The notes under the pieces were generated by a model, which saw nothing but the letters and a program-made list of their open reading frames with translations, did no database searches and was not told the origin of the DNA. The position numbers and the translations under genes were made by a program. From Bacillota bacterium (GTDB taxonomy: Bacteria > Bacillota_I > Bacilli_A > RFN20 > CAG-826): a stretch of DNA of 64,000 nt. The stretch's first letter is position 1, and each line of letters begins with the position of its first letter. Below are positions 1 through 64,000 of this stretch, piece after piece. The stretch is taken from contig JAUNOH010000008.1 in the NCBI GenBank assembly GCA_030537155.1, forward strand, positions 4,557 through 68,556, read 5' to 3'.

Positions 1-1709
1 AGAAGGGAGAACTTAGGGAGAGTCTCCTCACCATAGATGTAACTGCAGGTGTTCCTAAGGTTGGCTATAAATTGATTACCACTTTCCTTCGCGTCGATAA
101 GATCAAAGAAATTCCAAGGATCTACCTTGCCTTCCCCTTTTCTCACGGCCCAGTGGTTGCCTTGCTTTTGCCCGCCTATAGGCCCCACATAGTAAGGAAT
201 CCTATACCTCAGGAGGGAAACAATTTTGTATTCTTCTTTTTCCGGATTTGGGAATCCTTTGCCTTTCTCCAGCAAGAATGGATAGTGCTTCCCTTGCTTT
301 TCCAGGATGAGACGAAGCTCATTCTCGTTTAACTGATATGGGAATACGCCATTATCTTTATTGTTTTGTTTAGCGAGGAAGGAACCGTTCGCGATTCTAG
401 AGGATATATGCTCAAGCAATTTCCAGTTAGAATCGCCGCGATTGATTACCAAGCCTGTCCCAAGGTCGAGAGATTGAACATCTTCCTTCACCAAATCGTC
501 AAGTTTCAACGACTTCTTGATCACCTTAATAAATTCGATCCTATCGACCTTTTTTATCCTCTTAAACTTGCCGTGGACCGGTTTTCCGCCTTCGCTTGGA
601 AGATAGGTTCCGACGTATCTGGCATAGCTCGGCTTCTCCAGTGAATCCATCAGTTCGTATCTCTCGGCTTCAGGCAGAAGTTTCGAAGCCTTCTTTAAAT
701 CGCGCAAATCACGCTTGTGGGCCTCATATAGTTCAACCATAGCATCGGAAATGTGCTTTTTGCCTTTCAATAGCCTGGCAAGAACCCTGTAGTCATAAAC
801 CTGTTTCAGTTTGAGAACCACGGCCAATTCGGAATCCGTCAAATCGACTTCATTCAATTTGTCCTCGAAGTCTTCACTGTCGAACTTAAGTTTGTCTTTT
901 AGGTTATCCTTGTCTTCCTTAAGCCTGGGGAAAACATCGAAGATTTGTACCGTATTGCCATTGAAGGCCTTTATAAAGGCCTCCATGCGTTTGTCTCCCG
1001 AAGCAACGGGGGGAAGAATCTTTTTTATTCCCTCCAGTCTCTCAGATACCCCTATCTCCTTTTTGAAAATATCCAAAAGTTTCTCGGCTTGGGCCTTAGA
1101 CAATTTAAATTGTGGGGCGTCTTCGTCTACATCTCCATCGAATCCTCCAAGTTGAGATTCGATTAGGCAGGCGTCGAGATCGTCGAAAAGTTCCTTCAGC
1201 TCATCCGCAGAATTACCAACATTCTCGATTGTGCCTTCCTTAAGGAAGTTTCCACGATATTTGATCATGTGGGCAACGGCAAGATAGATTAGCCTGAGAT
1301 CGAATTTTTCCTCATTCTCAAGCAGGGCCTTGCGAAGATGGTAAATGGTGGGGTATTTCCTAAAGTATTCAGCTTCTTTTTGCTTACTCTCGAAAATCAA
1401 AGCCGGTTTGCTGTCCGAGAAGACATAGGAGCATTCCAACCTATTGAAAAAATTGCGATCAACCTTATCCATTCCGGGGGCAAAGATAGATTGAAGCAAA
1501 ACTATCCTTTGCTTTCTTCTTGCAAGGCGACGTCTGGCAGTGCGATGGGCGCGTCTATCAGCCGCGGTTTGAGCCTCATCGAAAAGCCTTACTCCCCAAA
1601 GGTGTTTTCCCCTTTTTCTGATTAATTCCTTCTCCTCATTGGTTACGGCAAAACCGACGGAGTTGGTTCCTATATCCAACCCAAGATAGAATTTCTCGAC
1701 TTTTGACAT
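1..1709 (-). CDS. cas9: Type II-A CRISPR-associated endonuclease Cas9, 5' part (runs off the window edge)
   Basis: ATG at 1709 behind SD GGAAGGGA reads MSKVEKFYLGLDIGTNSVGFAV (RuvC-I). It continues with an Arg-rich bridge helix, YPTIYHLR...YLAVAHMIKYRGNFL and, in the same frame near the edge, RIPYYVGP. Absent from the ORF track because no stop lies in the window. Confidence 0.96.
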   Translation of the reverse strand, partial: MSKVEKFYLGLDIGTNSVGFAVTNEEKELIRKRGKHLWGVRLFDEAQTAADRRAHRTARRRLARRKQRIVLLQSIFAPGMDKVDRNFFNRLECSYVFSDSKPALIFESKQKEAEYFRKYPTIYHLRKALLENEEKFDLRLIYLAVAHMIKYRGNFLKEGTIENVGNSADELKELFDDLDACLIESQLGGFDGDVDEDAPQFKLSKAQAEKLLDIFKKEIGVSERLEGIKKILPPVASGDKRMEAFIKAFNGNTVQIFDVFPRLKEDKDNLKDKLKFDSEDFEDKLNEVDLTDSELAVVLKLKQVYDYRVLARLLKGKKHISDAMVELYEAHKRDLRDLKKASKLLPEAERYELMDSLEKPSYARYVGTYLPSEGGKPVHGKFKRIKKVDRIEFIKVIKKSLKLDDLVKEDVQSLDLGTGLVINRGDSNWKLLEHISSRIANGSFLAKQNNKDNGVFPYQLNENELRLILEKQGKHYPFLLEKGKGFPNPEKEEYKIVSLLRYRIPYYVGPIGGQKQGNHWAVRKGEGKVDPWNFFDLIDAKESGNQFIANLRNTCSYIYGEETLPKFSL

Positions 1710-1736
1710 CTTATTTGTCCCTTCCTATAATGAGAG

Positions 1737-1826
1737 AGGTTTAGCAACACTTGGTTCAAATAAGCATTTGCCTAACCTTAGCGTGAATTGACACGCGATT
1801 GGCCCTCAACGGGGCCTTTTTCTTTT
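1737..1826 (+). ncRNA. tracrRNA
   Basis: Divergent from cas9, with TATAAT at 1726-1731. Contains an anti-repeat-like GTTTAGCAACACTTGGTTCAAATAAG, a short nexus-like hairpin, a GCGTG/CACGC hairpin and a GGCCC/GGGCC + T-run terminator. Ends approximate. Confidence 0.8.
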
Positions 1827-1943
1827 AATAAATTATATGGCCGGGAGCAGGTTCCGAAAAGGAATAAGGGATAATTTCTTAATAGAAAACATCCTCATTC
1901 TGTTTGATGGGTAGATTATGACTACGGTTTGAATTATCCAAAG

Positions 1944-1971
1944 AAAAAGAGCCGTTTTCCGACGGCTCTTT
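1944..1971. terminator. Intrinsic terminator after the four-gene reductase operon
   Basis: AAGAGCCGT-loop-ACGGCTCTT hairpin with flanking A/T runs. Confidence 0.75.
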
Positions 1972-1977
1972 CCTTAG

Positions 1978-2661
1978 TTATTCCGCTTTCGCTTCTTTCG
2001 GTGGCTGGCTGCCATCCATCTTGAAATCGGCTAGGCCATCTTTATGGAGGAGCAAGGCGCCCACGAACAGGGCCCCGCATCCGATGATGTTGACCCCCTC
2101 GGCGATCCAATTCCAGTAGGCCTCGGAGAAATCCTGGCTGGATAGATAGCCCATCCCGAGGCAGAAGACGAAGCTCACGACGAATAAGGGGATATAACGC
2201 TTCCTCTTCATCATGACGCAGACGAAGATGAGCCCGGCATCCAATAGCCCCAAGCCGATGCACATGAAGGCCACGAATAGCATCGTGCCGCTCCAGACGA
2301 CGGGGGCGAGGAAGGAGGCGGCCACCATCGGCTTCTTCCTTCCGGTTATGATGAGGGCCAAAGCCCCGGCCCCCGCCAATAGGAAGGCGAAGGATTGGAC
2401 GGGGAAGAACATCTCGTTCAAAGGCGAGAAATCGCAGATATTCGCGGCATATAGCAATTTCCAAGTCGCCTTGCAAAAGCCGGCCAGCACATTGAAGATG
2501 AAGCCGGCCGCCATCAAAGAATAGGCGACTCTCCCGGCCTTGTTATGGAGGTCACGGAGCAATAGGAAGGCCGCGCAACCATAGAGGATGACCGGGATAT
2601 AGTCGCAGAGGGCCATCCCGATGCTGAAGTCATTGGCCGCCTCATCAGCTAGGATCCACAT
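1978..2661 (-). CDS. Polytopic membrane protein of unknown function
   Basis: About 7 hydrophobic segments; overlaps the upstream gene end. Confidence 0.75.
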   Translation of the reverse strand: MWILADEAANDFSIGMALCDYIPVILYGCAAFLLLRDLHNKAGRVAYSLMAAGFIFNVLAGFCKATWKLLYAANICDFSPLNEMFFPVQSFAFLLAGAGALALIITGRKKPMVAASFLAPVVWSGTMLFVAFMCIGLGLLDAGLIFVCVMMKRKRYIPLFVVSFVFCLGMGYLSSQDFSEAYWNWIAEGVNIIGCGALFVGALLLHKDGLADFKMDGSQPPKEAKAE

Positions 2662-3475
2662 CTTTGTCCCCTCCTTCTTTCTTGCTCAGGTGATATAAGG
2701 GGATTAACGGAATGATGATCGGGGTCTTATTCGCATACTCGTTATACTCCGGGTCATCGCCATAACGCTTCATCTGGCGCTTCTCGAGCCTCTGGGCCCC
2801 GTTGAACATGATGTAGATTATGCAGACCAAGGCCAAGACGGCGATGATCCACTTGAAGGCATCGTCATAAGAGGAGATGCCACCCACGAAGACGCCGACC
2901 CAGAACAATATCTCGCCGAGGTAATTCGGGCAGCGGCACATCCTATATAGCCCCTTGGTGGCCACCATGTTGGGATTGGCCTTCTTCTGGGCGGATTTTT
3001 GGAAATCGGCCACCGTCTCAAGGATGAGGCCCAAAGCCGAGATGCCGGCGCCCACCAAAGGCAGGATGATATCCTCATACCCGAACATATGGCGGAATAG
3101 CATCGGGGAGACCTGCATGGTATATAGCAAAGCCACCACGATCCAGACGGTGATGGAGACGAAGATGGGGATCTTCTTCTCCCCCACGGCCTCCTTCATC
3201 GTCTTCTTGTAGGAGGCGGATTTAATCTCCCTGGCAAGCAAGAATCCGGATAGCCTGGCCCCATAGAGGACGAAGAGGGCCATCTGGATGGCCGATAGCC
3301 ACACCAGTTCATTGTTCCAGCCGCACGCCAAAGCCATCACGAAGATGGCGATGCCACCGCCGGCGATGGCAAAGCCATAGCCGATGGAGAGGAAGTAGAC
3401 GAATTTCTTAAAACCGACGGCCGAGCAGAGGATGGTGACCCCCAAGACGATGGCCAGGGCGATCCACATGCTCAT
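2645..3475 (-). CDS. DUF1295 / steroid 5-alpha-reductase-like membrane protein
   Basis: E..AD.QK and GLY...R.PNYLGE..FW.G motifs; start MSMWIAL overlaps the upstream stop (ATGA). Confidence 0.8.
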   Translation of the reverse strand: MSMWIALAIVLGVTILCSAVGFKKFVYFLSIGYGFAIAGGGIAIFVMALACGWNNELVWLSAIQMALFVLYGARLSGFLLAREIKSASYKKTMKEAVGEKKIPIFVSITVWIVVALLYTMQVSPMLFRHMFGYEDIILPLVGAGISALGLILETVADFQKSAQKKANPNMVATKGLYRMCRCPNYLGEILFWVGVFVGGISSYDDAFKWIIAVLALVCIIYIMFNGAQRLEKRQMKRYGDDPEYNEYANKTPIIIPLIPLYHLSKKEGGDKDVDPS

Positions 3476-4332
3476 TTGCCTTCCTCCTTGGCAAAGCTCT
3501 TCTTGATGTATTCGGCAAAGCTCATATCGCCATAGACGGTGTCGCCGACCATGTCCTCGCTCATCGTCCACTTGCCGAATTTGATGACCCCGGCTTTGCC
3601 GGTTTTCTTAATCTTGGCGAAAAAGGCCAGCATGTCGAATAGCCAGGCCGGGGCTCTTTTGACGACGACCGGCTTGCCGGCGGCTTCGAAGCAAAGCTCG
3701 GCGATCTGCTGATAGGAATAGGTTTCCTTGCCGCCCACGTTATAGGTCTTATCATCCTCATCCATCATGTGGAGGACGATGAACTCGGCGAAATCCTCAG
3801 TCGAGATGACGTTCGCATGGACGTCTTTCTTGCCCAAGAGGGTCACTTCCCCCTTCTCCACCATCGGGCGGAAAACCTTGACGATGTCATAGAAATAGCC
3901 GGTCGGGCGATGGATGACGTAATGGATTCCGCTCGCCTTGAGCTCCTTCTCGAACTTGGCCTTGGCCGCCAGCATCGGGATGCCGGGCGCCTTATCGGCC
4001 TTGATGACGGAGACGTAGCTGAAATGCTTCACCCCGGCCTTTTTGGCCTCATTTAATAGATTGAGGTTTCCCTGATAATCGATCTGCTCGGGGGTGATGG
4101 TTGGGCTCCCTTTGGTCAACCCGACCGTGGTGATGACGGCATCGGCCCCATCGCAAAGGCCCTCCAATGTCTCGGGGGTGGTGACGTCGATGGGGATGAA
4201 GGTGATATCGCCTTTGATGTTTGGATCCGTCTGCTTGAGGTCGGCGGCGATGACCTGATGGCCATCAGCGGCCAGCTTCCTCAAAATGTCGATGCCTAGG
4301 TTACCGTAGGCTCCTGCCAATACTACTTTCAT
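3472..4332 (-). CDS. Atypical SDR, NAD(P)H-binding (NmrA-like) oxidoreductase
   Basis: MKVVLAGAYGNLG Rossmann motif, IDYQGNLNLL..AK.AGVKHF, RPTGYF. Confidence 0.85.
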   Translation of the reverse strand: MKVVLAGAYGNLGIDILRKLAADGHQVIAADLKQTDPNIKGDITFIPIDVTTPETLEGLCDGADAVITTVGLTKGSPTITPEQIDYQGNLNLLNEAKKAGVKHFSYVSVIKADKAPGIPMLAAKAKFEKELKASGIHYVIHRPTGYFYDIVKVFRPMVEKGEVTLLGKKDVHANVISTEDFAEFIVLHMMDEDDKTYNVGGKETYSYQQIAELCFEAAGKPVVVKRAPAWLFDMLAFFAKIKKTGKAGVIKFGKWTMSEDMVGDTVYGDMSFAEYIKKSFAKEEGK

Positions 4333-4343
4333 GTTTGATTCCC

Positions 4344-5291
4344 CTATTTCTTGTTCTTTTCCTTCGAGCGTTTGTCGTTGATGATCTTCATGTGCTCGGC
4401 GGTAATCAGTTCGACCCCGTTTTCCTTGGCCCACTTGACGCAGCCCTTCAAGACGAGGGGCAGGAAGACGCGCGGGACGTTGAGGATGGTTTGTAAGGCG
4501 TCATCGCTGAATTTGACTTTGTCATCGACCCGATCGGCCGCGTATCTGACCGATTCGAGGCTCGATTTCCTGATGGGGAGTAGTTCCGCCCTCATCCGGC
4601 ACTTCTTGTGGAACCAGAAGTTTTTGGAGTCGCGGTAGCCATAATCGACTGGGAGGGCGGGGAAATCCCTGGCCCTGACCCCATTGATGATGGCGTCCGA
4701 GTACTTCTTCTTCATCAGGATCCTGTCGATCTTGAGGATGAAATGGGCCCCGAATTGGCTGGTGATGCCGTTGAAGTCATGATAGGGGCCTTCATAGCCA
4801 TGTAACTCACCGGGTTTGTCGTTTTCGGCGTGGTCCAATTCTTTGACCCAGCTGCACTCGATGACCTGGATGGCGTTGGTCAATACATCCGGGCGGACAT
4901 CCTCTGGGTTTTCCTCAGAGATCTGGGATTTCTCCATCAGGAAGATCTTCTTTTTGTCGACTCTGGCCATCTTATCCTTCGACTCATCGCCGGGCCAAGA
5001 TAGCTTGACGGCCTCCTTGAAGAACTTCGGGTCATCGGGGATGAAGTTTATGGCGCATTTACCGTTACGGAGGATATTCTGGGCGGTGTTGGAGGAGTAA
5101 CGGCAGCAAAGAAGCATCGCGTAAAAATCCTTGCCCGCGACATAGTAAGGTTGGACCAATGAATAGGGTCCCAGGTTGGTGGAGCCATCGGGGTTGATCG
5201 TCGAGATCACCACCGTCGGCATCGGGAAAAATAGGGACGTCTGATAAAAATTATCGACGATCCTAAGGTTTTCAAAGCTGCTGATCTGCAA
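4344..5291 (-). CDS. Flavin-reductase-like (FMN split-barrel) protein with a short C-terminal PCP_red-like helical domain
   Basis: P.PTVVIST...G..NLGPYS...SNTAQNI..NG...INF; C-terminus FSDDAL..ILNVP.VF.....KGCVKWAKENG..IT.E. Start uncertain (see findings). Confidence 0.65.
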   Translation of the reverse strand: MQISSFENLRIVDNFYQTSLFFPMPTVVISTINPDGSTNLGPYSLVQPYYVAGKDFYAMLLCCRYSSNTAQNILRNGKCAINFIPDDPKFFKEAVKLSWPGDESKDKMARVDKKKIFLMEKSQISEENPEDVRPDVLTNAIQVIECSWVKELDHAENDKPGELHGYEGPYHDFNGITSQFGAHFILKIDRILMKKKYSDAIINGVRARDFPALPVDYGYRDSKNFWFHKKCRMRAELLPIRKSSLESVRYAADRVDDKVKFSDDALQTILNVPRVFLPLVLKGCVKWAKENGVELITAEHMKIINDKRSKEKNKK

Positions 5292-5656
5292 CTCCTTTCA
5301 GTATTTCGGTATTTCGTTACCTATAGAACAATTATAGTCCTTTAGTTCGAAAAGTATATTCATATTTTGTTAACGTGACAGGGTTTAGAACCAATGCGAA
5401 AAAGATGAGCTTTTGTCGCAAAATATTTTCCTCAGCCTCACTGGTTTTTCGGCGTTAGTAAGCCTTGCCCTGGCGCCCTTGGGTCTATTCGTCCGAAAAG
5501 CTAATCTGTTCATCGCTTTAGTATCAGAATTTCATTTTCTTACGGCACTTTTTCATTATTGCCGAATTTCGTTAAAAGATTCCCCACGCTTATTGCCTGC
5601 AATGATATATTTTAAATACACTAATTTAATTAGTTGTGTATTATTATTTTAGAAAT

Positions 5657-6259
5657 ATGAGCAAACTTGATGCCGCAATAGCCGTGCTTAAAAGTAACGG
5701 CGGAACCGCCAAAACCAATGATTTCATTAAGAATGGAATCTCCGCTTTGGACGTTGCCAATTTTTGCAAAGCCGGATACCTAGAACGTATAAGGCACGGA
5801 CATTACTGTCTTCCCGGTGTGGAAATAAGCGAGGAAAAGCTTTTGGCCGTCACCATCCCCGAGGCCATAGTCTCCCTCGAAAGCGCCCTATTCCATTATG
5901 GATATAGCGATTTCACCCCCAGGAAATGGTCGATTGCCGTGCCTAGGAGCTTTTCCAGATCCAAACTAAAAGGAAACCCTCTTCCCCTAAAGGTCAATTA
6001 CGTCAAAGATGACCTCTTTGATCTCGGCAAAGATATCGGCGATTTCAACGGCTTTCTCCTTCCAGTATACGACCGGGAAAGGACGATATGCGATCTGTTC
6101 AAATATCGGGGCAAAATCGACGATGAGACCTTTGCCAAAGCCCTCCACTGTTATACTAAGGATGAGCACAAAAACCTGACTAAACTCACGGAATATGCCA
6201 AACAAATGGGGGTATATAAGAAAATGTTCGATGTGATTGGGGTTCTTCTCAATGGGTGA
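5657..6259 (+). CDS. abiEi: Type IV TA antitoxin AbiEi family
   Basis: N-terminal wHTH (G.LERIRHGHY), SLESAL..YG.SD..P, VYD.ERTICD. Confidence 0.88.
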   Translation: MSKLDAAIAVLKSNGGTAKTNDFIKNGISALDVANFCKAGYLERIRHGHYCLPGVEISEEKLLAVTIPEAIVSLESALFHYGYSDFTPRKWSIAVPRSFSRSKLKGNPLPLKVNYVKDDLFDLGKDIGDFNGFLLPVYDRERTICDLFKYRGKIDDETFAKALHCYTKDEHKNLTKLTEYAKQMGVYKKMFDVIGVLLNG

Positions 6260-7158
6260 TGCCGCAGCATCCGTTTTGGCACGCTTGAAAAATAAGGCGA
6301 TAGAAACAGGGAGAAGTTATCAGCTTTGCCTCCAACTGTTTTGCCAAGAAGAGTTCGTACGTAGGCTGGAAAAATCCAAATATGCAGACAACTTTATTCT
6401 TAAAGGTGGTCTTTTTCTATATACAGCAACCGGATACGATAGCAGAGTCACGGTCGACATCGACTTCCTGCTCCGCCAAATGCCTGGGTCTCCGCAGGAA
6501 CTAAGGCCCATAATCGAGGAAATAATATCCGTAGAGACGGGCAATGATTTTGTCTTCTTTGAGATAAAAGAATTGAGGCAAATCGCCCTTATGAAAAAGT
6601 ACCCAGGCATCGGGATTTCCCTTCTCGCTCGAATCAAAAACACAAGGACGCCGATTAATATTGATTTCGGCATTGGCGACATCATAGTTCCATCACCGCA
6701 AAAGCTAAGGATGCCCACTCAGCTTTCCGATTTCGAATCGCCAATCGTAAACGCTTATTCTATAGAAACGACGATTGCCGAAAAACTCGATGCAATTTTG
6801 GATTTAATGGAATATTCCAGCCGTATGAAGGATTACTACGACATCTATTACATAGCCAACAGCTTTGATTTTGACGGCAATATCCTTTCTCAGGCCTTGG
6901 CGAAGACTTTTGAAAACCGCGAGCATCATTTCGACACGCAGCAATTTGACAACATCATTAGGTTTTCGGAGAATGAGGCAATGAATAAAAAAATGGGCGG
7001 CATTTGTCAAAAGAACCGACGTAAAGACTGATGACTTTCAGACAGTGCTAGAAGCCATCAATAAATTTCTTGCCAAGCCTTTTCAATACGCAATTGAGAA
7101 TAAAGGATTTTCTGGAAGGTGGTTAGCCACCGATCGATGCTGGGTCTTTCGCAAATAG
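6252..7158 (+). pseudogene. abiEii: AbiEii nucleotidyltransferase toxin with +1 frameshift at an A7 run (6987-6993)
   Basis: ILKGG, R.T.DIDF, E.IAEKL and SRMKDYYD motifs. Removing one A restores KKWAAF...VL..I..FL..P...W to TAG at 7156-7158. Confidence 0.82.
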
Positions 7159-7283
7159 GAATCTCTATCCCGCACAAAGTTAATAAAAACAGGGCATGCT
7201 GCCCTGATTTTTCCCCACGTTTTACCGATGGGGAAGAATTATGTGATTCGGACAATCCGGATTCATTCGATGAATGCTGTGTT

Positions 7284-7360
7284 TGGCGCGCCCGGAGGGA
7301 CTCGAACCCGCAACCCCCAGATTCGTAGTCTGGTACTCTATCCAGTTGAGCTACGGGCGC
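7284..7360 (-). tRNA. tRNA-Arg(ACG)
   Basis: Cloverleaf GCGCCCGTAGCTCAACTGGATAGAG...CTACGAA...GGTTCGAGTCC...GCGCCA. Confidence 0.97.
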
Positions 7361-7362
7361 GC

Positions 7363-7436
7363 TGGAGCATCCGCCCGGATTTGAACCGAGGGTCAGGGAG
7401 TTGCAGTCCCTTGCCTTACCACTTGGCTACGGATGC
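7363..7436 (-). tRNA. tRNA-Cys(GCA)
   Basis: GCATCCGTAGCCAAGTGGTAAGGC...CTGCAAC...GGTTCAAATCC...TCCA, U73 discriminator. Confidence 0.96.
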
Positions 7437-7567
7437 GCGAGCAAGATTATAGCATCCCCCGACGGGGTGTAAAAGAAGCAAATCCCCGTCACAATGCGCG
7501 CGCAATATAAAGAAAGAAAAGCATCCCCGGAAAAGGAGGACCAGGGATGCTTTGGTGATGGTGAATA

Positions 7568-8282
7568 TCAGGACATGCTGACGGTGATGACGCCGGCCTC
7601 TTCCGCCCAGGTACCGGAGAAATCGGTATCGGAGAAGGGTCCGAAGCCATCGATGGTCATCTCGGCCGTGTAGTCGATTAATAGTTCGAGGACGCCGGTG
7701 ACCTTTTCGCCCATGCCGCCCGAGCCGGAGAGGGTGTAGCTATAGCTGGAGCCCTCATTCGGGGTGTCGAGCTCCGTCATGGCGCAGGTGATCGCGGTGC
7801 CCATGGCGCTGATGACGACCTTGCTATCGGCCACCGAGACCGAAGTCAGGGTGATGGTTGGGCTGCCGCCTCCACCGCCTCCGCCCGGGAAGCCACCCGT
7901 CTGCTCGCTATAGCCATCGGACTGGCTCTCCTCGGCGGTGAGCTCATCGATGTCGAAGGACTCGCCGGAGGCTTCGGAGTTGGTGACGTATTCGCTGCTG
8001 GATTTAGCGACCGAGGTAACGGTGTAGCTATGGCCAATCTGGAATTCCTCGCTCTCCTGATAGTTATATTCGGAGCTCGTGGAGATATCAGAGCTGGCGA
8101 AGGTGACGGTGATAGTAGAGCCGTCGGCCTTATCGGTGGCGGTGACCACCACCTCATCCGGCACCACCTCGGTGGCGTAATCGGCCCCGTTTTTGAGCTG
8201 GATGCTCATGGCTGAGCCGTCCCACTTATACTCGATCTCAGGAGCGCTTAAGGCGCCGGAGACCGTGTAGTAGAGAAAGGAA
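7568..8282 (-). pseudogene. 3' remnant of an acidic Ser/Thr/Gly-rich extracellular protein gene
   Basis: Open frame extends upstream of Met 8209 (SFLYYTVSGALSAPEIEYKWDG) and meets a response-regulator fragment; no signal peptide or RBS left. Confidence 0.6.
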
Positions 8283-8408
8283 GGCGATGGAGGCCCCGTA
8301 GCATTTGACGTCGAAGGCGATCGAAAGCTCCTGGCCCAATATCTCCAGGCTCTCCTTCAGCCTTTTTTGGTCTTTTTCGTCATCCTCGACGATGGCTACC
8401 CTGATCAT
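8238..8408 (-). pseudogene. 5' fragment of a response regulator receiver domain (LytR/AlgR-like)
   Basis: MIRVAIVEDDEKDQKRLKESLE...FDVKCY...AFL, then similarity is lost before the phospho-acceptor Asp; stops after 56 aa. Confidence 0.72.
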
Positions 8409-8595
8409 AATCGTCCAAATATTATCGAATTGCTGTAATTATACCGCGAGAAAAATAAAAGAAACCCCTATGGGAGGAGCCATAGAAAGCGCCCCACCAC
8501 CGCGACTGCTGTGTCAGTGAGACAAAAATATGTAACCGCTTTCGCGTATTTCAATATAAAATTAATGAATATTCAAGGAGATAAAAAACCAAATC

Positions 8596-9354
8596 ATGTT
8601 CAACTACGAAAATCAGGTAGTCGTCATCACCGGCGCTTCCTCGGGTCTCGGCTCCCAGATGGCCGAAGGCTTTGCCAAGCAGGGCGCCGATCTAGTCTTA
8701 TTGGCCAGGAGGGTTGAGAAACTCGAGAAGCTGGCCGCCGAACTCAGCAAACTCGGCGTCAAGGTCCTCCCCATCGGCTGCGACGTCACCAAAGTCCCCG
8801 ACATCGAGAAAGCCGCCAAGGAAGTCGAGGAGAAATTCGGCAAGGTCGACGTCTTGGTCAACTGCGCCGGCAGCGCCAAAAACGCCGGCGTCCTCGATAT
8901 GACCGACGAGGAATGGGACTTCACCATCAAGACCGACATGGACAGCGTCTTCTACGTCACCAGGGCCTTCGGCAACATCATGAAGAAGCATAACTACGGC
9001 CGCATCATCAACATCGCCTCGATGTACGGCATGGTCGGCAACATGGCCATGGGCACCATCGCCTACCACACCAGCAAGGGCGGCGTCGTCAACTTCACCA
9101 GGGCGGCCGCCAGCGAACTCGCCAAGTACAACATCACCGTCAACGCCATCTGCCCGGGCTACTTCGACACCGAATTGACCCACGAGACTTTGATCACCGA
9201 CGCCTTCACCGCCTATATGAAGGCCACCGTCCCGATGGGCCGTTATGGCTATTCGGGCGAGCTAAACGCCGGGGCCATCTTCCTCGGAAGCAAGGAAGCC
9301 TCCTACGTCACCGGGGTCATCCTCCCGATCGACGGCGGCTACACCTGCTGCTAA
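8596..9354 (+). CDS. Classical SDR oxidoreductase (gluconate 5-dehydrogenase/FabG-like)
   Basis: TGASSGLG, NCAG, YHTSK, VNAICPG, IDGG. Confidence 0.92.
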   Translation: MFNYENQVVVITGASSGLGSQMAEGFAKQGADLVLLARRVEKLEKLAAELSKLGVKVLPIGCDVTKVPDIEKAAKEVEEKFGKVDVLVNCAGSAKNAGVLDMTDEEWDFTIKTDMDSVFYVTRAFGNIMKKHNYGRIINIASMYGMVGNMAMGTIAYHTSKGGVVNFTRAAASELAKYNITVNAICPGYFDTELTHETLITDAFTAYMKATVPMGRYGYSGELNAGAIFLGSKEASYVTGVILPIDGGYTCC

Positions 9355-9442
9355 TCCCCCCACTCCAGCAAGGCCCCCTATGTGGGGGCTTTTCTTTTGC
9401 CCATATCGGTTATAAAGTTAGTCCGAGCTTACAGGAGTCTAT

Positions 9443-10243
9443 ATGGAATTAGGAACCGTCGAGGATACGTTGTTCGTCCCCCTTTTGGGGAGGATATACG
9501 CCAGCAAAAACCATTCAAACATCCTCTTCGACGCCAAAGCCCTTGAATTGGAGAGAAAAATCCCCGAACGCATCAGGGATAACGATAGGCAAAAGCAATA
9601 TACCCTCATCGCCTCAGCCAGCCGTTCGGCGAATATGGATCGATATATCGACGCTTTCCTATCGGAAAACCCCGAAGGCGTAATCGTCGAATTGGGCGTC
9701 GGCTTAGAAAGCACCTTCTACCGGAAAAAGAAGACGCCGAAAGCCTGGTATGGGGTGGATCTGGATAACGTCATCACCTACCGAAAAAACCTCCTCGGCG
9801 AAGAGGGGATAAAGCTGATTTCCGGGGACGCTTTTTCTGAGGCTTGGATCAAGGCGGTCAAAAACGAAAACCCCGCTTCCAAAATCCTCGTCACCTGCAG
9901 CGGCCTCTTCTACTACTTCAGTAACGAAAAGGTGTGTTCCTTACTAAAGAAATTGCATGAAGCCGGAGACTTTCAAATCGTCTTTGACGCGGTTAACAAA
10001 TCCGGCATGAAGATGATGAAGAAAGCCTATATGAAGCAAGTCGGGCACGCGGATGCCGAAGTGTTTTTCTACGTCGATAAAGGCAACTCGCTGGTAAAAG
10101 AAATAGGGAATGGGTGCGCTCTCCTAAGCGAAGAGCCGTTTTACAAGCATATTGACCGTAGAGGATTAAAAGCCGGAACCAAGTTCAACATGGTGGCCTC
10201 CGATATATTGAAGATGGTTAAAATGATCCATCTGAGCCTATAA
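9443..10243 (+). CDS. Class I SAM-dependent methyltransferase (LCM/TcmP-like)
   Basis: V.DTL..PL.GR, IVELGVGLES, W..VDL..V...R, GLFYYF. Confidence 0.85.
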   Translation: MELGTVEDTLFVPLLGRIYASKNHSNILFDAKALELERKIPERIRDNDRQKQYTLIASASRSANMDRYIDAFLSENPEGVIVELGVGLESTFYRKKKTPKAWYGVDLDNVITYRKNLLGEEGIKLISGDAFSEAWIKAVKNENPASKILVTCSGLFYYFSNEKVCSLLKKLHEAGDFQIVFDAVNKSGMKMMKKAYMKQVGHADAEVFFYVDKGNSLVKEIGNGCALLSEEPFYKHIDRRGLKAGTKFNMVASDILKMVKMIHLSL

Positions 10244-10308
10244 AGCTTCCGTTAATACACCCATGGGAACGCGCATCCAGGTAATCGAGCGGATGTCCAT
10301 CGCATCGA

Positions 10309-10731
10309 TTATGTGGCTTTATATTTTTCCTCGATTAGATCAAGCATTTCTCGGGGGATAACTATGTAATACTCCCTCGGGAAATGCCTGATGTTCCCAG
10401 TTACAAGATAGGCTTCACTTCGTTTTCGCTTGTCAGCCACCACATCATAGAATGGTTTGTCGCTTTTATCAGGCAACTCAACGCCGGAATCTGGGGCCTC
10501 AACAAGTTCTCCCAACTCGCGAATCGAAGATATGAATAGACCAACCAAATCTTCCGAGAAAGCAAACTTCGGTCTGGTGAGAACCTCTTTATATTCCTCA
10601 ATCATCCCATGACTAAATAAGGGTCTGAGAAATCCAAGCGCCACACAATCCAGCAGTCGCCTCGGCACCGATTGCGATTTAAGCAAAGCCGACACCAAAA
10701 CATTCGTATCAATCGCAGCATAAAAGCACAT
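10309..10731 (-). CDS. PIN-domain toxin
   Basis: IDTNVLVSAL, EY.EVL.RPKF, PD.SD.PF, LVTGN.RHFP. Confidence 0.9.
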   Translation of the reverse strand: MCFYAAIDTNVLVSALLKSQSVPRRLLDCVALGFLRPLFSHGMIEEYKEVLTRPKFAFSEDLVGLFISSIRELGELVEAPDSGVELPDKSDKPFYDVVADKRKRSEAYLVTGNIRHFPREYYIVIPREMLDLIEEKYKAT

Positions 10732-11024
10732 TAATTCCCACCCCTTTCTTTTCTGACGGCCTCTATTTCGGCCTGAATTTCTTCCTCCCCGAGCTTTGAG
10801 TTGCCATTATTCTCAGAAATGTCATTCATCTCATCAGCCGTATTAATGAGCGATTCCGATGCGGCACCTAGTTTCATGCTGAAAGGTATTCCCCGTTCCT
10901 GAACGCTCCTTCTTAGGAACATCCTCACGGCGGTCGAAAGGTCTAGGCCCAGTTCTTCAAATATCTCACTGGCTTGGGTTTTCAGTTCTTCATCTACCCT
11001 GATTTGTATTAATCCGTTTGGCAT
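10731..11024 (-). CDS. RelB/DinJ-family antitoxin
   Basis: IQIRVDEELK.QA..IFEELGLDLSTAVRMFL......GIPF. Confidence 0.9.
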   Translation of the reverse strand: MPNGLIQIRVDEELKTQASEIFEELGLDLSTAVRMFLRRSVQERGIPFSMKLGAASESLINTADEMNDISENNGNSKLGEEEIQAEIEAVRKERGGN

Positions 11025-11252
11025 ACCATCCCTCCTTTTGTAATTACATTATAATGCATTTGAAAGACAGAAGATGCTTTTTAAACCAATAGAAATTAAA
11101 GTCTGAATGGCGTTCAACAGGCAGGGACAGAAATCCATTCCTCTGCATCCAAATCAAAAAAAGAGGCCAAGATGGCCCAATTATCGTCCACGGCTTTCGG
11201 CCGGCAATTCCTATATCCATCTAATCGGATTCATCCGATTGATTCAGGTTTT

Positions 11253-11329
11253 TGGCGCGCCCGGAGGGACTCGAACCCGCAACCCCCAGATTCGTAGTCT
11301 GGTACTCTATCCAGTTGAGCTACGGGCGC
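11253..11329 (-). tRNA. tRNA-Arg(ACG), second copy
   Basis: 77 nt identical to 7284-7360. Confidence 0.97.
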
Positions 11330-11436
11330 GCATTTGCCTCGGTTTCCCACAGCCCGATAAATATATAGCGGACCCAAACAAAAATAAAGGGCCAATCAAA
11401 GAAAAAGCCCCGGTTTCCCGGGGCCATCTTTTTGGA

Positions 11437-12267
11437 TTAGCGGTAATCCTTCCTGGCGTCGGCGACTACGTTGTTGTAGTTGGAGGCGATGAAGGAGGCA
11501 ACCTTATCATCGAGCAGGGCGTTGGCTAGAACGTCGATCTTCGTCTTGTAGGTGGAGTCGTTGGCATACCTGGAGACGGATGCCGCGACCACGTTCGCGC
11601 GGAGGTCACGGACGTCGTTGCTCTCGACGGGGAGGTCGGGATCCGCGGAAATTTTGCCAGTTAAAGCGGTATTCGCGGGCAGGACGCCATAATCATAGTC
11701 GGGAAGCAAAGAGGCAAGGTTTTCCTCAGGAACGGCTCGGATATTGGATGGCAGAGTATCCAGAGTAACCGAGGAATCGATAATTCCGTTTTCGGCCAGC
11801 AGGGTCAAAGCGCGGGAGGCGTTGGAGGAATCGGCGCAGATGCAATAGGTCGCCGTGGTCTTCTTGCTCTCGAAATCGGCGGCCTCGGATTTGCCGGGGT
11901 AGATCCTCAAGGGCTCGAAGTGGACGGCAGCCACCGGGAAGACTTTGGTATAGACGTAGCTCTCGGAGAATTCGAGGGTGTCGTCATTGGCGTCGTATTG
12001 CTGGAGGTAGGGACGGTGCTGGAAGTAGTTGGCATCGTAATCGCCGTTATAGACACCATCGTTTTGGATGGTCCAGTCGAGGATGGTGACGTTGAGGGTA
12101 TAGCCCTGCTCCTTGACCAAATCGGCCACCACTCCGTTCAGAATCTCGGCATGGGGCGATTCGCTGGCGGCCACGGTGATGGTGGTCGCGGAGTCACCGC
12201 CGCAGGAGGCGAGTCCGCCGACGGCGAAGCAGAGGATGGGGAGGGCGAATAAGAGAGACTTTTTCAT
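11437..12267 (-). CDS. metQ: Methionine ABC transporter substrate-binding lipoprotein
   Basis: Lipobox LASC, PHAEIL, DANYFQH.PYL, VHFEPL.IY. Confidence 0.9.
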   Translation of the reverse strand: MKKSLLFALPILCFAVGGLASCGGDSATTITVAASESPHAEILNGVVADLVKEQGYTLNVTILDWTIQNDGVYNGDYDANYFQHRPYLQQYDANDDTLEFSESYVYTKVFPVAAVHFEPLRIYPGKSEAADFESKKTTATYCICADSSNASRALTLLAENGIIDSSVTLDTLPSNIRAVPEENLASLLPDYDYGVLPANTALTGKISADPDLPVESNDVRDLRANVVAASVSRYANDSTYKTKIDVLANALLDDKVASFIASNYNNVVADARKDYR

Positions 12268-12950
12268 TTTACTTTTTTCCTTTTATCGAGTTTTTTGGCC
12301 AAATACAGCCCAGCCTCCTGAATGAGGCTTACGATGATGATGACGACTAATACCATCAACCAGAATTCCCAGCTGGAGGTGAAGTCCGCGGTGTTCCTCG
12401 TATAGAAGGAGTAAATGGCGGATATCAGGCCTCCGGCGCCCGTATTGTAGGCGAAGGAAGTATAGCCGATGACGTTGACCAGGGTGACGGAGACCCCGAT
12501 GACCAGGGTGCTCCTGGCCTCGGGTATCAATACCTTCCTGATGATCTGGAAGTTTGTGGCACCCATCGATTTGATGGCCTCCACCTCGCCGGGGTCGACG
12601 TCTTGGAGCGATTGCTCGACCAGACGCGATACAAATCCGAGGGAGGAGAGGAAGAGGGGGATGATCATCGTGTACCACTTCCCGGAAGCAGTTCCGAAGA
12701 TGCTTCTGGTAAGAGGAATCAGGATGACCAGCAATATCAGAGCCGGGACGCTCCTTAAGAAATTTACTACCAACCCGAGGACGGCGTTTACCGGTTTGTT
12801 GGGTTTTAAACCGCTGGCGGAGGTGAATTTGAGGATGATGCCTATCGGAAGACCGAATAGGTAACTTATAGCCGTGGAGATGAAGGTCATCAGCAGGGTT
12901 TCGCCAATAACGGTCCCCCACTCTATGTTCGCCAATATCGGGGTGATCAT
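12264..12950 (-). CDS. metI: Methionine ABC transporter permease
   Basis: ETL.M, N.LRSVP..IL, G..EA..SMGA, GAGGL. Confidence 0.9.
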   Translation of the reverse strand: MITPILANIEWGTVIGETLLMTFISTAISYLFGLPIGIILKFTSASGLKPNKPVNAVLGLVVNFLRSVPALILLVILIPLTRSIFGTASGKWYTMIIPLFLSSLGFVSRLVEQSLQDVDPGEVEAIKSMGATNFQIIRKVLIPEARSTLVIGVSVTLVNVIGYTSFAYNTGAGGLISAIYSFYTRNTADFTSSWEFWLMVLVVIIIVSLIQEAGLYLAKKLDKRKKVK

Positions 12951-13927
12951 GCGTCGACCTCCTCATATTTGACGCCCTTCAGCTCGAGGAAGCGGTAGAG
13001 CTTTTTGGCATCTTTCTCATCGCTCGGCTTCTGGATGATGGTGACGCCGTAGGCCTTCCCCTCTTGGACCCTGGTGTCCGCATGGACTAGGGAGACGAGG
13101 ATGCCGCAGGTGGAGACGATCTCGCTGATGAGGGGCTCATCGACGTTCCCGTCGAAGCTGATCCTGACCAGTTTTTGATCGGATAATTTGGTGTGGACCC
13201 TATTGGTGTAGATGATCCGCTTGGTGGCCTCCGATTTTGGGGCGAGGAAGACTTCGTATGTCTCCCCCTGCTCCACGATCTTGGCCTTGTCGATGACGGC
13301 GACCTTGTTGCAGATTGACTCGATCGCGTTGATCTGGTGGGAGATCATGACGATGGTGATGCCGTATTCCTTATTGAGGGATGATAGCAGCTCCAATATC
13401 TCCATCGTCGTCTCGGGATCGAGGGCGCTGGTCGCCTCGTCACAGAGAAGCACCTCCGGATCGAGGGCTAAGCTCCTGGCGATGGCTACCCTTTGCTGTT
13501 GTCCACCGGAGAGTTGGCTCGGGTAGGCCGAGGCGTAGTCGGCCAAGCCGACGCGGCTAAGGCAATCGAGGGCCTTCTGCTTCATTTCCTGCTTGGGATA
13601 GCCCTTTATCTCCAGGGCCAGCATGACGTTTTTTAAGACGTTGCTCTGCTGGAGGAGGTTGAAGGATTGGAAGATCATGGCAATCCGCATTCGGTCGCTC
13701 CGGGCGATGCGGACGTCGGGGGAGGATAACAATTTCCCCTGATACCATATCTCCCCGGAATCGAAGGTCTCGAGGCCGTTTATGCAGCGCACCAGGGTAC
13801 TTTTCCCGGCGCCGGAGATGCCAAGCACCCCGAAGATGTCGCCTTTCTCTATCTCCAAGCTGACGTCGTCCAGCACTTTCTTTTCGCCAAAGCTTTTGGA
13901 TAAATGCGAGATAACGAGTTCAGCCAT
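12947..13927 (-). CDS. metN: Methionine ABC transporter ATPase
   Basis: G.SGAGKSTL.RCIN.LE, LSGGQQQRVAIAR, LCDEATSALDP, C-terminal NIL-like domain. Confidence 0.92.
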   Translation of the reverse strand: MAELVISHLSKSFGEKKVLDDVSLEIEKGDIFGVLGISGAGKSTLVRCINGLETFDSGEIWYQGKLLSSPDVRIARSDRMRIAMIFQSFNLLQQSNVLKNVMLALEIKGYPKQEMKQKALDCLSRVGLADYASAYPSQLSGGQQQRVAIARSLALDPEVLLCDEATSALDPETTMEILELLSSLNKEYGITIVMISHQINAIESICNKVAVIDKAKIVEQGETYEVFLAPKSEATKRIIYTNRVHTKLSDQKLVRISFDGNVDEPLISEIVSTCGILVSLVHADTRVQEGKAYGVTIIQKPSDEKDAKKLYRFLELKGVKYEEVDA

Positions 13928-13944
13928 ATTCTCCTTTCCGGGGA

Positions 13945-14222
13945 CTTAATATAAAACGGTCCCGCCTCAGCCAAATAATTGACTTAAGGGCGAGACCGTA
14001 CGGTTCGCGTTACCACCTTAATTCGCCATAGATGTCGCCATCTTGGCCTCAACGGGTGCCATCACACCCCTCGGCTGTCACGGGCCTGCCCGGAGAAAGC
14101 TACTATTTGATTCGCCTTCCCAGCTCCGGGGCCATGTTCGCCGTAACTTTCACCATCCCGCTTCCACCATCCGGGACTCGCTATCGGTTACTCGGAGCGG
14201 TTACTCCTCCCCATCGATGCTG
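13945..14222 (-). promoter_or_regulatory. Methionine-specific T-box riboswitch
   Basis: T-box AAGGTGGTAACGCG at 14006-14019; stem I with AGTA, GCGAG and GGTGGAA elements; specifier GAAC-ATG at 14133-14135; terminator ACGGTCTCGCC/GGCGGGACCGT-TTT before metN. Confidence 0.92.
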
Positions 14223-14472
14223 TTCGGGAATAATGATATTGATGGCTGAAAAACAATCAAGGGGGAAATTGTCTAAACCTGCCAAGAATAAGTATGTTCC
14301 CTTGAGAAACCGCGCGATTTCTAGTAAAAAAGGGCTTCGCTGTAATTTGGCTATGTTAGTATCTCCTTGGAAAGGATCGCTGATATTGGCATATTAAAAT
14401 CAGCCAAATATATTGCAAATTGTCATCTATATGCAATCATATTGCCAAACATATTCATGGGAGAAAACTATC

Positions 14473-14778
14473 ATGGCAAAAACAGCGAGCGTATTCACCA
14501 GAGTCGATCCGAAGATTAAGCAGGAAGCCGAAGGCATCTTGGAAAATTTAGGGTTATCGATGTCAACTGCCATGGATATATTCCTTAGGCAAATCGTCAT
14601 CAATAACGGCCTTCCTTTCGAGGTAAAGCTCCCCAGTCAGAAGCCCACCTGCCTAAACTCATTAACGGAAGAGGAATTCGACAAAGCGATGGAAGAAGGG
14701 ATAAAGGAGGTCGAGGAAGGCAAGACAATCCCGCTTGATGAAGTCGTAGAAACGCTTAAAAAAGAAAGAGGTATATGA
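14473..14778 (+). CDS. RelB/DinJ-family antitoxin
   Basis: KTASVFTRVDP.IK.EAE.IL..LGL.MS.A..IFL.QI....GLPF. Confidence 0.9.
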   Translation: MAKTASVFTRVDPKIKQEAEGILENLGLSMSTAMDIFLRQIVINNGLPFEVKLPSQKPTCLNSLTEEEFDKAMEEGIKEVEEGKTIPLDEVVETLKKERGI

Positions 14779-15113
14779 GGTGGGGGATTAAGTTGACGCA
14801 TAAGGCCAAATCTGATTTATATTCGATCCTCAATTACATCAGCTTTGAATTAAAAAGCCCCCAATCCGGCGCTTCCGTCACCAAAGACATACTCAGCATG
14901 ATATATTCGCTGGGCCACATGCCAATGAGGCACAAAAAAGCCGATAAAGACCCGTGGAACAGCATGGGAATTCGACGAGTATCTGTCAGAAACTACACTA
15001 TTTTCTATTGGCCGATCGAAGATAGGAAAATGGTATATATTCTACGGATCTTATATGCCGGGCGTGATTTCGAAAAACTATTAGAAGAGGCCGACATAAG
15101 TTTGGCAGTTTAA
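14775..15113 (+). CDS. RelE/ParE-family toxin
   Basis: A..DL..I..YI...L..P, L..MP.R, V.NY.IFY, V.ILRILY..RD; ATGA overlap with the antitoxin. Confidence 0.9.
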   Translation: MRWGIKLTHKAKSDLYSILNYISFELKSPQSGASVTKDILSMIYSLGHMPMRHKKADKDPWNSMGIRRVSVRNYTIFYWPIEDRKMVYILRILYAGRDFEKLLEEADISLAV

Positions 15114-15173
15114 GATAGCCGACCATCATTCAAGCCACAAAAAAGGATGCCGTTCAACAGGCATCCCTTTCGT

Positions 15174-16979
15174 TTATTTGGCTTTGTTTTTCCTCTCGCG
15201 CTTGACCACGTTGGTCTTATGGCGCTTATAGAGGTAGACGCCGGTCCCGGCCAATAGGAGACCAAGCAGGCAGCAGAGGAAGATTATCCCCCAGGTCGGG
15301 AGGCTATTCGACTTCACGTTCTCCCACATCGTGAGGACGTAACGGTTGTTGGAGCCGAAATCCTGCATGACGCAGAGCTCCCCCATCCCTTCCTGCTCTA
15401 TCCTCGAGTTGTCGGGGTATTGGGTGACGAATTGGTTGTAGGTGGCCGCATCATCGCCCTCCGGGTCGTAGGTGTAATAGATATAAGGCGATTCATCGGG
15501 CGAGGTGGCGCCTTCGAAGGAGGAGGTCGGATCGTATCCTAATTCCCCGATGTATTCGGAGGAGGTCGAGGAGGAGAACATATAGCTTAAATCCAAGGTG
15601 GACCAGCCGAGTTCCTCGCCCTCGTTATATTCCTCCCAGCTTGAATAGCCGGAATCTTCTCCCGGGGCGGCGTAGGTCGAGCCCTCCATGCCCTCGATGT
15701 AGACGTAATTGCCCTCATCGTCATAGACGAAGTCGTCGTTTTCCTCGTCGTATTGATACATCTCATACGTCCGGGGGTCATACCACTCAAGCATCGTCAG
15801 ATGGACGTCGTCCCCGCCGATGAAGGAGGTGTAGCCGATATAGTTCATATTGGCCACCGCCACCGTGGGATCGGAGAGGAAGTCGAGGAAGGCTAGGGCA
15901 CACTCCCTATTGTCCCCCGTGACGGAGGAGGGCATGCACCAGGCGTCGAACCAGATGTTCCCACCGCTTTCGGGGACGCTGTAATAGAGGGTCTCATCGT
16001 TTTCCTCGGCGGCCACCGAGATGGAGTAGACCGCATCACCGGACCAGGCTAGGTTGATGCCGATCATCCCCTTGACGATGTCATCCTTCCCCGAGTCGAC
16101 CTCGAAGCCGAAGACGTTGTCCTTTAGCTCCAAAAGGGCGTTTTGGACCTGGATGGTGGTCTCCTCGTCGCAGAGGTTGAAGATGGTTGATAACTGTTCC
16201 TCGCTATAACCGGAGGAGGCTAGATAGGCCGAGGGGTCCCCCTCATTGAGGAAGGAATCCTCGTATAGCTTCATCATGCCGACCGAATAGGTGTCCCTCA
16301 TCGAGTCCTTAATCGACATCTGGCCATGGTATTTGCTATCCCAGAGGACGCTCCAGGAGGAATTCATGTCGGAGATGACTTCGTCATAATCGACGCCGCA
16401 CTCCTCGGATAATTTGGCGGGGTTATAGAGGATCCCGAGGGTCCCCCACATGTAGCCGACGGCATAATCGCCGACCCTTTGGGGCTCGGAATAGCCTTCG
16501 ACATTGGCCTCCAATCCATCGAGGGTGTCCCGGAGGTACTCCGGGCAATACTCCTCATAGTTAGGCACCGATTCGGAGTAGTCCTCATCGGGGCTTTTTA
16601 TGGGTTGGAGCATGGAGTTGGCCATCATCTTCTGGATGGTGTAGTCGGAGGCGCAGATGAGGTCGTACTGGGTTTTTCCGGTCTGAAGCCCCGAATACAT
16701 CGTCTCGTTCGTGTCGTAGGTGTCATAGACGATGGAGACGCTTTTGCCGGTCAGCTCCTCATAATACTGCTCGAAGCCATCGAGGACGTCGTCGAACTCC
16801 TCGCCGTTGGAGAAGGTGAAGCTTTCGGCCTCACTCCCCTCATTCATGTAATCCTCGCAGTTGGTCATGCGGAGGACGATGTCCGCCCCGCTTCCCCCGG
16901 AGGAGGAGCAGCCGCTTAAAGCCGGGATGGCGAAGCCTAGGGAGAGGATGAGGGTATAGGCAAATTTGCTTTTCTTCAT
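15174..16979 (-). CDS. potD: Spermidine/putrescine-binding lipoprotein, long form with C-terminal TM helix
   Basis: Lipobox LSGC, NCEDY, YDTNE.MY, YD.IC.SDY, YMWGTLGILYN, WSGDA, VP..GGNIWFD. Confidence 0.85.
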   Translation of the reverse strand: MKKSKFAYTLILSLGFAIPALSGCSSSGGSGADIVLRMTNCEDYMNEGSEAESFTFSNGEEFDDVLDGFEQYYEELTGKSVSIVYDTYDTNETMYSGLQTGKTQYDLICASDYTIQKMMANSMLQPIKSPDEDYSESVPNYEEYCPEYLRDTLDGLEANVEGYSEPQRVGDYAVGYMWGTLGILYNPAKLSEECGVDYDEVISDMNSSWSVLWDSKYHGQMSIKDSMRDTYSVGMMKLYEDSFLNEGDPSAYLASSGYSEEQLSTIFNLCDEETTIQVQNALLELKDNVFGFEVDSGKDDIVKGMIGINLAWSGDAVYSISVAAEENDETLYYSVPESGGNIWFDAWCMPSSVTGDNRECALAFLDFLSDPTVAVANMNYIGYTSFIGGDDVHLTMLEWYDPRTYEMYQYDEENDDFVYDDEGNYVYIEGMEGSTYAAPGEDSGYSSWEEYNEGEELGWSTLDLSYMFSSSTSSEYIGELGYDPTSSFEGATSPDESPYIYYTYDPEGDDAATYNQFVTQYPDNSRIEQEGMGELCVMQDFGSNNRYVLTMWENVKSNSLPTWGIIFLCCLLGLLLAGTGVYLYKRHKTNVVKRERKNKAK

Positions 16980-16983
16980 TTTC

Positions 16984-17877
16984 TTACCTCCCGGGGCGCT
17001 TCTTGGCCTTCTTGGCCTGGAAGTTGGAATAGATGGTCATGCCGATGACGATGGATAGCACGACTAGGAAGATGATGGTGGTCAAAGCCCGCATCTCGGT
17101 CGGGATCGGGCCTTTCTTGATCTTGGCCTGGACTAAGGTGGAGAGGGTCTCGATGGTGGCGTCCCCGCTCAATAAACCGGCCCCGCGGAGGAAGGCGGTG
17201 ACGATAAAATCGTCCAGGGAGAGGGTGATGGCCAATAGGAAACCCGAGAAGGCACCAGGGAGGACCTCCGGGATGATGGCTTTCCTGACGGCCTGGCGCT
17301 GGGTGCAGCCTAAATCCAAAGCCGCCTCATAGAGAGCCGGGTCCATCTGCTGGAGCTTCGGCTTGACGTTGAGGTAGACGAAGGGCAGGGAGAGGATCAC
17401 ATGCCCGATTAAGAGGGTCCAGAAGGAGAAGATATTGGCCCCGTTGAAGATGTAGGTCCCGATGAAGACGAACATGACGGTCAAGGAGAGGGCGATGACG
17501 ATCTCGGCGTTGGCCACCTGGACCTGGGTGATGCCCTCCACCATCATGCGGCGGCGCTTCTTCGAATAGTAGATGCCGATGGCCCCGGTGGTCCCGAGGA
17601 TGACGGAGATAAGGGCCGAGCAGACGGCGATGATGAGGGTGTTGCCCAAGGCGACCATGATCTCCTCGGAGGAGAATAGATCCGCGTAAAGCTGGAAGGA
17701 GAAGCCGCTCCAGGTGCCAAGTTCAGTCGCCTCGGTGAAGGAGAAGGCGATCAGCACGAGGATGGGGACATACATCAAAATCAGGACGATCCAGATGAAG
17801 CTCTGACCGAGGATTTTGGCCCAAAGGGCCTTCTGGCGCAGCTTCTTTTCGTTATCCGTGTAAGTGCTCTTTACCAT
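16984..17877 (-). CDS. potC: Polyamine ABC permease
   Basis: Y.PI..L..FSF, V.PKL.QMD..LYEAA.DLG, SLDDF. Confidence 0.9.
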   Translation of the reverse strand: MVKSTYTDNEKKLRQKALWAKILGQSFIWIVLILMYVPILVLIAFSFTEATELGTWSGFSFQLYADLFSSEEIMVALGNTLIIAVCSALISVILGTTGAIGIYYSKKRRRMMVEGITQVQVANAEIVIALSLTVMFVFIGTYIFNGANIFSFWTLLIGHVILSLPFVYLNVKPKLQQMDPALYEAALDLGCTQRQAVRKAIIPEVLPGAFSGFLLAITLSLDDFIVTAFLRGAGLLSGDATIETLSTLVQAKIKKGPIPTEMRALTTIIFLVVLSIVIGMTIYSNFQAKKAKKRPGR

Positions 17878-18722
17878 AGGTTGGCCCTCCGTAGGTTGTT
17901 CTCCTGCTTGCCGAATTTGGCCGAGATGGCCATCGACAATCCGAGCAGGACGAGCATGATGAGGGCCATGAAGGAGCCCTCGTTCCACTGGGAGTTGGAG
18001 AAGTTGAGGTAGATGAAGTTGCCGAAGAGGGAGATCTTTCCTTCGGAAAGGGTATCCGAGATGACATAGCTCGAAATCGTCGGCATGAACACCATCTGGC
18101 TGGCCGCCACGATCCCGGGGATCGACTGGGGCAAGATGGAATGGAAGAAGGTCTGGACCTGGTTGCAGCCTAAGTCGCGGCTGGCCTCGATCTGGGCCTT
18201 ATCCAATTTCAGCATCGTGGTGTAGAGGGGGAGGATGGTGAAAGGCAGGTAGTTATAGACCATGCCGATCATCGTGGCCAGATAGGGGTAGCTGCCTCCG
18301 GAGATGCCGAGCCAGGATAAGACGTCCCTGGTGGCCCCGGTGCGGAGGACGAAGTTGATCCACATCGGCATGATGAATAGCAAAACCAAAATCTTGTTCT
18401 TGTTGAATTTGCTATTGGCCAAAAGATAGGCGATCGGGTAGCCGATCAATAGGCAGATGAGGGTATTTAATATCCCGATGAAGAGGGAGACCAACAAGAC
18501 GTTGATCTTCGTCGGGGTGGTGAAGAAGCTCACCAGGGCGTCGAAGGAGAAGACCAAGGCCCCGTCATCATTCGTCTCCGTGAAGGCGTAGACGAGGATG
18601 ATGAGGATCGGGATGATGGCGAAGATGAAGAGGAAGACGGCATACGGGATACCGAGGTTGCTGCGCTTAAACGAGTATTTGTGATGGAAACGCAGCTTCC
18701 TTCCCTTTGGATTCTCGGCCAT
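17871..18722 (-). CDS. potB: Polyamine ABC permease
   Basis: GYP.AY, PMWINF.LR, YNYLPF.ILP.Y, EAS.DLG. Confidence 0.9.
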   Translation of the reverse strand: MAENPKGRKLRFHHKYSFKRSNLGIPYAVFLFIFAIIPILIILVYAFTETNDDGALVFSFDALVSFFTTPTKINVLLVSLFIGILNTLICLLIGYPIAYLLANSKFNKNKILVLLFIMPMWINFVLRTGATRDVLSWLGISGGSYPYLATMIGMVYNYLPFTILPLYTTMLKLDKAQIEASRDLGCNQVQTFFHSILPQSIPGIVAASQMVFMPTISSYVISDTLSEGKISLFGNFIYLNFSNSQWNEGSFMALIMLVLLGLSMAISAKFGKQENNLRRANLW

Positions 18723-18727
18723 CTCCC

Positions 18728-20233
18728 CTACTCCTTGAGGAAGCTATCCAAAGCCCCTTTGAGGCGGAGGCGGATGTCTTCCTTCTTGATTGAGACCGAG
18801 ACGAGGTCGCCCTCATTCCAGGTGTATGGCGAGACGGCGACGAAGTCCTCCTCGTCGTCCGTGCGGACGATGTAACGCCAATGGTCGCCGACCCAGACGG
18901 CCCCGACGATGCTGCCCTGGCTTTGGCCGAGGGAGAGGTCGTCGCTCAATTCGATTTTATCGAGTCCGACCTCGGCCACCACTTCGGCGTCGTAGAGGTC
19001 GTATTTCTTATTTTCCTTGGGATCGACCAGATAGCCTTCCTCGTCGACGATGGAGCCGGGGATCAGCTGGGTGATGTCGCACTCGAAGGGATCCTCGCCG
19101 ATGACGACGTTGTTGTTCTTGTCGATCCAAGCGTCCTGATATTGGTTGGTCGAGAAGTTCTTGTGCATGATTTGGATGTTCTCCTTCTCGATGGAGATGG
19201 AGACTAAGGAACCGACCTCGTGGTCTTTCGTGTCGCGGCACATGACCTCGTTTTTCCCGACGTGGACGACGAATTCGTAATGGACGCCCTTGAAGATCTT
19301 CGAGGTGATCTTGCCATCGACGGTGCCTTTTCCCTTCTCGCCGATGATGACATCCTCCGGGCGGACGACGACGTCGACCTTCTCGTTGAGCGGGAAATCA
19401 TCGACCGCGGCCCAACTGGCCCCGATGAAGCGGACCTTCTTCTTGCCGACCATGGTGCCGTTATAGATGTTGGACTCGCCGATGAAGTCGGCCACGAAGG
19501 CGTTAACCGGCTCGTTATAGATATCCTCGGGGGAGCCGCTTTGCTGGATGATGCCATCGTTCATGACGACGATGGTGTCCGACATCGTGAGGGCCTCCTC
19601 CTGGTCGTGGGTGACGTAAAGGAAGGTGATGCCTAGTTTCTTATGCATCTCCTTAAGTTCCAGTTGCATGTCCTTCCTCATCTTGTGGTCGAGGGCCGAA
19701 AGGGGCTCGTCCAAAAGAAGGACCTGGGGCTCGTTGACGATGGCCCGGGCGATGGCGACACGCTGCTGCTGGCCGCCGGAGAGGGTGGTGATGTCACGGT
19801 CCTCCATCTCGTCGAGATCGACGATGGCCAAGGCCTTCATGACCTTCTCATCGATTACTTTCGGGCTCAGATGGCGGTATTTGGTCCTCCCCTTAGCATC
19901 CGTATAGGGGATTTTCTTCAGCTTGAGCCCGAAGGCGACGTTGTCATAGACGTCGAGATGGGGGAAGAGGGCGTAATGCTGGAAGACGGTGTTGACCGGC
20001 CTCTTATTCGGCGGGAGCAAGGAGATGTCCTCGCCGTTTAGCAATATCTTGCCCTTGGAGGGTAGTTCGAATCCGGCAATCATCCTCAAGGTAGTCGTCT
20101 TGCCACAGCCAGACGGACCCAGGATCGTAACGAATTCGCCCTTCTTGATGTCGAGATTGAAGTCCTCGACCACACTCGTGCCATCGAATTGCTTCTGCAC
20201 ATGCTGGAGTGAGATGATTGTGTTTTCTTCCAT
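18728..20233 (-). CDS. potA: Polyamine ABC ATPase with extended C-terminus (extra TOBE-like region)
   Basis: GPSGCGKTT, RPVNTVFQ.YALFPH, LSGGQQQRVA, LLDEPL; start MEENT behind GGAGG. Confidence 0.92.
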   Translation of the reverse strand: MEENTIISLQHVQKQFDGTSVVEDFNLDIKKGEFVTILGPSGCGKTTTLRMIAGFELPSKGKILLNGEDISLLPPNKRPVNTVFQHYALFPHLDVYDNVAFGLKLKKIPYTDAKGRTKYRHLSPKVIDEKVMKALAIVDLDEMEDRDITTLSGGQQQRVAIARAIVNEPQVLLLDEPLSALDHKMRKDMQLELKEMHKKLGITFLYVTHDQEEALTMSDTIVVMNDGIIQQSGSPEDIYNEPVNAFVADFIGESNIYNGTMVGKKKVRFIGASWAAVDDFPLNEKVDVVVRPEDVIIGEKGKGTVDGKITSKIFKGVHYEFVVHVGKNEVMCRDTKDHEVGSLVSISIEKENIQIMHKNFSTNQYQDAWIDKNNNVVIGEDPFECDITQLIPGSIVDEEGYLVDPKENKKYDLYDAEVVAEVGLDKIELSDDLSLGQSQGSIVGAVWVGDHWRYIVRTDDEEDFVAVSPYTWNEGDLVSVSIKKEDIRLRLKGALDSFLKE

Positions 20234-20566
20234 GAGAGTCCCTCCTGCCAAAGATTGGCCCTGGAATTTTTACGGGGAAAATAATGGGGTCAATACCCCC
20301 CATTTGCAATAAAAATTTTCACCCCCCTCCCCCGGGGGTGGCCCACCCCGGAAGACCCCCCGGGGGCAAAAGTTGGCTTTTCTTCGGCCTTATCGGGTTT
20401 TTTCCAACTTTTTTTTGAGCTAATAATTTTGGTCGAAAATTTTTGATTACCCCTATTTGTTTTCTATCTTAATCATTAGGGGTTTCAACCAGCGGTTTCC
20501 TCCTGTGGGACCCCGGGGGTCCTTGCGGGTGCGCAAGCGTGCGAAACAGGTGGTATAATTCGGCTT

Positions 20567-21748
20567 ATGAAGAGAGGAAAGCCCCTATTTCTATTGGTAG
20601 CCTTGCCCCTATTGGGAGGCTTATTTTCCTGCCAGGGCAATGAAACCGTAAATAAGGTCGACCTCGCCTATGGGGCCCTCTTTGACGAGGAGGCCACCGG
20701 GAATGGGATATTCAGCCTCAACCGGGTGTCGGGGGAGAATGGCTATTACTATTCTAATTACCTCCCCTACTCCTCATTGCTCGCAAAGATCACGGATAAG
20801 GATTCCTTCATCCTCATCGTCCAGGCTGAAGGTGAGGAATGCCTCTGCTGGACTTCCTGGCGGGAATTATTATCCGCTTATATGAAGGAGCATAACGTCG
20901 AGATGCACCTGATCACCGAAGACGTCTTGGCGTATGCCCCTAACGACGGGGAAACCCGGGCGGAGTCGCTTGGAATCACCCTCAACGGGGAGAATTCCCT
21001 CCTCATCTTCGATCAGGGGAAATTGGCCTATCAGGAATTTGCCCCCCTGGATTCTAAGTTTTTCTCCTCCTATAAGTATTTGGATTCCTACCTCGACGAG
21101 AGGATAAGCATGCCAAGGATGCTATCACTCACCAACGACCAGTTAGATGCCCTCTACGCCGGGGAGGATGACTTCTATGTCTACTTTGGCCGCTCCTCCT
21201 GCTCCGACTGCGCCTATTTCGAATCGGCCTACCTCGATTCCTTCCTAAAGGAAGATGATGGCACTTATTACTATCTCGACTGCGATTCCGAGGGCATCCG
21301 TTACTATCAGGGCGTGGAACCCCAGAACGAAGCATACCCAGAATATGCCGCCCTGGCCGAAACCCAATGGGCCGAATTCAAAGCCGAATATGGCTTAGCC
21401 TATGGGGAGGATAACCTGGCCGGCTATGGAACCGGCGTCGTGCCCACCATGATGAGGATATCCCCCGATGGAAATAGCCATATGGGCGATGTGATAGCCT
21501 CCTATGCGGTGTATATGAATGACGAATATAGCCTCGATGGCGATACCCTGAATATAACTGGGAGCTATTATTCCTCAAAAAGGCTATCGGCTGATCCGGA
21601 TTATCTGGATTATCTCGGTGAAACCACCCCCTTGGATAGCCTATCCTTCGACGGCTACCTCTCCTCGGGATATTCCACCGCCTATTCCTATTACCGCGAG
21701 AAAATCGCCCCCTATTACGAGACGATATTCGATAGCTTCCTAAAATGA
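20567..21748 (+). CDS. Acidic Tyr-rich lipoprotein with a thioredoxin-like CxxC domain
   Basis: Lipobox LFSC; FYVYFGR.SCSDC and G.VPT motifs. Confidence 0.7.
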   Translation: MKRGKPLFLLVALPLLGGLFSCQGNETVNKVDLAYGALFDEEATGNGIFSLNRVSGENGYYYSNYLPYSSLLAKITDKDSFILIVQAEGEECLCWTSWRELLSAYMKEHNVEMHLITEDVLAYAPNDGETRAESLGITLNGENSLLIFDQGKLAYQEFAPLDSKFFSSYKYLDSYLDERISMPRMLSLTNDQLDALYAGEDDFYVYFGRSSCSDCAYFESAYLDSFLKEDDGTYYYLDCDSEGIRYYQGVEPQNEAYPEYAALAETQWAEFKAEYGLAYGEDNLAGYGTGVVPTMMRISPDGNSHMGDVIASYAVYMNDEYSLDGDTLNITGSYYSSKRLSADPDYLDYLGETTPLDSLSFDGYLSSGYSTAYSYYREKIAPYYETIFDSFLK

Positions 21749-21788
21749 AAAAGGCCCGGCAGATCCGGACCTTTTGTTTTTATCTGCC

Positions 21789-22463
21789 TTATTCCCCGAA
21801 GAAGGTGCCGCGGGCCTTTTCCTTGGTTTCGGCCGAGGCGGTGAAGGGGATGCGGGTGGTGTAGCCGGCTTTGGCGGCCACGATGGCGTAGGTGGGCCAC
21901 TCGAAGATCTTGGTGTTCCAGGCTAGAACGGAATCGTTATAGACCTCGCGGGCCGCGGTGATCTCGCGCTGGAGGTAGGAGTTCTGCTGCATGGCATCCT
22001 CGATCTCGGCGTGGGCCTTGATGTCGGGATAGGCCTCGAGGGCGACGTTGATCGAACGGCCGATGGCGTCGATCTGGGTGCTGGCCTCGTTGCGGGCCGC
22101 ATCGTTGCTGGCGAAGTTGCCGCCGCGGTATTTGGCGACGTTCTCGAAGACGTCCTTGTCGAGCTTGACGGCCTTATTGACCAGCTGGGCGGCGTTTTCG
22201 AGGACGCGGACCCTCTGTTCGAGGTAGTTGTCGATCTGGGAGGCCGAGGCCTGGATCTTCTGCTGCATCTGCTGGAGGTGGGTCCTGGCCTTGATCTTCA
22301 TGAAGATGAAGACGATGCCGGGGATGATGCCGCACACCCAAAGCAAGACCTGGAAGATGGTGCTTCCGACTCCGACTTTGACGGGTACCTGTTTCTCGAT
22401 GACGTTGGCGTCCCTGCCCTTCTCGTTGACCGGGCCAGTCATTTCGTCTAATTCATTGGCCAT
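21789..22463 (-). CDS. lemA: LemA family protein
   Basis: SQIDNYLEQR, EAYPDIKA, EI.AAR..YN..V..WN..IF..P. Confidence 0.88.
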   Translation of the reverse strand: MANELDEMTGPVNEKGRDANVIEKQVPVKVGVGSTIFQVLLWVCGIIPGIVFIFMKIKARTHLQQMQQKIQASASQIDNYLEQRVRVLENAAQLVNKAVKLDKDVFENVAKYRGGNFASNDAARNEASTQIDAIGRSINVALEAYPDIKAHAEIEDAMQQNSYLQREITAAREVYNDSVLAWNTKIFEWPTYAIVAAKAGYTTRIPFTASAETKEKARGTFFGE

Positions 22464-22534
22464 AGATTTTCCTCCTTGGATGCGGGTATAACCCCTATCT
22501 AGATAAGATTAGCATATTATGCGGACGCGGGGGT

Positions 22535-24451
22535 CTATTTTTCTTCACCGGTTTTCTCTTTGACCGTCGATTCCGGCATAGCCGGCTTTTCCTTTTCCTC
22601 GGCTTTGGGGCTCAATAATGCGGATAGCTGCTTCGCCGTCTCGGGGCTGAAGCCACCCAAATAGGCGCCGAGCCTCCGCGAATACTTGGCCAAAGGCGAC
22701 TTCGAGAGGGTCTTCAATAGGTTCTGGTAGCCTTGGTTCTTTGAAAGGGAATCGAGGTAGTTTTTGCTGGCGTTCGCGTTGGTGAAGCTGGCCTGGGTCT
22801 TCTTGGTGACCGGGATGTATTCGACCCAGTGGACCGGGATGTTATGCAGGCGGCCGTCCGGACCCATCTCGGGGACGTATTCGACCCGGGGTTCGCCCCG
22901 GAAGCCATAGGCCGTGATGGTGACCTCATCGATCGGGCCGTTTTTCTTGTCGAGCTTGACCTTGTTGATGATGTCGGTGCAGCAATCCTGCGGCTTCAGG
23001 ATATCTTTGTCGAAGGTATTGGCCAAAACCTCGTGCTCATAACGGGAGAGGTTGCTCTTGAAGGCGTGGCCGTAGATATATTCCCTGGGCTTCATCTGCT
23101 GATAAAGCGGGATGGCGATTAAGGGGGCGGCGTCCCAGTAGAAGTTTTGGAAGTAATAGGTCACATAGTTGACGAAGTTCTCCCTCATCTTGTCGTGGTC
23201 GAAGCCGGCGAAGGAGTCCGGATCGGCGTAGTAGTTGGCCGATTGGGAATGCTTGGAGCCGATGACGTTGACCATCTTCTCCTTGGTGAAGTGGAAATCA
23301 TCGCCATAGGGGGCCTTCGATTTGATGATCTCGAGCTCGTTTTGCTGGGCCAAGGGGGTGAAGAGGAGGCGGAACTGGGCCTCGTCGTTCCTATCCCAGG
23401 CATGCCAGAGCACCTCGAACTCGTCGTTGGACATGGCGGTGAAATTGGTGGACTGATTATCGTCCATCAATTCCTTCTCGGCCTTCTTCTTGGCGCCTTT
23501 GGCCCCGGAGCGGACCTGCTTTTCGAGATCCTTCTCGCTGGAATTGATGTCGACCTGCGGGGAACGGGAGAAGCAGAGTTTCGGGGCGGCCTCATTGGCA
23601 TAGACTAAGAAGGTCTCATAGTGATAGCTCGGGGCCGGTTTGGTGATGGCGGCCGTCAAAGTGGCGGTTTTGACCACGGTCCTCGTCCCGTTTTTGGTGG
23701 AGACGGTCGTGGTATAGGTGATGGTGATGGAGCCGGTGTAACGCTTCTGGACCATCCGCTTTTTATGGACCCTCTCGATTAAGAAGGGGTTACCGACGAT
23801 GGAGCCGGATTGGACGAATTCGATGGAGGTGTCGTTGTCGTAGATGGCCGGAACGCCATATTTCTCGATCAGATACGTATATTTTTCGACGTCGAAGTTC
23901 TCGTCCATTTGGAATAAGGGCACGGCGGTCGAGATGGCCTTTTGCGGCATCCCCCAGTCGAAGAGGGCGTTGGCCGGGTTCATCTGGGCATAGGCCTCGG
24001 CGAGGAGCTTTTTGCATTCGGCGTCGAGCTGGTTGACTTTCTTCTGGGCGGCCTCGATGGCGGCCTGGAGGGCCCCTTTGGCGTGGCGCCACAGCAAGAT
24101 GCCGACCACCACTCCCAAAACCACCACCCCGATGGAGATGCCACCCATGAGGTAGTTGGCGTTCATGAAGCCGAAGACGGCGACGATGACGGCGACCACC
24201 GCCGCCACGAAGAAGAAGATGGCAAAGCCCTTGGCCAAGCCGCTTTTCCCTTTGGCTGAGGATAACTCGGCCTGGGCCTTCTCGAGTTTTTCCTTGGTTT
24301 CGTAGTAGCGTTTGCAGGTCTCGCGGTTGGCCTCGACTTTGACTTTCCCCTTCTTGATGAGGGCGTCGAAATCCTCGCCGGCCTGGGCGATGACCTTCTC
24401 TTTTAGCCCGGGATACATGTCGACCGGGTCGAGGATGGAGTTATCTTTCAT
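22535..24451 (-). CDS. Two-TM membrane protein, MAG1210-like LemA partner
   Basis: Coiled coil-TM-TM-coiled coil; SG.I.GNPF, N.EFE.L..A..R..E.QFRLLFTPLAQ; adjacent to lemA. Confidence 0.65.
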   Translation of the reverse strand: MKDNSILDPVDMYPGLKEKVIAQAGEDFDALIKKGKVKVEANRETCKRYYETKEKLEKAQAELSSAKGKSGLAKGFAIFFFVAAVVAVIVAVFGFMNANYLMGGISIGVVVLGVVVGILLWRHAKGALQAAIEAAQKKVNQLDAECKKLLAEAYAQMNPANALFDWGMPQKAISTAVPLFQMDENFDVEKYTYLIEKYGVPAIYDNDTSIEFVQSGSIVGNPFLIERVHKKRMVQKRYTGSITITYTTTVSTKNGTRTVVKTATLTAAITKPAPSYHYETFLVYANEAAPKLCFSRSPQVDINSSEKDLEKQVRSGAKGAKKKAEKELMDDNQSTNFTAMSNDEFEVLWHAWDRNDEAQFRLLFTPLAQQNELEIIKSKAPYGDDFHFTKEKMVNVIGSKHSQSANYYADPDSFAGFDHDKMRENFVNYVTYYFQNFYWDAAPLIAIPLYQQMKPREYIYGHAFKSNLSRYEHEVLANTFDKDILKPQDCCTDIINKVKLDKKNGPIDEVTITAYGFRGEPRVEYVPEMGPDGRLHNIPVHWVEYIPVTKKTQASFTNANASKNYLDSLSKNQGYQNLLKTLSKSPLAKYSRRLGAYLGGFSPETAKQLSALLSPKAEEKEKPAMPESTVKEKTGEEK

Positions 24452-24529
24452 AGCGAATATTATAGCAGTCAATATACCCGCGGGTGTGCAAAGAAAAACC
24501 GCTGTTTTGCCAGCGGTCATTCATTTTTA

Positions 24530-25873
24530 TTAGTCGGCCAGGGTGCCCATCGGGTCCCAGGGCTTGAGGTGAGTCGGCTCAGCCTCGGTGGCGGAGACCT
24601 CCTCCGCGGTGAGGTACTTCTTCAAGACCACGGCCTGATAGACGAAGGTGTCGAAGAATTCCTTGCTCATGATGTAATAGCCGGCGATGCCGTTATCGCC
24701 GCCCCAGGAGTTCTCGATCTTCCATTTCTGGGGGACGCCGCCGACGAGGTCGACGCCGGTGATGACCATCGCGTGGTTCATGGCGCTATGGCGATAATCG
24801 AGCATATCCTCCTTCGAGAATTCGAGGGGGATGCCGAAAGTCGTCTCGTAATCGAAGGATTTGCTATCCCAATAGGGAAGCTCGCGGGTGCGGTAGAAGC
24901 CGACGTCGGAGCCAAACCAGACCGGGAGCCCGTCCTTAAGCTGGGCGATGATGGCCTCCTTCATCCTCTCCATCTCGACGTTGAGGTGGTTGATGGGCTT
25001 GCCCTCGACGACGTTGCCGAGGAAGTCGACGGTGAAGTTTTTGCCATAGGGCTTATCCTTGGTCGGCGAATTGATGAGCGACTGATAATCGTCGACGAGT
25101 GAGCCGACGTATTTCTCGAAGAAGGATTTCGGGGTGAGGTTCTTGACGATGTGGTATTTGCCCTTCTCATCCTCGTACTGGAAGTCGAATTTCTTCGGGG
25201 GGACACCAAAGGCGTTCAGGAACATGGTGTAGATCTTGCCCATGACCTCATCCTTGAGGGGGCGGATCTCCTCGGCTTTGCCGGCCACATAAAGCTTATG
25301 GGCATCGGCGGCGAACTTCCTGATGGCGGCGTTGACCAGTTGGTCGAGGGCCCTGGTGCTGTTGGACTGGGCGGTCTCGGGGAAGGCATCCTGCGGGACT
25401 AGACCATACTTATTGACCAAGTTGACGAACATATCCCACTGCCCGCCATCGCTCACCGGCATGAAGAGGATGAACTGGAGGACGCGGTCCTCGCTGTCCT
25501 TATCGGCCAATTTGATGCAGGATTCGAGAGCAAAGTTAGCCTTCTCGATCTTGTCATAGAGGGAGATGTAGTTTTGGGAGAGCTCGAATTTCTTCAGCCC
25601 GAGCTTAGTGGCCACGATCTCGCGGAGGACGTTGAGCCCGGCGAAAATCCAGCAACGGCCCGATTGCCTCTGGTTGGTGACCGGGAGGGTCTTCACCTCG
25701 ACGGAGAAGTGGTTGGTGACTGAGGGGGCGGCCTCACTCACGTAGATGACCTGATCGACGTTGGCCCTCGATAGGGCGTGGCGGATGATCGGGTTCCTCT
25801 TATCCTTGGCATAATCTTTGTTCAGTTTCTTGGTGACTTCCTCATCGAGGGCACCGATGACTTTTTCGCTCAT
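24530..25873 (-). CDS. pepC: Aminopeptidase C (C1B cysteine peptidase)
   Basis: NQRQSGRCW, DGGQW, NHAM, WKIENSWG, C-terminal WDPMGTLA. Confidence 0.95.
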   Translation of the reverse strand: MSEKVIGALDEEVTKKLNKDYAKDKRNPIIRHALSRANVDQVIYVSEAAPSVTNHFSVEVKTLPVTNQRQSGRCWIFAGLNVLREIVATKLGLKKFELSQNYISLYDKIEKANFALESCIKLADKDSEDRVLQFILFMPVSDGGQWDMFVNLVNKYGLVPQDAFPETAQSNSTRALDQLVNAAIRKFAADAHKLYVAGKAEEIRPLKDEVMGKIYTMFLNAFGVPPKKFDFQYEDEKGKYHIVKNLTPKSFFEKYVGSLVDDYQSLINSPTKDKPYGKNFTVDFLGNVVEGKPINHLNVEMERMKEAIIAQLKDGLPVWFGSDVGFYRTRELPYWDSKSFDYETTFGIPLEFSKEDMLDYRHSAMNHAMVITGVDLVGGVPQKWKIENSWGGDNGIAGYYIMSKEFFDTFVYQAVVLKKYLTAEEVSATEAEPTHLKPWDPMGTLAD

Positions 25874-26029
25874 TTGGCGGTATTTCCTTTCTCTTTCTTG
25901 TAAGAAACGGCTAACCGCTATTATAGAACCGCGGATTTTTTGGGCAACTAGATAACTCACTCAACCGGGTCGCCATCTTCCTTTTTTCGCCCGCGAATAT
26001 AAAATTAGACGCCAAGGAAGAAAGAAAAT

Positions 26030-27238
26030 ATGGACAAAAACCTAGAGAGATTCGTCAAATACTGCAAAATCGACACCCAATCCGATTCCACCTCATCTTT
26101 GATCCCCTCGACCCCCAAGCAGCTAAACCTCACGAAGGAACTGCTTAAGGACCTCAACGAGATGGGCATCAAAGGCGAGATCGATGAGTTCGGCCTGCTA
26201 TACGCCAAATTGCCGGGCGAGGAGGGATTGGACCCCATCGGCCTAAACGCCCACGTCGACACCGCCGAGGAGATCACCGACACCAACTGCTCGCCCCGTT
26301 ACATCGAAAACTACGACGGCGGCACCATCAGGCTCAACGAGACCTACTCGATGGGGCCGGAGCAATTCCCCTGCCTTAGCAAATTCAAGGGAGACGATCT
26401 AATCGTCACCGACGGCAACACCCTTTTGGGGGCCGATGATAAAGCCGGCATCGCCATCATCATGGCCGCCCTCGACTACTACACCTCCCATCCCGAAAAA
26501 AAGCACCACCCGGTCTGCATCCTCTTCTCCAACGACGAGGAGATCGGTCGTGGGCCCGACCACTTCGACGCCGAAAAATTCGGGGCCGCATACGCCTATA
26601 CCATCGACGGCGAGGTCTATGACACCGTCTCATACGAGAACTTCAACGCCGCCCACGCCTTCGTCAACATCAAGGGCGTCACCGTCCACCCCGGTGAAGC
26701 CAAGGATCAGATGGTCAACGCCGGGTCGTTAGCCTGCGAATTCGATGGGTTATTGCCTGCCTTATCCCGCCCCCAATACACCGAATGGCGCGAGGGTTTC
26801 GTCCACCTCATCTCCATGGAGGGCGAATGCGATAAGGCCAGGATGCGTTACATCATCCGCGACCATGACCGCGAGAAATTGGCCGCCTTGAAGGACACCT
26901 TCATCCGGGCCCGCGACGAACTTAGAAGCAAATACCCAAAGGCGGAAATCGAGGTCGAGCTATACGATGATTACCGCAACATGAAGGAATGCATCGATAA
27001 GGATCCGCGCTGCATCGAGAGGATCGAGAAGACTTTCGCCAAGCTCGGTCACAAGATCGTCTACAAGCCGATGCGCGGCGGGACCGACGGGGCCGGCTTC
27101 TCCTTCAAGGGCTGCCCCACACCCAACCTTGGGACCGGGAGCTATAACCACCACGGCCGCTTCGAATTCCTCTCCGTCGGGGAATTCAACAAGATGGTCG
27201 AAATCGTGATTACCTTGCTATCCGCCGACTTGAAATAG
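26030..27238 (+). CDS. pepT: Peptidase T
   Basis: AHVDTA, TLLGADDKAG, DEEIGRG, ENFNAA, RGGTDG, HG..EF. Confidence 0.95.
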   Translation: MDKNLERFVKYCKIDTQSDSTSSLIPSTPKQLNLTKELLKDLNEMGIKGEIDEFGLLYAKLPGEEGLDPIGLNAHVDTAEEITDTNCSPRYIENYDGGTIRLNETYSMGPEQFPCLSKFKGDDLIVTDGNTLLGADDKAGIAIIMAALDYYTSHPEKKHHPVCILFSNDEEIGRGPDHFDAEKFGAAYAYTIDGEVYDTVSYENFNAAHAFVNIKGVTVHPGEAKDQMVNAGSLACEFDGLLPALSRPQYTEWREGFVHLISMEGECDKARMRYIIRDHDREKLAALKDTFIRARDELRSKYPKAEIEVELYDDYRNMKECIDKDPRCIERIEKTFAKLGHKIVYKPMRGGTDGAGFSFKGCPTPNLGTGSYNHHGRFEFLSVGEFNKMVEIVITLLSADLK

Positions 27239-27279
27239 CAACGAAAAACCCCGATGGCCTCGGGGTTTTCTTTTTGCCT

Positions 27280-28311
27280 TTATTTTTGCTTTTGGCTGAC
27301 TTGGATCTGGTTGATGACGATCTGGATGTTGTTTTTCTTCAATAGGAGCAGGTAATGCTCGTTTAGCTTCCTCGTCGCATCGAATTTATCGTCTTCCTTT
27401 ATGCGGGCGATCATCCTGCAGGTTACCCCGTTTAGCCCCAATTCCTGATAGCCGAGGAAGAGGGGGTCCTCCTGGATGATGGGGAATTCGACGCGGAGGT
27501 TCGGAAGGTCATCCTCGATGAGCTTACGCAGAGCCACGAAATCGGTGTCGTAGCTGACCGTGAAGTCGCAGACGGCCGTCGATAGCTGGCGCGAGAGGTT
27601 GACGACGGTGTTGATCTGGTTGTTCCTGATGACCTTTAGGTTTTTGGCCATATCCTCGAGTTTGACGCAGGATAGGGAGATCTCGGTGACCGTGCCCCTG
27701 AAGGAGTCGATGACCACCACATCCCCAACCTGAAATTGGTCCTCGAAGACGATTTCGATGCCGGCGATGACATCGGCGATCAGAGTCTGGGCCCCGAGGC
27801 CGACGATCAAAGCCAAAACCCCGGCCGAGGCGATGAGGGTGGCGGTGTCGACGCCCCACACCGATAAGATGCCAAGGATGACCCCGATGCCGGCGATGTA
27901 TTTGACGCCGCTGGAAGCCAATCTCGAGATGGTGACGGCCTTATGGCTCCTTTTGGCGAAGGTGGCCACGATGATGATTCGGATCAGATAGGCGATGCCC
28001 TCCACCACCATCAATACCTGGATGGAGGATAGTATCTTGGCGGTTACGTGGTTGGCCTCATCGAAGAGGTATGGATAAATCCAGGTGTCGCTGGGGAGGA
28101 AGCGGTCTAAAAGGATATAGGCCAGGCAGAAGGCGGCGAAGACCACGAAGAATATGAAATAGTTCCGGGCTTCTTTTTTGCTCTTTTTCCTCTCCTCATA
28201 ACGCCGATTCGCGTCGAGGGCGTCCTTGGTCTCCTCCACGCTTTTGACCAAGGCCTGGGTTATCCCCTTTTCCTCGATCTTGGCTTTCTTCTCTTCGCTT
28301 TTCTTGCTCAT
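27280..28311 (-). CDS. MscS-family mechanosensitive channel
   Basis: AG...L.VGLGAQ.LI.D..AG, F.VGD.V.I....G.V.EI. Confidence 0.9.
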   Translation of the reverse strand: MSKKSEEKKAKIEEKGITQALVKSVEETKDALDANRRYEERKKSKKEARNYFIFFVVFAAFCLAYILLDRFLPSDTWIYPYLFDEANHVTAKILSSIQVLMVVEGIAYLIRIIIVATFAKRSHKAVTISRLASSGVKYIAGIGVILGILSVWGVDTATLIASAGVLALIVGLGAQTLIADVIAGIEIVFEDQFQVGDVVVIDSFRGTVTEISLSCVKLEDMAKNLKVIRNNQINTVVNLSRQLSTAVCDFTVSYDTDFVALRKLIEDDLPNLRVEFPIIQEDPLFLGYQELGLNGVTCRMIARIKEDDKFDATRKLNEHYLLLLKKNNIQIVINQIQVSQKQK

Positions 28312-28323
28312 GTTGCTCTCCCT

Positions 28324-28986
28324 TTATTCGATGTTTCCTTCGTTTTCATATAGGGTGCTCACCCCATAGCCATAATCAGCTTTGATCGTGAAGCTATACC
28401 TCCCGGCATACGCTTCCGGGAAAGAATAGGCGCTTTCCCCACTGATGTTTTGGTAATAGTAATTCCCCGAACCAAAAGTCCTCTCCGGAACCTCTTCGTC
28501 CAATTGGGTGGCGAGGGAGTATTGGTGCTCGAAGCTTATCTCCCCGCCTGCTTCCACATACACATACAAAGTGGTCACGACGTTGTATTTGACCTGAAAT
28601 TCGTAGCTCAGCGTTTTATGTGTCCCGAGGTCATTTATCTGATAGAGGGCGGAGTCCGAATATAGGCCCGTCAGGGTCGGGGTGGCCGCTGAAACGGCTT
28701 CGATGATATAGGAATAGGTGATGATCGTGATGGCCGAGGCGCTTAGGGCGATGCTGACGATCCTGGCCATCTTGGTGGCCTTATTGATGTTGCCCTCATA
28801 TTTGGTTTCGGCCAAAGATGAGCCCAAATCGAGCTCGGAATATGTCGAATCCTCGGGAATTACCCCATCTAAGTTCGGGCTGGGATCGGTTTGGTCGGTG
28901 CTATCGGGCTCAACGTAAAACTCGGTGGCCATATCCAAATTGATGTTGACCATCCAGTCCTGATTGTTCGTCGCCTTATTCGCCAT
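28324..28986 (-). CDS. Single-TM hypothetical protein
   Basis: 220-aa ORF with one hydrophobic helix; -10 TATACT 7 nt before ATG; upstream of the mscS-like gene. Confidence 0.65.
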   Translation of the reverse strand: MANKATNNQDWMVNINLDMATEFYVEPDSTDQTDPSPNLDGVIPEDSTYSELDLGSSLAETKYEGNINKATKMARIVSIALSASAITIITYSYIIEAVSAATPTLTGLYSDSALYQINDLGTHKTLSYEFQVKYNVVTTLYVYVEAGGEISFEHQYSLATQLDEEVPERTFGSGNYYYQNISGESAYSFPEAYAGRYSFTIKADYGYGVSTLYENEGNIE

Positions 28987-29093
28987 TGGAGAAAGTATAT
29001 CGTTTTTCTTCGCCTTTTTTGCCTAAATGCGGCAAATAGGAGTAATTTTCGAACAAAAAAGGCCCCGTTTATGTCGGGGCCGGTGTTTTTGCT

Positions 29094-29168
29094 TGGCTGG
29101 GGTGGCTGGGATCGGACCAGCGCATGCGGGTTTCAGAGACCCGTGCCTTACCGCTTGGCTACACCCCA
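29094..29168 (-). tRNA. tRNA-Gln(CTG)
   Basis: TGGGGTGTAGCCAAGCGGTAAGGCA...CTCTGAA...GCCA; T-loop reads TCCGATC. Confidence 0.93.
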
Positions 29169-29284
29169 AGGCAAACGATATTTTACTCACCTAGGCCCGC
29201 TTGGCAAGAGATAAAGCGCGGGCGGGCGAATTAAGGTTGGCAAAGAAGATTCGTGGGCTATAATCGGCTTTGGGAGGAGCGACG

Positions 29285-29905
29285 ATGCCATTTGTTATCG
29301 CGGTTACCGGGGGCTCGGGTTCGGGCAAGAGCTTCCTGGCCAAAGCCATCAGCTACAATCTCAATATCCCGGTCTCCATCTATTCCTATGACTGCTACTA
29401 CCGGGGTCATCCGGAACTCCCCCTGTCCGAACGGGCCAAGATCAATTACGACTCCCCGGCGGAATTGGACGAGGAGCTATACCTCACCCACCTCGAGGCG
29501 ATCAAGCGCGGGGAGAAAGTCCAACTACCCCAATATGACTTCGCCAACCACCTCCGCAAGAAGATGGCGCGGGCCTTTACCCCCAAGGAGATAGTTATCG
29601 TCGAGGGGATCCTCACGATGTCGGTGCCCGGGGCCAAATACGATTTCACGATCTTCGTGGATGCCGATCCCGACGTCAGGCTCTCCCGCCGCATAATGCG
29701 GGACACCGCCGAGCGGGGCAGAAGCGTCCAATCGGTCATCAACCAATACCTATCCAGCGTCAAGCCGATGCACGAAAAATACATCGAGCCCCACAAAAAG
29801 GAGGCCGATTTGGTTTTCCTCAATAACGGGGGCAACGGCATCGAGCCGGAAAAGATGGCGGAGTTGATCGCCAAGATAAAGGAAGCCTACGATTCCAAAA
29901 GATGA
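29285..29905 (+). CDS. udk: Uridine kinase
   Basis: GGSGSGKS, D.YY, NYD.P, IVEGIL, RRI.RD..ERGR, VKPMH..YIEP. Confidence 0.93.
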   Translation: MPFVIAVTGGSGSGKSFLAKAISYNLNIPVSIYSYDCYYRGHPELPLSERAKINYDSPAELDEELYLTHLEAIKRGEKVQLPQYDFANHLRKKMARAFTPKEIVIVEGILTMSVPGAKYDFTIFVDADPDVRLSRRIMRDTAERGRSVQSVINQYLSSVKPMHEKYIEPHKKEADLVFLNNGGNGIEPEKMAELIAKIKEAYDSKR

Positions 29906-30675
29906 AGATAGTCGATTCCCACGTCCACATATTCGGGAAAAACCTAAAGGAGGAAGAGGAGATGCTATTATCCTCGATGGATAGCCACGGCATCGATTTT
30001 TCCCTCATCTCCAACTGCGCCTCCGACGAATTCGCCAAAGACGGTTTCCATAAAAGCCAGCTGGCCTCCCTGAAGGATTGCCTGAAGCTCTCGAAGAAAC
30101 ATCCCAACCGCTTCGGGGCCCTATTATGGATTTGCCCCGCGAAGGAAGGGCTCGATAAGGAAAGCATCGATTTCTTAAAGAAAAACCGCGAGAAGGTCTA
30201 TGGGATGAAGGTCCACCCCTACTGCTCGAGGCTCCCCATCAGCGAGCCCCAATATGAGCCCTACCTCAAATTGGCCGAGGAGTTATCCCTCCCCGTCTTG
30301 GTCCACACGGCCGTGGACGAATATTCCTGCATCTCCCATCTGGTGAAGGTGGCCAAAGCCTATCCCAAAGTCAAATTCATCGCCGCCCACCTGGAGCTAT
30401 TCAGCGACCACCTCTATTCCCTAAATGAGATTAAGGGCCTCCCAAATGTATATGGGGACACGGCCTGGGTGGATAAGGATGGCTATCTCTCCGCCTTGGA
30501 CATCATCGGGGAGGATCGGATGCTATTCGGAACCGATAACCCGGTGGATGGAGAGGTCACCCTCGATAATCCGATGTATGTGGAATACCTCCAAAGGGGA
30601 TTCAATGTCGATGACGGCCCCTATGAGAAGCTGATGGGCGGGAACGCCATAAAGCTCTACGGATTGAAAATTTAA
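29902..30675 (+). CDS. Amidohydrolase-family (TIM barrel) metalloprotein
   Basis: DSHVH, G.KVHP, PVLVHT, AAH, LFGTD.P. Confidence 0.88.
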   Translation: MKIVDSHVHIFGKNLKEEEEMLLSSMDSHGIDFSLISNCASDEFAKDGFHKSQLASLKDCLKLSKKHPNRFGALLWICPAKEGLDKESIDFLKKNREKVYGMKVHPYCSRLPISEPQYEPYLKLAEELSLPVLVHTAVDEYSCISHLVKVAKAYPKVKFIAAHLELFSDHLYSLNEIKGLPNVYGDTAWVDKDGYLSALDIIGEDRMLFGTDNPVDGEVTLDNPMYVEYLQRGFNVDDGPYEKLMGGNAIKLYGLKI

Positions 30676-30832
30676 GCCCTGGGGGCTTTTTTTATTTTAA
30701 CGGCGATTTTCGCCACATTTTCGTTCCCGGCCTCCATCTATAGGTAGAGGAGAACTGTTATGACGATAATGGGAATCCTCCCCAAGCAGCCACGGCCCGC
30801 GCGGGGCCCGGGGGAAGAAAGGGGGTCCATAA

Positions 30833-30943
30833 ATGGACCTCGGCGAACTGGCCGAGCTGATCTCCGCCATCGCGGAGCTATTACTCGCCATCGTAACCGT
30901 GCTGGGGTTCGCCCAAAGCCTCCATAGGCCGGACGGCGAATAA
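30833..30943 (+). CDS. 36-aa hydrophobic peptide, putative type I toxin
   Basis: SD AAAGGGGGT; MDLGELAELISAIAELLLAIVTVLGFAQSLHRPDGE; start codon lies inside a hairpin. Confidence 0.65.
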   Translation: MDLGELAELISAIAELLLAIVTVLGFAQSLHRPDGE

Positions 30944-30984
30944 TAAAAAGGGGGCTAGTCCATAGGGCTAGCTCCACCTCAACA
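30944..30984 (-). ncRNA. Putative short antisense RNA (antitoxin)
   Basis: Minus-strand TGtTAGAAT (-10 at 30990-30995) followed by a GCTAG/CTAGC hairpin and a T-run. Confidence 0.4.
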
Positions 30985-31063
30985 ACCTTATTCTAACACA
31001 ACCCCCGCGCCGGGAGCGACCCCGCTTTCCTCACCGGGAGGGGCGGGGAGGCCTTTTGGGAAA

Positions 31064-31588
31064 TCAGGAGTCGATGACGTCTTCGACCTCGACCTCAATG
31101 GCCTCGCTCACATCGAAGGAATATTTCGAATCGGGATTACCGCCATTTTCCTGCCTGGAATAGGCATAGCCGGCATAGACCTCCTCACTCTTGATGATGC
31201 GGAAATCGTAGAGGCTCCTCCTGAAATGGCTAAGAGCCGAGAAGAAGCCCAGAAGGCAGCCGAGGCTAAGGAAGCTCGTCCAGCCCGAAAGCGAGGTAAA
31301 CGAATATATGAAGCCGAATAGGCAGCCACCCATCGCCACGGCAAAGGCGAAGGGCGCGAAGAATTTCCTTCCCTTCCAATATGGGAATAGATATCCGGCC
31401 AATAAATCGACCCCCTCAAGCAAAAGGGAGGTGCCAAATAGGCTTAGGCAGACCAAACCGAGGGGCAAATTGCCGGAGCTTATACTCCCAAATAGGCAGA
31501 GGGCGATGAATAAGCCCAATATCCCACTGATGAGGGACATATATATGAAGCGCGAGGCCGCGCCTTTTCTAATCGTTTCTTTTTCCAT
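31064..31588 (-). CDS. Four-TM membrane protein with acidic tail
   Basis: Four hydrophobic segments; C-terminus EAIEVEVEDVIDS. Confidence 0.7.
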   Translation of the reverse strand: MEKETIRKGAASRFIYMSLISGILGLFIALCLFGSISSGNLPLGLVCLSLFGTSLLLEGVDLLAGYLFPYWKGRKFFAPFAFAVAMGGCLFGFIYSFTSLSGWTSFLSLGCLLGFFSALSHFRRSLYDFRIIKSEEVYAGYAYSRQENGGNPDSKYSFDVSEAIEVEVEDVIDS

Positions 31589-31654
31589 GGCCCCATCATA
31601 GATGAGGTCAAATTTTTGCCTAGTTCAGGCGCTTAAGATGTGAAATGGGGTTGA

Positions 31655-32203
31655 TTATTCCTCGGGGTGGCTATCGGAATCCTCGACGTCCACCACTTCG
31701 GCCTCAATGACCTCGGAATCGGAGTTTTCAAGGCTCCCCGTGGGCTCGGGGCCAGTGAAATCGCCCATCTGGTTTTTCAGCGCCTCCTCAAGGGAACCGC
31801 CCATCCTGCTCAGCCTTAGGCTGATGGCGGCGGAAAGGAGGTTAGCCAAGCCAAAGAGGATCCCGAGCGTCCCGATGAAGGTAACGCCCCCACTCCAGCC
31901 ACCTTCCATCGGCGAGGAGGAGACGATAGCCAGGATGGATCCGGCCAGCAAAAACGCCCCATTGAAGAAACCGAGGGGCAATAGCAATGGCATCTTGGGG
32001 AAATATCGCCCGCACAGGTAGTCGATGAGGCCAAAAAGCAGGCAGCATCCCAACAGGATGAGGCAGGCGATGGCTACCGGGGCGAAGGAATTGTTGAAGC
32101 CATAGACCAACTCGAGGACCGACAAAGCCAAAACAAAGGGCAGGCTTCTGATCAGCCTCGATCTGGCCTTGCGGAGAAAATACGCGTTCAATCCTAAATC
32201 CAT
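31655..32203 (-). CDS. Four-TM membrane protein, apparent paralog of the neighbour
   Basis: Likely start MDLGLN; D.L.G..FP motif and EVIEAEVVDVED tail shared with 31064-31588. Confidence 0.7.
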   Translation of the reverse strand: MDLGLNAYFLRKARSRLIRSLPFVLALSVLELVYGFNNSFAPVAIACLILLGCCLLFGLIDYLCGRYFPKMPLLLPLGFFNGAFLLAGSILAIVSSSPMEGGWSGGVTFIGTLGILFGLANLLSAAISLRLSRMGGSLEEALKNQMGDFTGPEPTGSLENSDSEVIEAEVVDVEDSDSHPEE

Positions 32204-32252
32204 GGGTAGATGATAATTTGCCAAAGGCGCCCAAGCAAAGAAAAAGAGCCGA

Positions 32253-32411
32253 TTAGGCTCCATCGATGTGGTCTTTGTAGGAAAGGTCACCACCGTTCCC
32301 GCTTTGAGGATCGAGCTTCGATTCATTGAGCATATCGGAGTCGGCCTTGGTGAGGGAGGGCTTATTGAAGGAGCAACCGGGGTAACGCTTCTTCGTTTTC
32401 TTGATCGGCAT
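32253..32411 (-). CDS. 52-aa small protein
   Basis: MPIKKTKKRYPGCSFNKPSL...; TAAAAT 6 nt before ATG; GAGCC/GGCTC-T5 terminator overlapping the stop. Confidence 0.55.
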   Translation of the reverse strand: MPIKKTKKRYPGCSFNKPSLTKADSDMLNESKLDPQSGNGGDLSYKDHIDGA

Positions 32412-32505
32412 ATAAATATTTTACCTTAAGGTCATCCGATATTTATAAAAAATCGTCATGAGTTTATCGGTGGGTGTAACCACGCGATGGGTTTATAATC
32501 TAGCC

Positions 32506-33051
32506 ATGAAAAAAGCACTGATACTATTGGCCGACGGCTTCGAGCAGGTCGAGGCCCTGGCCACCCACGACGTCTTCCATCGTTCGGGCGGCATAAAGAC
32601 TACACTAGCCTCAATCAAGGATAACCTTGAATTGGTGACCTCCTCCGGGGTCCACGTGAAGGCCGATGCCCTTCTTTCCGATTTGGATTTGGATGAATAT
32701 GACTTCATCGTCCTCCCCGGTGGCAAGCTGGGGGTGGAAAACCTCGGATCCTCGCCTTTGGTGAAGAAGGCCTTGGAGAAATTCCATGATGAGGGCAAGC
32801 ATATCCACGCCATCTGCGCCGCCCCCTCCATTTTGGGTGGCCTCGGGTATCTGGATGGCAAAAACTACGTCTGCTTCCCCGGCTTCCAAAAAGGAAACGG
32901 CCATTGGCAGGATACCGGCGTGGTCAAAGATGGCGGCACCATCACCGGCCGCTCAATGGGCTATAGCGTCGATTTCGCCTGCGCGATTGCCTCGTTTGAG
33001 GTCGGTGAGGGATGCCTAAAAAACATCTATGCCGGGATCAGGGGTGAATAA
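32506..33051 (+). CDS. DJ-1/ThiJ/PfpI family protein
   Basis: LADGFE..EA, VLPGG..G, AICAAP..L. Confidence 0.92.
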   Translation: MKKALILLADGFEQVEALATHDVFHRSGGIKTTLASIKDNLELVTSSGVHVKADALLSDLDLDEYDFIVLPGGKLGVENLGSSPLVKKALEKFHDEGKHIHAICAAPSILGGLGYLDGKNYVCFPGFQKGNGHWQDTGVVKDGGTITGRSMGYSVDFACAIASFEVGEGCLKNIYAGIRGE

Positions 33052-33052
33052 G

Positions 33053-33835
33053 ATGGCCAATGAAGATCGCTTCGCCGAATTCCGGGCCAAGGAAAACGGC
33101 AACTCCCACATCAAAAACGTAATCGCCGTCTGCTCAGGCAAAGGAGGCGTCGGGAAATCGCTGGTGACTTCCCTTTTGGCCGTCAACGCCAGGCGCGAGG
33201 GGTATAAAGTCGGGATTTTGGATGGCGACATCACCGGCCCGAGCATCCCCACCATCTTCGGGCTGGAGGGCCCAGCCTATGGAAGCGAAACCGAGATTTA
33301 CCCGGTCGATAGCAAATCGGGCATCAAGGCCATCTCGGTCAATCTATTGGATATCGATAAAAGCGCCCCCGTCGTCTGGCGCGGACCAGTCATCGCCGGG
33401 ATGATCAAGCAGTTTTATAGCGACGTCTGCTGGGGCGATTTGGATTTCCTCTTCGTCGACATGCCACCCGGCACAAGCGATGTCCCCCTAACCGTCTTCC
33501 AATCGCTCCCGGTGAAGGCCATAATCGCCGTCACCAGCCCCCAGGATCTCGTCTCCCTGATCGTGGAGAAAGCCGTCAAGATGGCCCAGATGATGGACGT
33601 TCCCCTATTGGGATTGGTTGAGAATATGTCCTATCTCGAATGCCCCGACTGCGGGAAAAAGATCCACCCCTTCGGCGAGCCGCATTCGGAAATAGCCGAG
33701 AAATATGGCATCCCCTTCTATGAGCAGCTGCCCATCGACCCAAAGCTCAGGGAAGCCTGCGACCAGGGGAAGATTGAGGAATATCCAAAGACATACCTGG
33801 ATAAGATATCCAAGGCATTGGGAAGGATTAAATAA
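33053..33835 (+). CDS. mrp: Mrp/NBP35 Fe-S carrier ATPase
   Basis: SGKGGVGKS, D.DITGPS, WRGP, DMPPGT.D, ENMS..CP.C. Confidence 0.93.
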   Translation: MANEDRFAEFRAKENGNSHIKNVIAVCSGKGGVGKSLVTSLLAVNARREGYKVGILDGDITGPSIPTIFGLEGPAYGSETEIYPVDSKSGIKAISVNLLDIDKSAPVVWRGPVIAGMIKQFYSDVCWGDLDFLFVDMPPGTSDVPLTVFQSLPVKAIIAVTSPQDLVSLIVEKAVKMAQMMDVPLLGLVENMSYLECPDCGKKIHPFGEPHSEIAEKYGIPFYEQLPIDPKLREACDQGKIEEYPKTYLDKISKALGRIK

Positions 33836-33841
33836 CGGGGC

Positions 33842-34249
33842 TCAGTCCCCGTTTTCCTTTAGCCAATCGGAAATCGATTCGCTTATCTTTTGGTTCAGCT
33901 CGTCGATATCTTTTACGGCCTGATTGGCGTAGAAGATATAAAACAGGGAGGAGGAGAAGGCCGCCCCGAAGATGGCGATGACCAAAATATCGAGGAGATA
34001 TATCCAAACCTGATTCATGATGGGGAAGTAGGCCGCGAGGATGATGTTGGCGGATAGCCATAGCAAAGAAACGACCGCCAAGGGCCCGTAAACCCAAAGG
34101 GAGATCTTCCGGGATTTGGCCTTGGAAAGCGTCTGTTCCTTTTCGGCCACATTATTGGCCTTCAGCCCGATGAGGGCGAGGATTGATTTCTCGGCGGCGC
34201 TTAACTCGTTTTTGCCGGAAATAGATTTGATGAATTCGTCTTCGTTCAT
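33842..34249 (-). CDS. Two-TM hypothetical protein
   Basis: ATGA overlap with the upstream ORF; two hydrophobic helices. Confidence 0.65.
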   Translation of the reverse strand: MNEDEFIKSISGKNELSAAEKSILALIGLKANNVAEKEQTLSKAKSRKISLWVYGPLAVVSLLWLSANIILAAYFPIMNQVWIYLLDILVIAIFGAAFSSSLFYIFYANQAVKDIDELNQKISESISDWLKENGD

Positions 34250-35784
34250 AATTCCATGACCGAGAGTTTCTCGCCTTTCTTCCTCATCCTTCCATAAAGC
34301 AAAACCGGGTATGGGGCATAGGCGATTGAGGGCTCTTTTTCCTTGAGGTAGGAAAGGAGGCTGAAACCGTATTTCTCATAAATGCCTTTTAGGTATTCAA
34401 AGCCCACCATGCTCGCGGAGGAAATCCGTTGTTTTTCCAATGAGAGATTGAGGATGCTTTCGGATAAGCCGACCGCTCCCAAATCGGCCTCGATCCGGTA
34501 TTTTCCGAGGTTGGCGGATAGATATGCCGCCATCCCGGGGATTTGTTTCAAATCAGTTAAGGGGATGATGCTCCTAGCGGCGAAAAGATAATCCAAAGCC
34601 GCCTCCGGATCGTTTTGCGAGAGACTTTTGTTCACTTTATCGTAGAGTAACTTTCCGCTATAGGAGACGAGGCTCAGGGGATGGCCCATCTCCAGTGAGG
34701 AGATGACGCCTTCCATGATGAATTCCGGATTGACGGCGAAGTTATAAATCGATCCTTCGACTCGATAATAGTCGATGGGTTTCTTCAATAGCCCTTTTGA
34801 GAAAATCGAGAGGTCACGAATGTTCAGACTGGCCAATAGCGGCGCCTCGCCAAGTAAGGAATCCGGCAAGGTTTTCTGCTCAAAAGCGTAGGCCAAATCG
34901 AAGTTGCTGGCGTATGGTATGCCGCCGGCCACCCATTTGGAGAGGCATTTTTCCTCCACCTCATTCAAACCGTTGGCCAAGGGGACGTAGAGGAAATCCA
35001 AAGGGAGGTTGGCCTCATTTAGATCCCTCTTGCACTGCTCCATGTCATAGACGAAGCGCCACAAAGAAAGCTGCTCCTCGCCAGAATGGTATCTATCGAG
35101 TTTCAAACGCATGATCAGACGCGAGATGAATTCGCACCTGGCCAACGTCAGGTTCAAAAAATCACCATACCGTTTTAACCCCACCCTCTTATAGAAGGAA
35201 AGCAGACGGTTGTCGGCTTTGGACAAAGTGCTGATTAAAGGAATGAAGAAACGCGGTAAAGCCACGCCCTCCCGTCCCTCGGGCCACCAGAGGAACCCGC
35301 TGCCCCGCGAATAGACATCGAGCTTATCCCAGGCCTGGCAACGGTATCCCAACCGCTCCAACGTGTTCTTAAGCATCCGACCCCCGACTAGCTGTTCCAG
35401 ACGGACGAGATAAATGCCGTTTAAATCGCTGGAGACCATCGGGTCTAGGGAGGCGATGATTTTCCTGAGCTTCCTCTCCTTCACCGCATGGATGTCGAAG
35501 CTCCCCTTCGCGTTGGCGATCAAAACCATGTCGTCGGCCATGACGTCGGGTGGATAAAAGGGTATGAATTCAACCGGGCGGAACGAAAATCCATAGAGGA
35601 AGAGTTCCTGGTAAATGTGGGCCCCGAGCTCTTCCGATTCCGTGTACTGCTTCCTTAAATCATCGAGGGGGAATGACGCCCCGGATTTGATGCTTATCTT
35701 ATGGCGGAGGAAAAAATACCTCGTCTTCCAGGTGAAATGGAGGTTTTCGGCGTGGATTGGGAAGATGACCTGATCGCCCTGCAT
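34246..35784 (-). CDS. 512-aa hypothetical protein
   Basis: Long uninterrupted ORF; no motif recognised. Confidence 0.7.
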   Translation of the reverse strand: MQGDQVIFPIHAENLHFTWKTRYFFLRHKISIKSGASFPLDDLRKQYTESEELGAHIYQELFLYGFSFRPVEFIPFYPPDVMADDMVLIANAKGSFDIHAVKERKLRKIIASLDPMVSSDLNGIYLVRLEQLVGGRMLKNTLERLGYRCQAWDKLDVYSRGSGFLWWPEGREGVALPRFFIPLISTLSKADNRLLSFYKRVGLKRYGDFLNLTLARCEFISRLIMRLKLDRYHSGEEQLSLWRFVYDMEQCKRDLNEANLPLDFLYVPLANGLNEVEEKCLSKWVAGGIPYASNFDLAYAFEQKTLPDSLLGEAPLLASLNIRDLSIFSKGLLKKPIDYYRVEGSIYNFAVNPEFIMEGVISSLEMGHPLSLVSYSGKLLYDKVNKSLSQNDPEAALDYLFAARSIIPLTDLKQIPGMAAYLSANLGKYRIEADLGAVGLSESILNLSLEKQRISSASMVGFEYLKGIYEKYGFSLLSYLKEKEPSIAYAPYPVLLYGRMRKKGEKLSVMEL

Positions 35785-35853
35785 GCCTATATACTTTAGA
35801 AGAATCCGATAAAAATAGAAGAAAAAAGCACCCCCGTTTGGGGGTGCGTCGAA

Positions 35854-37653
35854 TCACTCGAAGGCGAATTGGGAATTATATAGCGAGGCGTAGAAACCAT
35901 TTTGAGCCATAAGTGACTCATGGTCGCCCTGCTCGACGATGTTCCCATCGCGCATGACGAGAATCAGATTGGCGTTTCGGATGGTTGAGAGACGGTGGGC
36001 GATGACGAAGCTCGTCCTCCCCTCGGTCAACCTATCCATGGCCTCCTGGATCCTCTCCTCGGTCCTGGTGTCGACGTTGGAGGTGGCCTCATCGAGAATC
36101 AGCAAGGGCGCCTTCCTGATGCAGGCCCGGCAGATGGTGATCAGCTGCTTCTCCCCGGCCGAGATGGAGGATACATCCTTAATCTCATAGTCCAAGCCGC
36201 CCGGGAGCGTCTTCACGTAGTGGCGGAGGTGGCACTGCTTGATGGCCTCCTTCACCTGCTCATCGGTGACGTTGGGGGTGTTGTAGACGAGGTTTTCCCG
36301 GAGGGTCCCCTCGAATAGCCAGGTATCCTGAAGGACCATGCCGAAGATGTCGCGGATTTCCTCCCTGCGCATGCCCTGGGTGGAGACGCCGTCGATGAGG
36401 ATATCCCCTCCCTTAACATCGTAGAAACGCATCAGGAGGTTGACCATCGTGGTCTTGCCGGCCCCGGTCGGGCCGACGATGGCCACCTTTGAGCCCGGCT
36501 TGATGTGGGCGGAGAAGTCATGGATGATGTCGCGGCTGGAATCATAGGCGAAGTTGACGTGGTCGAAGATGACCTCGCCCTTGACGGCCTCGTGCTTATT
36601 CACGTCGGCGAAGACGAAGGGCTTATCCTTCTCCTGGGGCTCTTCCTCCTGCTGCATGAAGTCGCTGATCCTGGCATTGGCGGCCAAACCGGATTGGAGG
36701 GTGGAGAATGACTGCCCGATTTCGGATAAAGGAGTCTGGAAGAGGGAGACGTAGGACATGAAGGCCGTGATGGTGCCGATGGTGACGGCGCCATCGCCGT
36801 TGACCAATAAGAGACCGCCGGTCAATCCCATGGCCGCATAGGCGGCGTAGGACATGAAGTTATAGAAAGGCTGGATGAGGCTGGTGATGGCGTCGCTAGC
36901 CACCATGACCTGGTTCATCGACTCGTTTTTCTCGTTGAAGTTGGCAACCATCCTCTCCTCGGCATTGAACAATTTAATGATGTTCTGGCCGGAATATTGT
37001 TCCTCGGCCTCGCCTTCCATATCCCCGAGGATGTGGGCCCTCTTGCGCCAGAGGGGGGAGACGATCCGGATGTCGAGGGCGGCCACAATCAGCAGGATTG
37101 GGAGGGTCGCAACAACGGATAAGGCCATCTGCCAGCTGGTGAGGAACATGGCCAGCGTCGAGCCAATCAATAGGAGCGTGGCGTGGACGATTGAGGCCAA
37201 TGAGTTGCTGAGGGTGTTGGAAACCGAATCCACATCGTTGGTGAGCCTTGAAAGGATGTCGCCGAATTGATGGGAGTCGAAATAAGAAAGCGGAAGCCTA
37301 TTGATCTTGCCCTGGATGGCGGAGCGGAGCTTCTTTGAATATTTTTGGGCGATGGTCGTCATGATGTAGGCGGCCACATATTGGAGGAGGGCATTCCCTC
37401 CGTACATGCAGGCCAAGATGATGCCATTTCTAGTGACGGTGTCCAAGTTTACCATCCCGGCTCCCTGGGCCACCTCATCGGTGAGGGCCTTTAGGAACTG
37501 CGGGGCGAAGACGGCCAGGACGACCGAGCCGGCTTCGAGGATGACGACGAGGATAATCCACCAAAAGAAGTCCTTGATGACCATCTTGGCGTATTTGATG
37601 TTCTTCTTGCTGAAGGCGGGGCCCCTGGGCTCCATTTTTGGTCTCGGGCTCAT
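35854..37653 (-). CDS. Heterodimeric ABC exporter subunit
   Basis: TMD + NBD, GPTGAGKTT, ILDEATS.VD, IAHRLST. Confidence 0.93.
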   Translation of the reverse strand: MSPRPKMEPRGPAFSKKNIKYAKMVIKDFFWWIILVVILEAGSVVLAVFAPQFLKALTDEVAQGAGMVNLDTVTRNGIILACMYGGNALLQYVAAYIMTTIAQKYSKKLRSAIQGKINRLPLSYFDSHQFGDILSRLTNDVDSVSNTLSNSLASIVHATLLLIGSTLAMFLTSWQMALSVVATLPILLIVAALDIRIVSPLWRKRAHILGDMEGEAEEQYSGQNIIKLFNAEERMVANFNEKNESMNQVMVASDAITSLIQPFYNFMSYAAYAAMGLTGGLLLVNGDGAVTIGTITAFMSYVSLFQTPLSEIGQSFSTLQSGLAANARISDFMQQEEEPQEKDKPFVFADVNKHEAVKGEVIFDHVNFAYDSSRDIIHDFSAHIKPGSKVAIVGPTGAGKTTMVNLLMRFYDVKGGDILIDGVSTQGMRREEIRDIFGMVLQDTWLFEGTLRENLVYNTPNVTDEQVKEAIKQCHLRHYVKTLPGGLDYEIKDVSSISAGEKQLITICRACIRKAPLLILDEATSNVDTRTEERIQEAMDRLTEGRTSFVIAHRLSTIRNANLILVMRDGNIVEQGDHESLMAQNGFYASLYNSQFAFE

Positions 37654-39407
37654 AAACCTAATTCCTCCTTGCTTAGCTGGGATAAGGCGATTTCGCGGTA
37701 CTCGTCGCAGTTATCGAGTAACTCTCGATGGGCGCCGGTCCCCACGACCTGTCCGTCTTTGAGGCAGACGATGATGTCGGCGTCCATGATGGTGCCGACG
37801 CGCTGGGCGACGATCATCTTGGTGGCGTTCGGGTATTCGTTTTTCAGATTCTCACGCACCTGTTTGTCGGTTTTGAAGTCGAGGGCGGAGAAGGAATCGT
37901 CAAAGACGAGGAACTCGGGATCGTTGGCGATGGCCCTGGCGATGCAGAGCCTCTGCCTCTGGCCGCCGGAGACGTTGGTGCCGCCTTGGGCGATTTTGGC
38001 CTCATATTGGCCATCCATCTCCGAGATGAAGGGGGCCGCACAGGACACCTCGGCCGCCTTTTTCATCTTCTCATCGGACAACTCGGGGTTTCCGAATTTA
38101 ATGTTGGAGGCCACCGTTCCGGAGAAGAGGACGCCCCTTTGGGGGACGTAGCCGATTAGGGAGCGCAAAGTCGACTGCTTGAGGTTTTTGACGTTGACGC
38201 CATCGATCTTGACCTGACCGAAGGAAACGTCATATAACCTGGCCGAAAGCTGGACGAGGGTGCTCTTGCCACAGCCCGTCGTGCCGATGAAGGCGATGGT
38301 TTGCCCCTTATTGGCCTTGAAGGTGACGTTATGGATGACGGGGGCGTCGCCGTCGGGATAGCCGAAGGTGACGTTCTCGAATTCGACACTCCCGCGGTTC
38401 TCATCGAGGATCGGGGATTCCTCCTCGGGGTCTTTTATCTTCGACTCGCAGGACATGACCTCGTCGATACGCTTGGCCGAGACAAGGGCCCTGGGGGCGA
38501 AGACCAGCATGAATAGAATCATGACGAAGGCCATCATGATCTGGGTGGCCAGCATGACGAATTGGACGAGCGGTGAGTATTCGACGCTGCCACTATTGAC
38601 GAGGGAAGCCCCCAGCCAATAGATGCCCAAGGTGATGCCATTCATGGTGATCATCATGATCGGGTTCATCAAGTTCATGATGCGGCCGGTGAAGAGGCCG
38701 ACCTTCATAAGATCGGTGTTTGCCTTATCGAATTTCGCGTTTTGGTATTCCTCGGCGTTGTAGGCCCTGACGACCCTGATGCCGTTGAGGTTCTCACGGG
38801 TGATTCCGTTGACTCTATCGAGGAGTTTCTGCTGCTTCCCGAATTTGGGGATGACGAAGCTCATTGACACCGCCAAGGCGACGACCATAAAGGTGATGCC
38901 GATGGCCGGGACATAGGAGAGTTCCCAGCTGACATCGCCGATTTTGGCGATGCCCCAAACCAAGGTTATCGGGGCCGAGAAGACCATGGCCATCATGATG
39001 ACGGTCATGTTCTGGATCATCTGGACGTCGTTGGTGACGCGGGTGATGAGGGAGGAGGTCTGAAAACGCTTGATATCCTCCATCGAGAGGTTGGTGATCT
39101 TCTCGTTCAGTTTGCGGCGGATGCTGGATACCATGCCGGCCGAAACCAAGGCGGCCATGATGGCGACTCCAGCCTGGGCGAGCATTGAGAAGGCGGCCCA
39201 GGCCACCATCCACAAAGCGGCGCTCCAAATCTCGTCGGTCCCTCCCAGTCCATAATGGGCCAGATAAATGGCCTCAATCAATTCCTGCATGTCGTCGGTC
39301 AGGGTCATGTTGCACCAGACCTGAACGAAGGTCAGGCCCAGGATGAGCACAATCATGATCCCGTGGTACCAACGGATGTTTTTGAATATGAGTTTCAATA
39401 ACTTCAT
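37650..39407 (-). CDS. Heterodimeric ABC exporter subunit (degenerate site)
   Basis: G.TGCGKST, SGGQRQR, FDDSFSALD, VAQR. Confidence 0.93.
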   Translation of the reverse strand: MKLLKLIFKNIRWYHGIMIVLILGLTFVQVWCNMTLTDDMQELIEAIYLAHYGLGGTDEIWSAALWMVAWAAFSMLAQAGVAIMAALVSAGMVSSIRRKLNEKITNLSMEDIKRFQTSSLITRVTNDVQMIQNMTVIMMAMVFSAPITLVWGIAKIGDVSWELSYVPAIGITFMVVALAVSMSFVIPKFGKQQKLLDRVNGITRENLNGIRVVRAYNAEEYQNAKFDKANTDLMKVGLFTGRIMNLMNPIMMITMNGITLGIYWLGASLVNSGSVEYSPLVQFVMLATQIMMAFVMILFMLVFAPRALVSAKRIDEVMSCESKIKDPEEESPILDENRGSVEFENVTFGYPDGDAPVIHNVTFKANKGQTIAFIGTTGCGKSTLVQLSARLYDVSFGQVKIDGVNVKNLKQSTLRSLIGYVPQRGVLFSGTVASNIKFGNPELSDEKMKKAAEVSCAAPFISEMDGQYEAKIAQGGTNVSGGQRQRLCIARAIANDPEFLVFDDSFSALDFKTDKQVRENLKNEYPNATKMIVAQRVGTIMDADIIVCLKDGQVVGTGAHRELLDNCDEYREIALSQLSKEELGL

Positions 39408-39874
39408 ACGTTTTCCCCTGTTTTTTCTTCCTTTTCCTCTTCCTCGAAGTGCTTTTGGAGGATGAGGTTCAACTGATGGGTGTATTCGAGGTAGGCCTCA
39501 TAGCCTTCCTCCCCAATGGCCTCGACAAAGTCGCCGATGACGTCCTCGAAGCGCCTTTTCTTCCTCTCGATGACCTCGTGGCCGGCCTCGGTGATGCTAA
39601 CCAGGGTATGTCGCTTATCCTTCTCCCCGGCTTTGCGGGAGATGAGGCCCAGCTCCTCAAGCTTGGCCAAGGCGTTGGCGATCCTGGAATTGCCGACCCG
39701 CATCTTCTCGGCCAATTCGCCGGCCGTGACGGGCGAATCCGCCTCATCGAGGGTGCACAGGATCCCAAATTGTCCATAGGATAGTTTTCTGCGGTCGTTG
39801 CCATGGGCCTTTCTGCCCTCGCATTCGCAACAGTAAAACCTATCCGCGTATTCCTTCTTTTTTTCTCTGTCCAT
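39404..39874 (-). CDS. MarR-family regulator
   Basis: ELA.......I...L.KLE..GLI.R.....DKR...V.IT..G. Confidence 0.88.
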   Translation of the reverse strand: MDREKKKEYADRFYCCECEGRKAHGNDRRKLSYGQFGILCTLDEADSPVTAGELAEKMRVGNSRIANALAKLEELGLISRKAGEKDKRHTLVSITEAGHEVIERKKRRFEDVIGDFVEAIGEEGYEAYLEYTHQLNLILQKHFEEEEKEEKTGENV

Positions 39875-39885
39875 AATCGATAAAT

Positions 39886-39914
39886 TTCACAATGTGAACT
39901 AAATCACGGGTGAT
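39886..39914. promoter_or_regulatory. Probable MarR operator
   Basis: Palindromes TTCACaatGTGAA and ATCACggGTGAT just upstream of marR. Confidence 0.5.
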
Positions 39915-40052
39915 AATATGCAGGCAATCATTTCATATTGCAAGATATTTCTCTTGATTAGATGAAAAATAGATGAAAAAGCCGATTAAGACTAATGTTC
40001 TCGGCTTTAACCCAGGCTACCCAATCCCCGGATAGACGAGGATAATTTATCC

Positions 40053-40469
40053 ATGAGCAAATACTATCTGGCCTATGGGAGCAACCTCAATCTCGCCCAG
40101 ATGAGGAGGCGCTGCCCCAACGCCAAACAATTGGGTGGGACTATCCTTCATGGCTATGAGCTCTTCTTCAACCGCTACCTGGGGATAAGGGAGGCGGAGG
40201 GGAAAAGCCTGCCTCTCGGCGTTTGGGAGATAAATGAGGATGACGAGGCCAGACTCGATGTCTATGAGGGTTATCCCGAGCTATATTCGAAATCGGAGCT
40301 GGAAGTCGAATTCTCCGGGAAACGGATAATAGCTCTCATCTACTTCATGAACGAGGAAAAGCCTTTTGCCCCGCCCACCGCCTCTTACTTAGAAGGCTGC
40401 CGGCAGGGCTATCGCGACTTTGGATTCGAGCAGAAATACCTAGACGAGGCATTGGGGGTCAAATCATGA
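40053..40469 (+). CDS. Gamma-glutamylcyclotransferase family protein
   Basis: YLAYGSNLN..QM..RCP, LD.YEGYP..Y. Confidence 0.9.
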   Translation: MSKYYLAYGSNLNLAQMRRRCPNAKQLGGTILHGYELFFNRYLGIREAEGKSLPLGVWEINEDDEARLDVYEGYPELYSKSELEVEFSGKRIIALIYFMNEEKPFAPPTASYLEGCRQGYRDFGFEQKYLDEALGVKS

Positions 40470-40942
40470 ACGACATAATCATCTACTATTCCCGCACGGG
40501 AACCTGCAAAAAGCTGGCCGAGAAAATCCAAAAAGACCTTGATTGCCCCATCGAGTCGATCGAATTGAAGGAAGGCTACGGCAACTACCTTTCCTCATTG
40601 CTCCGTTACCAACGGGAGAAGAAAAAGGCCATCGAACCAGAGTTCTCAACCCCGTTTTTGGACCTTGAGTCATATGAGAGGGTCATTTTGGTGTATCCGA
40701 TATTCTTCGGCGACATCCCGGAATTCGTCACCTACTACCTCGAGAGGTGCGCTTATAAAGAAATCGAATTGATCCCGGTCTCAAACTCCACCGCCACCTC
40801 CAACGAAAAAAGCCTCGCCACCTTACGGGAGAGGCTCCCCAAAGCCAAGATATCCCACCCCTACTGGCAAAGCAAATTCCATAAAGGCGACTTCCCCTCC
40901 TGGATATGGCGGGTCAAAGCCGGCATGCCGGAAGAGGAATAA
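40466..40942 (+). CDS. Flavodoxin-like protein
   Basis: IIYYSRTG....LA..I, YE.V.L.YPI. Confidence 0.78.
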   Translation: MNDIIIYYSRTGTCKKLAEKIQKDLDCPIESIELKEGYGNYLSSLLRYQREKKKAIEPEFSTPFLDLESYERVILVYPIFFGDIPEFVTYYLERCAYKEIELIPVSNSTATSNEKSLATLRERLPKAKISHPYWQSKFHKGDFPSWIWRVKAGMPEEE

Positions 40943-40953
40943 GAGTCCGTATT

Positions 40954-41601
40954 TTAATCTTTAGAGATGACGTAATCGCAGAACCGCCCATAATCCTCGA
41001 ATTGCGGGACGTCGTATTTTGATAGTCTCTTCTTTGAGCAATGGCCACTGGTGAAGAAGGCGGGCTTCAGCCCGATGGCTTTGGCCACCTCATAATCGTG
41101 GATGGTGTCCCCGAGCATCAAAGTCTCCTCCGGCTTAATCCCGTGGCCGAGGAAATATTCTTTGCCATATTCGATCTTGCTTTTGGCCTCGATGTCCTTG
41201 GCCCCGATGATTCCATCGAAGAGGTCATAGATACCGAGCCTCTTCAGTTGGGATTCGAGGATGTCCTGTCTGGAGGCACTCAGGCAATATAGCCCGATGC
41301 CGGCGGCTTTCAGTTTTTCCGCGCATTCTCTAAAGCCCTCATATAGGGAGGACTCCGACGCTTCCCTTTCGAGGTATCTCTTCATGAATTCGGCGTTCAA
41401 TTCGTCGTAGCTGATGTCTTTGAAGTCGAAGCCGATGAGTAGGTAATAATCCCGAACGGGGAAGCCGAAGTGATCGAGGTAAAAATCCATGGGTATCCTC
41501 GGCCTACCGCTTTCCTCGAGCAATTCGTTTTCAAGCTCCAGGGTGAGATCGACGTCGTTCAGGATGGTTCCGTTGAAGTCGAAGCAGACGTTTTTGATCA
41601 T
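40954..41601 (-). CDS. HAD-family hydrolase
   Basis: FDFNGTIL.D, LSAS, GDT.HD. Confidence 0.9.
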   Translation of the reverse strand: MIKNVCFDFNGTILNDVDLTLELENELLEESGRPRIPMDFYLDHFGFPVRDYYLLIGFDFKDISYDELNAEFMKRYLEREASESSLYEGFRECAEKLKAAGIGLYCLSASRQDILESQLKRLGIYDLFDGIIGAKDIEAKSKIEYGKEYFLGHGIKPEETLMLGDTIHDYEVAKAIGLKPAFFTSGHCSKKRLSKYDVPQFEDYGRFCDYVISKD

Positions 41602-41722
41602 GGCAAAGATTATACAAAAGATTGGGGCATTGTCCTCATCGACTATCAGGCACAAGGCGTCTTGAAAAGTATCTAATTTCAAGCGGGAGGGATATACTGA
41701 TTTCCAAGGAGATATCGACAAT

Positions 41723-42157
41723 ATGAAAGACAATAACTGCGCCTACTGCATGAGGGAGGAAAAGCCGGAGCTATATCAGGGTTTCGGATACTATGTGATG
41801 GATCTTAAGGTCTCATCGCTATACGTATTCAGGGAACAGTCCCATCTTGGTAGATGCATCGTGGCCTATAAGGACCACGTCTCCGAGATCGTCGATATCA
41901 GCAAGGAGGAGAGGGCCCTCTTCCTCGAGGATGTGGCGAATGTCTCCAACGCCATCCACAAGGCCTTTAATCCCGGCAAGGTCAACTATGGCTTTTATGG
42001 CGATACGGGGAAGCACCTCCACTGCCACCTCTGCCCCAAATATAAGGATGGCGACGAATGGGGCGGCGTCTTCCTGATGAACCCCCACCTCAAGGATTTA
42101 AAAGACGAGGAGCTGAAGGGGATCGCCGATAAGCTGCTTGAATACATCGAGAAATAA
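41723..42157 (+). CDS. HIT-family protein
   Basis: C.YC, K.NY...GD, HLHCHL.P. Confidence 0.9.
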   Translation: MKDNNCAYCMREEKPELYQGFGYYVMDLKVSSLYVFREQSHLGRCIVAYKDHVSEIVDISKEERALFLEDVANVSNAIHKAFNPGKVNYGFYGDTGKHLHCHLCPKYKDGDEWGGVFLMNPHLKDLKDEELKGIADKLLEYIEK

Positions 42158-42300
42158 ACGACTTTGAAAAGCTCCGAGGAAATCGGGGCTTTTGTTTTGC
42201 CTTGCGAAATCGGCCCTTCCCCTCCGATTAAAAGCGTTCATTTACCTTATCGGAAAATAGTCGCAATCAAGGTTAGTTTGCCTAGCAAAAACCCCTAAAA

Positions 42301-42330
42301 TTGACACTATTTTTGTTCAAATGATAGAAT
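42301..42330 (+). promoter_or_regulatory. Near-consensus sigma-A promoter of the TIR-MTase/luxS/GNAT unit
   Basis: TTGACA-N18-TAGAAT with extended TG. Confidence 0.8.
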
Positions 42331-42356
42331 CGTGTTCATATAGGGGGCGACGAATA

Positions 42357-43670
42357 ATGCAAACCTACGACTTTTTCGTCAGTTATTCTTCCAAGGACAA
42401 GGAGATCATCGACGGCCTCGTCCACCAACTTGAATCCTCGGGGGCCAAATGCTGGTATGCCCCAAGGGACGTTCAGGGGAGATACGCCAAGGCCATCGTC
42501 GACGCCATCGGGCAGGCGAAGATTTTCCTATTGTGCCTATCCGAAAACGCCGCGGCCTCCGACCACGTCCTCAACGAGATTGAGATCGCCTACAACAAGA
42601 AGAAATCCCCCGACGTCTCGCCTTTGATCATCGAGCCGCTTTGCATCGAGCCGATCGACCTCGACGCCCCGCAGTTCGACGAGATCATGTATTACATCAG
42701 GCGCATCAACTTCATCTCCCCCACCAACCTCTCCTCGCCCAAGGCCATCGCCCAGGAGGTCATCGAGAAAAACAAAGACTACCTGAAGATCGAGGCCAGC
42801 AAACATCACGAGCGGGCCCAAAGCCTCTATTTCCCCAGCGAGAGGGAGACGAAGAGGCTGAAGATCCAAGGCAACCTATTGAAGAAATTCGATAACGAGA
42901 CCTATCAGAAGCTGTTCTCCAAATTCGAGCAGATGGACGTCTTGGACGTCGGCTCGGGCAATGGCGACATGCTGATGGATAGGCTGAAGGAATCCAAGAA
43001 GCCTTTTAGGCTTTTGGGTGTGGAAAGAGACGCTCAGAAGGTCGAGCAGGCCAACGCCAACTATGGGGATGAGGGGAAAGTCCACTTCGCCGTGATGGAC
43101 GTCAACGACCCCGAATTCAGTGAATCGGTGGCCGACGAGATGGATAAGATGGGGATCGAGGGCTTCGACGTCATCCACATCTCGATGCTCCTGCTCCACA
43201 TGGAGTCGTTCTGCTCTCTGCTCAGGAAATGCCGGAGGCTATTGAAGAGCGACGGCTACATCTTCATAAAGGATATCGACGATGGCTTGAATTACGCCTT
43301 CCCTGACGAGAAGAACGCCTTTGAGAGGATCTATCAGATCTGCGACCGCAACGAGACCAGCGGCAATCGGAGGAACGGCCGGGAGATATACACCAACCTC
43401 TATCGGGCCGGCTTAAAGAAAATCAGCCTGGAGAAAAGCGGCTTCACCACCATCGGGCTCTCATATGAGGAGAAGGAGGCCTTCTGGGGGATGTATTTCC
43501 AATTCATCCTCGGCGACATCAAATGGATGTATGAGAAATACCCCAACAACATCGATATCAAAGACGACTGTGAGTGGTATAGCAAAAACTACGAGGACCT
43601 CTTTGAGCAGTTTATGAACGATGATTTCGTCTTCAGCCTGGGTTTCCAGATTTATCTGGCCCAGAAATGA
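42357..43670 (+). CDS. TIR domain fused to a class I SAM-dependent methyltransferase
   Basis: TIR: YDFFVSYSSKD, WYAPRD, S.HV.NEI..A. MTase: VLDVGSGNG, FDVIH...LLLH, LLK.DGYI.I.D. Confidence 0.85.
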   Translation: MQTYDFFVSYSSKDKEIIDGLVHQLESSGAKCWYAPRDVQGRYAKAIVDAIGQAKIFLLCLSENAAASDHVLNEIEIAYNKKKSPDVSPLIIEPLCIEPIDLDAPQFDEIMYYIRRINFISPTNLSSPKAIAQEVIEKNKDYLKIEASKHHERAQSLYFPSERETKRLKIQGNLLKKFDNETYQKLFSKFEQMDVLDVGSGNGDMLMDRLKESKKPFRLLGVERDAQKVEQANANYGDEGKVHFAVMDVNDPEFSESVADEMDKMGIEGFDVIHISMLLLHMESFCSLLRKCRRLLKSDGYIFIKDIDDGLNYAFPDEKNAFERIYQICDRNETSGNRRNGREIYTNLYRAGLKKISLEKSGFTTIGLSYEEKEAFWGMYFQFILGDIKWMYEKYPNNIDIKDDCEWYSKNYEDLFEQFMNDDFVFSLGFQIYLAQK

Positions 43671-43692
43671 TAAAGCTAGGAAGGAGAATTAC

Positions 43693-44160
43693 ATGAAAAG
43701 AATCGCCAGCTTCACCATCAACCACCTCAACCTCTTCCCGGGGCTATACGTCTCCAGGCGCGATAAAAACGGGGACAAGGTAGTCACGACCTTCGACCTC
43801 CGCTTCACCGCGCCGAATAAGGAGCCGGTCGTCGATATGCCGGCCATCCATTCCATCGAGCATCTGGCCGCCACCTTTTTGAGAAACGGCCCCCGGCAGG
43901 AGGAGATAATCTACTTCGGCCCGATGGGCTGCCGCACCGGATGCTATCTGGTCATGTGGGGCGATTTATCAAGCGAGGATGTCTATGACTTAGTCATCTC
44001 GATGTGCGACTTCATCATCTCCTTTGAGGGCGAGATCCCCGGGGCCAAGCCCGAGCAATGCGGGAATTACCGAGAGCAGAATCTCGACATGGCCAAATAC
44101 TACGTCGCCAAATACAAGAAGGAATTGGTCGAGCATCGACGCTTCGTCTATCCGGAATAA
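43693..44160 (+). CDS. luxS: S-ribosylhomocysteine lyase
   Basis: SF.I.H, FDLRF..PN, HSIEH, GPMGCRTG, CGNY. Confidence 0.96.
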   Translation: MKRIASFTINHLNLFPGLYVSRRDKNGDKVVTTFDLRFTAPNKEPVVDMPAIHSIEHLAATFLRNGPRQEEIIYFGPMGCRTGCYLVMWGDLSSEDVYDLVISMCDFIISFEGEIPGAKPEQCGNYREQNLDMAKYYVAKYKKELVEHRRFVYPE

Positions 44161-44191
44161 GCGGCGAATAGACAAAAAAGGGGGGCGAACC

Positions 44192-44704
44192 ATGAATTTC
44201 AAAAAGGCATCGATCGACGATTTCGAGTTGATTTACAAGATGATGGTGGACGCCAGGAAGAAATCCTGGGACGAGGGGGTTTTCCAATGGAACGAGAACT
44301 ACCCCACCGCGACCATGATCAAAGGCGATTTGGAGAAAGGCTATACCTACTTGGTATACGACGAGGGGAAGATCGTGGCCTTCTTCACGACCAATTCGAT
44401 ATGCGAGGACGACGTCCACGACCACATCAAATGGCTGAATGAAGGCGATAACTGGGTCATCTTGCACCGCCTATGCGTGGATACCGGAGCCCAGGGGAAT
44501 AAAATCGGGCAGAGGATATTGGCCCTATTCGAGAAGGAAAAAATCGAGGAGGGCTTCGACAGCATCAGGATCGACGTCTTCTCCACCAACGCGGCCGCCA
44601 TCCACATCTATGAGAAATTCGGCTATATCCTGCTTGGCAACGCCACCTGCGACCGCGGGATGTTCTACATATACGAAAAAATGCTGCCAAAGCAAAAACA
44701 CTGA
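44192..44704 (+). CDS. GNAT acetyltransferase
   Basis: QW...YP, HRLCV....QG..IG, D.F..N..A...YEK.GY. Confidence 0.9.
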   Translation: MNFKKASIDDFELIYKMMVDARKKSWDEGVFQWNENYPTATMIKGDLEKGYTYLVYDEGKIVAFFTTNSICEDDVHDHIKWLNEGDNWVILHRLCVDTGAQGNKIGQRILALFEKEKIEEGFDSIRIDVFSTNAAAIHIYEKFGYILLGNATCDRGMFYIYEKMLPKQKH

Positions 44705-44710
44705 CGCCTT

Positions 44711-45211
44711 TTAACGCTTTAGCGCGCCTTCTAATAAGAGTAATTCCCTCTTTTTCTCTATCCCTCCGGCATAGCCAGTCAGGCTGCCGTCTTTTCCGAT
44801 TACCCGATGGCAGGGAACGATGATGGAAATGGGGTTACGCCCCACCGCCCCTCCGACGGCCTGGGCCGACATGTGGTCGAGGCCTTTTCTGGCGGCGAGG
44901 ATCTTTCCTATCTCGCCATACGTCATCGTGCTCCCGTAGGGGATGGTCTTCAATATCCCCCACACCTCCTCCTGGAAGGGGCTGCCTTTCAAATGGATGG
45001 GCAAAGAGAAATTTGGCTCCTTCCCGGAAAAATAGATATCGAGCCAACGTTTGGCTTCAGCCAAAACGGGGATTTCCTTTTCCTCACGCTTTCCTTCCAG
45101 GCGATAGGCAAAATGCTTTTGCCCGATAAACCAGGCCCCGGTCAAGCCGGCCTCATCCGCGGATAAGAGCATCGTCCCAAGTGGCGACTCATAATGGGAT
45201 ATGTAATTCAT
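44711..45211 (-). CDS. ogt: Methylated-DNA-protein-cysteine methyltransferase
   Basis: FQ..VW..L..IPYG...TYG, NP....PCHRV. Confidence 0.94.
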   Translation of the reverse strand: MNYISHYESPLGTMLLSADEAGLTGAWFIGQKHFAYRLEGKREEKEIPVLAEAKRWLDIYFSGKEPNFSLPIHLKGSPFQEEVWGILKTIPYGSTMTYGEIGKILAARKGLDHMSAQAVGGAVGRNPISIIVPCHRVIGKDGSLTGYAGGIEKKRELLLLEGALKR

Positions 45212-45372
45212 CTCCCTATTTTCCGCCAAAGCGAACAAAGCTCCAACCCCGCACAAAAAAGCAGCTTTGATTCATAACGCCGCTTCGTCACGGATGTCGG
45301 ATGCAATCTAAACGGTAAAGGCCAAAAAGAAAATACCCCATCCTTACGGAATCAGGGGTATTTTTGCCTTCA

Positions 45373-46320
45373 TCAGTTGTATTTGTAGAAGCCTTCGCCG
45401 GAGCTCTTTCCGAGTTTGCCCTCGGCGATGTATTTGCTGAGCATCTTATCCATGCCCTTGAAGTTATAGGGGGCGAGGAACGAGGGGATCTTCACATACA
45501 TCTTAACGATATTATGCGCGGTCGTGAGCCCGACCGTGTCGAGGATCTGGAAGGGTCCCTTGGGGGCGCCGGTTCCAAGAACCCAGGCCTTATCGATGCT
45601 TTCCGGATCGGAGATGCCGTTGACATATAGATCCATACCAGCGAAGAGGAAAGGTACCAGCATCGAGTTGAGGAGATAGCCGCTCTTTTCCTTCTTGACG
45701 GGGAGGGCAATCATCCTGATGTCGTTGGCGAACTTCATCACGACGTCGAAGTTCTTCATGTCAGTGAGCTTCTGGGCCATGACCTCGGCGGTGTTGTTCT
45801 TCCAGATCGAGTTGGCGAAGTGGAGGGATAAATACTTATCGGGCCTGCCGGTGACTTTGGCGAACTTGCTGGGTAGCAAAGTCGAGGAATTGGTGACGAC
45901 GATGGTCTTCTCGGGGAGCAGGGGAGCCATTTTCTTATAGAATTCGATCTTCTGATTGGCGTCCTCGGCCATCGACTCGATGACGATGTCGGCGTCCTTG
46001 ACGGCCTTGGCGAGGTCGAGTTCCAGCTTGATGGATGAACGGGCCTCCTTTGACTTCTTCAGGCACTCCTCGGCGTTGAAGCCCTCATAATCGGCGATGC
46101 CCCTGCACCAGTTGGCTGGGGTCTTGCCTTCGTCGGTGTCCATCAGCTTAATGGCCTCCTCATAGCTTTTGACGAGCCCATCGAGTTTGGGGGTGCACCT
46201 TTTGATGCTGCCCTCGCTCCTTAGCCAGATGGTGACGGAGAAACCGCAATAGGCGGCCTGATAGGCGATTTGGCTTCCTAAGACGCCGCCACCGGCCACC
46301 ACTACATTCTTGATTTCCAT
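45373..46320 (-). CDS. 3-hydroxyacyl-CoA dehydrogenase family protein
   Basis: GGGVLGSQIA, IES..E, TNSST, LHFAN, GPF...D.VGL, G.LG...GEGFY. Confidence 0.92.
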   Translation of the reverse strand: MEIKNVVVAGGGVLGSQIAYQAAYCGFSVTIWLRSEGSIKRCTPKLDGLVKSYEEAIKLMDTDEGKTPANWCRGIADYEGFNAEECLKKSKEARSSIKLELDLAKAVKDADIVIESMAEDANQKIEFYKKMAPLLPEKTIVVTNSSTLLPSKFAKVTGRPDKYLSLHFANSIWKNNTAEVMAQKLTDMKNFDVVMKFANDIRMIALPVKKEKSGYLLNSMLVPFLFAGMDLYVNGISDPESIDKAWVLGTGAPKGPFQILDTVGLTTAHNIVKMYVKIPSFLAPYNFKGMDKMLSKYIAEGKLGKSSGEGFYKYN

Positions 46321-46452
46321 TAATATCTCCTTTAATTAATTAACCTATTATAACGGCCGAAAAACGGCGCCCGACATCGCGGAAAGACGCCTGTGACATT
46401 AGCGATTTATTGAGTAACAGCCGAGATTTTGCTTACTAATCAAGCCAAATGT

Positions 46453-47238
46453 TTAGCCCAGGAAGGCCTTAACAATTTCTTTGGCCCAGCCAAAGATAAA
46501 CGGCACGTTTTCATCCAATAGGGTTTTGACGTTGGAGGCTTCGCCCGAATTTAAGGAGCCGACTTTTTCAAATAGGCTCCCGCTGGCGGCGCTCCTCCCG
46601 ATGGCGATCAAGGCGCTGGATTCATCCCCATAGGCGAAATAATAGCCGATGGCTTTGGCGCCTATCGAAAAACTTCCGATGGAGAGGGCGCCGATGGATA
46701 AGATTCCGAGGGAAATCGCGCCGATGGCAATGATACCCACCGCTATCGAGCCAAGCGATAATAGCAATCCCAGGGAAATGACACCCAAAGCCAGCAAGCC
46801 TATCGAAAATAACCCGATCGAGAAAAGCCCGAGGGAGAATAAGCCAATCGAAATAAAGCCTCTGGAAGCCAGGCCGATGGCGATGATGCCTTTGGCCACT
46901 CTCCCATAGCCGATGTTGATGTGATATAAGGGCAATCCGAATATGGTTTTGGCGCTCTTCTTCTCGTAGTAAAAGCTTTGGAGGTTGATGGTGAGGGAAT
47001 TAGCTTGGGTTTTAGATGGTTCGTATGGCTTAGGGTCCTCGACCTCATCCTTCATCAGATAGTCGAGCGAACAATCATAGAGCTTGGCGAGCCTGATGAG
47101 CTTATCGGTCTCCGGATAGGCCAGATCGCTCTCCCATTTGCTGATCGATTGCCTCGAGACTTCCAAGATGGTGGCTAGCTGCTCTTGGGTGTAGTTATTC
47201 TCTTTTCTTAACTTCGCCAGTTTTTCGCCGATGCTCAT
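46453..47238 (-). CDS. XRE HTH regulator with Gly-repeat membrane domain
   Basis: TQEQLA..L.VSRQSISKWE...YP; repeated (I/L)G.. hydrophobic pentamers. Confidence 0.85.
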   Translation of the reverse strand: MSIGEKLAKLRKENNYTQEQLATILEVSRQSISKWESDLAYPETDKLIRLAKLYDCSLDYLMKDEVEDPKPYEPSKTQANSLTINLQSFYYEKKSAKTIFGLPLYHINIGYGRVAKGIIAIGLASRGFISIGLFSLGLFSIGLFSIGLLALGVISLGLLLSLGSIAVGIIAIGAISLGILSIGALSIGSFSIGAKAIGYYFAYGDESSALIAIGRSAASGSLFEKVGSLNSGEASNVKTLLDENVPFIFGWAKEIVKAFLG

Positions 47239-47457
47239 GTGTTTTCCCTCTTTCGCCTTTATCTTATTTCCGGGGCCCATGGGGAAACCACCAATTTACG
47301 ATTTCTTTTTGTAAAGTTCAGGTTGCGTTTAGGGCAAAAGCGGGCCTCAAATATGCAATTACGTTAGAAACGAAGACATTTAATGCCTATTCCTTTTATG
47401 GAAGCCTTTCGACCCAATATACTTAAGTCAGCATCGAAAGAAAGGAAGGCAATGCAT

Positions 47458-47634
47458 ATGTGCAAATGGGAATACAAAAGCGTCCTCGTGACCGCCATGA
47501 CGGCCAAAAAGCTATCGTCCGTTTTAGAGGAAAAATCCAACGAACTCGGCAAGGAAGGCTATGAATTAGCCTGCTTTGACGGGGTTGAGGCCGGAACCAT
47601 CATCGCCGTCTTCAAAAAGCCGATCGAAGAATAG
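47458..47634 (+). CDS. DUF4177-like small protein
   Basis: WEYK....N.LG.EG.EL...FKKP; SD AAGGAAGG. Confidence 0.7.
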   Translation: MCKWEYKSVLVTAMTAKKLSSVLEEKSNELGKEGYELACFDGVEAGTIIAVFKKPIEE

Positions 47635-47646
47635 CTTTGATTTTTG

Positions 47647-48231
47647 CTAGGAAGGCCTAAATTCCATCGCGTAAAGGAAGCAACCGGATTTCGTTGCTTT
47701 TTTTGCCGCCAGCTTCATGCCGCAGGCCTCGTACTTTTTCATCTTCGTTTCGGTATCCGTATCGAGCACACAGGGGATTTTGCCGGACTCGGCTTCCGCA
47801 AAAGGCGTGGCCAAGATCTTTCTTAAATAACCTTTTCCCTGGTATTCCGGGAAAACAACCACCATGGAAACAAGGACATAATCCTTCTCTTTTTTATAGA
47901 TCTTTTCATAGAGGTTATCGGCGTTTTTCGCCAGTTTGATAAGACTTTTAAAGCGGATTTCCCTGAGCATCCTAAACACCATTCTTAGCAGAGGCTTAAG
48001 ACGCATTTTGTCTTTTTTATGCCAATATGCGAGCAAGCCTTCCATCCTCTCGCCGGTGGCATATAGAAGACCAGCCCGATAATAGCATTCGGTCATGATC
48101 TCTAAGGCTTTGACGGCGTCATCTTTTGGCAAGATCATCGCTATGCCGTCTCCTTCCGAGCAAAAAGCCTCCCCGACCCGTCGGCCAAGTTCCTTCAATC
48201 GCTCATCCGAAAGGCCTTCAAGCTTGATCAC
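47647..48231 (-). CDS. GNAT acetyltransferase
   Basis: V.V.PEYQGKG, L.TD......Y...G. Confidence 0.8.
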   Translation of the reverse strand: MIKLEGLSDERLKELGRRVGEAFCSEGDGIAMILPKDDAVKALEIMTECYYRAGLLYATGERMEGLLAYWHKKDKMRLKPLLRMVFRMLREIRFKSLIKLAKNADNLYEKIYKKEKDYVLVSMVVVFPEYQGKGYLRKILATPFAEAESGKIPCVLDTDTETKMKKYEACGMKLAAKKATKSGCFLYAMEFRPS

Positions 48232-48237
48232 GATTTC

Positions 48238-49979
48238 TCACTCCCCGGCGGAGATTTTCCAAGAGGCCGCTTCCTGGCGACGGGAAACGAAGTTCTTGTA
48301 GATGCCCTCCTGCCCCAACAGCTCTTCGTGCTTGCCCTTCTGGGCGATGCGGCCATCGTTTATGACGACGATTTGATCCGCGTGGGCAACGGTGTTGAGG
48401 CGATGGGCGATCATGATGACCGTCTTATTCTCCGTCAGGGCATCGAAGGCGGCGATCAGTTTCCCCTCATTTTCGGGATCGACGTTGGCCGTCGCCTCGT
48501 CGAGGATGATGATGGGCGCGTCTTTAAGGATGGCCCTGGCTATAGAGATCCTTTGCTTTTCCCCGCCGGAGAGGGTCGCCCCAGCTTCCCCGATGAGGGT
48601 GTCGTAACCGTTAGGCAAGTTCATGATGAAGTCATGGCAACACGCTTTCTTCGCCGCTTCCACCACCTCTTCGTGGCTCGCCTCGGGGGAGCCGAACTTG
48701 ATATTGTTTTCGATCGTGTCGGCGAAAAGGTAGACGTTTTGGAAGACGACGCTGATCTGGGACATCAGGCTCTCGAGGGTGTAATCCCTGACATCCTTCC
48801 CGCCGATGGATATCGCCCCCTCATCAACATCCCAGAAACGGGCCACCAGCATCGCTAAGGTGGTTTTGCCCGCCCCCGAGGGGCCGACGAAGGCGGTCAT
48901 GGTCTTCTCCTTCATCTCGAGGCTCACGTTCCTCAAGACTTCATTTTGGCCATAGGAGAAGGCGATTCGGTCGACTTTTATGCCGTGGTTGGCGGGAAGA
49001 TACTCCGCCCCATTTTCATCCATAACTGGCAGTTCGTTGATTTTCTCGGCCTCCTCGATGGAACTGGAGACCACGCGGAGCAAGGTAAGTCCGGCCCCGG
49101 TCTGCTCGATATCGGCGAAAATCTGGAAGGAGACGATAATCAGCATCAGGGCACTGGCCATCCCTATCCACCCATTTAGATATAGCAAAACGGATACCAG
49201 GAGGATCGATGCCTTGAAGAAACCGAGGATGACGCTTTGAAGCATCTCATAGGGGATGAATAGCTTTTCCAGGGCCAGATTGCTGTCCCTATTATCGTCG
49301 ATCGCCTTTTTCAGCGCCTCGTCGCCCTTGCCGGTCAGATTATACGATTTGATGACGCTCATGCCCTGCAGGCTTTCGAGGACCTTCGATACCAAGACGG
49401 CCTGGTTTTTCTGCCTTTTTGGGGAAAGGGTTCTTGTTTTCCTCTCCATAAGCGAGGTGACAAATAGGTAAACAGCATCCCCAGCAACGCTATCAGGGCG
49501 ACCCGGAGGTCGAGGAAGGGGAGGCAACAGAGGAAGACTATCGAATTGATGAGGCCCGATAGAATCGTAACCAGCACGACCGCGCCTTGATTCTCCACCA
49601 CATCGAGGACCGTGGTGGCGATTCCGGTGACGTTGTTCAGGTTGCCTTCGTTGAAGTAGCCCATCGGGACTTTCTTTAGCCTCTCCGCGATCTCCAGCCT
49701 CTTATAGGCGCTCATGAAATAGCCGGCGTGGACCGAAAACAAATCGGCCGCCATCTTCAATAAGGCGCTCCCTATGATGCTCACACCCAAAAGGATCAGC
49801 GCCGTCCAGACCGGCTGCATGCTCTCATCGCCTTTTTCAAAGGCCAAGACCACGAAGTAGATGGCCGATATCTGCATCATCGAAAATATTGATTTGAATA
49901 AGGAGGCGATGATGGCCCCGACGATTTTGGACTTCTCCTTCCCGGAGAATTTGATGATTTTCTTGATAGCCTCGAACAT
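48238..49979 (-). pseudogene. ABC transporter TMD-NBD subunit, frameshifted near 49470-49480
   Basis: MFEAIKK... frame ends after ALLGM; the protein continues in another frame (VYLFVTSLM...GPSGAGKTT...LSGGEKQR...LDEATANVDPENE). Confidence 0.85.
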
Positions 49980-49990
49980 TAGTTGGCACC

Positions 49991-51721
49991 TCATTCGCCG
50001 ATGTGGGCGGCCCACATCTCCCTATACAATTCGCTTTGTTTCAATAACTCCTGGTGGGTCCCCTCGCCTTCAATGGTGCCTTTATTCACCAAGACGATTT
50101 TGTCGGCGTTCACGATGGTCGACAGTTTATGGGCGATGACGATGACGGTCTTATCTTTGATGAGCTTGGCGATAGCCCGCTGAATGAGGGATTCATTCTC
50201 GGGATCGATATAGGCCGTCGCCTAGTCAAGAATCACGATGGGGGCATCCTTCAACATGGCCCTGGCAATCGAAAGCCTCTGACGTTCCCCACCGGAGAGA
50301 TGGCTCCCTCCCCTGCCCACCGGGGTGTCATACCCGGCGGGGAGGGCCTTTATGCAGTCATGACAGCCCGATAGTTTGGCGACCTCAATCACTTCCTCAT
50401 CGCCGGCACTCGTCCGGCCCATCCGGATGTTATTCATGACCGTATCGTCGAAAAGCCAGGTGTCTTGGGCCACGTAGGCGATTTGATCGTAAAGCTGTTC
50501 CAGCGGGATGGACTTCAGGTCTTTCCCATCCAGGGTGATGGAGCCATTCTCCACATCCCAGAAGCCGGCGATCAGCTTGGCGATCGTCGATTTGCCGCTT
50601 CCCGATGGGCCGACTAAGGCGGTCAAGCTCTTTTGGGGAATGTTCAGGCATACTCTATGGAGGACCTCATCCCCTGCATGATAGGAATATGTCACCTCGT
50701 TAAGGGCGATGTCGTGGGTTTTGATGTCGACTCTCTCCAAGGCGTGCTCCTGCTCCTTCCCGGAGAGAAGCTCATCGATGGTGGCGATCGTCGTGGCCAT
50801 TTTCGCCGAGTCGTCCGTGAAGTTAACCGCCGCCAAAATAGGCCCCACGATGCACATGGAAAGCATGATGCAAGTCAAGAAGGCCTCCGCGGAGATGGTT
50901 CCGGAGACATACATCCACCACCCGATTGGGAGGATTGTTATCAATGTGCAGGGGGCTATCGTCCGGCACATCGAATTGGAAAACTCCGTCTTCTTCATCC
51001 AGCCGAAGTAGAAGGCGGCGTTGGCCATCACCTTGTCCTTGAACTTCTGATAGGACGATTTGCCTTGGTTATAGGCCTTGATCACCTCGATGCCGTGGAT
51101 GTATTCGACGATGCTGGAATTCATTTCCTGGGTGATTTCGACGGATTTTTTATAATCGGCCCCATAGCTTTTCATGATCAGCAGGAAGAAGAACATACCC
51201 ACCGGAATCGAGACGAGGCATAAAAGGCCCAATCGCCAGTCGACCACCATCATGTAAACCCAGACGGCGAGGGCGCCGATGATGTTGGAGGTGAGCTCGG
51301 GGATCATATGGGCGATCGGCCTCTCCATGGCCTCGATCTCATCGACGATGATTTGCTTCATTTTCCCGCTTGAGGTGTCGATGATGGTTCCCAAAGGCAT
51401 CCGGGGGAGCTTGGAGAATATCTCTTTTCTGGTTTCAGCCAATATTGAGAAGGCAGCCTTATGGCTGACGCCAAGCCCCAACGAATACAAGACACCCTTC
51501 AAGGCAAATCCCGTCAGGGCCAATCCCACGAGGAGAAGATAGTAATTAATCTCATTATTTCCCGAGATGATCCCGGAGATGATTTTGGCGGCGGCGACAT
51601 AGGGGAGCACTCCTGCCAATATCCCGAAAAGGGCGTAGACGATGGAGAGCAGGAGGCGGCCGTGCTCCTTTTTGGATATCTGCCATATCCTCGCCATTGG
51701 ATTTGCTTTCTTTTCTTTCAT
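49991..51721 (-). pseudogene. ABC transporter TMD-NBD subunit with an in-frame TAG at the Walker B Glu
   Basis: VILD*ATAYIDPENE...IAHKL continues in frame to TGA at 49991-49993. Confidence 0.88.
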
Positions 51722-51770
51722 CTCTAACCTCCTGTTGGTTGTTTTTTTGAATTCGATGAATCGATATTTT

Positions 51771-51788
51771 AGTTAGTAGTAACTAACT
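51771..51788. promoter_or_regulatory. Palindromic operator upstream of the ABC pair
   Basis: AGTTAGT-agta-ACTAACT. Confidence 0.55.
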
Positions 51789-51839
51789 TCAACCCTGTAA
51801 AAATCGCCTTCGACCATTTCCACGGGGAAGGCGTTAAAA

Positions 51840-52451
51840 CTAATAACCGAAGAACTCTTTCCAAGCCTTGGAAAAGAATCTATCGAGGGTGTCGGCATAA
51901 TGGAGGGCCTGCTCTCGGTTAAAACCGTGCCTGACGCTTTCGAAAACCGCATTAGCGTTAGCCGTGGCCAGAAGGTGGAATTCGTGTTCGTCGAAATCGT
52001 TGATTTTCACGCCGGTGGCCTTAAGCGTCCCCATGAATGATTTGGTGATTTTCTCTTCCAAAAGGGCGATATCGTGGATGAAATTCTCATATTTCGTCCC
52101 CTGGGATTTGCAGACTAGGAGCTTGAAGGCATCCAGGTTCTCATAGATATAGTTGGTGGCAAAGCTGGCCTCATGGTTGCTTTCTAACAAACTCAAATCC
52201 CCTGCCCCAGCGAACTCCTTCATCTCCCCTTCTTCTTGTTTGAAGAGGGAAAGAAGACCCTGATAGGCGGGTTCCACTAAGGTCGAGAACATCTCCTCCT
52301 TGCTGGCGAAATGTTTATAGAGGCCGGCGACGCTCATGCCGGCTTCGTTGGCGATGCGTCGCATCGAGGCTTCGTTAAAGCCATAGGATAAAAATTCCTT
52401 TTGAGCAGCTTTGACGATCTTTTCGTGACTGGCCGTTTTATCGATTGGCAT
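51840..52451 (-). CDS. TetR/AcrR regulator
   Basis: A..EF...GF..ASMR.IA..AG.S...LY.HF.SKE. Confidence 0.92.
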   Translation of the reverse strand: MPIDKTASHEKIVKAAQKEFLSYGFNEASMRRIANEAGMSVAGLYKHFASKEEMFSTLVEPAYQGLLSLFKQEEGEMKEFAGAGDLSLLESNHEASFATNYIYENLDAFKLLVCKSQGTKYENFIHDIALLEEKITKSFMGTLKATGVKINDFDEHEFHLLATANANAVFESVRHGFNREQALHYADTLDRFFSKAWKEFFGY

Positions 52452-52467
52452 CCCCAAACTCCTTTAA

Positions 52468-52508
52468 GCGAACACTGTTCTCTCTTAATTTAAGTGAACA
52501 TCGTTCGC
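52468..52508. promoter_or_regulatory. Tandem TetR-type operators
   Basis: GAACActGTTC and GAACAtcGTTC upstream of tetR. Confidence 0.6.
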
Positions 52509-52538
52509 TCACCTTCGTCAACCATTTCCTCAACCCTT

Positions 52539-52571
52539 AGAAAAAATCCTGACCTACGCCATATCAGGATT
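52539..52571. repeat. Boundary repeat copy 1 (inverted-repeat element, minus-strand terminator-like)
   Basis: AGAAAAAATCCTGAC-N8-TATCAGGATT, arms identical to 57560-57592. Confidence 0.8.
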
Positions 52572-52650
52572 CGTTGAGCAAAATTGGTTACTTTGTTTTG
52601 TGGTTTTGGTGTACAAAATATGAATTTTGATGGCAGTATTTCGTCGTCGT

Positions 52651-53115
52651 TCAAATACGATTTTCCATAATGAGGCAAGGGTTATCCCCGCCCCACACCT
52701 CCGTGGTGGTTTTTACTGGTTCAAAGCCCATTGCCACATAGAATTTCCGTGTCTGTTCGTACGGTTCGTAATTGGCCTCCTCAGCCAGGGTTTTTACTTT
52801 GACATAATCACAGCCGTGATTTTTCAAATAAGTTTCGGCTTCTTGGAAAAGCAGTTTTCCAATTCCCTTACGGCGATGAGTTGGTTTAACGCCCATCACG
52901 ATTATCTCACCAGTATGTAAGTGATGAATTTCAAAAGAAATAAAGCCGATTACTTCAGCATTTTTACTAAATGCAAAGAAAGCCTGGTGTTTGCTTTCCT
53001 CGGCGTAGCGTTCCACTGCCCTAGGATCGGCAAACCACTCGGGAAGGGCTGACAAAATATGTTTGGTGATTAAGTATTTAAGATTTTCGTCCCTTATTTC
53101 TTCAATCATAGTCAT
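52651..53115 (-). CDS. GNAT acetyltransferase
   Basis: LPEWF, MGV....RRKGIG, VKTL, Y..TR.FY..MGF. Confidence 0.9.
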   Translation of the reverse strand: MTMIEEIRDENLKYLITKHILSALPEWFADPRAVERYAEESKHQAFFAFSKNAEVIGFISFEIHHLHTGEIIVMGVKPTHRRKGIGKLLFQEAETYLKNHGCDYVKVKTLAEEANYEPYEQTRKFYVAMGFEPVKTTTEVWGGDNPCLIMENRI

Positions 53116-53180
53116 CTCGTTTCCCGGTATTTTCTGTTTTTAATTTGCGAAACTTGCTAAGCCATAATGAACGCCGATTT

Positions 53181-53858
53181 TCAACGACGATTGAGCACTT
53201 TCACCTCGTCGATGACCGTTTTGACGTGATTTAAATCCTTTAAAGCAAACACCCTATAGACTTTTCTAGGGGTCTTGATAATCAGTCTTCCCGGTGCCGT
53301 GTTCAAAATCATTATTATTCTTAGTTCGCTTATCTCCTCAAAAGGGATTTCAGTGTAACCTTTAAGGGTTTTTACCCGAATACCGAAGTCATTATATTCG
53401 ACCTGAAGTCTCCCCAAAGGCAGGACGCAAAATAAAATCATTGCGATCCAGAGTAGGCAGACAATGCCGATAATGACGTTATAGATAACTAAGAACCATA
53501 GCCCGACGTCGGACTCTAAATCTAATCCCACGCTCGTGAAGGCCGACACGAGGTTGAATGTCAGCATAATGCCAAAGCTGATGAGAAAGGCCACAAAATA
53601 AAACATCGCATAGAGGTAATTTCTAAAGCCGATAGGCTTAAATTCCTCACTTCTTTCCTGCTTGCCGACTTCCAATAAATCGTTGAGGCTCACTCCGAAT
53701 TCGTTGGAGATCAGGCGCAGCGCTTCCAAAGACGGATAACCCACTCCCCTCTCCCATTTGGAGATGGCCTGTCTGGTGACGGAGATTCTCTCCGCCATTT
53801 CGTCTTGGGTAAGGTTTTTGTCCTCCCTGATTTTCTTAATTTTCTCGCTTAGATCCAT
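53181..53858 (-). CDS. XRE HTH regulator with two TM helices and a PH-like C-terminus
   Basis: LTQ..MA....VTRQAISKWE.G..YP. Confidence 0.85.
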   Translation of the reverse strand: MDLSEKIKKIREDKNLTQDEMAERISVTRQAISKWERGVGYPSLEALRLISNEFGVSLNDLLEVGKQERSEEFKPIGFRNYLYAMFYFVAFLISFGIMLTFNLVSAFTSVGLDLESDVGLWFLVIYNVIIGIVCLLWIAMILFCVLPLGRLQVEYNDFGIRVKTLKGYTEIPFEEISELRIIMILNTAPGRLIIKTPRKVYRVFALKDLNHVKTVIDEVKVLNRR

Positions 53859-54167
53859 GAGTCGGTTTATTCTTTCGCCTACATATTATGTTCCGGAATC
53901 AGAAATATCACGCAACGGGGCGTTTCTTTGGCGGCTTTTCTCCCTCGAGGGTCGCAACATAAAACACGCCGATCGCTTTTAATGTTTCTACGATTTTATT
54001 CATAAGCATTCTCCCGTCTCCTCGTTTCGAGGTATATGCCAATGTTAACTTTCAAAACATTTAAAGGGAGCAAGCACTTTCAAGTAACCATGCCAAAAGA
54101 AAACCAGGCCGAAGTATTTATTCGTCCACGGCCGTTGAACCCGTTAGGAAATTTCGTCTAAATGCTT

Positions 54168-54905
54168 TTATACCAGCTTATAGCCACCATCGACGTCGAT
54201 GATGGCCCCGTCGATGTATTCGGCATCCTCACTAGCAAGGAATAGCGCGGTCTTCGCCACTTCTTCGGGGCGACCAAACCTTCCCTTGCTGATGCGTCCG
54301 AGAATATATTCGTTTAATCCTTCGGGGTTGGAATCGGTCATATCCGTATGCATCCAACCCGGGCAGATGCAATTTGCGTTGACATAAGGGGCATAGGCCA
54401 AAGACATGTTCTTAGTCAGGTTTATGATGGCCGCCTTCGCCGCATCATATTCCATCGACTCGGCGTTATAAGTCTTAGTCGCATCTATGCTTGAGATATT
54501 GATGATCCTTCCGAATTTGCGCTCCATCATTTTCGGAGCCAATAGCTTCGCCAGATAAAACGGCGCATATAGATGAACCCTCATCATTTCGTCGAACCCT
54601 TCGATGGTTTTATCTTTGACATCGCCGTATAAAGCGTATCCGGCATTGTTGACAAGAACGTCGACGGAATCAAAGTTTTCAAAAGCTTTTGTTACCAAAG
54701 CTTCGATGGCTTCTTTTTTACGGAGATCAGCTTTTAAGGCAATCGCCTTGACTCCGAAAGCTTCGCATTGCTTTTTTGTTTCTAAAGCCTTCTCGTCCTC
54801 TTTCGCATAGACGATGATGACGTTATAGCCAGCTTTGGCGAACTCGATGGCTTCTGCTTTTCCCATCCCACGGCTGGCGCCTGTGATCATTGCGGTTCTA
54901 CTCAT
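54168..54905 (-). CDS. Classical SDR oxidoreductase
   Basis: TGASRGMG, NNAG, YDAAK, N.ICPG, VDGG. Confidence 0.92.
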   Translation of the reverse strand: MSRTAMITGASRGMGKAEAIEFAKAGYNVIIVYAKEDEKALETKKQCEAFGVKAIALKADLRKKEAIEALVTKAFENFDSVDVLVNNAGYALYGDVKDKTIEGFDEMMRVHLYAPFYLAKLLAPKMMERKFGRIINISSIDATKTYNAESMEYDAAKAAIINLTKNMSLAYAPYVNANCICPGWMHTDMTDSNPEGLNEYILGRISKGRFGRPEEVAKTALFLASEDAEYIDGAIIDVDGGYKLV

Positions 54906-54906
54906 T

Positions 54907-55353
54907 TTATTTTTCTCCTTCTCGCTTATTGAATGCCTCAATCAATTCTTCCTTATAACGGTTCACGCATAAAAATGCGGTCTCTATGTCTTTTGTTTTT
55001 ATTTTTCGGGCCGTCTTTTCTTCTATTTCCCATAAAGGCAAAAGGATATTTTCGGCATATCCCTTCCCTTCTCCGGTCAAATTGATGTGTTTTTCTTTTT
55101 TATTCGAGGCCTCGGTTTCTAAATAAAGGTAACCTTGGTCGGCCATTTTTTTGAGGGAGCTATTAAGCGTCGTAAAGCTAATGCCGGTTTTCTGGACAAT
55201 CTGCTTTTGGCTGATGCCGGGATTTTTCAATAGGATTCCCAATATGCAAAGCTCGTTTTTGCCGATTCCGTATTTTTTTGTCCAAAGGCAATAAACATTA
55301 TCCAGGCTCACCATGGCTTCATGAAGGGTGTTCAACAATTCGAAATTGTCCAT
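54907..55353 (-). CDS. MarR-family regulator
   Basis: SQK.I......T.NS.LKK....GY, KEK...LT..G; repeated TCCGATTTCG operator-like motif at 55361-55395. Confidence 0.85.
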   Translation of the reverse strand: MDNFELLNTLHEAMVSLDNVYCLWTKKYGIGKNELCILGILLKNPGISQKQIVQKTGISFTTLNSSLKKMADQGYLYLETEASNKKEKHINLTGEGKGYAENILLPLWEIEEKTARKIKTKDIETAFLCVNRYKEELIEAFNKREGEK

Positions 55354-55606
55354 AAGATACTCCGATTTCGTAATAAGTATATTCCGATTTCGGAGTTTAT
55401 CTATAACTACTTTAAACCTTTCTTATGTTGTGATTCTGCTATCGCTACTGATGTGAGCAAATATGGTCAGACTGCTTTGAAGGACTCGCCAAATTAATAA
55501 GAACAAAGGAAAACAAGCCAAGTCATGAGTTTTCAATAAAATAGTGCTCATGCCATTCGCCTTGAAAAATTATTACGGCGAGAAAACGCGTTATAAAAGA
55601 AGACCG

Positions 55607-56266
55607 TCAGGAAACTTCAAGCCCGCTAACGGCCTCGAAATGATATTTGGCGATGCCTAAATCCAGCCCTGTATAGAAGCCCATTCCCTTTTTAAGATAG
55701 ACTTTTCCATCGTCTTCCAAAGTAAAGAAGAACTTTTGCTGATTGATGGCTGTAGGAGCCAGCAAAGCAGCCTTCACCCCCAAAAGGAAACTCTCAGGCA
55801 TTCCTTCTTGATAATTAGAGACCTGATCGACACTTTTTGATTTATGAGGGAAACCGCTATTCTCACCATATCCGAAGCAGATGAGGCAACGGAGCGACTC
55901 GCCCTTCTTGATCCTGGCTTGGCTTTTCCCATGGGTCATGGCGACCCAGCATGAGTTCATGCCCAATTCCTGGATCTTCAAAACGATCTCTTCGCCATAG
56001 TAGCCTAAATCCTCATCCAGGGTTTTGCTTTTCTTCCCTACCAAGGCAATGTAGTTATTCACCCCTTTGAACTTCCCATAATGAGCCATGAATGAGTCAA
56101 AGCACTTCGGCTCATCGAAGAATATCTGGATGGATAATCCGGTCTTTTCGTTTATCTGCTTGATTAGGGAAATAAGGATTTCTCTTTTCTCTTCCTCTAT
56201 TTGATCAGGCTTATAGCTTCTTACGCTGTGCCTGGATTCCATAAGCTCCGATAGTTCGGTTTTCAT
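55607..56266 (-). CDS. Nitroreductase family protein
   Basis: RHSVR.Y, GY.GE..VL....LG..SCW, LAPTA.NQQ. Confidence 0.88.
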   Translation of the reverse strand: MKTELSELMESRHSVRSYKPDQIEEEKREILISLIKQINEKTGLSIQIFFDEPKCFDSFMAHYGKFKGVNNYIALVGKKSKTLDEDLGYYGEEIVLKIQELGMNSCWVAMTHGKSQARIKKGESLRCLICFGYGENSGFPHKSKSVDQVSNYQEGMPESFLLGVKAALLAPTAINQQKFFFTLEDDGKVYLKKGMGFYTGLDLGIAKYHFEAVSGLEVS

Positions 56267-57068
56267 ATCTCAATAACTCCTTCTTCAACGCTCGGATCAT
56301 GGTTAGCCAATACCCCAAGGCAGTTATCGTCGTCCTTACATTGAATCAGCCATTCCAAGGATTTCATGGCAAGTTTGCCATTCACCGAAAAGCCAGGGAT
56401 GATCTTGTTTTTGTATGATTCGGGACATAGGCCGCATCCCCTGCTATCACGAGGCATTTTCCATCATCGCCATTTAGGATGACGCTAAGATGGCCAAGGC
56501 TATGCCCGGGCGTGGAAACCAAGACGATTTTGCCATCTCCGTATAAATCATAGCTTTTGCCGACTGGGCCGATTCCGGTCTCGAGGAATTCAAAGCCGGT
56601 GAGTTTTACCATTTCCCAATCGGATTTAATGTTCCTGAAGCCTGATTTAGAAGCGTCTACGATCTCCTTTTTGCTAGCCAAAAAGCATTTAGCGTCTTTA
56701 ACTAACCTCGTCCCGCTGGTGTGGTCAAAGTCCAGGTGGGTGTAGACCACATAATCCAAATCGCTATCCTTGATGCCTAAGGCGCTGAGCCTATGATCTA
56801 TCGCCTCTTCTTTTTTGATCAAAGGAGCAGACACTTTGTTCAATAAGCCTAGGAATTGCTTCGGCTTTTCTTCCGCATATTTGGAATCCCAGCCCGTATC
56901 GACCAAAACCTTATGATCGCCATACTCGATTAGATACGAAGATACGGGAAGATCGACTTTCTTCTTTTTGCTTCTGAATAGCCCTAGCTTTGCGGTTGGG
57001 TTTTTCTCATGGAGGGGAATAGCGATATCGACCCTGACCTTGCCGGTATGGAATATGTGGAGTTTCAT
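56263..57068 (-). pseudogene. MBL-fold hydrolase (AHL-lactonase-like), frameshift near 56422
   Basis: LVDTG, THLDFDH, TPGHS.GH, GDAAY; the C-terminal ...ANHDP lies in a shifted frame. Confidence 0.82.
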
Positions 57069-57424
57069 GAAGGTTCTCCACTCCTATCGGGAAGGGAAGA
57101 GGCGATTGTTTTAGCCAACAGAAACGTTTCGATCAGTTTATCGAAACTTTCCGCATCTGGGTCGAAATAATAATAGTTCTTCGTCCCCTCTTTCCTAACT
57201 TTGATTATGCCGGCGCTTTTGAGGATGGAGAGCTGATGGGAGACGGCCGGCCTAGACAGATTCGTCTTTGCGGTTATCTCCCCCACTCTCACGCCTTCGC
57301 AATCGCCCATCTTAATCATTTCCAAGATGAGATGCTGCCTGGTTTGGTCTCCTATCGCAGACAATAACGGAGCACACTCTTTGAGCTTATTGGTCAGTAT
57401 TTCGATTTGTTCCTTATCCGGCAT
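57065..57424 (-). CDS. ArsR/SmtB regulator
   Basis: AIGD.TRQ, LSRPAVSH.L.ILK.AG...RKEGTKNYY. Confidence 0.92.
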   Translation of the reverse strand: MPDKEQIEILTNKLKECAPLLSAIGDQTRQHLILEMIKMGDCEGVRVGEITAKTNLSRPAVSHQLSILKSAGIIKVRKEGTKNYYYFDPDAESFDKLIETFLLAKTIASSLPDRSGEPS

Positions 57425-57559
57425 GTTCTTTCCTTTCGTTTAAAGGTTTAAACCATTGATATGATACTAAAAAGGAGCCGTTTTTGGTGATTGGTAAAGA
57501 AACTGTAGACGGAAGACGCGAAAAACTTTTAATAAGCAGGCGGAGGTTCGTCCGAAGAA

Positions 57560-57592
57560 AGAAAAAATCCTGACACATGTTGTATCAGGATT
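57560..57592. repeat. Boundary repeat copy 2
   Basis: AGAAAAAATCCTGAC-N8-TATCAGGATT. Confidence 0.8.
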
Positions 57593-57607
57593 GATTTACT
57601 TAGCTGT

Positions 57608-57674
57608 GTGAGTTGTACAATTTCGATACAAAACCCACAAAATGCAGGGGTGAGTTGTACGAAAAAGATACAAA
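57608..57674. repeat. Two direct repeats GTGAGTTGTAC-N6-GATACAAA, 42 bp apart
   Basis: 57608-57632 and 57650-57674. Confidence 0.8.
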
Positions 57675-57732
57675 TTCGGTGGTTCTACGGGAATCGAATT
57701 CCCAAAGGGGGTTTGGAAGACCGCCTTCGGCA

Positions 57733-58674
57733 TCATTTAACCGATTTCAGGAGGATCTCCTCATAACGGATCCTGAAGGTCTCGATGTAGTACCTTTTCC
57801 TCTCGTCGCTCATGACGGCAACGTCCATGAACGATGATGGTATGCCGTTTATGAATTCAACGATGTCGTCGAATCTCTCTCCGACCAGGGATGCGATCTT
57901 TTTCATCGATTTCCTAAGATCACCGTTATCGAGCTTGACCAGTTCCTCGTTCCTGATCCTTCTCTCCTGCTCGTCCTCGTAGGCGGTCACGCCGTTGGTG
58001 GCAGAACTATATAGCCTCTTGGGGTCGGAAAGAAGCTCCCTTATCCTCTCGTCGGCGCTCTTCCCATAGAAGCAGTTGCCGCAATCGAATATCGGGGCCA
58101 TCACATATCTTCCCTCATCCTTGAACTTGATGACGCCCCAGTTGTCCTCATGGCGGTCGTTGTTGTTGATGAGCATGTCAATTATGGCGACGTCGAAGAA
58201 CCTTTCCTTGGCCCCGCCTATGACGCCTAGGACGGTGTTGTGCTCCAGCTGGAAGATTATCTCGTTGATGTTAGACGGCGAGACGAAGGACTCGTCGTTC
58301 CTAGAGGCGATTATTGGGCTGGCGTCGTTCCTCAAGGCGGTGTAGGGAATCAATAGCTCGTTCTTGTCGTCCTCGATGAAATCCTTGCAGGCGCAGACGA
58401 CCTTGTATCTCTTCCCGTCATGGCAGATCCCCAAAACCGTCTTCTGGGCGTCGTAGCCGAGAATTTCGTAGATATGGCTCCCGATGTACTCGCTTAATGG
58501 CGAGGTGACGTAGGAAATCCCCCTGACGTTGTCCATCCCGAGCGTGTTCTTCGGGAATTTGAGGATATAGAAGCCCTCGTCAAAGACGATTCCCCTCTTC
58601 TCCCCGGCCCTGCCGCCGTATTCTAGGTTCCTGGGGCTAAGCCCACAGCCGGTAAAGTCAACCATCTCCGTCAT
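57733..58674 (-). CDS. HipA/CtkA-like Ser/Thr kinase
   Basis: YGG.AG.K, YILKFP, SEYIGS.IY..LG, V.ACKDF, D.LI.N.DRH..NWG, APIFD.G. Confidence 0.85.
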   Translation of the reverse strand: MTEMVDFTGCGLSPRNLEYGGRAGEKRGIVFDEGFYILKFPKNTLGMDNVRGISYVTSPLSEYIGSHIYEILGYDAQKTVLGICHDGKRYKVVCACKDFIEDDKNELLIPYTALRNDASPIIASRNDESFVSPSNINEIIFQLEHNTVLGVIGGAKERFFDVAIIDMLINNNDRHEDNWGVIKFKDEGRYVMAPIFDCGNCFYGKSADERIRELLSDPKRLYSSATNGVTAYEDEQERRIRNEELVKLDNGDLRKSMKKIASLVGERFDDIVEFINGIPSSFMDVAVMSDERKRYYIETFRIRYEEILLKSVK

Positions 58675-59057
58675 AACGCATATCTCCTAATTAGCTTCCT
58701 CCACTGCCCCTCGTCCAGCATGTGCTTGGAGACCTCCTTCTTGGCCTGGACGTCGATCGCGTCGGCCATGTTCATGTAGAGGCCATAGTCCCCTGCCCTA
58801 TCCGCCTCCTCGGCCTTCTCCACGAGGTCCTCCATGGTCTTGGAGAGGGGGAAGTCTATCTCAACGTCATTGTTGATGTATCTGTAGATGGGGTTTTCCT
58901 CGATGTCCTTCCTAATCAATTCGAGGATGTAGGCGTTGATGTTGTCGACCGATGATAGCCTATCCAAAACCTCCCCGTCGTCCTTCCTGACGCGGAACTT
59001 GATGGACCTGTAATTGTCCTTGATATAGGAGTTGACGTATCCCTGCTGGTCGAACAT
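58671..59057 (-). CDS. Putative antitoxin with N-terminal RHH-like DNA-binding domain
   Basis: Y.K.NYR.I.FRVRK.D..V...L....N.NAYI..LI..DI; ATGA overlap with the kinase. Confidence 0.65.
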   Translation of the reverse strand: MFDQQGYVNSYIKDNYRSIKFRVRKDDGEVLDRLSSVDNINAYILELIRKDIEENPIYRYINNDVEIDFPLSKTMEDLVEKAEEADRAGDYGLYMNMADAIDVQAKKEVSKHMLDEGQWRKLIRRYAL

Positions 59058-59316
59058 GTATGTTTCCTCGTTGCTATTATAACATTTGGGGGCAAATGTA
59101 TGAATACCTTTTCTTTAGCGCACGGAAAAAGGCGCTTATCCCCGGGTTCGATTCCTTCCGGACTCCTAAAAAATAAGTATTGTCGGCTAGGGTACTACGG
59201 GACATTTGGGGAAATCAGCCCATGCCGATGGTGTTAACAACCTCGAAAACCTCAAAAAATGGCCAAAAATAACAAAAATGCCTCAGTTTTTTTGTACTGA
59301 AGCAAATGTTTTGATC

Positions 59317-59393
59317 TGGGGCGCGATACGGGAGTTGAACCCGTTCATGACCGGTTCACAGCCGGTTGTGTTAACCGTTTCACCAATCGCGCC
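59317..59393 (-). tRNA. tRNA-His(GTG)
   Basis: G-1, GCGCGAT/ATCGCGC acceptor stem, CTGTGAA loop, GGTTCAACTCC, C73-CCA. Confidence 0.96.
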
Positions 59394-59428
59394 ACGCCGT
59401 ATAAATATATCGACCGCCACTGCCCTTG

Positions 59429-59953
59429 TCAAAACAAGTTTTGCTCAACCAATCGGCGGATTATGGGGAGTTCCCTCCTTTTGACCAATCCCGAGACCAG
59501 GCGGTCATCCATCCCCTCATATAAACGAAGGGCCTCTTCGAGCGTGTAAAAGCGGGTTTCCTTGATGAATAGGTCGCCTTCGGAGGCGAAATGGGGGTCG
59601 TGGTGCTTGGTGGCCTTGGCGAGGAAATAATGGTTTTCGTTTTTCCGCTTGATGAGGTTATAGGCATCCTCGACGATGGCTATTTCCCGGATATCCGAGA
59701 GCTCATAGCCGGTCTCCTCTAGGCATTCGCGCCTCAGCGCCTCGATCAAGCTCTCACCCTCATCGACCCCGCCGCCCGGGGTTTCGTAATATTCCTGCTT
59801 GCAGAAGATATCATCACGATACAGCCGATGGAGGCAGACGCGCCCCTCCCCATCAAAGATGAATCCCCGGGAGATCACCCTCGTGTGGGTGAAGCCATCG
59901 AACGGGTATTCTTCGTCTTTCAGGGAATATCGGGCGATAGATAGCTTTTCCAT
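59429..59953 (-). CDS. NUDIX hydrolase
   Basis: GGGVDEGESLIEALRRECLEETG nudix box. Confidence 0.92.
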   Translation of the reverse strand: MEKLSIARYSLKDEEYPFDGFTHTRVISRGFIFDGEGRVCLHRLYRDDIFCKQEYYETPGGGVDEGESLIEALRRECLEETGYELSDIREIAIVEDAYNLIKRKNENHYFLAKATKHHDPHFASEGDLFIKETRFYTLEEALRLYEGMDDRLVSGLVKRRELPIIRRLVEQNLF

Positions 59954-59980
59954 GTCGGGATATAATAGCATACGTTACCA

Positions 59981-60667
59981 ATGGTAATAAGAAACCGACT
60001 GGCCAGCTTGATTTATCGGATAGTCGCCCTATTGGCGATGGTGGTTTTCTACGTCGTCGTCGTCCGGGAGAGCGGTTCCTCCTTTGGGGCCATGTTCGCC
60101 TATTTCCCCTTCATCGTCGACCAACTGATAATGCTGGTCTTCCTCCTTTTGATAATCTTCAACTCCATCGACCTCAGGAAGGGCGTATCCGGGCTGCCCG
60201 CCGGGCTATGGATGCCCTTTGGCCTCGGGGTGGTCTTCCTGGCCTTGGTCTCCATCGTCGGCTATTTCGGCTACATGATCCCCTTCGCCCATGCGGATTT
60301 CGGAATCCGCGAACTGACCATCTATCTTGGCTTCTCCTCCCTGATGGTCGTCGACTGGCTCCTATTTGAGGAAAAGGGGACGGTGCATTACACCATCATC
60401 CCCTTCTGGATATTCTTTTTGATGATCTACGTGGCCTTCATCATGATGAGGCCGTATATCTGGGGCGAGAGTTTCCTGCCGAATGGAACCTATTACCCCT
60501 ACTCATTCCTCGACTTCGACCGCTGGGGGGCGTTGATCGTCTGGAGCTGGACGGTTTTGGCGGCCTTCTTGGCCGTGGCCTTGGCCATCGGGTTGATTTC
60601 CCTAAACGATCTGATCGCCGGGAAATACAAACGCCGCTTCCTCAGGGAAGACGAGACGCCGGAATAA
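59981..60667 (+). CDS. Integral membrane protein (Pr6Pr/FAR-17a-like)
   Basis: About 6 TMs, DW.LF..KG, YPY.FLD. Confidence 0.7.
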   Translation: MVIRNRLASLIYRIVALLAMVVFYVVVVRESGSSFGAMFAYFPFIVDQLIMLVFLLLIIFNSIDLRKGVSGLPAGLWMPFGLGVVFLALVSIVGYFGYMIPFAHADFGIRELTIYLGFSSLMVVDWLLFEEKGTVHYTIIPFWIFFLMIYVAFIMMRPYIWGESFLPNGTYYPYSFLDFDRWGALIVWSWTVLAAFLAVALAIGLISLNDLIAGKYKRRFLREDETPE

Positions 60668-61103
60668 ATCCAAAAAGCATCTCCCCGGCCTTCCGGAGGG
60701 AATCGAATTTATCGGATAAGCCATCCAATTCGACGGAATCGATATCGAAAACTAGCCCGATTCCGTCTTTTTCGAAGTAATAGCAGGCCTCAGACCTCGC
60801 CGCCTCATCACAGGCGATATAGCCCGGAAATTCGCGGACATCGGGGACGTAGATGTCCTCTTTTTTGCTGAAGCAGGCGCCCACCACGCCGTGTTCGGGA
60901 TTGATCCGGACGCAGGCGGGTGTCCCCTGAAAGGGACCCAAATATAAATAATTGCGCGCGGGCGAAAAGATGTAAAAGCCGACCCAGGCCCCATCGCCCA
61001 CGTATTTTTTGATGTGGCTGAGGGCGTTCAATAGATTCGAGTTGGGGTCATCGCCCAATTCCAGATAGGTTTTTATCCCCCCGAATAGCTCAGCGTCTTC
61101 CAT
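60642..61103 (-). CDS. GAF-domain protein, free Met-R-sulfoxide reductase-like
   Basis: WVGFY, LGPFQG.PAC..I....GV.G, V.DV..FPGYIACD...RSE, DIDS. Confidence 0.85.
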   Translation of the reverse strand: MEDAELFGGIKTYLELGDDPNSNLLNALSHIKKYVGDGAWVGFYIFSPARNYLYLGPFQGTPACVRINPEHGVVGACFSKKEDIYVPDVREFPGYIACDEAARSEACYYFEKDGIGLVFDIDSVELDGLSDKFDSLRKAGEMLFGFIPASRLP

Positions 61104-61620
61104 CCTTCCACCTTCTCTTTTTATATTGAAGCAGTTGGCTGTAGTAGACGCCATCCTCAAAGCGGGCAAAATGAGCCTTCCCCCTCTCGTCGAAGTAGCG
61201 GAGGTATATCTTATCGCCCTCGGCGAATCCGTTATTCTCAATCTTCTTGAAGGAATACATGGCCATGGCGCTGCCCTCGCCCAAAAGCTCGAGGCAATGG
61301 GAGCCATCCTCCGATTTACGGAGTTCGGCCTTTTTGCTGCCGTCCAGCAAAAACGGGGCGGCATCCTCCTCGGCATATGGATAGACGCGTCCCCGATGAC
61401 GGTAGACCAAACCTATCCGCGAATAGGAATGCTGATCCTGCAGGAGGTTGAAGAAGCCGATCTCCATTTTGTACGTCTCGGGATCGAAGAGGTTGATCCT
61501 CCGGCATTTGGCCTCGAGGAAATCGCCCTTCATCAGCCGACCCGAAAACTGGAGGATGACCCAGATGAATACCGGAACGGCTATACCGGCGCAGATGGCG
61601 AGGATCGCACTTAACTCCAT
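61090..61620 (-). CDS. Hypothetical protein with N-terminal TM
   Basis: MELSAILAICAG...; TATAAT 9 nt upstream. Confidence 0.65.
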   Translation of the reverse strand: MELSAILAICAGIAVPVFIWVILQFSGRLMKGDFLEAKCRRINLFDPETYKMEIGFFNLLQDQHSYSRIGLVYRHRGRVYPYAEEDAAPFLLDGSKKAELRKSEDGSHCLELLGEGSAMAMYSFKKIENNGFAEGDKIYLRYFDERGKAHFARFEDGVYYSQLLQYKKRRWKDGRR

Positions 61621-61661
61621 AGCCACGATATTATAGTCGGAATCGGCTGTTTTAGTTGCCT

Positions 61662-62048
61662 TCAGTTGCCAAATTCGGCAAAAGGATAAAGGCTTTTCAT
61701 CCGGTTCATTTCTTCTATTTCGTAGCTCCGCATCCCCCTTATCCACCACCGCTTGGGCTTTCCGAGGGCCGCAATCCTAATCCCAACGGTGGTTTTCGGC
61801 TGTTTCCGGCCATATCGTTTGAATAGGTATATCGATTCGGCCTTTTGATCGAAAAACGACAGGCAGGGCCTGTTCATAATCGTCCTCATCTGCTCCAAAA
61901 GCAGCAAATACCTATCGGGGTAACGGCTGACCAGCAAATCCATGTCCCAGCTTCGAAGATAAACCCCAGCCCCAAACGGCAGCGATATCCCAAGCCCCCG
62001 TTCGACCTTTTTGCTGATCCTACCAAGCCTTAAATCCTCATTCTCCAT
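61662..62048 (-). CDS. Hypothetical protein, possible degenerate PBECR-type nuclease fold
   Basis: SD AGGAGG; pattern G.I....LG......VY.....YP..Y......I...P....I...K.Y....V.IR. Confidence 0.5.
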   Translation of the reverse strand: MENEDLRLGRISKKVERGLGISLPFGAGVYLRSWDMDLLVSRYPDRYLLLLEQMRTIMNRPCLSFFDQKAESIYLFKRYGRKQPKTTVGIRIAALGKPKRWWIRGMRSYEIEEMNRMKSLYPFAEFGN

Positions 62049-62193
62049 AAAAACCTCCTACCTATATATGGAGTCGAAATCGGAGTTTGGGTCAAAATCC
62101 GCCGAAAAAAACTTCATTTAGCCAAAACATCAACACCCCGCTTCCTTTAGGAAAGGCAAAGGACTAGACTATCGGGTTGTCTCAAAAGGAGGC

Positions 62194-63645
62194 ATGAAGA
62201 TGAAGAGCAAAACCCGTGAGAGTGACCTCACGACCGGGAACCTGTTCTGGAAGATTCCATTATTCGCGGCCCCATTGGCCATAACCACCATATTCCAATT
62301 GCTATATACGACCATCGACCTCTGGACGGTGGCCACCTTCGGGGGCGGATCCAACTCGATGTCCGCGATTGGGAGCAACTCCTCCCTGATCAACCTCATC
62401 ATCACCGTCTTCTACTCCTTGGCTTTGGGCGCCAACGTCGCCATCGGAAACGCCAAAGGGGCCAACGACCCCGAAAGGGCCGATAAGGTCCTCCACACCG
62501 CCTTGGTCATCGCCGTCTTGGGTGGCATTTTCATCGGCTTGGTCGGCTATTTCATCGCCCCCTACCTTTTGGAATGGATGGGGACCATCGATTCCATAAA
62601 AAGCAAGGCGGCCGAGTATCTGGCCATCTATTTCGTCGGCATGCCCTTCGTCCTAATCTATAACTACGGCTCCCAGATGCTCAGGGCCCTCGGGGACTCC
62701 AAAAGGCCCCTATATATCCTGACCATCTCCGGAATCATCAACGTCGCCTTCGATTTGATCTTCGTCATCTGCTTCGACATGGACGTCAGCGGCGTCGCCT
62801 GGGCCACCGTCATGTCCGAGGCCGTCTCGGCCATATTGACCGTCCTCTGGCTCCACTTCAACAAAACCGGCTTCGTCCGCCTGGATTTCAAGAAGCTGAA
62901 AATCGATAAGATCGCCTTCCGGGACATCATCCAAATCGGCCTGCCGGCCGGCATCCAGGGCTTGGCCTTCTCCTTGCCCAACGTCTTGATCCAATCCTCG
63001 CTTTACACGATTGGGGATTATACGGTCGACGGCGTCGAGATCCACTCGGCCGAGATCGTCGCCGGGGCGGCGGCCGCGGCCCAAATAGAAAGCTATATCT
63101 TCGCCATCATCGATAGCTTCGCCCAGGCCTGCGTCTCCTTCGTCGGGCAGAATTTCGGGGCCAGAAAGAAGGAAAACGTCAAGAAGACCTTCTGGTATTG
63201 CACCATCTGGATGTTCATCTGCGCGGCCATTTTGGCCGTGATCTGCGGCTTTGCCTGGAATCCGCTTTTGGGGATATTCCTCAGCGACGATGAGGAGGTC
63301 AGCCGCGAGGCCGCCCTCTTAGCCGGGCGCGACCGCCTTTACATCATGGCCTTCACCTATGGGCTCGACGGCCTAATGGGTATCTTCGGAAGCTACCTAA
63401 GGGGCATGCGGAGATCGACCCCGCCCGCCATCGTCACCATGATCGGCTGCACCGGTTTCAGGATCCTCTTCCTCTACACCTTCTTCCAGATCGAGGCCTT
63501 CCACACCGTCTTCTGGCTGTACGCCGCCTTCCCCATCAGCTGGATTCTGGTCAATATCGCCTACATACCCCTCACCCTCATCCTCGAGAAGAGGCAATTT
63601 GCCCTCATCGAGCCCCGTCCGAGCGATGGCTTGAAGCAAGCCTGA
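62194..63645 (+). CDS. MATE efflux transporter
   Basis: DLT.G.L..., Q.LY...D, LRA.GDS..PL..L, N...D..F, GVA.AT, GQN.GA. Confidence 0.93.
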   Translation: MKMKSKTRESDLTTGNLFWKIPLFAAPLAITTIFQLLYTTIDLWTVATFGGGSNSMSAIGSNSSLINLIITVFYSLALGANVAIGNAKGANDPERADKVLHTALVIAVLGGIFIGLVGYFIAPYLLEWMGTIDSIKSKAAEYLAIYFVGMPFVLIYNYGSQMLRALGDSKRPLYILTISGIINVAFDLIFVICFDMDVSGVAWATVMSEAVSAILTVLWLHFNKTGFVRLDFKKLKIDKIAFRDIIQIGLPAGIQGLAFSLPNVLIQSSLYTIGDYTVDGVEIHSAEIVAGAAAAAQIESYIFAIIDSFAQACVSFVGQNFGARKKENVKKTFWYCTIWMFICAAILAVICGFAWNPLLGIFLSDDEEVSREAALLAGRDRLYIMAFTYGLDGLMGIFGSYLRGMRRSTPPAIVTMIGCTGFRILFLYTFFQIEAFHTVFWLYAAFPISWILVNIAYIPLTLILEKRQFALIEPRPSDGLKQA

Positions 63646-63661
63646 TTCGGCTAAAGCAAAA

Positions 63662-63694
63662 GAAAAAGACCGCGTCGCGAAACGCGGTCTTTTC
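63662..63694. terminator. Bidirectional intrinsic terminator
   Basis: AAAAGACCGCGT-loop-ACGCGGTCTTTT between convergent genes. Confidence 0.8.
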
Positions 63695-63704
63695 AATCAC
63701 CTTC

Positions 63705-64000
63705 TTACAAAGTCGCTAAGGCGACGGCCTTGGCTTCCTCTTCGGTTACTTCCTCTTCGGAAACCCCGAGGAATAGCGCCTTGGCGGCAAGCGTCGCCCG
63801 GCCTGGCGTAACGCCCAATTCGCCCACGAAGATGGCCTTCACGTCGGCCAACATAGCATCTTCCGGGTCACGTCCGCGGGAGAAGCAATCGGGGGCGACC
63901 TCGAATATCTCGGAGATCGCCTGCTTGTTCCCTTCGTGGAACGCGGCAATAGCATCATAGGAGAGCCTCACGGCCTCTTCTTTAGAGACGTCGTGGCATT
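63705..64000 (-). CDS. 3' end of a hypothetical protein (enters from the right edge)
   Basis: Open frame to the window edge, ending at TAA before the terminator. Confidence 0.65.
   Translation of the reverse strand, partial: CHDVSKEEAVRLSYDAIAAFHEGNKQAISEIFEVAPDCFSRGRDPEDAMLADVKAIFVGELGVTPGRATLAAKALFLGVSEEEVTEEEAKAVALATL

Follow-up and report, generated by a model that had tools for sequence, protein, structure and literature searches.

Within the window, the whole 64,000-nucleotide stretch of a Bacillota genome that was analyzed (GenBank assembly GCA_030537155.1), three genes lie closely spaced on the forward strand, encoding a TIR domain fused to a methyltransferase, the S-ribosylhomocysteine lyase LuxS, and a GNAT acetyltransferase (Table 1). 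The gap between the fusion gene and luxS measures 22 nt and that between luxS and the GNAT gene 31 nt; both carry a Shine-Dalgarno sequence (AAGGAG and AAGGGGGG, respectively), and no terminator-like site was found between the three genes. The hairpin upstream closes a HIT-family gene and separates the operon from it, while at the other end the GNAT stop codon lies 6 nt from that of the convergent ogt gene. Every feature described in the first-pass annotation was confirmed in its place, including this spacing and a promoter called strong, which is indeed near consensus with a TG before its second hexamer; promoter-like sites across the region show no excess over shuffled sequences (3 found, 3.1 expected). 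We take the Met codon at 42357, where homologs begin, as the start of the fusion; an ATG that would lengthen it, at 42321, precedes the position where transcription is expected to begin.

Table 1. Features of the TIR-methyltransferase operon and its upstream boundary (window coordinates)
Feature	Position	Strand	Basis
Intrinsic terminator-like hairpin with T-run	42167..42193	+	11-pair stem, 5 GC pairs, T-rich tail
Sigma-70-type promoter, TTGACA, 18-nt spacer, TG-extended TAGAAT	42301..42330	+	11/12 hexamer matches
TIR-methyltransferase fusion gene, 437 aa	42357..43670	+	
Predicted TIR domain, residues 1-128, catalytic-position Glu E74 in VLNEIE	42357..42740	+	TIR_2 match, Cat1 alignment
Predicted class I SAM-dependent methyltransferase domain, residues ~159-437	42831..43670	+	Pfam, Foldseek, PDB profile
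luxS (S-ribosylhomocysteine lyase), 155 aa, own Shine-Dalgarno AAGGAG	43693..44160	+	
GNAT acetyltransferase gene, 170 aa, own Shine-Dalgarno	44192..44704	+	

The proposed co-transcription also holds up, in that the genes form a tight operon and contigs from RNA libraries cross both junctions (42921-44708 in run X2; 42864-44186 and 44157-44918 in run X1), which does not prove a single transcript; such libraries may also contain DNA. The X2 contigs leave 42169-42335 and 44841-45341 without cover, as would fit the predicted operon ends; X1 covers everything, and the gaps do not count as evidence. Runs X3 and X4 yielded only short, partly unlike pieces.

The encoded proteins

Both halves of the fusion that had been called from its open reading frame are recovered by Pfam (TIR_2 over residues 6-99 with 63.8 bits, the cut-off being 28, and E 2.7e-17; Methyltransf_23/31/12/25/11 over residues 184-357 with E values between 7e-14 and 8e-9). 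An AlphaFold2 model of the chain has a mean pLDDT of 93.8, with a beta-alpha, TIR-like N-domain at 88-97. Among solved structures, the CRISPR-associated TIR protein Cat1 matches the TIR part best (E 9e-12), followed by TIR-STING (E 2.5e-8), and Glu74, which the first-pass annotation had rightly seen retained (HVLNEIE), aligns with the Glu in the WDELE stretch of Cat1. Characterized TIRs cleave NAD+ via a catalytic glutamate, and judging from the alignment this is the residue kept here.

The methyltransferase domain carries the SAM motif I reported earlier as intact (LDVGSGNG), an acidic residue at the end of beta2 (GVERD), a post-beta4 His281, and the pairs D308 D309 and R338 R342. At least 500 PDB structures matched the fold in Foldseek at E<=0.001 and were, among the matches listed, class I methyltransferases; the best was 3mgg (E 1e-12; TM 0.74-0.75 by target; 2e-16 in a profile search against the PDB), followed by phosphoethanolamine N-methyltransferases (PfPMT, ~2e-10). 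The closest characterized relatives are of small-molecule or peptide type (PEAMT, JHAMT, BamL, LahSB), and we predict a class I SAM-dependent enzyme of the small-molecule type. PADLOC matched only the TIR part (ThsB 6.5e-9, SAVED-TIR 3.6e-5), no model in PADLOC-DB 2.0 covers the whole fusion or the gene set, and the literature searched contained no characterized system of such architecture, in agreement with what had been stated before.

LuxS matches PF02664 (E 7e-56, 188.6 bits) and the NCBIfam equivalog NF002604 (201.2 bits against a cut-off of 158), with no match in PADLOC; its HSIEH motif (H-x-x-E-H) and the downstream Cys (EQCGNY) are presumably the metal ligands. The host genome encodes a Pfs/MtnN nucleosidase (TIGR01704, 88.8 bits against 73.8) and gave no match to SahH. 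The GNAT matches Acetyltransf_1 (E 4e-12, 46.9 bits against 20.7) and, weakly, PDC-M11A in PADLOC (1.9e-4). The acetyl-CoA motif Q-x-x-G-x-G, found in seven of eight aligned orthologs, reads QGNKIG in the window copy, with Lys at the first Gly.

Spread, conservation, and partners of the family

The fusion is one of hundreds of such proteins. One search returned 252 homologs, and 121 full-length copies occur in 127 loci from gut Bacillota, Actinomycetota, Bacteroidota, and Mycoplasmatota and from one archaeon, with Collinsella aerofaciens, Olsenella, and Acholeplasma strains as cultured carriers. Phyla are interleaved in the family tree, 6 of 399 genomes of a phylum sample have the family (4 of these 6 with two copies), none of 24 genomes of the host genus holds a full-length ortholog, and an IS3 transposase adjoins one copy (L115). 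The family is accessory and moves horizontally among gut anaerobes. At the insertion site there is no tRNA gene and no convincing pair of flanking direct repeats, the flanks are not collinear in relatives, and a DNA search of 58 genus genomes placed none on the cassette among the 150 matches listed (210 others lie beyond these). Carriage by phages or plasmids was considered and rejected, since phages (1 record), plasmids (1 record), and IMG/VR (12 loci) gave only TIR-only matches.

The catalytic-position E74 is conserved in 118 of the 121 copies, G199 of motif I in 114, D197 in 118, and His281 in 115; an Asp or Glu occupies position 223 in 114, while D308, D309, R338, and R342 are found in all 121. 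This Asp-Asp/Arg-Arg acceptor pocket persists even in seven copies that have lost motif I, most of which still have E74, suggesting that ligand binding matters more than methyl transfer. That conservation is strictest at the acceptor pocket and not at the SAM site also argues against SAM as the sole thing sensed.

Long homologs of the methyltransferase domain (n = 83) carry a TIR domain in 67 cases and a cytidine/dCMP-type deaminase in one (E 9.6e-15), and another seven have a helical N-terminus that is HEPN-like by a conserved R-x4-H motif and sub-threshold HEPN-family matches only and found no sequence match in the PDB. Two more are methyltransferase-GNAT fusions (P0228/P0230), with a GNAT of no detectable kinship to those of the operons, and stand-alone methyltransferase forms of ~285-310 aa exist as well. 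By these domain assignments the N-terminal domain is exchanged on a constant methyltransferase fold, and such swapping, together with the SAM-dead paralogs, would favor a sensor role of that fold. TIR, HEPN-like, and deaminase N-termini are typical effector domains of conflict systems.

The family-wide partner is a GNAT, contrary to its earlier treatment as incidental. It accompanies the fusion in 28 of 87 lineages (21/66 where each flank extends for at least 1.1 kb), and a same-strand GNAT gene lies within 600 nt of the fusion in 23 of 83 genome loci; as background, the 1.33-Mb host genome has 13 PF00583 matches. Partner GNATs fall into at least eight unrelated sequence clusters, lie upstream or downstream, and often overlap the fusion gene, and in the SAM-dead copies of the paralog clade a GNAT is directly upstream in 5/5.

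The luxS adjacency, for which a chance insertion had been considered, turned out to be real and recurrent but limited to one clade. It is no chance insertion: luxS accompanies the fusion in 7 of 87 lineages, and the trio recurs in the window, L013 = L118, L115 = L116, L117, L119, L120 (41% identity), and partly L131. In some copies luxS is decaying, as a pseudogene in L015 and by an internal deletion in L116. It adjoins only SAM-competent copies (7/7) and none of the seven motif-I-degenerate ones. No luxS was found in 24 genomes of the host genus, and no Pfs homolog in the 127 family loci.

A third partner is a membrane protein with RCK/TrkA_N-like and RyR domains, encoded within 3 kb of the fusion in 15 of 87 lineages (9/48 of those with flanks of at least 3 kb). 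At a second locus of the host (G000 contig C17), a GNAT, a TIR-methyltransferase paralog, and an RCK-RyR gene follow one another in this order with 8-nt spacing; elsewhere (L134), a RyR-like protein is found with four TIR genes. Of 23 RyR sequences, 21 retain the motif E-H-x-R-W. A 2026 preprint describes RyR domains that bind or cleave the cADPR signals produced by TIRs (PMC13232231).

Other TIR genes, DUF4062 proteins, Cas9/Cas1, PDC-S01, PDC-M42A, and a retron-type PRTase occur beside some copies, and candidate defense neighbors are present in only about one-quarter of the loci (two genes either side surveyed). Many copies, however, sit amid housekeeping genes, such as EF-G/EF-Tu (L013), grpE-dnaK(-dnaJ) (L044, L035), and gatA/gatB (L042), which is not the typical defense-island picture, and 27 of 48 long-flank lineages have none of the three partners (GNAT, RCK-RyR, luxS). 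No cyclase or Cas10 gene was seen near the fusion in the loci surveyed. Linkage to NAD genes was dismissed as too rare to count (nadD and nadE in L120 only; PnuC-like transporters in three loci). The upstream HIT gene was rejected as a Thoeris ThsC-like partner (PADLOC ThsC2 5.8e-7) because it has its own terminator, homologs in the genus occur without the cassette, and the other family loci hold no HIT homolog.

A tentative mechanism and its alternatives

Probably, this widespread, unstudied, and horizontally moving family acts in defense or conflict. As to how, we tentatively prefer to see the fusion as a one-chain, ligand-gated sensor-effector of a conflict (anti-phage-type) kind, although our doubts outweigh our confidence. 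From the observed domains, motifs, conservation, operon structure, and gene linkages, we infer a ligand, its gating, and all catalytic steps as follows. The methyltransferase fold would bind a small ligand with phosphate and amine groups in the invariant Asp-Asp/Arg-Arg pocket and, as long as SAM is available, would methylate and thereby clear it, with acetylation by the GNAT as a second route of clearance. LuxS and the host Pfs nucleosidase may remove the SAH-derived by-product, sustaining methylation and returning homocysteine. When the ligand exceeds clearance or SAM drops, the occupied methyltransferase domain would activate the TIR domain, which would then consume NAD+ and yield ADP-ribose-type products; at other loci, including the second one of the host, these are probably read by the membrane RCK-RyR protein. 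In its favor, the ligand-gated TIR effectors Cat1 and TIR-STING are the closest to the TIR part. Against it, the full catalytic set and the effector-less methyltransferase-GNAT fusions fit a plain metabolic enzyme equally well.

Such an enzyme would belong to a tailoring module outside immunity, in which the methyltransferase and acetyltransferase modify an amine-bearing gut metabolite or xenobiotic, the TIR domain is a nucleosidase or oligomerization module, and LuxS completes SAH recycling in a host lineage otherwise without it. The complete catalytic motifs, the kinship to small-molecule and peptide methyltransferases, the stand-alone and GNAT-fused forms, the housekeeping genes beside many copies, and the failure to find the family on phages or plasmids are all consistent with this, as is the lack of luxS from the genus genomes searched, which would make its gain useful in itself. 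Yet a mere scaffold would not need the nearly invariant TIR glutamate, the N-termini are of the conflict-effector type, the family is patchy, multi-copy, and mobile, and it is linked to RyR-domain proteins and other TIR genes. We regard a purely metabolic function as unlikely. Conceivably, the fusion is instead Thoeris-like, its TIR domain making an ADP-ribose-derived messenger that the methyltransferase and GNAT methylate or acetylate and that the RyR membrane protein receives or executes, with LuxS and Pfs sustaining methylation. The RCK-RyR linkage, the cADPR binding of RyR domains described in the preprint cited above, and the four TIR genes of L134 would suit this, the two invariant Arg and two invariant Asp could accommodate a diphosphate-ribose ligand, and two copies, as found in most carrier genomes of the phylum sample, resemble multi-ThsB Thoeris systems; moreover, the signals of Thoeris types X and XI are still unknown (10.64898/2025.12.03.692087). 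Nevertheless, at least 39 of the 48 lineages with long flanks have no RyR partner, there is no signal to decorate where the fold carries a HEPN-like or deaminase N-terminus, SAM-dead paralogs retain the TIR glutamate, and the methyltransferase-GNAT fusions lack a TIR altogether. Decoration of a TIR-made signal seems doubtful to us.

The first-pass annotation had proposed two mechanisms, a methylated nucleotide signal tied to AI-2 and a guard against SAM depletion, in which the methyltransferase fold senses SAM or SAH and the loss of SAM, for example to a phage SAM lyase, frees the TIR NADase. The SAM-binding motif is intact in 114 of 121 copies, luxS is a SAM-cycle gene linked in one clade, and the single chain has sensor-effector architecture. 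A pure SAM sensor, however, would need neither the catalytic His nor an acceptor pocket, and it is this pocket, outside the SAM site, that is invariant and that outlasts motif I in copies mostly retaining E74; with the GNAT also unexplained, we consider a SAM guard quite improbable. Purine N-glycosidases occur among TIR-related folds, and the TIR domain might be an SAH nucleosidase that forms, with the methyltransferase and LuxS, a self-contained line from SAM to homocysteine. The order of fusion gene and luxS, conserved in one clade, would be in keeping with this. The host already has Pfs/MtnN, though, none of the 127 loci has a Pfs gene, 80 of the 87 lineages have no luxS, and the nearest relatives of the TIR part are TIRs that cleave NAD+, which makes such a line highly implausible.

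Returning to the ligand-gated sensor-effector, we can envisage, as an extension that is speculative and rather unlikely as a whole, a new class of TIR immunity built on small-molecule chemistry at a primary amine. A nucleotide-like "danger" metabolite, held below threshold by methylation, acetylation, and, in the variant, deamination, would be sensed by the methyltransferase fold. The TIR output would open a RyR-domain membrane channel and may itself be methylated or acetylated, giving a "private" form of ADP-ribose signal that escapes recognition by phage sponges and RyR-type hydrolases. Through LuxS, the system would be coupled to the methyl cycle of the cell and perhaps to the release of AI-2.

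Significance and comparison with known systems

TIR enzymes have central roles in bacterial, plant, and animal immunity, and we know of none that is wired to a methyltransferase. Likewise, to our knowledge, no other methyl-cycle or AI-2 gene lies inside a TIR operon, so that a conserved luxS link would be the first. Since the family is common in gut anaerobes, cultured strains among them, its function is directly testable. A sensor role of the methyltransferase fold would mean a new way for metabolite state to gate NAD+ depletion; should the fold instead decorate the TIR product, modified ADP-ribose messengers would join the known signal set and host RyR domains would gain a physiological ligand. 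Even if the genes prove to encode a pair of tailoring enzymes, a large uncharacterized methyltransferase clade, with PDB 3MGG among its members, would gain a function.

Among known systems, Cat1 (CARF-TIR, type III CRISPR), TIR-SAVED, and TIR-STING (CBASS) likewise combine a TIR with catalytic Glu and a ligand-binding domain in one polypeptide. Here, in contrast, the fusion partner is a class I methyltransferase with intact motifs instead of CARF, SAVED, or STING, and its operon is shared with a GNAT and LuxS. Thoeris (ThsB TIR plus signal-activated effector, types I-XI) is similar in its TIR with catalytic Glu, in a ThsB match by PADLOC, in having several TIR paralogs per genome, and in the linkage of a subset to a ligand-binding membrane protein, in our case one with a RyR domain. 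It differs in that the window holds no ThsA-type effector (SIR2-SLOG, Macro-TM, and the like), most family loci are without a candidate receptor, and the window operon adds luxS and the GNAT only. In its main text, the systematic survey of Thoeris nowhere mentions methyltransferase, RyR, or acetyltransferase.

The methyltransferase fold is common to the family, 3MGG from Methanosarcina mazei, and PEAMT/PMT. The family and 3mgg further share the motifs E-x-x-R-L, D-x-G...P, and G-x-x-G-R-Q-I-Y, but 3MGG has no TIR and is functionally uncharacterized, and PEAMTs do not have DIDDG...YPD and SG-x-R-x-x-GR as a set. The H-x-x-W motif of phage RyDEP, which provides the ligand contacts H75 and W78, is also kept in the RyR partners of the family; these, in contrast to the small phage enzymes, are host membrane proteins with RCK/TrkA_N-like domains, encoded at loci other than the window. 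Metis (MisA/MisB) offers an analogy of working only, its proteins being unrelated: there, NAD+ loss is reported to be set off by a small modified nucleotide, whose basal level a second enzyme removes so as to prevent self-harm (10.1101/2025.11.05.686725). Finally, the operon resembles the Pfs-LuxS branch of the activated methyl cycle in that its luxS passes the equivalog cut-off and the host has Pfs, with the difference that luxS is here an accessory gene traveling in a TIR-methyltransferase operon.

The operon and its surroundings

The first-pass annotation described a strong promoter followed by a TIR-methyltransferase fusion gene, luxS, and a GNAT gene, and Pfam and NCBIfam matches together with sequence scans agree on every element, including the gaps of 22 and 31 nt. 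Residues 6-99 of the fusion match TIR_2 (Pfam, E 2.7e-17), and residues 184-357 match five class I methyltransferase families of Pfam. Each gap holds a Shine-Dalgarno sequence, and no terminator-like site was found in either, as had been proposed; the GNAT gene and the convergent ogt gene have their stops 6 nt apart. Sampled words of the stretch were found at 96% and 88% in two metatranscriptome libraries from one study, and both gene junctions are spanned by RNA-library contigs (42921-44708 in contig set X2; 42864-44186 and 44157-44918 in X1), which, coming from libraries that may contain DNA, fall short of proving a single transcript. In a public database this very locus is annotated as a 379-aa product (P0001), which covers 87% of the ORF and has no TIR Pfam match; its start has evidently been placed too far downstream, which conceals the fusion there.

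The HIT-family gene upstream was considered as a ThsC2-type partner and rejected. Since it ends in a terminator of its own and is unlinked to the family elsewhere, it is probably a coincidental neighbor. The cassette sits in a row of small accessory-type genes (39404-48231) comprising MarR-like (by eye), GGACT, flavodoxin, HAD, HIT, the cassette, ogt, and 3-hydroxyacyl-CoA dehydrogenase. An HTH_3 regulator (46453-47280, minus strand) is fused to glycine-rich repeats, GLTT and pentapeptide-like, which are probably membrane embedded, and a probable second GNAT lies at 52723-53025 (PF00583 match, minus strand). Among the 150 matches listed, the only strong DNA matches in genus relatives were ABC-transporter genes at 36.0-39.2 kb.

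Features of the cassette locus in the window and of the paralogous locus (L099, contig C17) in the same genome
Feature	Location	Strand	Remarks
HIT-family gene	window 41723-42157	+	PADLOC ThsC2 match, 5.8e-7
Terminator-like hairpin	window 42167-42193		3' end of HIT gene
Promoter	window 42301-42330		TTGACA-18-TG-n-TAGAAT; sequence scan
TIR-methyltransferase fusion ORF	window 42357-43670		437 aa; ATG at 42357
luxS	window 43693-44160		above Pfam and NCBIfam equivalog cut-offs
GNAT	window 44192-44704		above Acetyltransf_1 cut-off
Paralogous TIR-methyltransferase	L099 1889-3235	-	448 aa; ~29-31% identical
GNAT upstream of paralogue	L099 3232-3822		same operon
RCK-RyR protein downstream of paralogue	L099 3-1880		4 TM; runs past contig end

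An accessory family built on one methyltransferase fold

A word-indexed search returned 252 homologues of the fusion; the 120 of these that were listed are mostly 426 to 470 aa long with TIR and methyltransferase Pfam families both present. When 1.84 billion cluster representatives were searched with the methyltransferase part alone, 603 proteins reached E<=0.001, and pattern scans located 79 loci in species-representative genomes and 45 in metagenomes. The named hosts comprise gut or rumen Clostridia, Bacilli-type MAGs, Christensenellaceae, Collinsella, Olsenella, Atopobiaceae, Bacteroidaceae, Rikenellaceae, Acholeplasma/Anaeroplasma, and one Methanomethylophilaceae archaeon. These host groups interleave in the tree, and hence the gene moves horizontally; no full-length copy was found among phages, plasmids, and viral contigs. 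The fusion gene is accessory: in a phylum sample of 399 genomes, six carry the family, and a search of 24 genus genomes yielded no full-length orthologue. The window's own genome (1.33 Mb, 37 contigs, 90.7% complete) contains exactly two TIR_2 genes, both of this family. In the second, the paralogue on contig C17, motif I is degenerate (LIVSTMYA), while E74 and the Asp-Asp/Arg-Arg pocket are retained.

The TIR catalytic-position Glu and the SAM motif noted in the first pass proved to be family-wide features. Among 121 full-length copies, E74 is found in 118 (the neighboring E76 is variable), motif-I G199 in 114, and His281, after beta4, in 115; D308, D309, R338, and R342 occur in all 121. An AlphaFold2 model of the fusion has a mean pLDDT of 93.8. 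Among the matches listed in the structure search, its methyltransferase half is nearest to 3MGG, a protein of unknown function, followed by phosphoethanolamine N-methyltransferases (PEAMT), LahSB, BC_2162, and JHAMT. A profile search agrees with this and identifies Cat1, a CRISPR-associated TIR, as the best relative of the TIR part. His281 presumably sits where PEAMT has its catalytic His.

The N terminus is exchangeable. A TIR domain is carried by 67 of the 83 long methyltransferase-domain homologues; one (P0124) has a cytidine/dCMP-deaminase-type domain that is RibD-like by eye, and two (P0228 and P0230) are methyltransferase-GNAT fusions that have no N-terminal domain and end in a GNAT with a Cys-rich tail. 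The remaining 13 have N termini without a Pfam match at E<=0.001; seven of them (P0141, P0138, P0239, P0261, P0181, P0209, and P0242) have in common a helical domain that shows a conserved R-x4-H motif and subthreshold HEPN-family matches. A PDB sequence search with this domain gave no match, and we therefore consider it only tentatively HEPN-like. Stand-alone methyltransferase forms of ~285 to 310 aa also exist.

Recurring partners and neighborhoods

Neighborhoods are highly variable except for three recurring partners: luxS, GNATs, and an RCK-RyR membrane protein. The first-pass suggestion that luxS might be a chance insertion did not hold, since the trio recurs in the window, L013=L118, L115=L116, L117, L119, and L120, and partially in L131, down to 41% identity to the window (L120), with gaps of 7 to 25 nt. 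At L015 (944-1374) luxS is a frameshifted pseudogene between intact neighbors; at L116 (2475-2855) it has an internal deletion of ~28 codons next to a fusion gene identical to that of L115. L011 has no luxS at the locus, and in L082 it lies two genes off on the opposite strand. No luxS was found in the 24 genus genomes, and of 16 further genomes from the order only one had it, so the cassette brought it in. It is found only next to copies with an intact motif I (7/7).

At 23 of 83 genome loci a GNAT gene lies on the same strand no more than 600 nt away. Counted by lineage at 90% identity, a GNAT is present in 28 of 87, and in 21 of the 66 whose two flanks each reach 1.1 kb or more. The background in the window's genome is 13 PF00583 matches per about 1.3 Mb. 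Partner GNATs fall into at least eight unrelated sequence clusters, lie upstream or downstream, and often overlap the fusion gene by 1 to 4 nt; the tree requires at least seven gains or losses of this linkage. The membrane partner (620 to 1000 aa; 15/87 lineages, 9/48 where flanks reach 3 kb or more) has a fold like that of RCK/TrkA_N-RyR proteins (Atlas TM 0.67-0.76). Its C-terminal RyR domain is detected by Pfam in three members (E 4.7e-11, 1.8e-5, and 2e-4), and the motif E-H-x-R-W is found in 21 of 23 sequences. On contig C17 the order is GNAT, paralogue, and RCK-RyR gene, with 8-nt spacing, the latter encoding the sole such protein in that genome. A GNAT lies directly upstream in all five SAM-dead copies of the paralogue's clade. 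Operons at L082 (3342-5739) and L084 combine a phosphoribosyltransferase, which matches PADLOC retron PRTase_III-A (6.6e-8), with a GNAT and the fusion.

Within two genes of some family copies we find other TIR proteins (L074, L077, L079, Collinsella, and L134), DUF4062 proteins (L076, L079, and L120), Cas9/Cas1 (L023), PDC-S01 ATPases (L028 and L059), PDC-M42A (L028), a retron-type PRTase model match (L082), HerA-like ATPases (L081 and L087), and transposases (L035, L040, L085, and L115). By reading of neighbor tables, such conflict-type neighbors occur at roughly a quarter of genome loci, a rough and partial count because the PADLOC scan covered the first half of the neighbor set. Many other copies lie among housekeeping genes. 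The L134 island (984-11695) encodes, besides the fusion (546-aa ORF), a 1009-aa RyR-like protein and three more TIR proteins (Sel1-TIR, TIR-FGE-sulfatase, and TIR). The most divergent luxS-type operon, at L120, is flanked (1-2270 and 5291-8698) by divergent genes with NAD_synthase plus CN_hydrolase and cytidylyltransferase-like domains, which we read as nadE and nadD, as well as by a gene in convergent orientation for a 1135-aa DUF4062 protein, so that this neighborhood is NAD centered.

A possible sensor-effector and its alternatives

Tentatively, and with less than even confidence, we favor a ligand-gated sensor-effector, because the methyltransferase fold stays constant and its acceptor pocket is invariant, the N terminus swaps among domains of the kinds usual in conflict-system effectors, the nearest relatives of the TIR are ligand-gated TIR effectors, and the gene is accessory, multicopy, and mobile. 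Methylation by the fused domain and acetylation by the GNAT would buffer the ligand, LuxS would support methyl turnover, and the TIR would consume NAD+; in some genomes, RyR-domain membrane proteins might read the output downstream. All these biochemical steps are inferred. A 2026 preprint (PMC13232231) shows binding or cleavage of 2'/3'cADPR by RyR-domain proteins of phages via H75, W78, H100, and D117.

The earlier interpretation is supported in part: the fusion is real, its motifs are conserved, and full-text literature searches turned up no account of a TIR-methyltransferase fusion. The main text of a systematic Thoeris survey (10.64898/2025.12.03.692087) does not mention methyltransferase, RyR, or acetyltransferase. 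A Thoeris-like system with a decorated signal is an unlikely alternative. We are equally doubtful of a plain tailoring-enzyme module. A strict SAM guard seems improbable; among the seven copies that lack G199, one clade (L005_0, which is the paralogue in the window's genome, L027_1, and L153-L155) still carries E74 and the Asp-Asp/Arg-Arg residues. That the TIR acts as an SAH nucleosidase is hardly to be expected; the window's host has Pfs/MtnN. No SahH match was found in its genome.

The finding lends itself to direct testing, since orthologues occur in cultured strains such as Collinsella aerofaciens, Olsenella sp. An270, and Acholeplasma granularum ATCC 19168 (loci L065, L087, and L055). 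Metis, as described in a preprint, offers a precedent in which a metabolite triggers NAD+ loss and a second enzyme clears the ligand.
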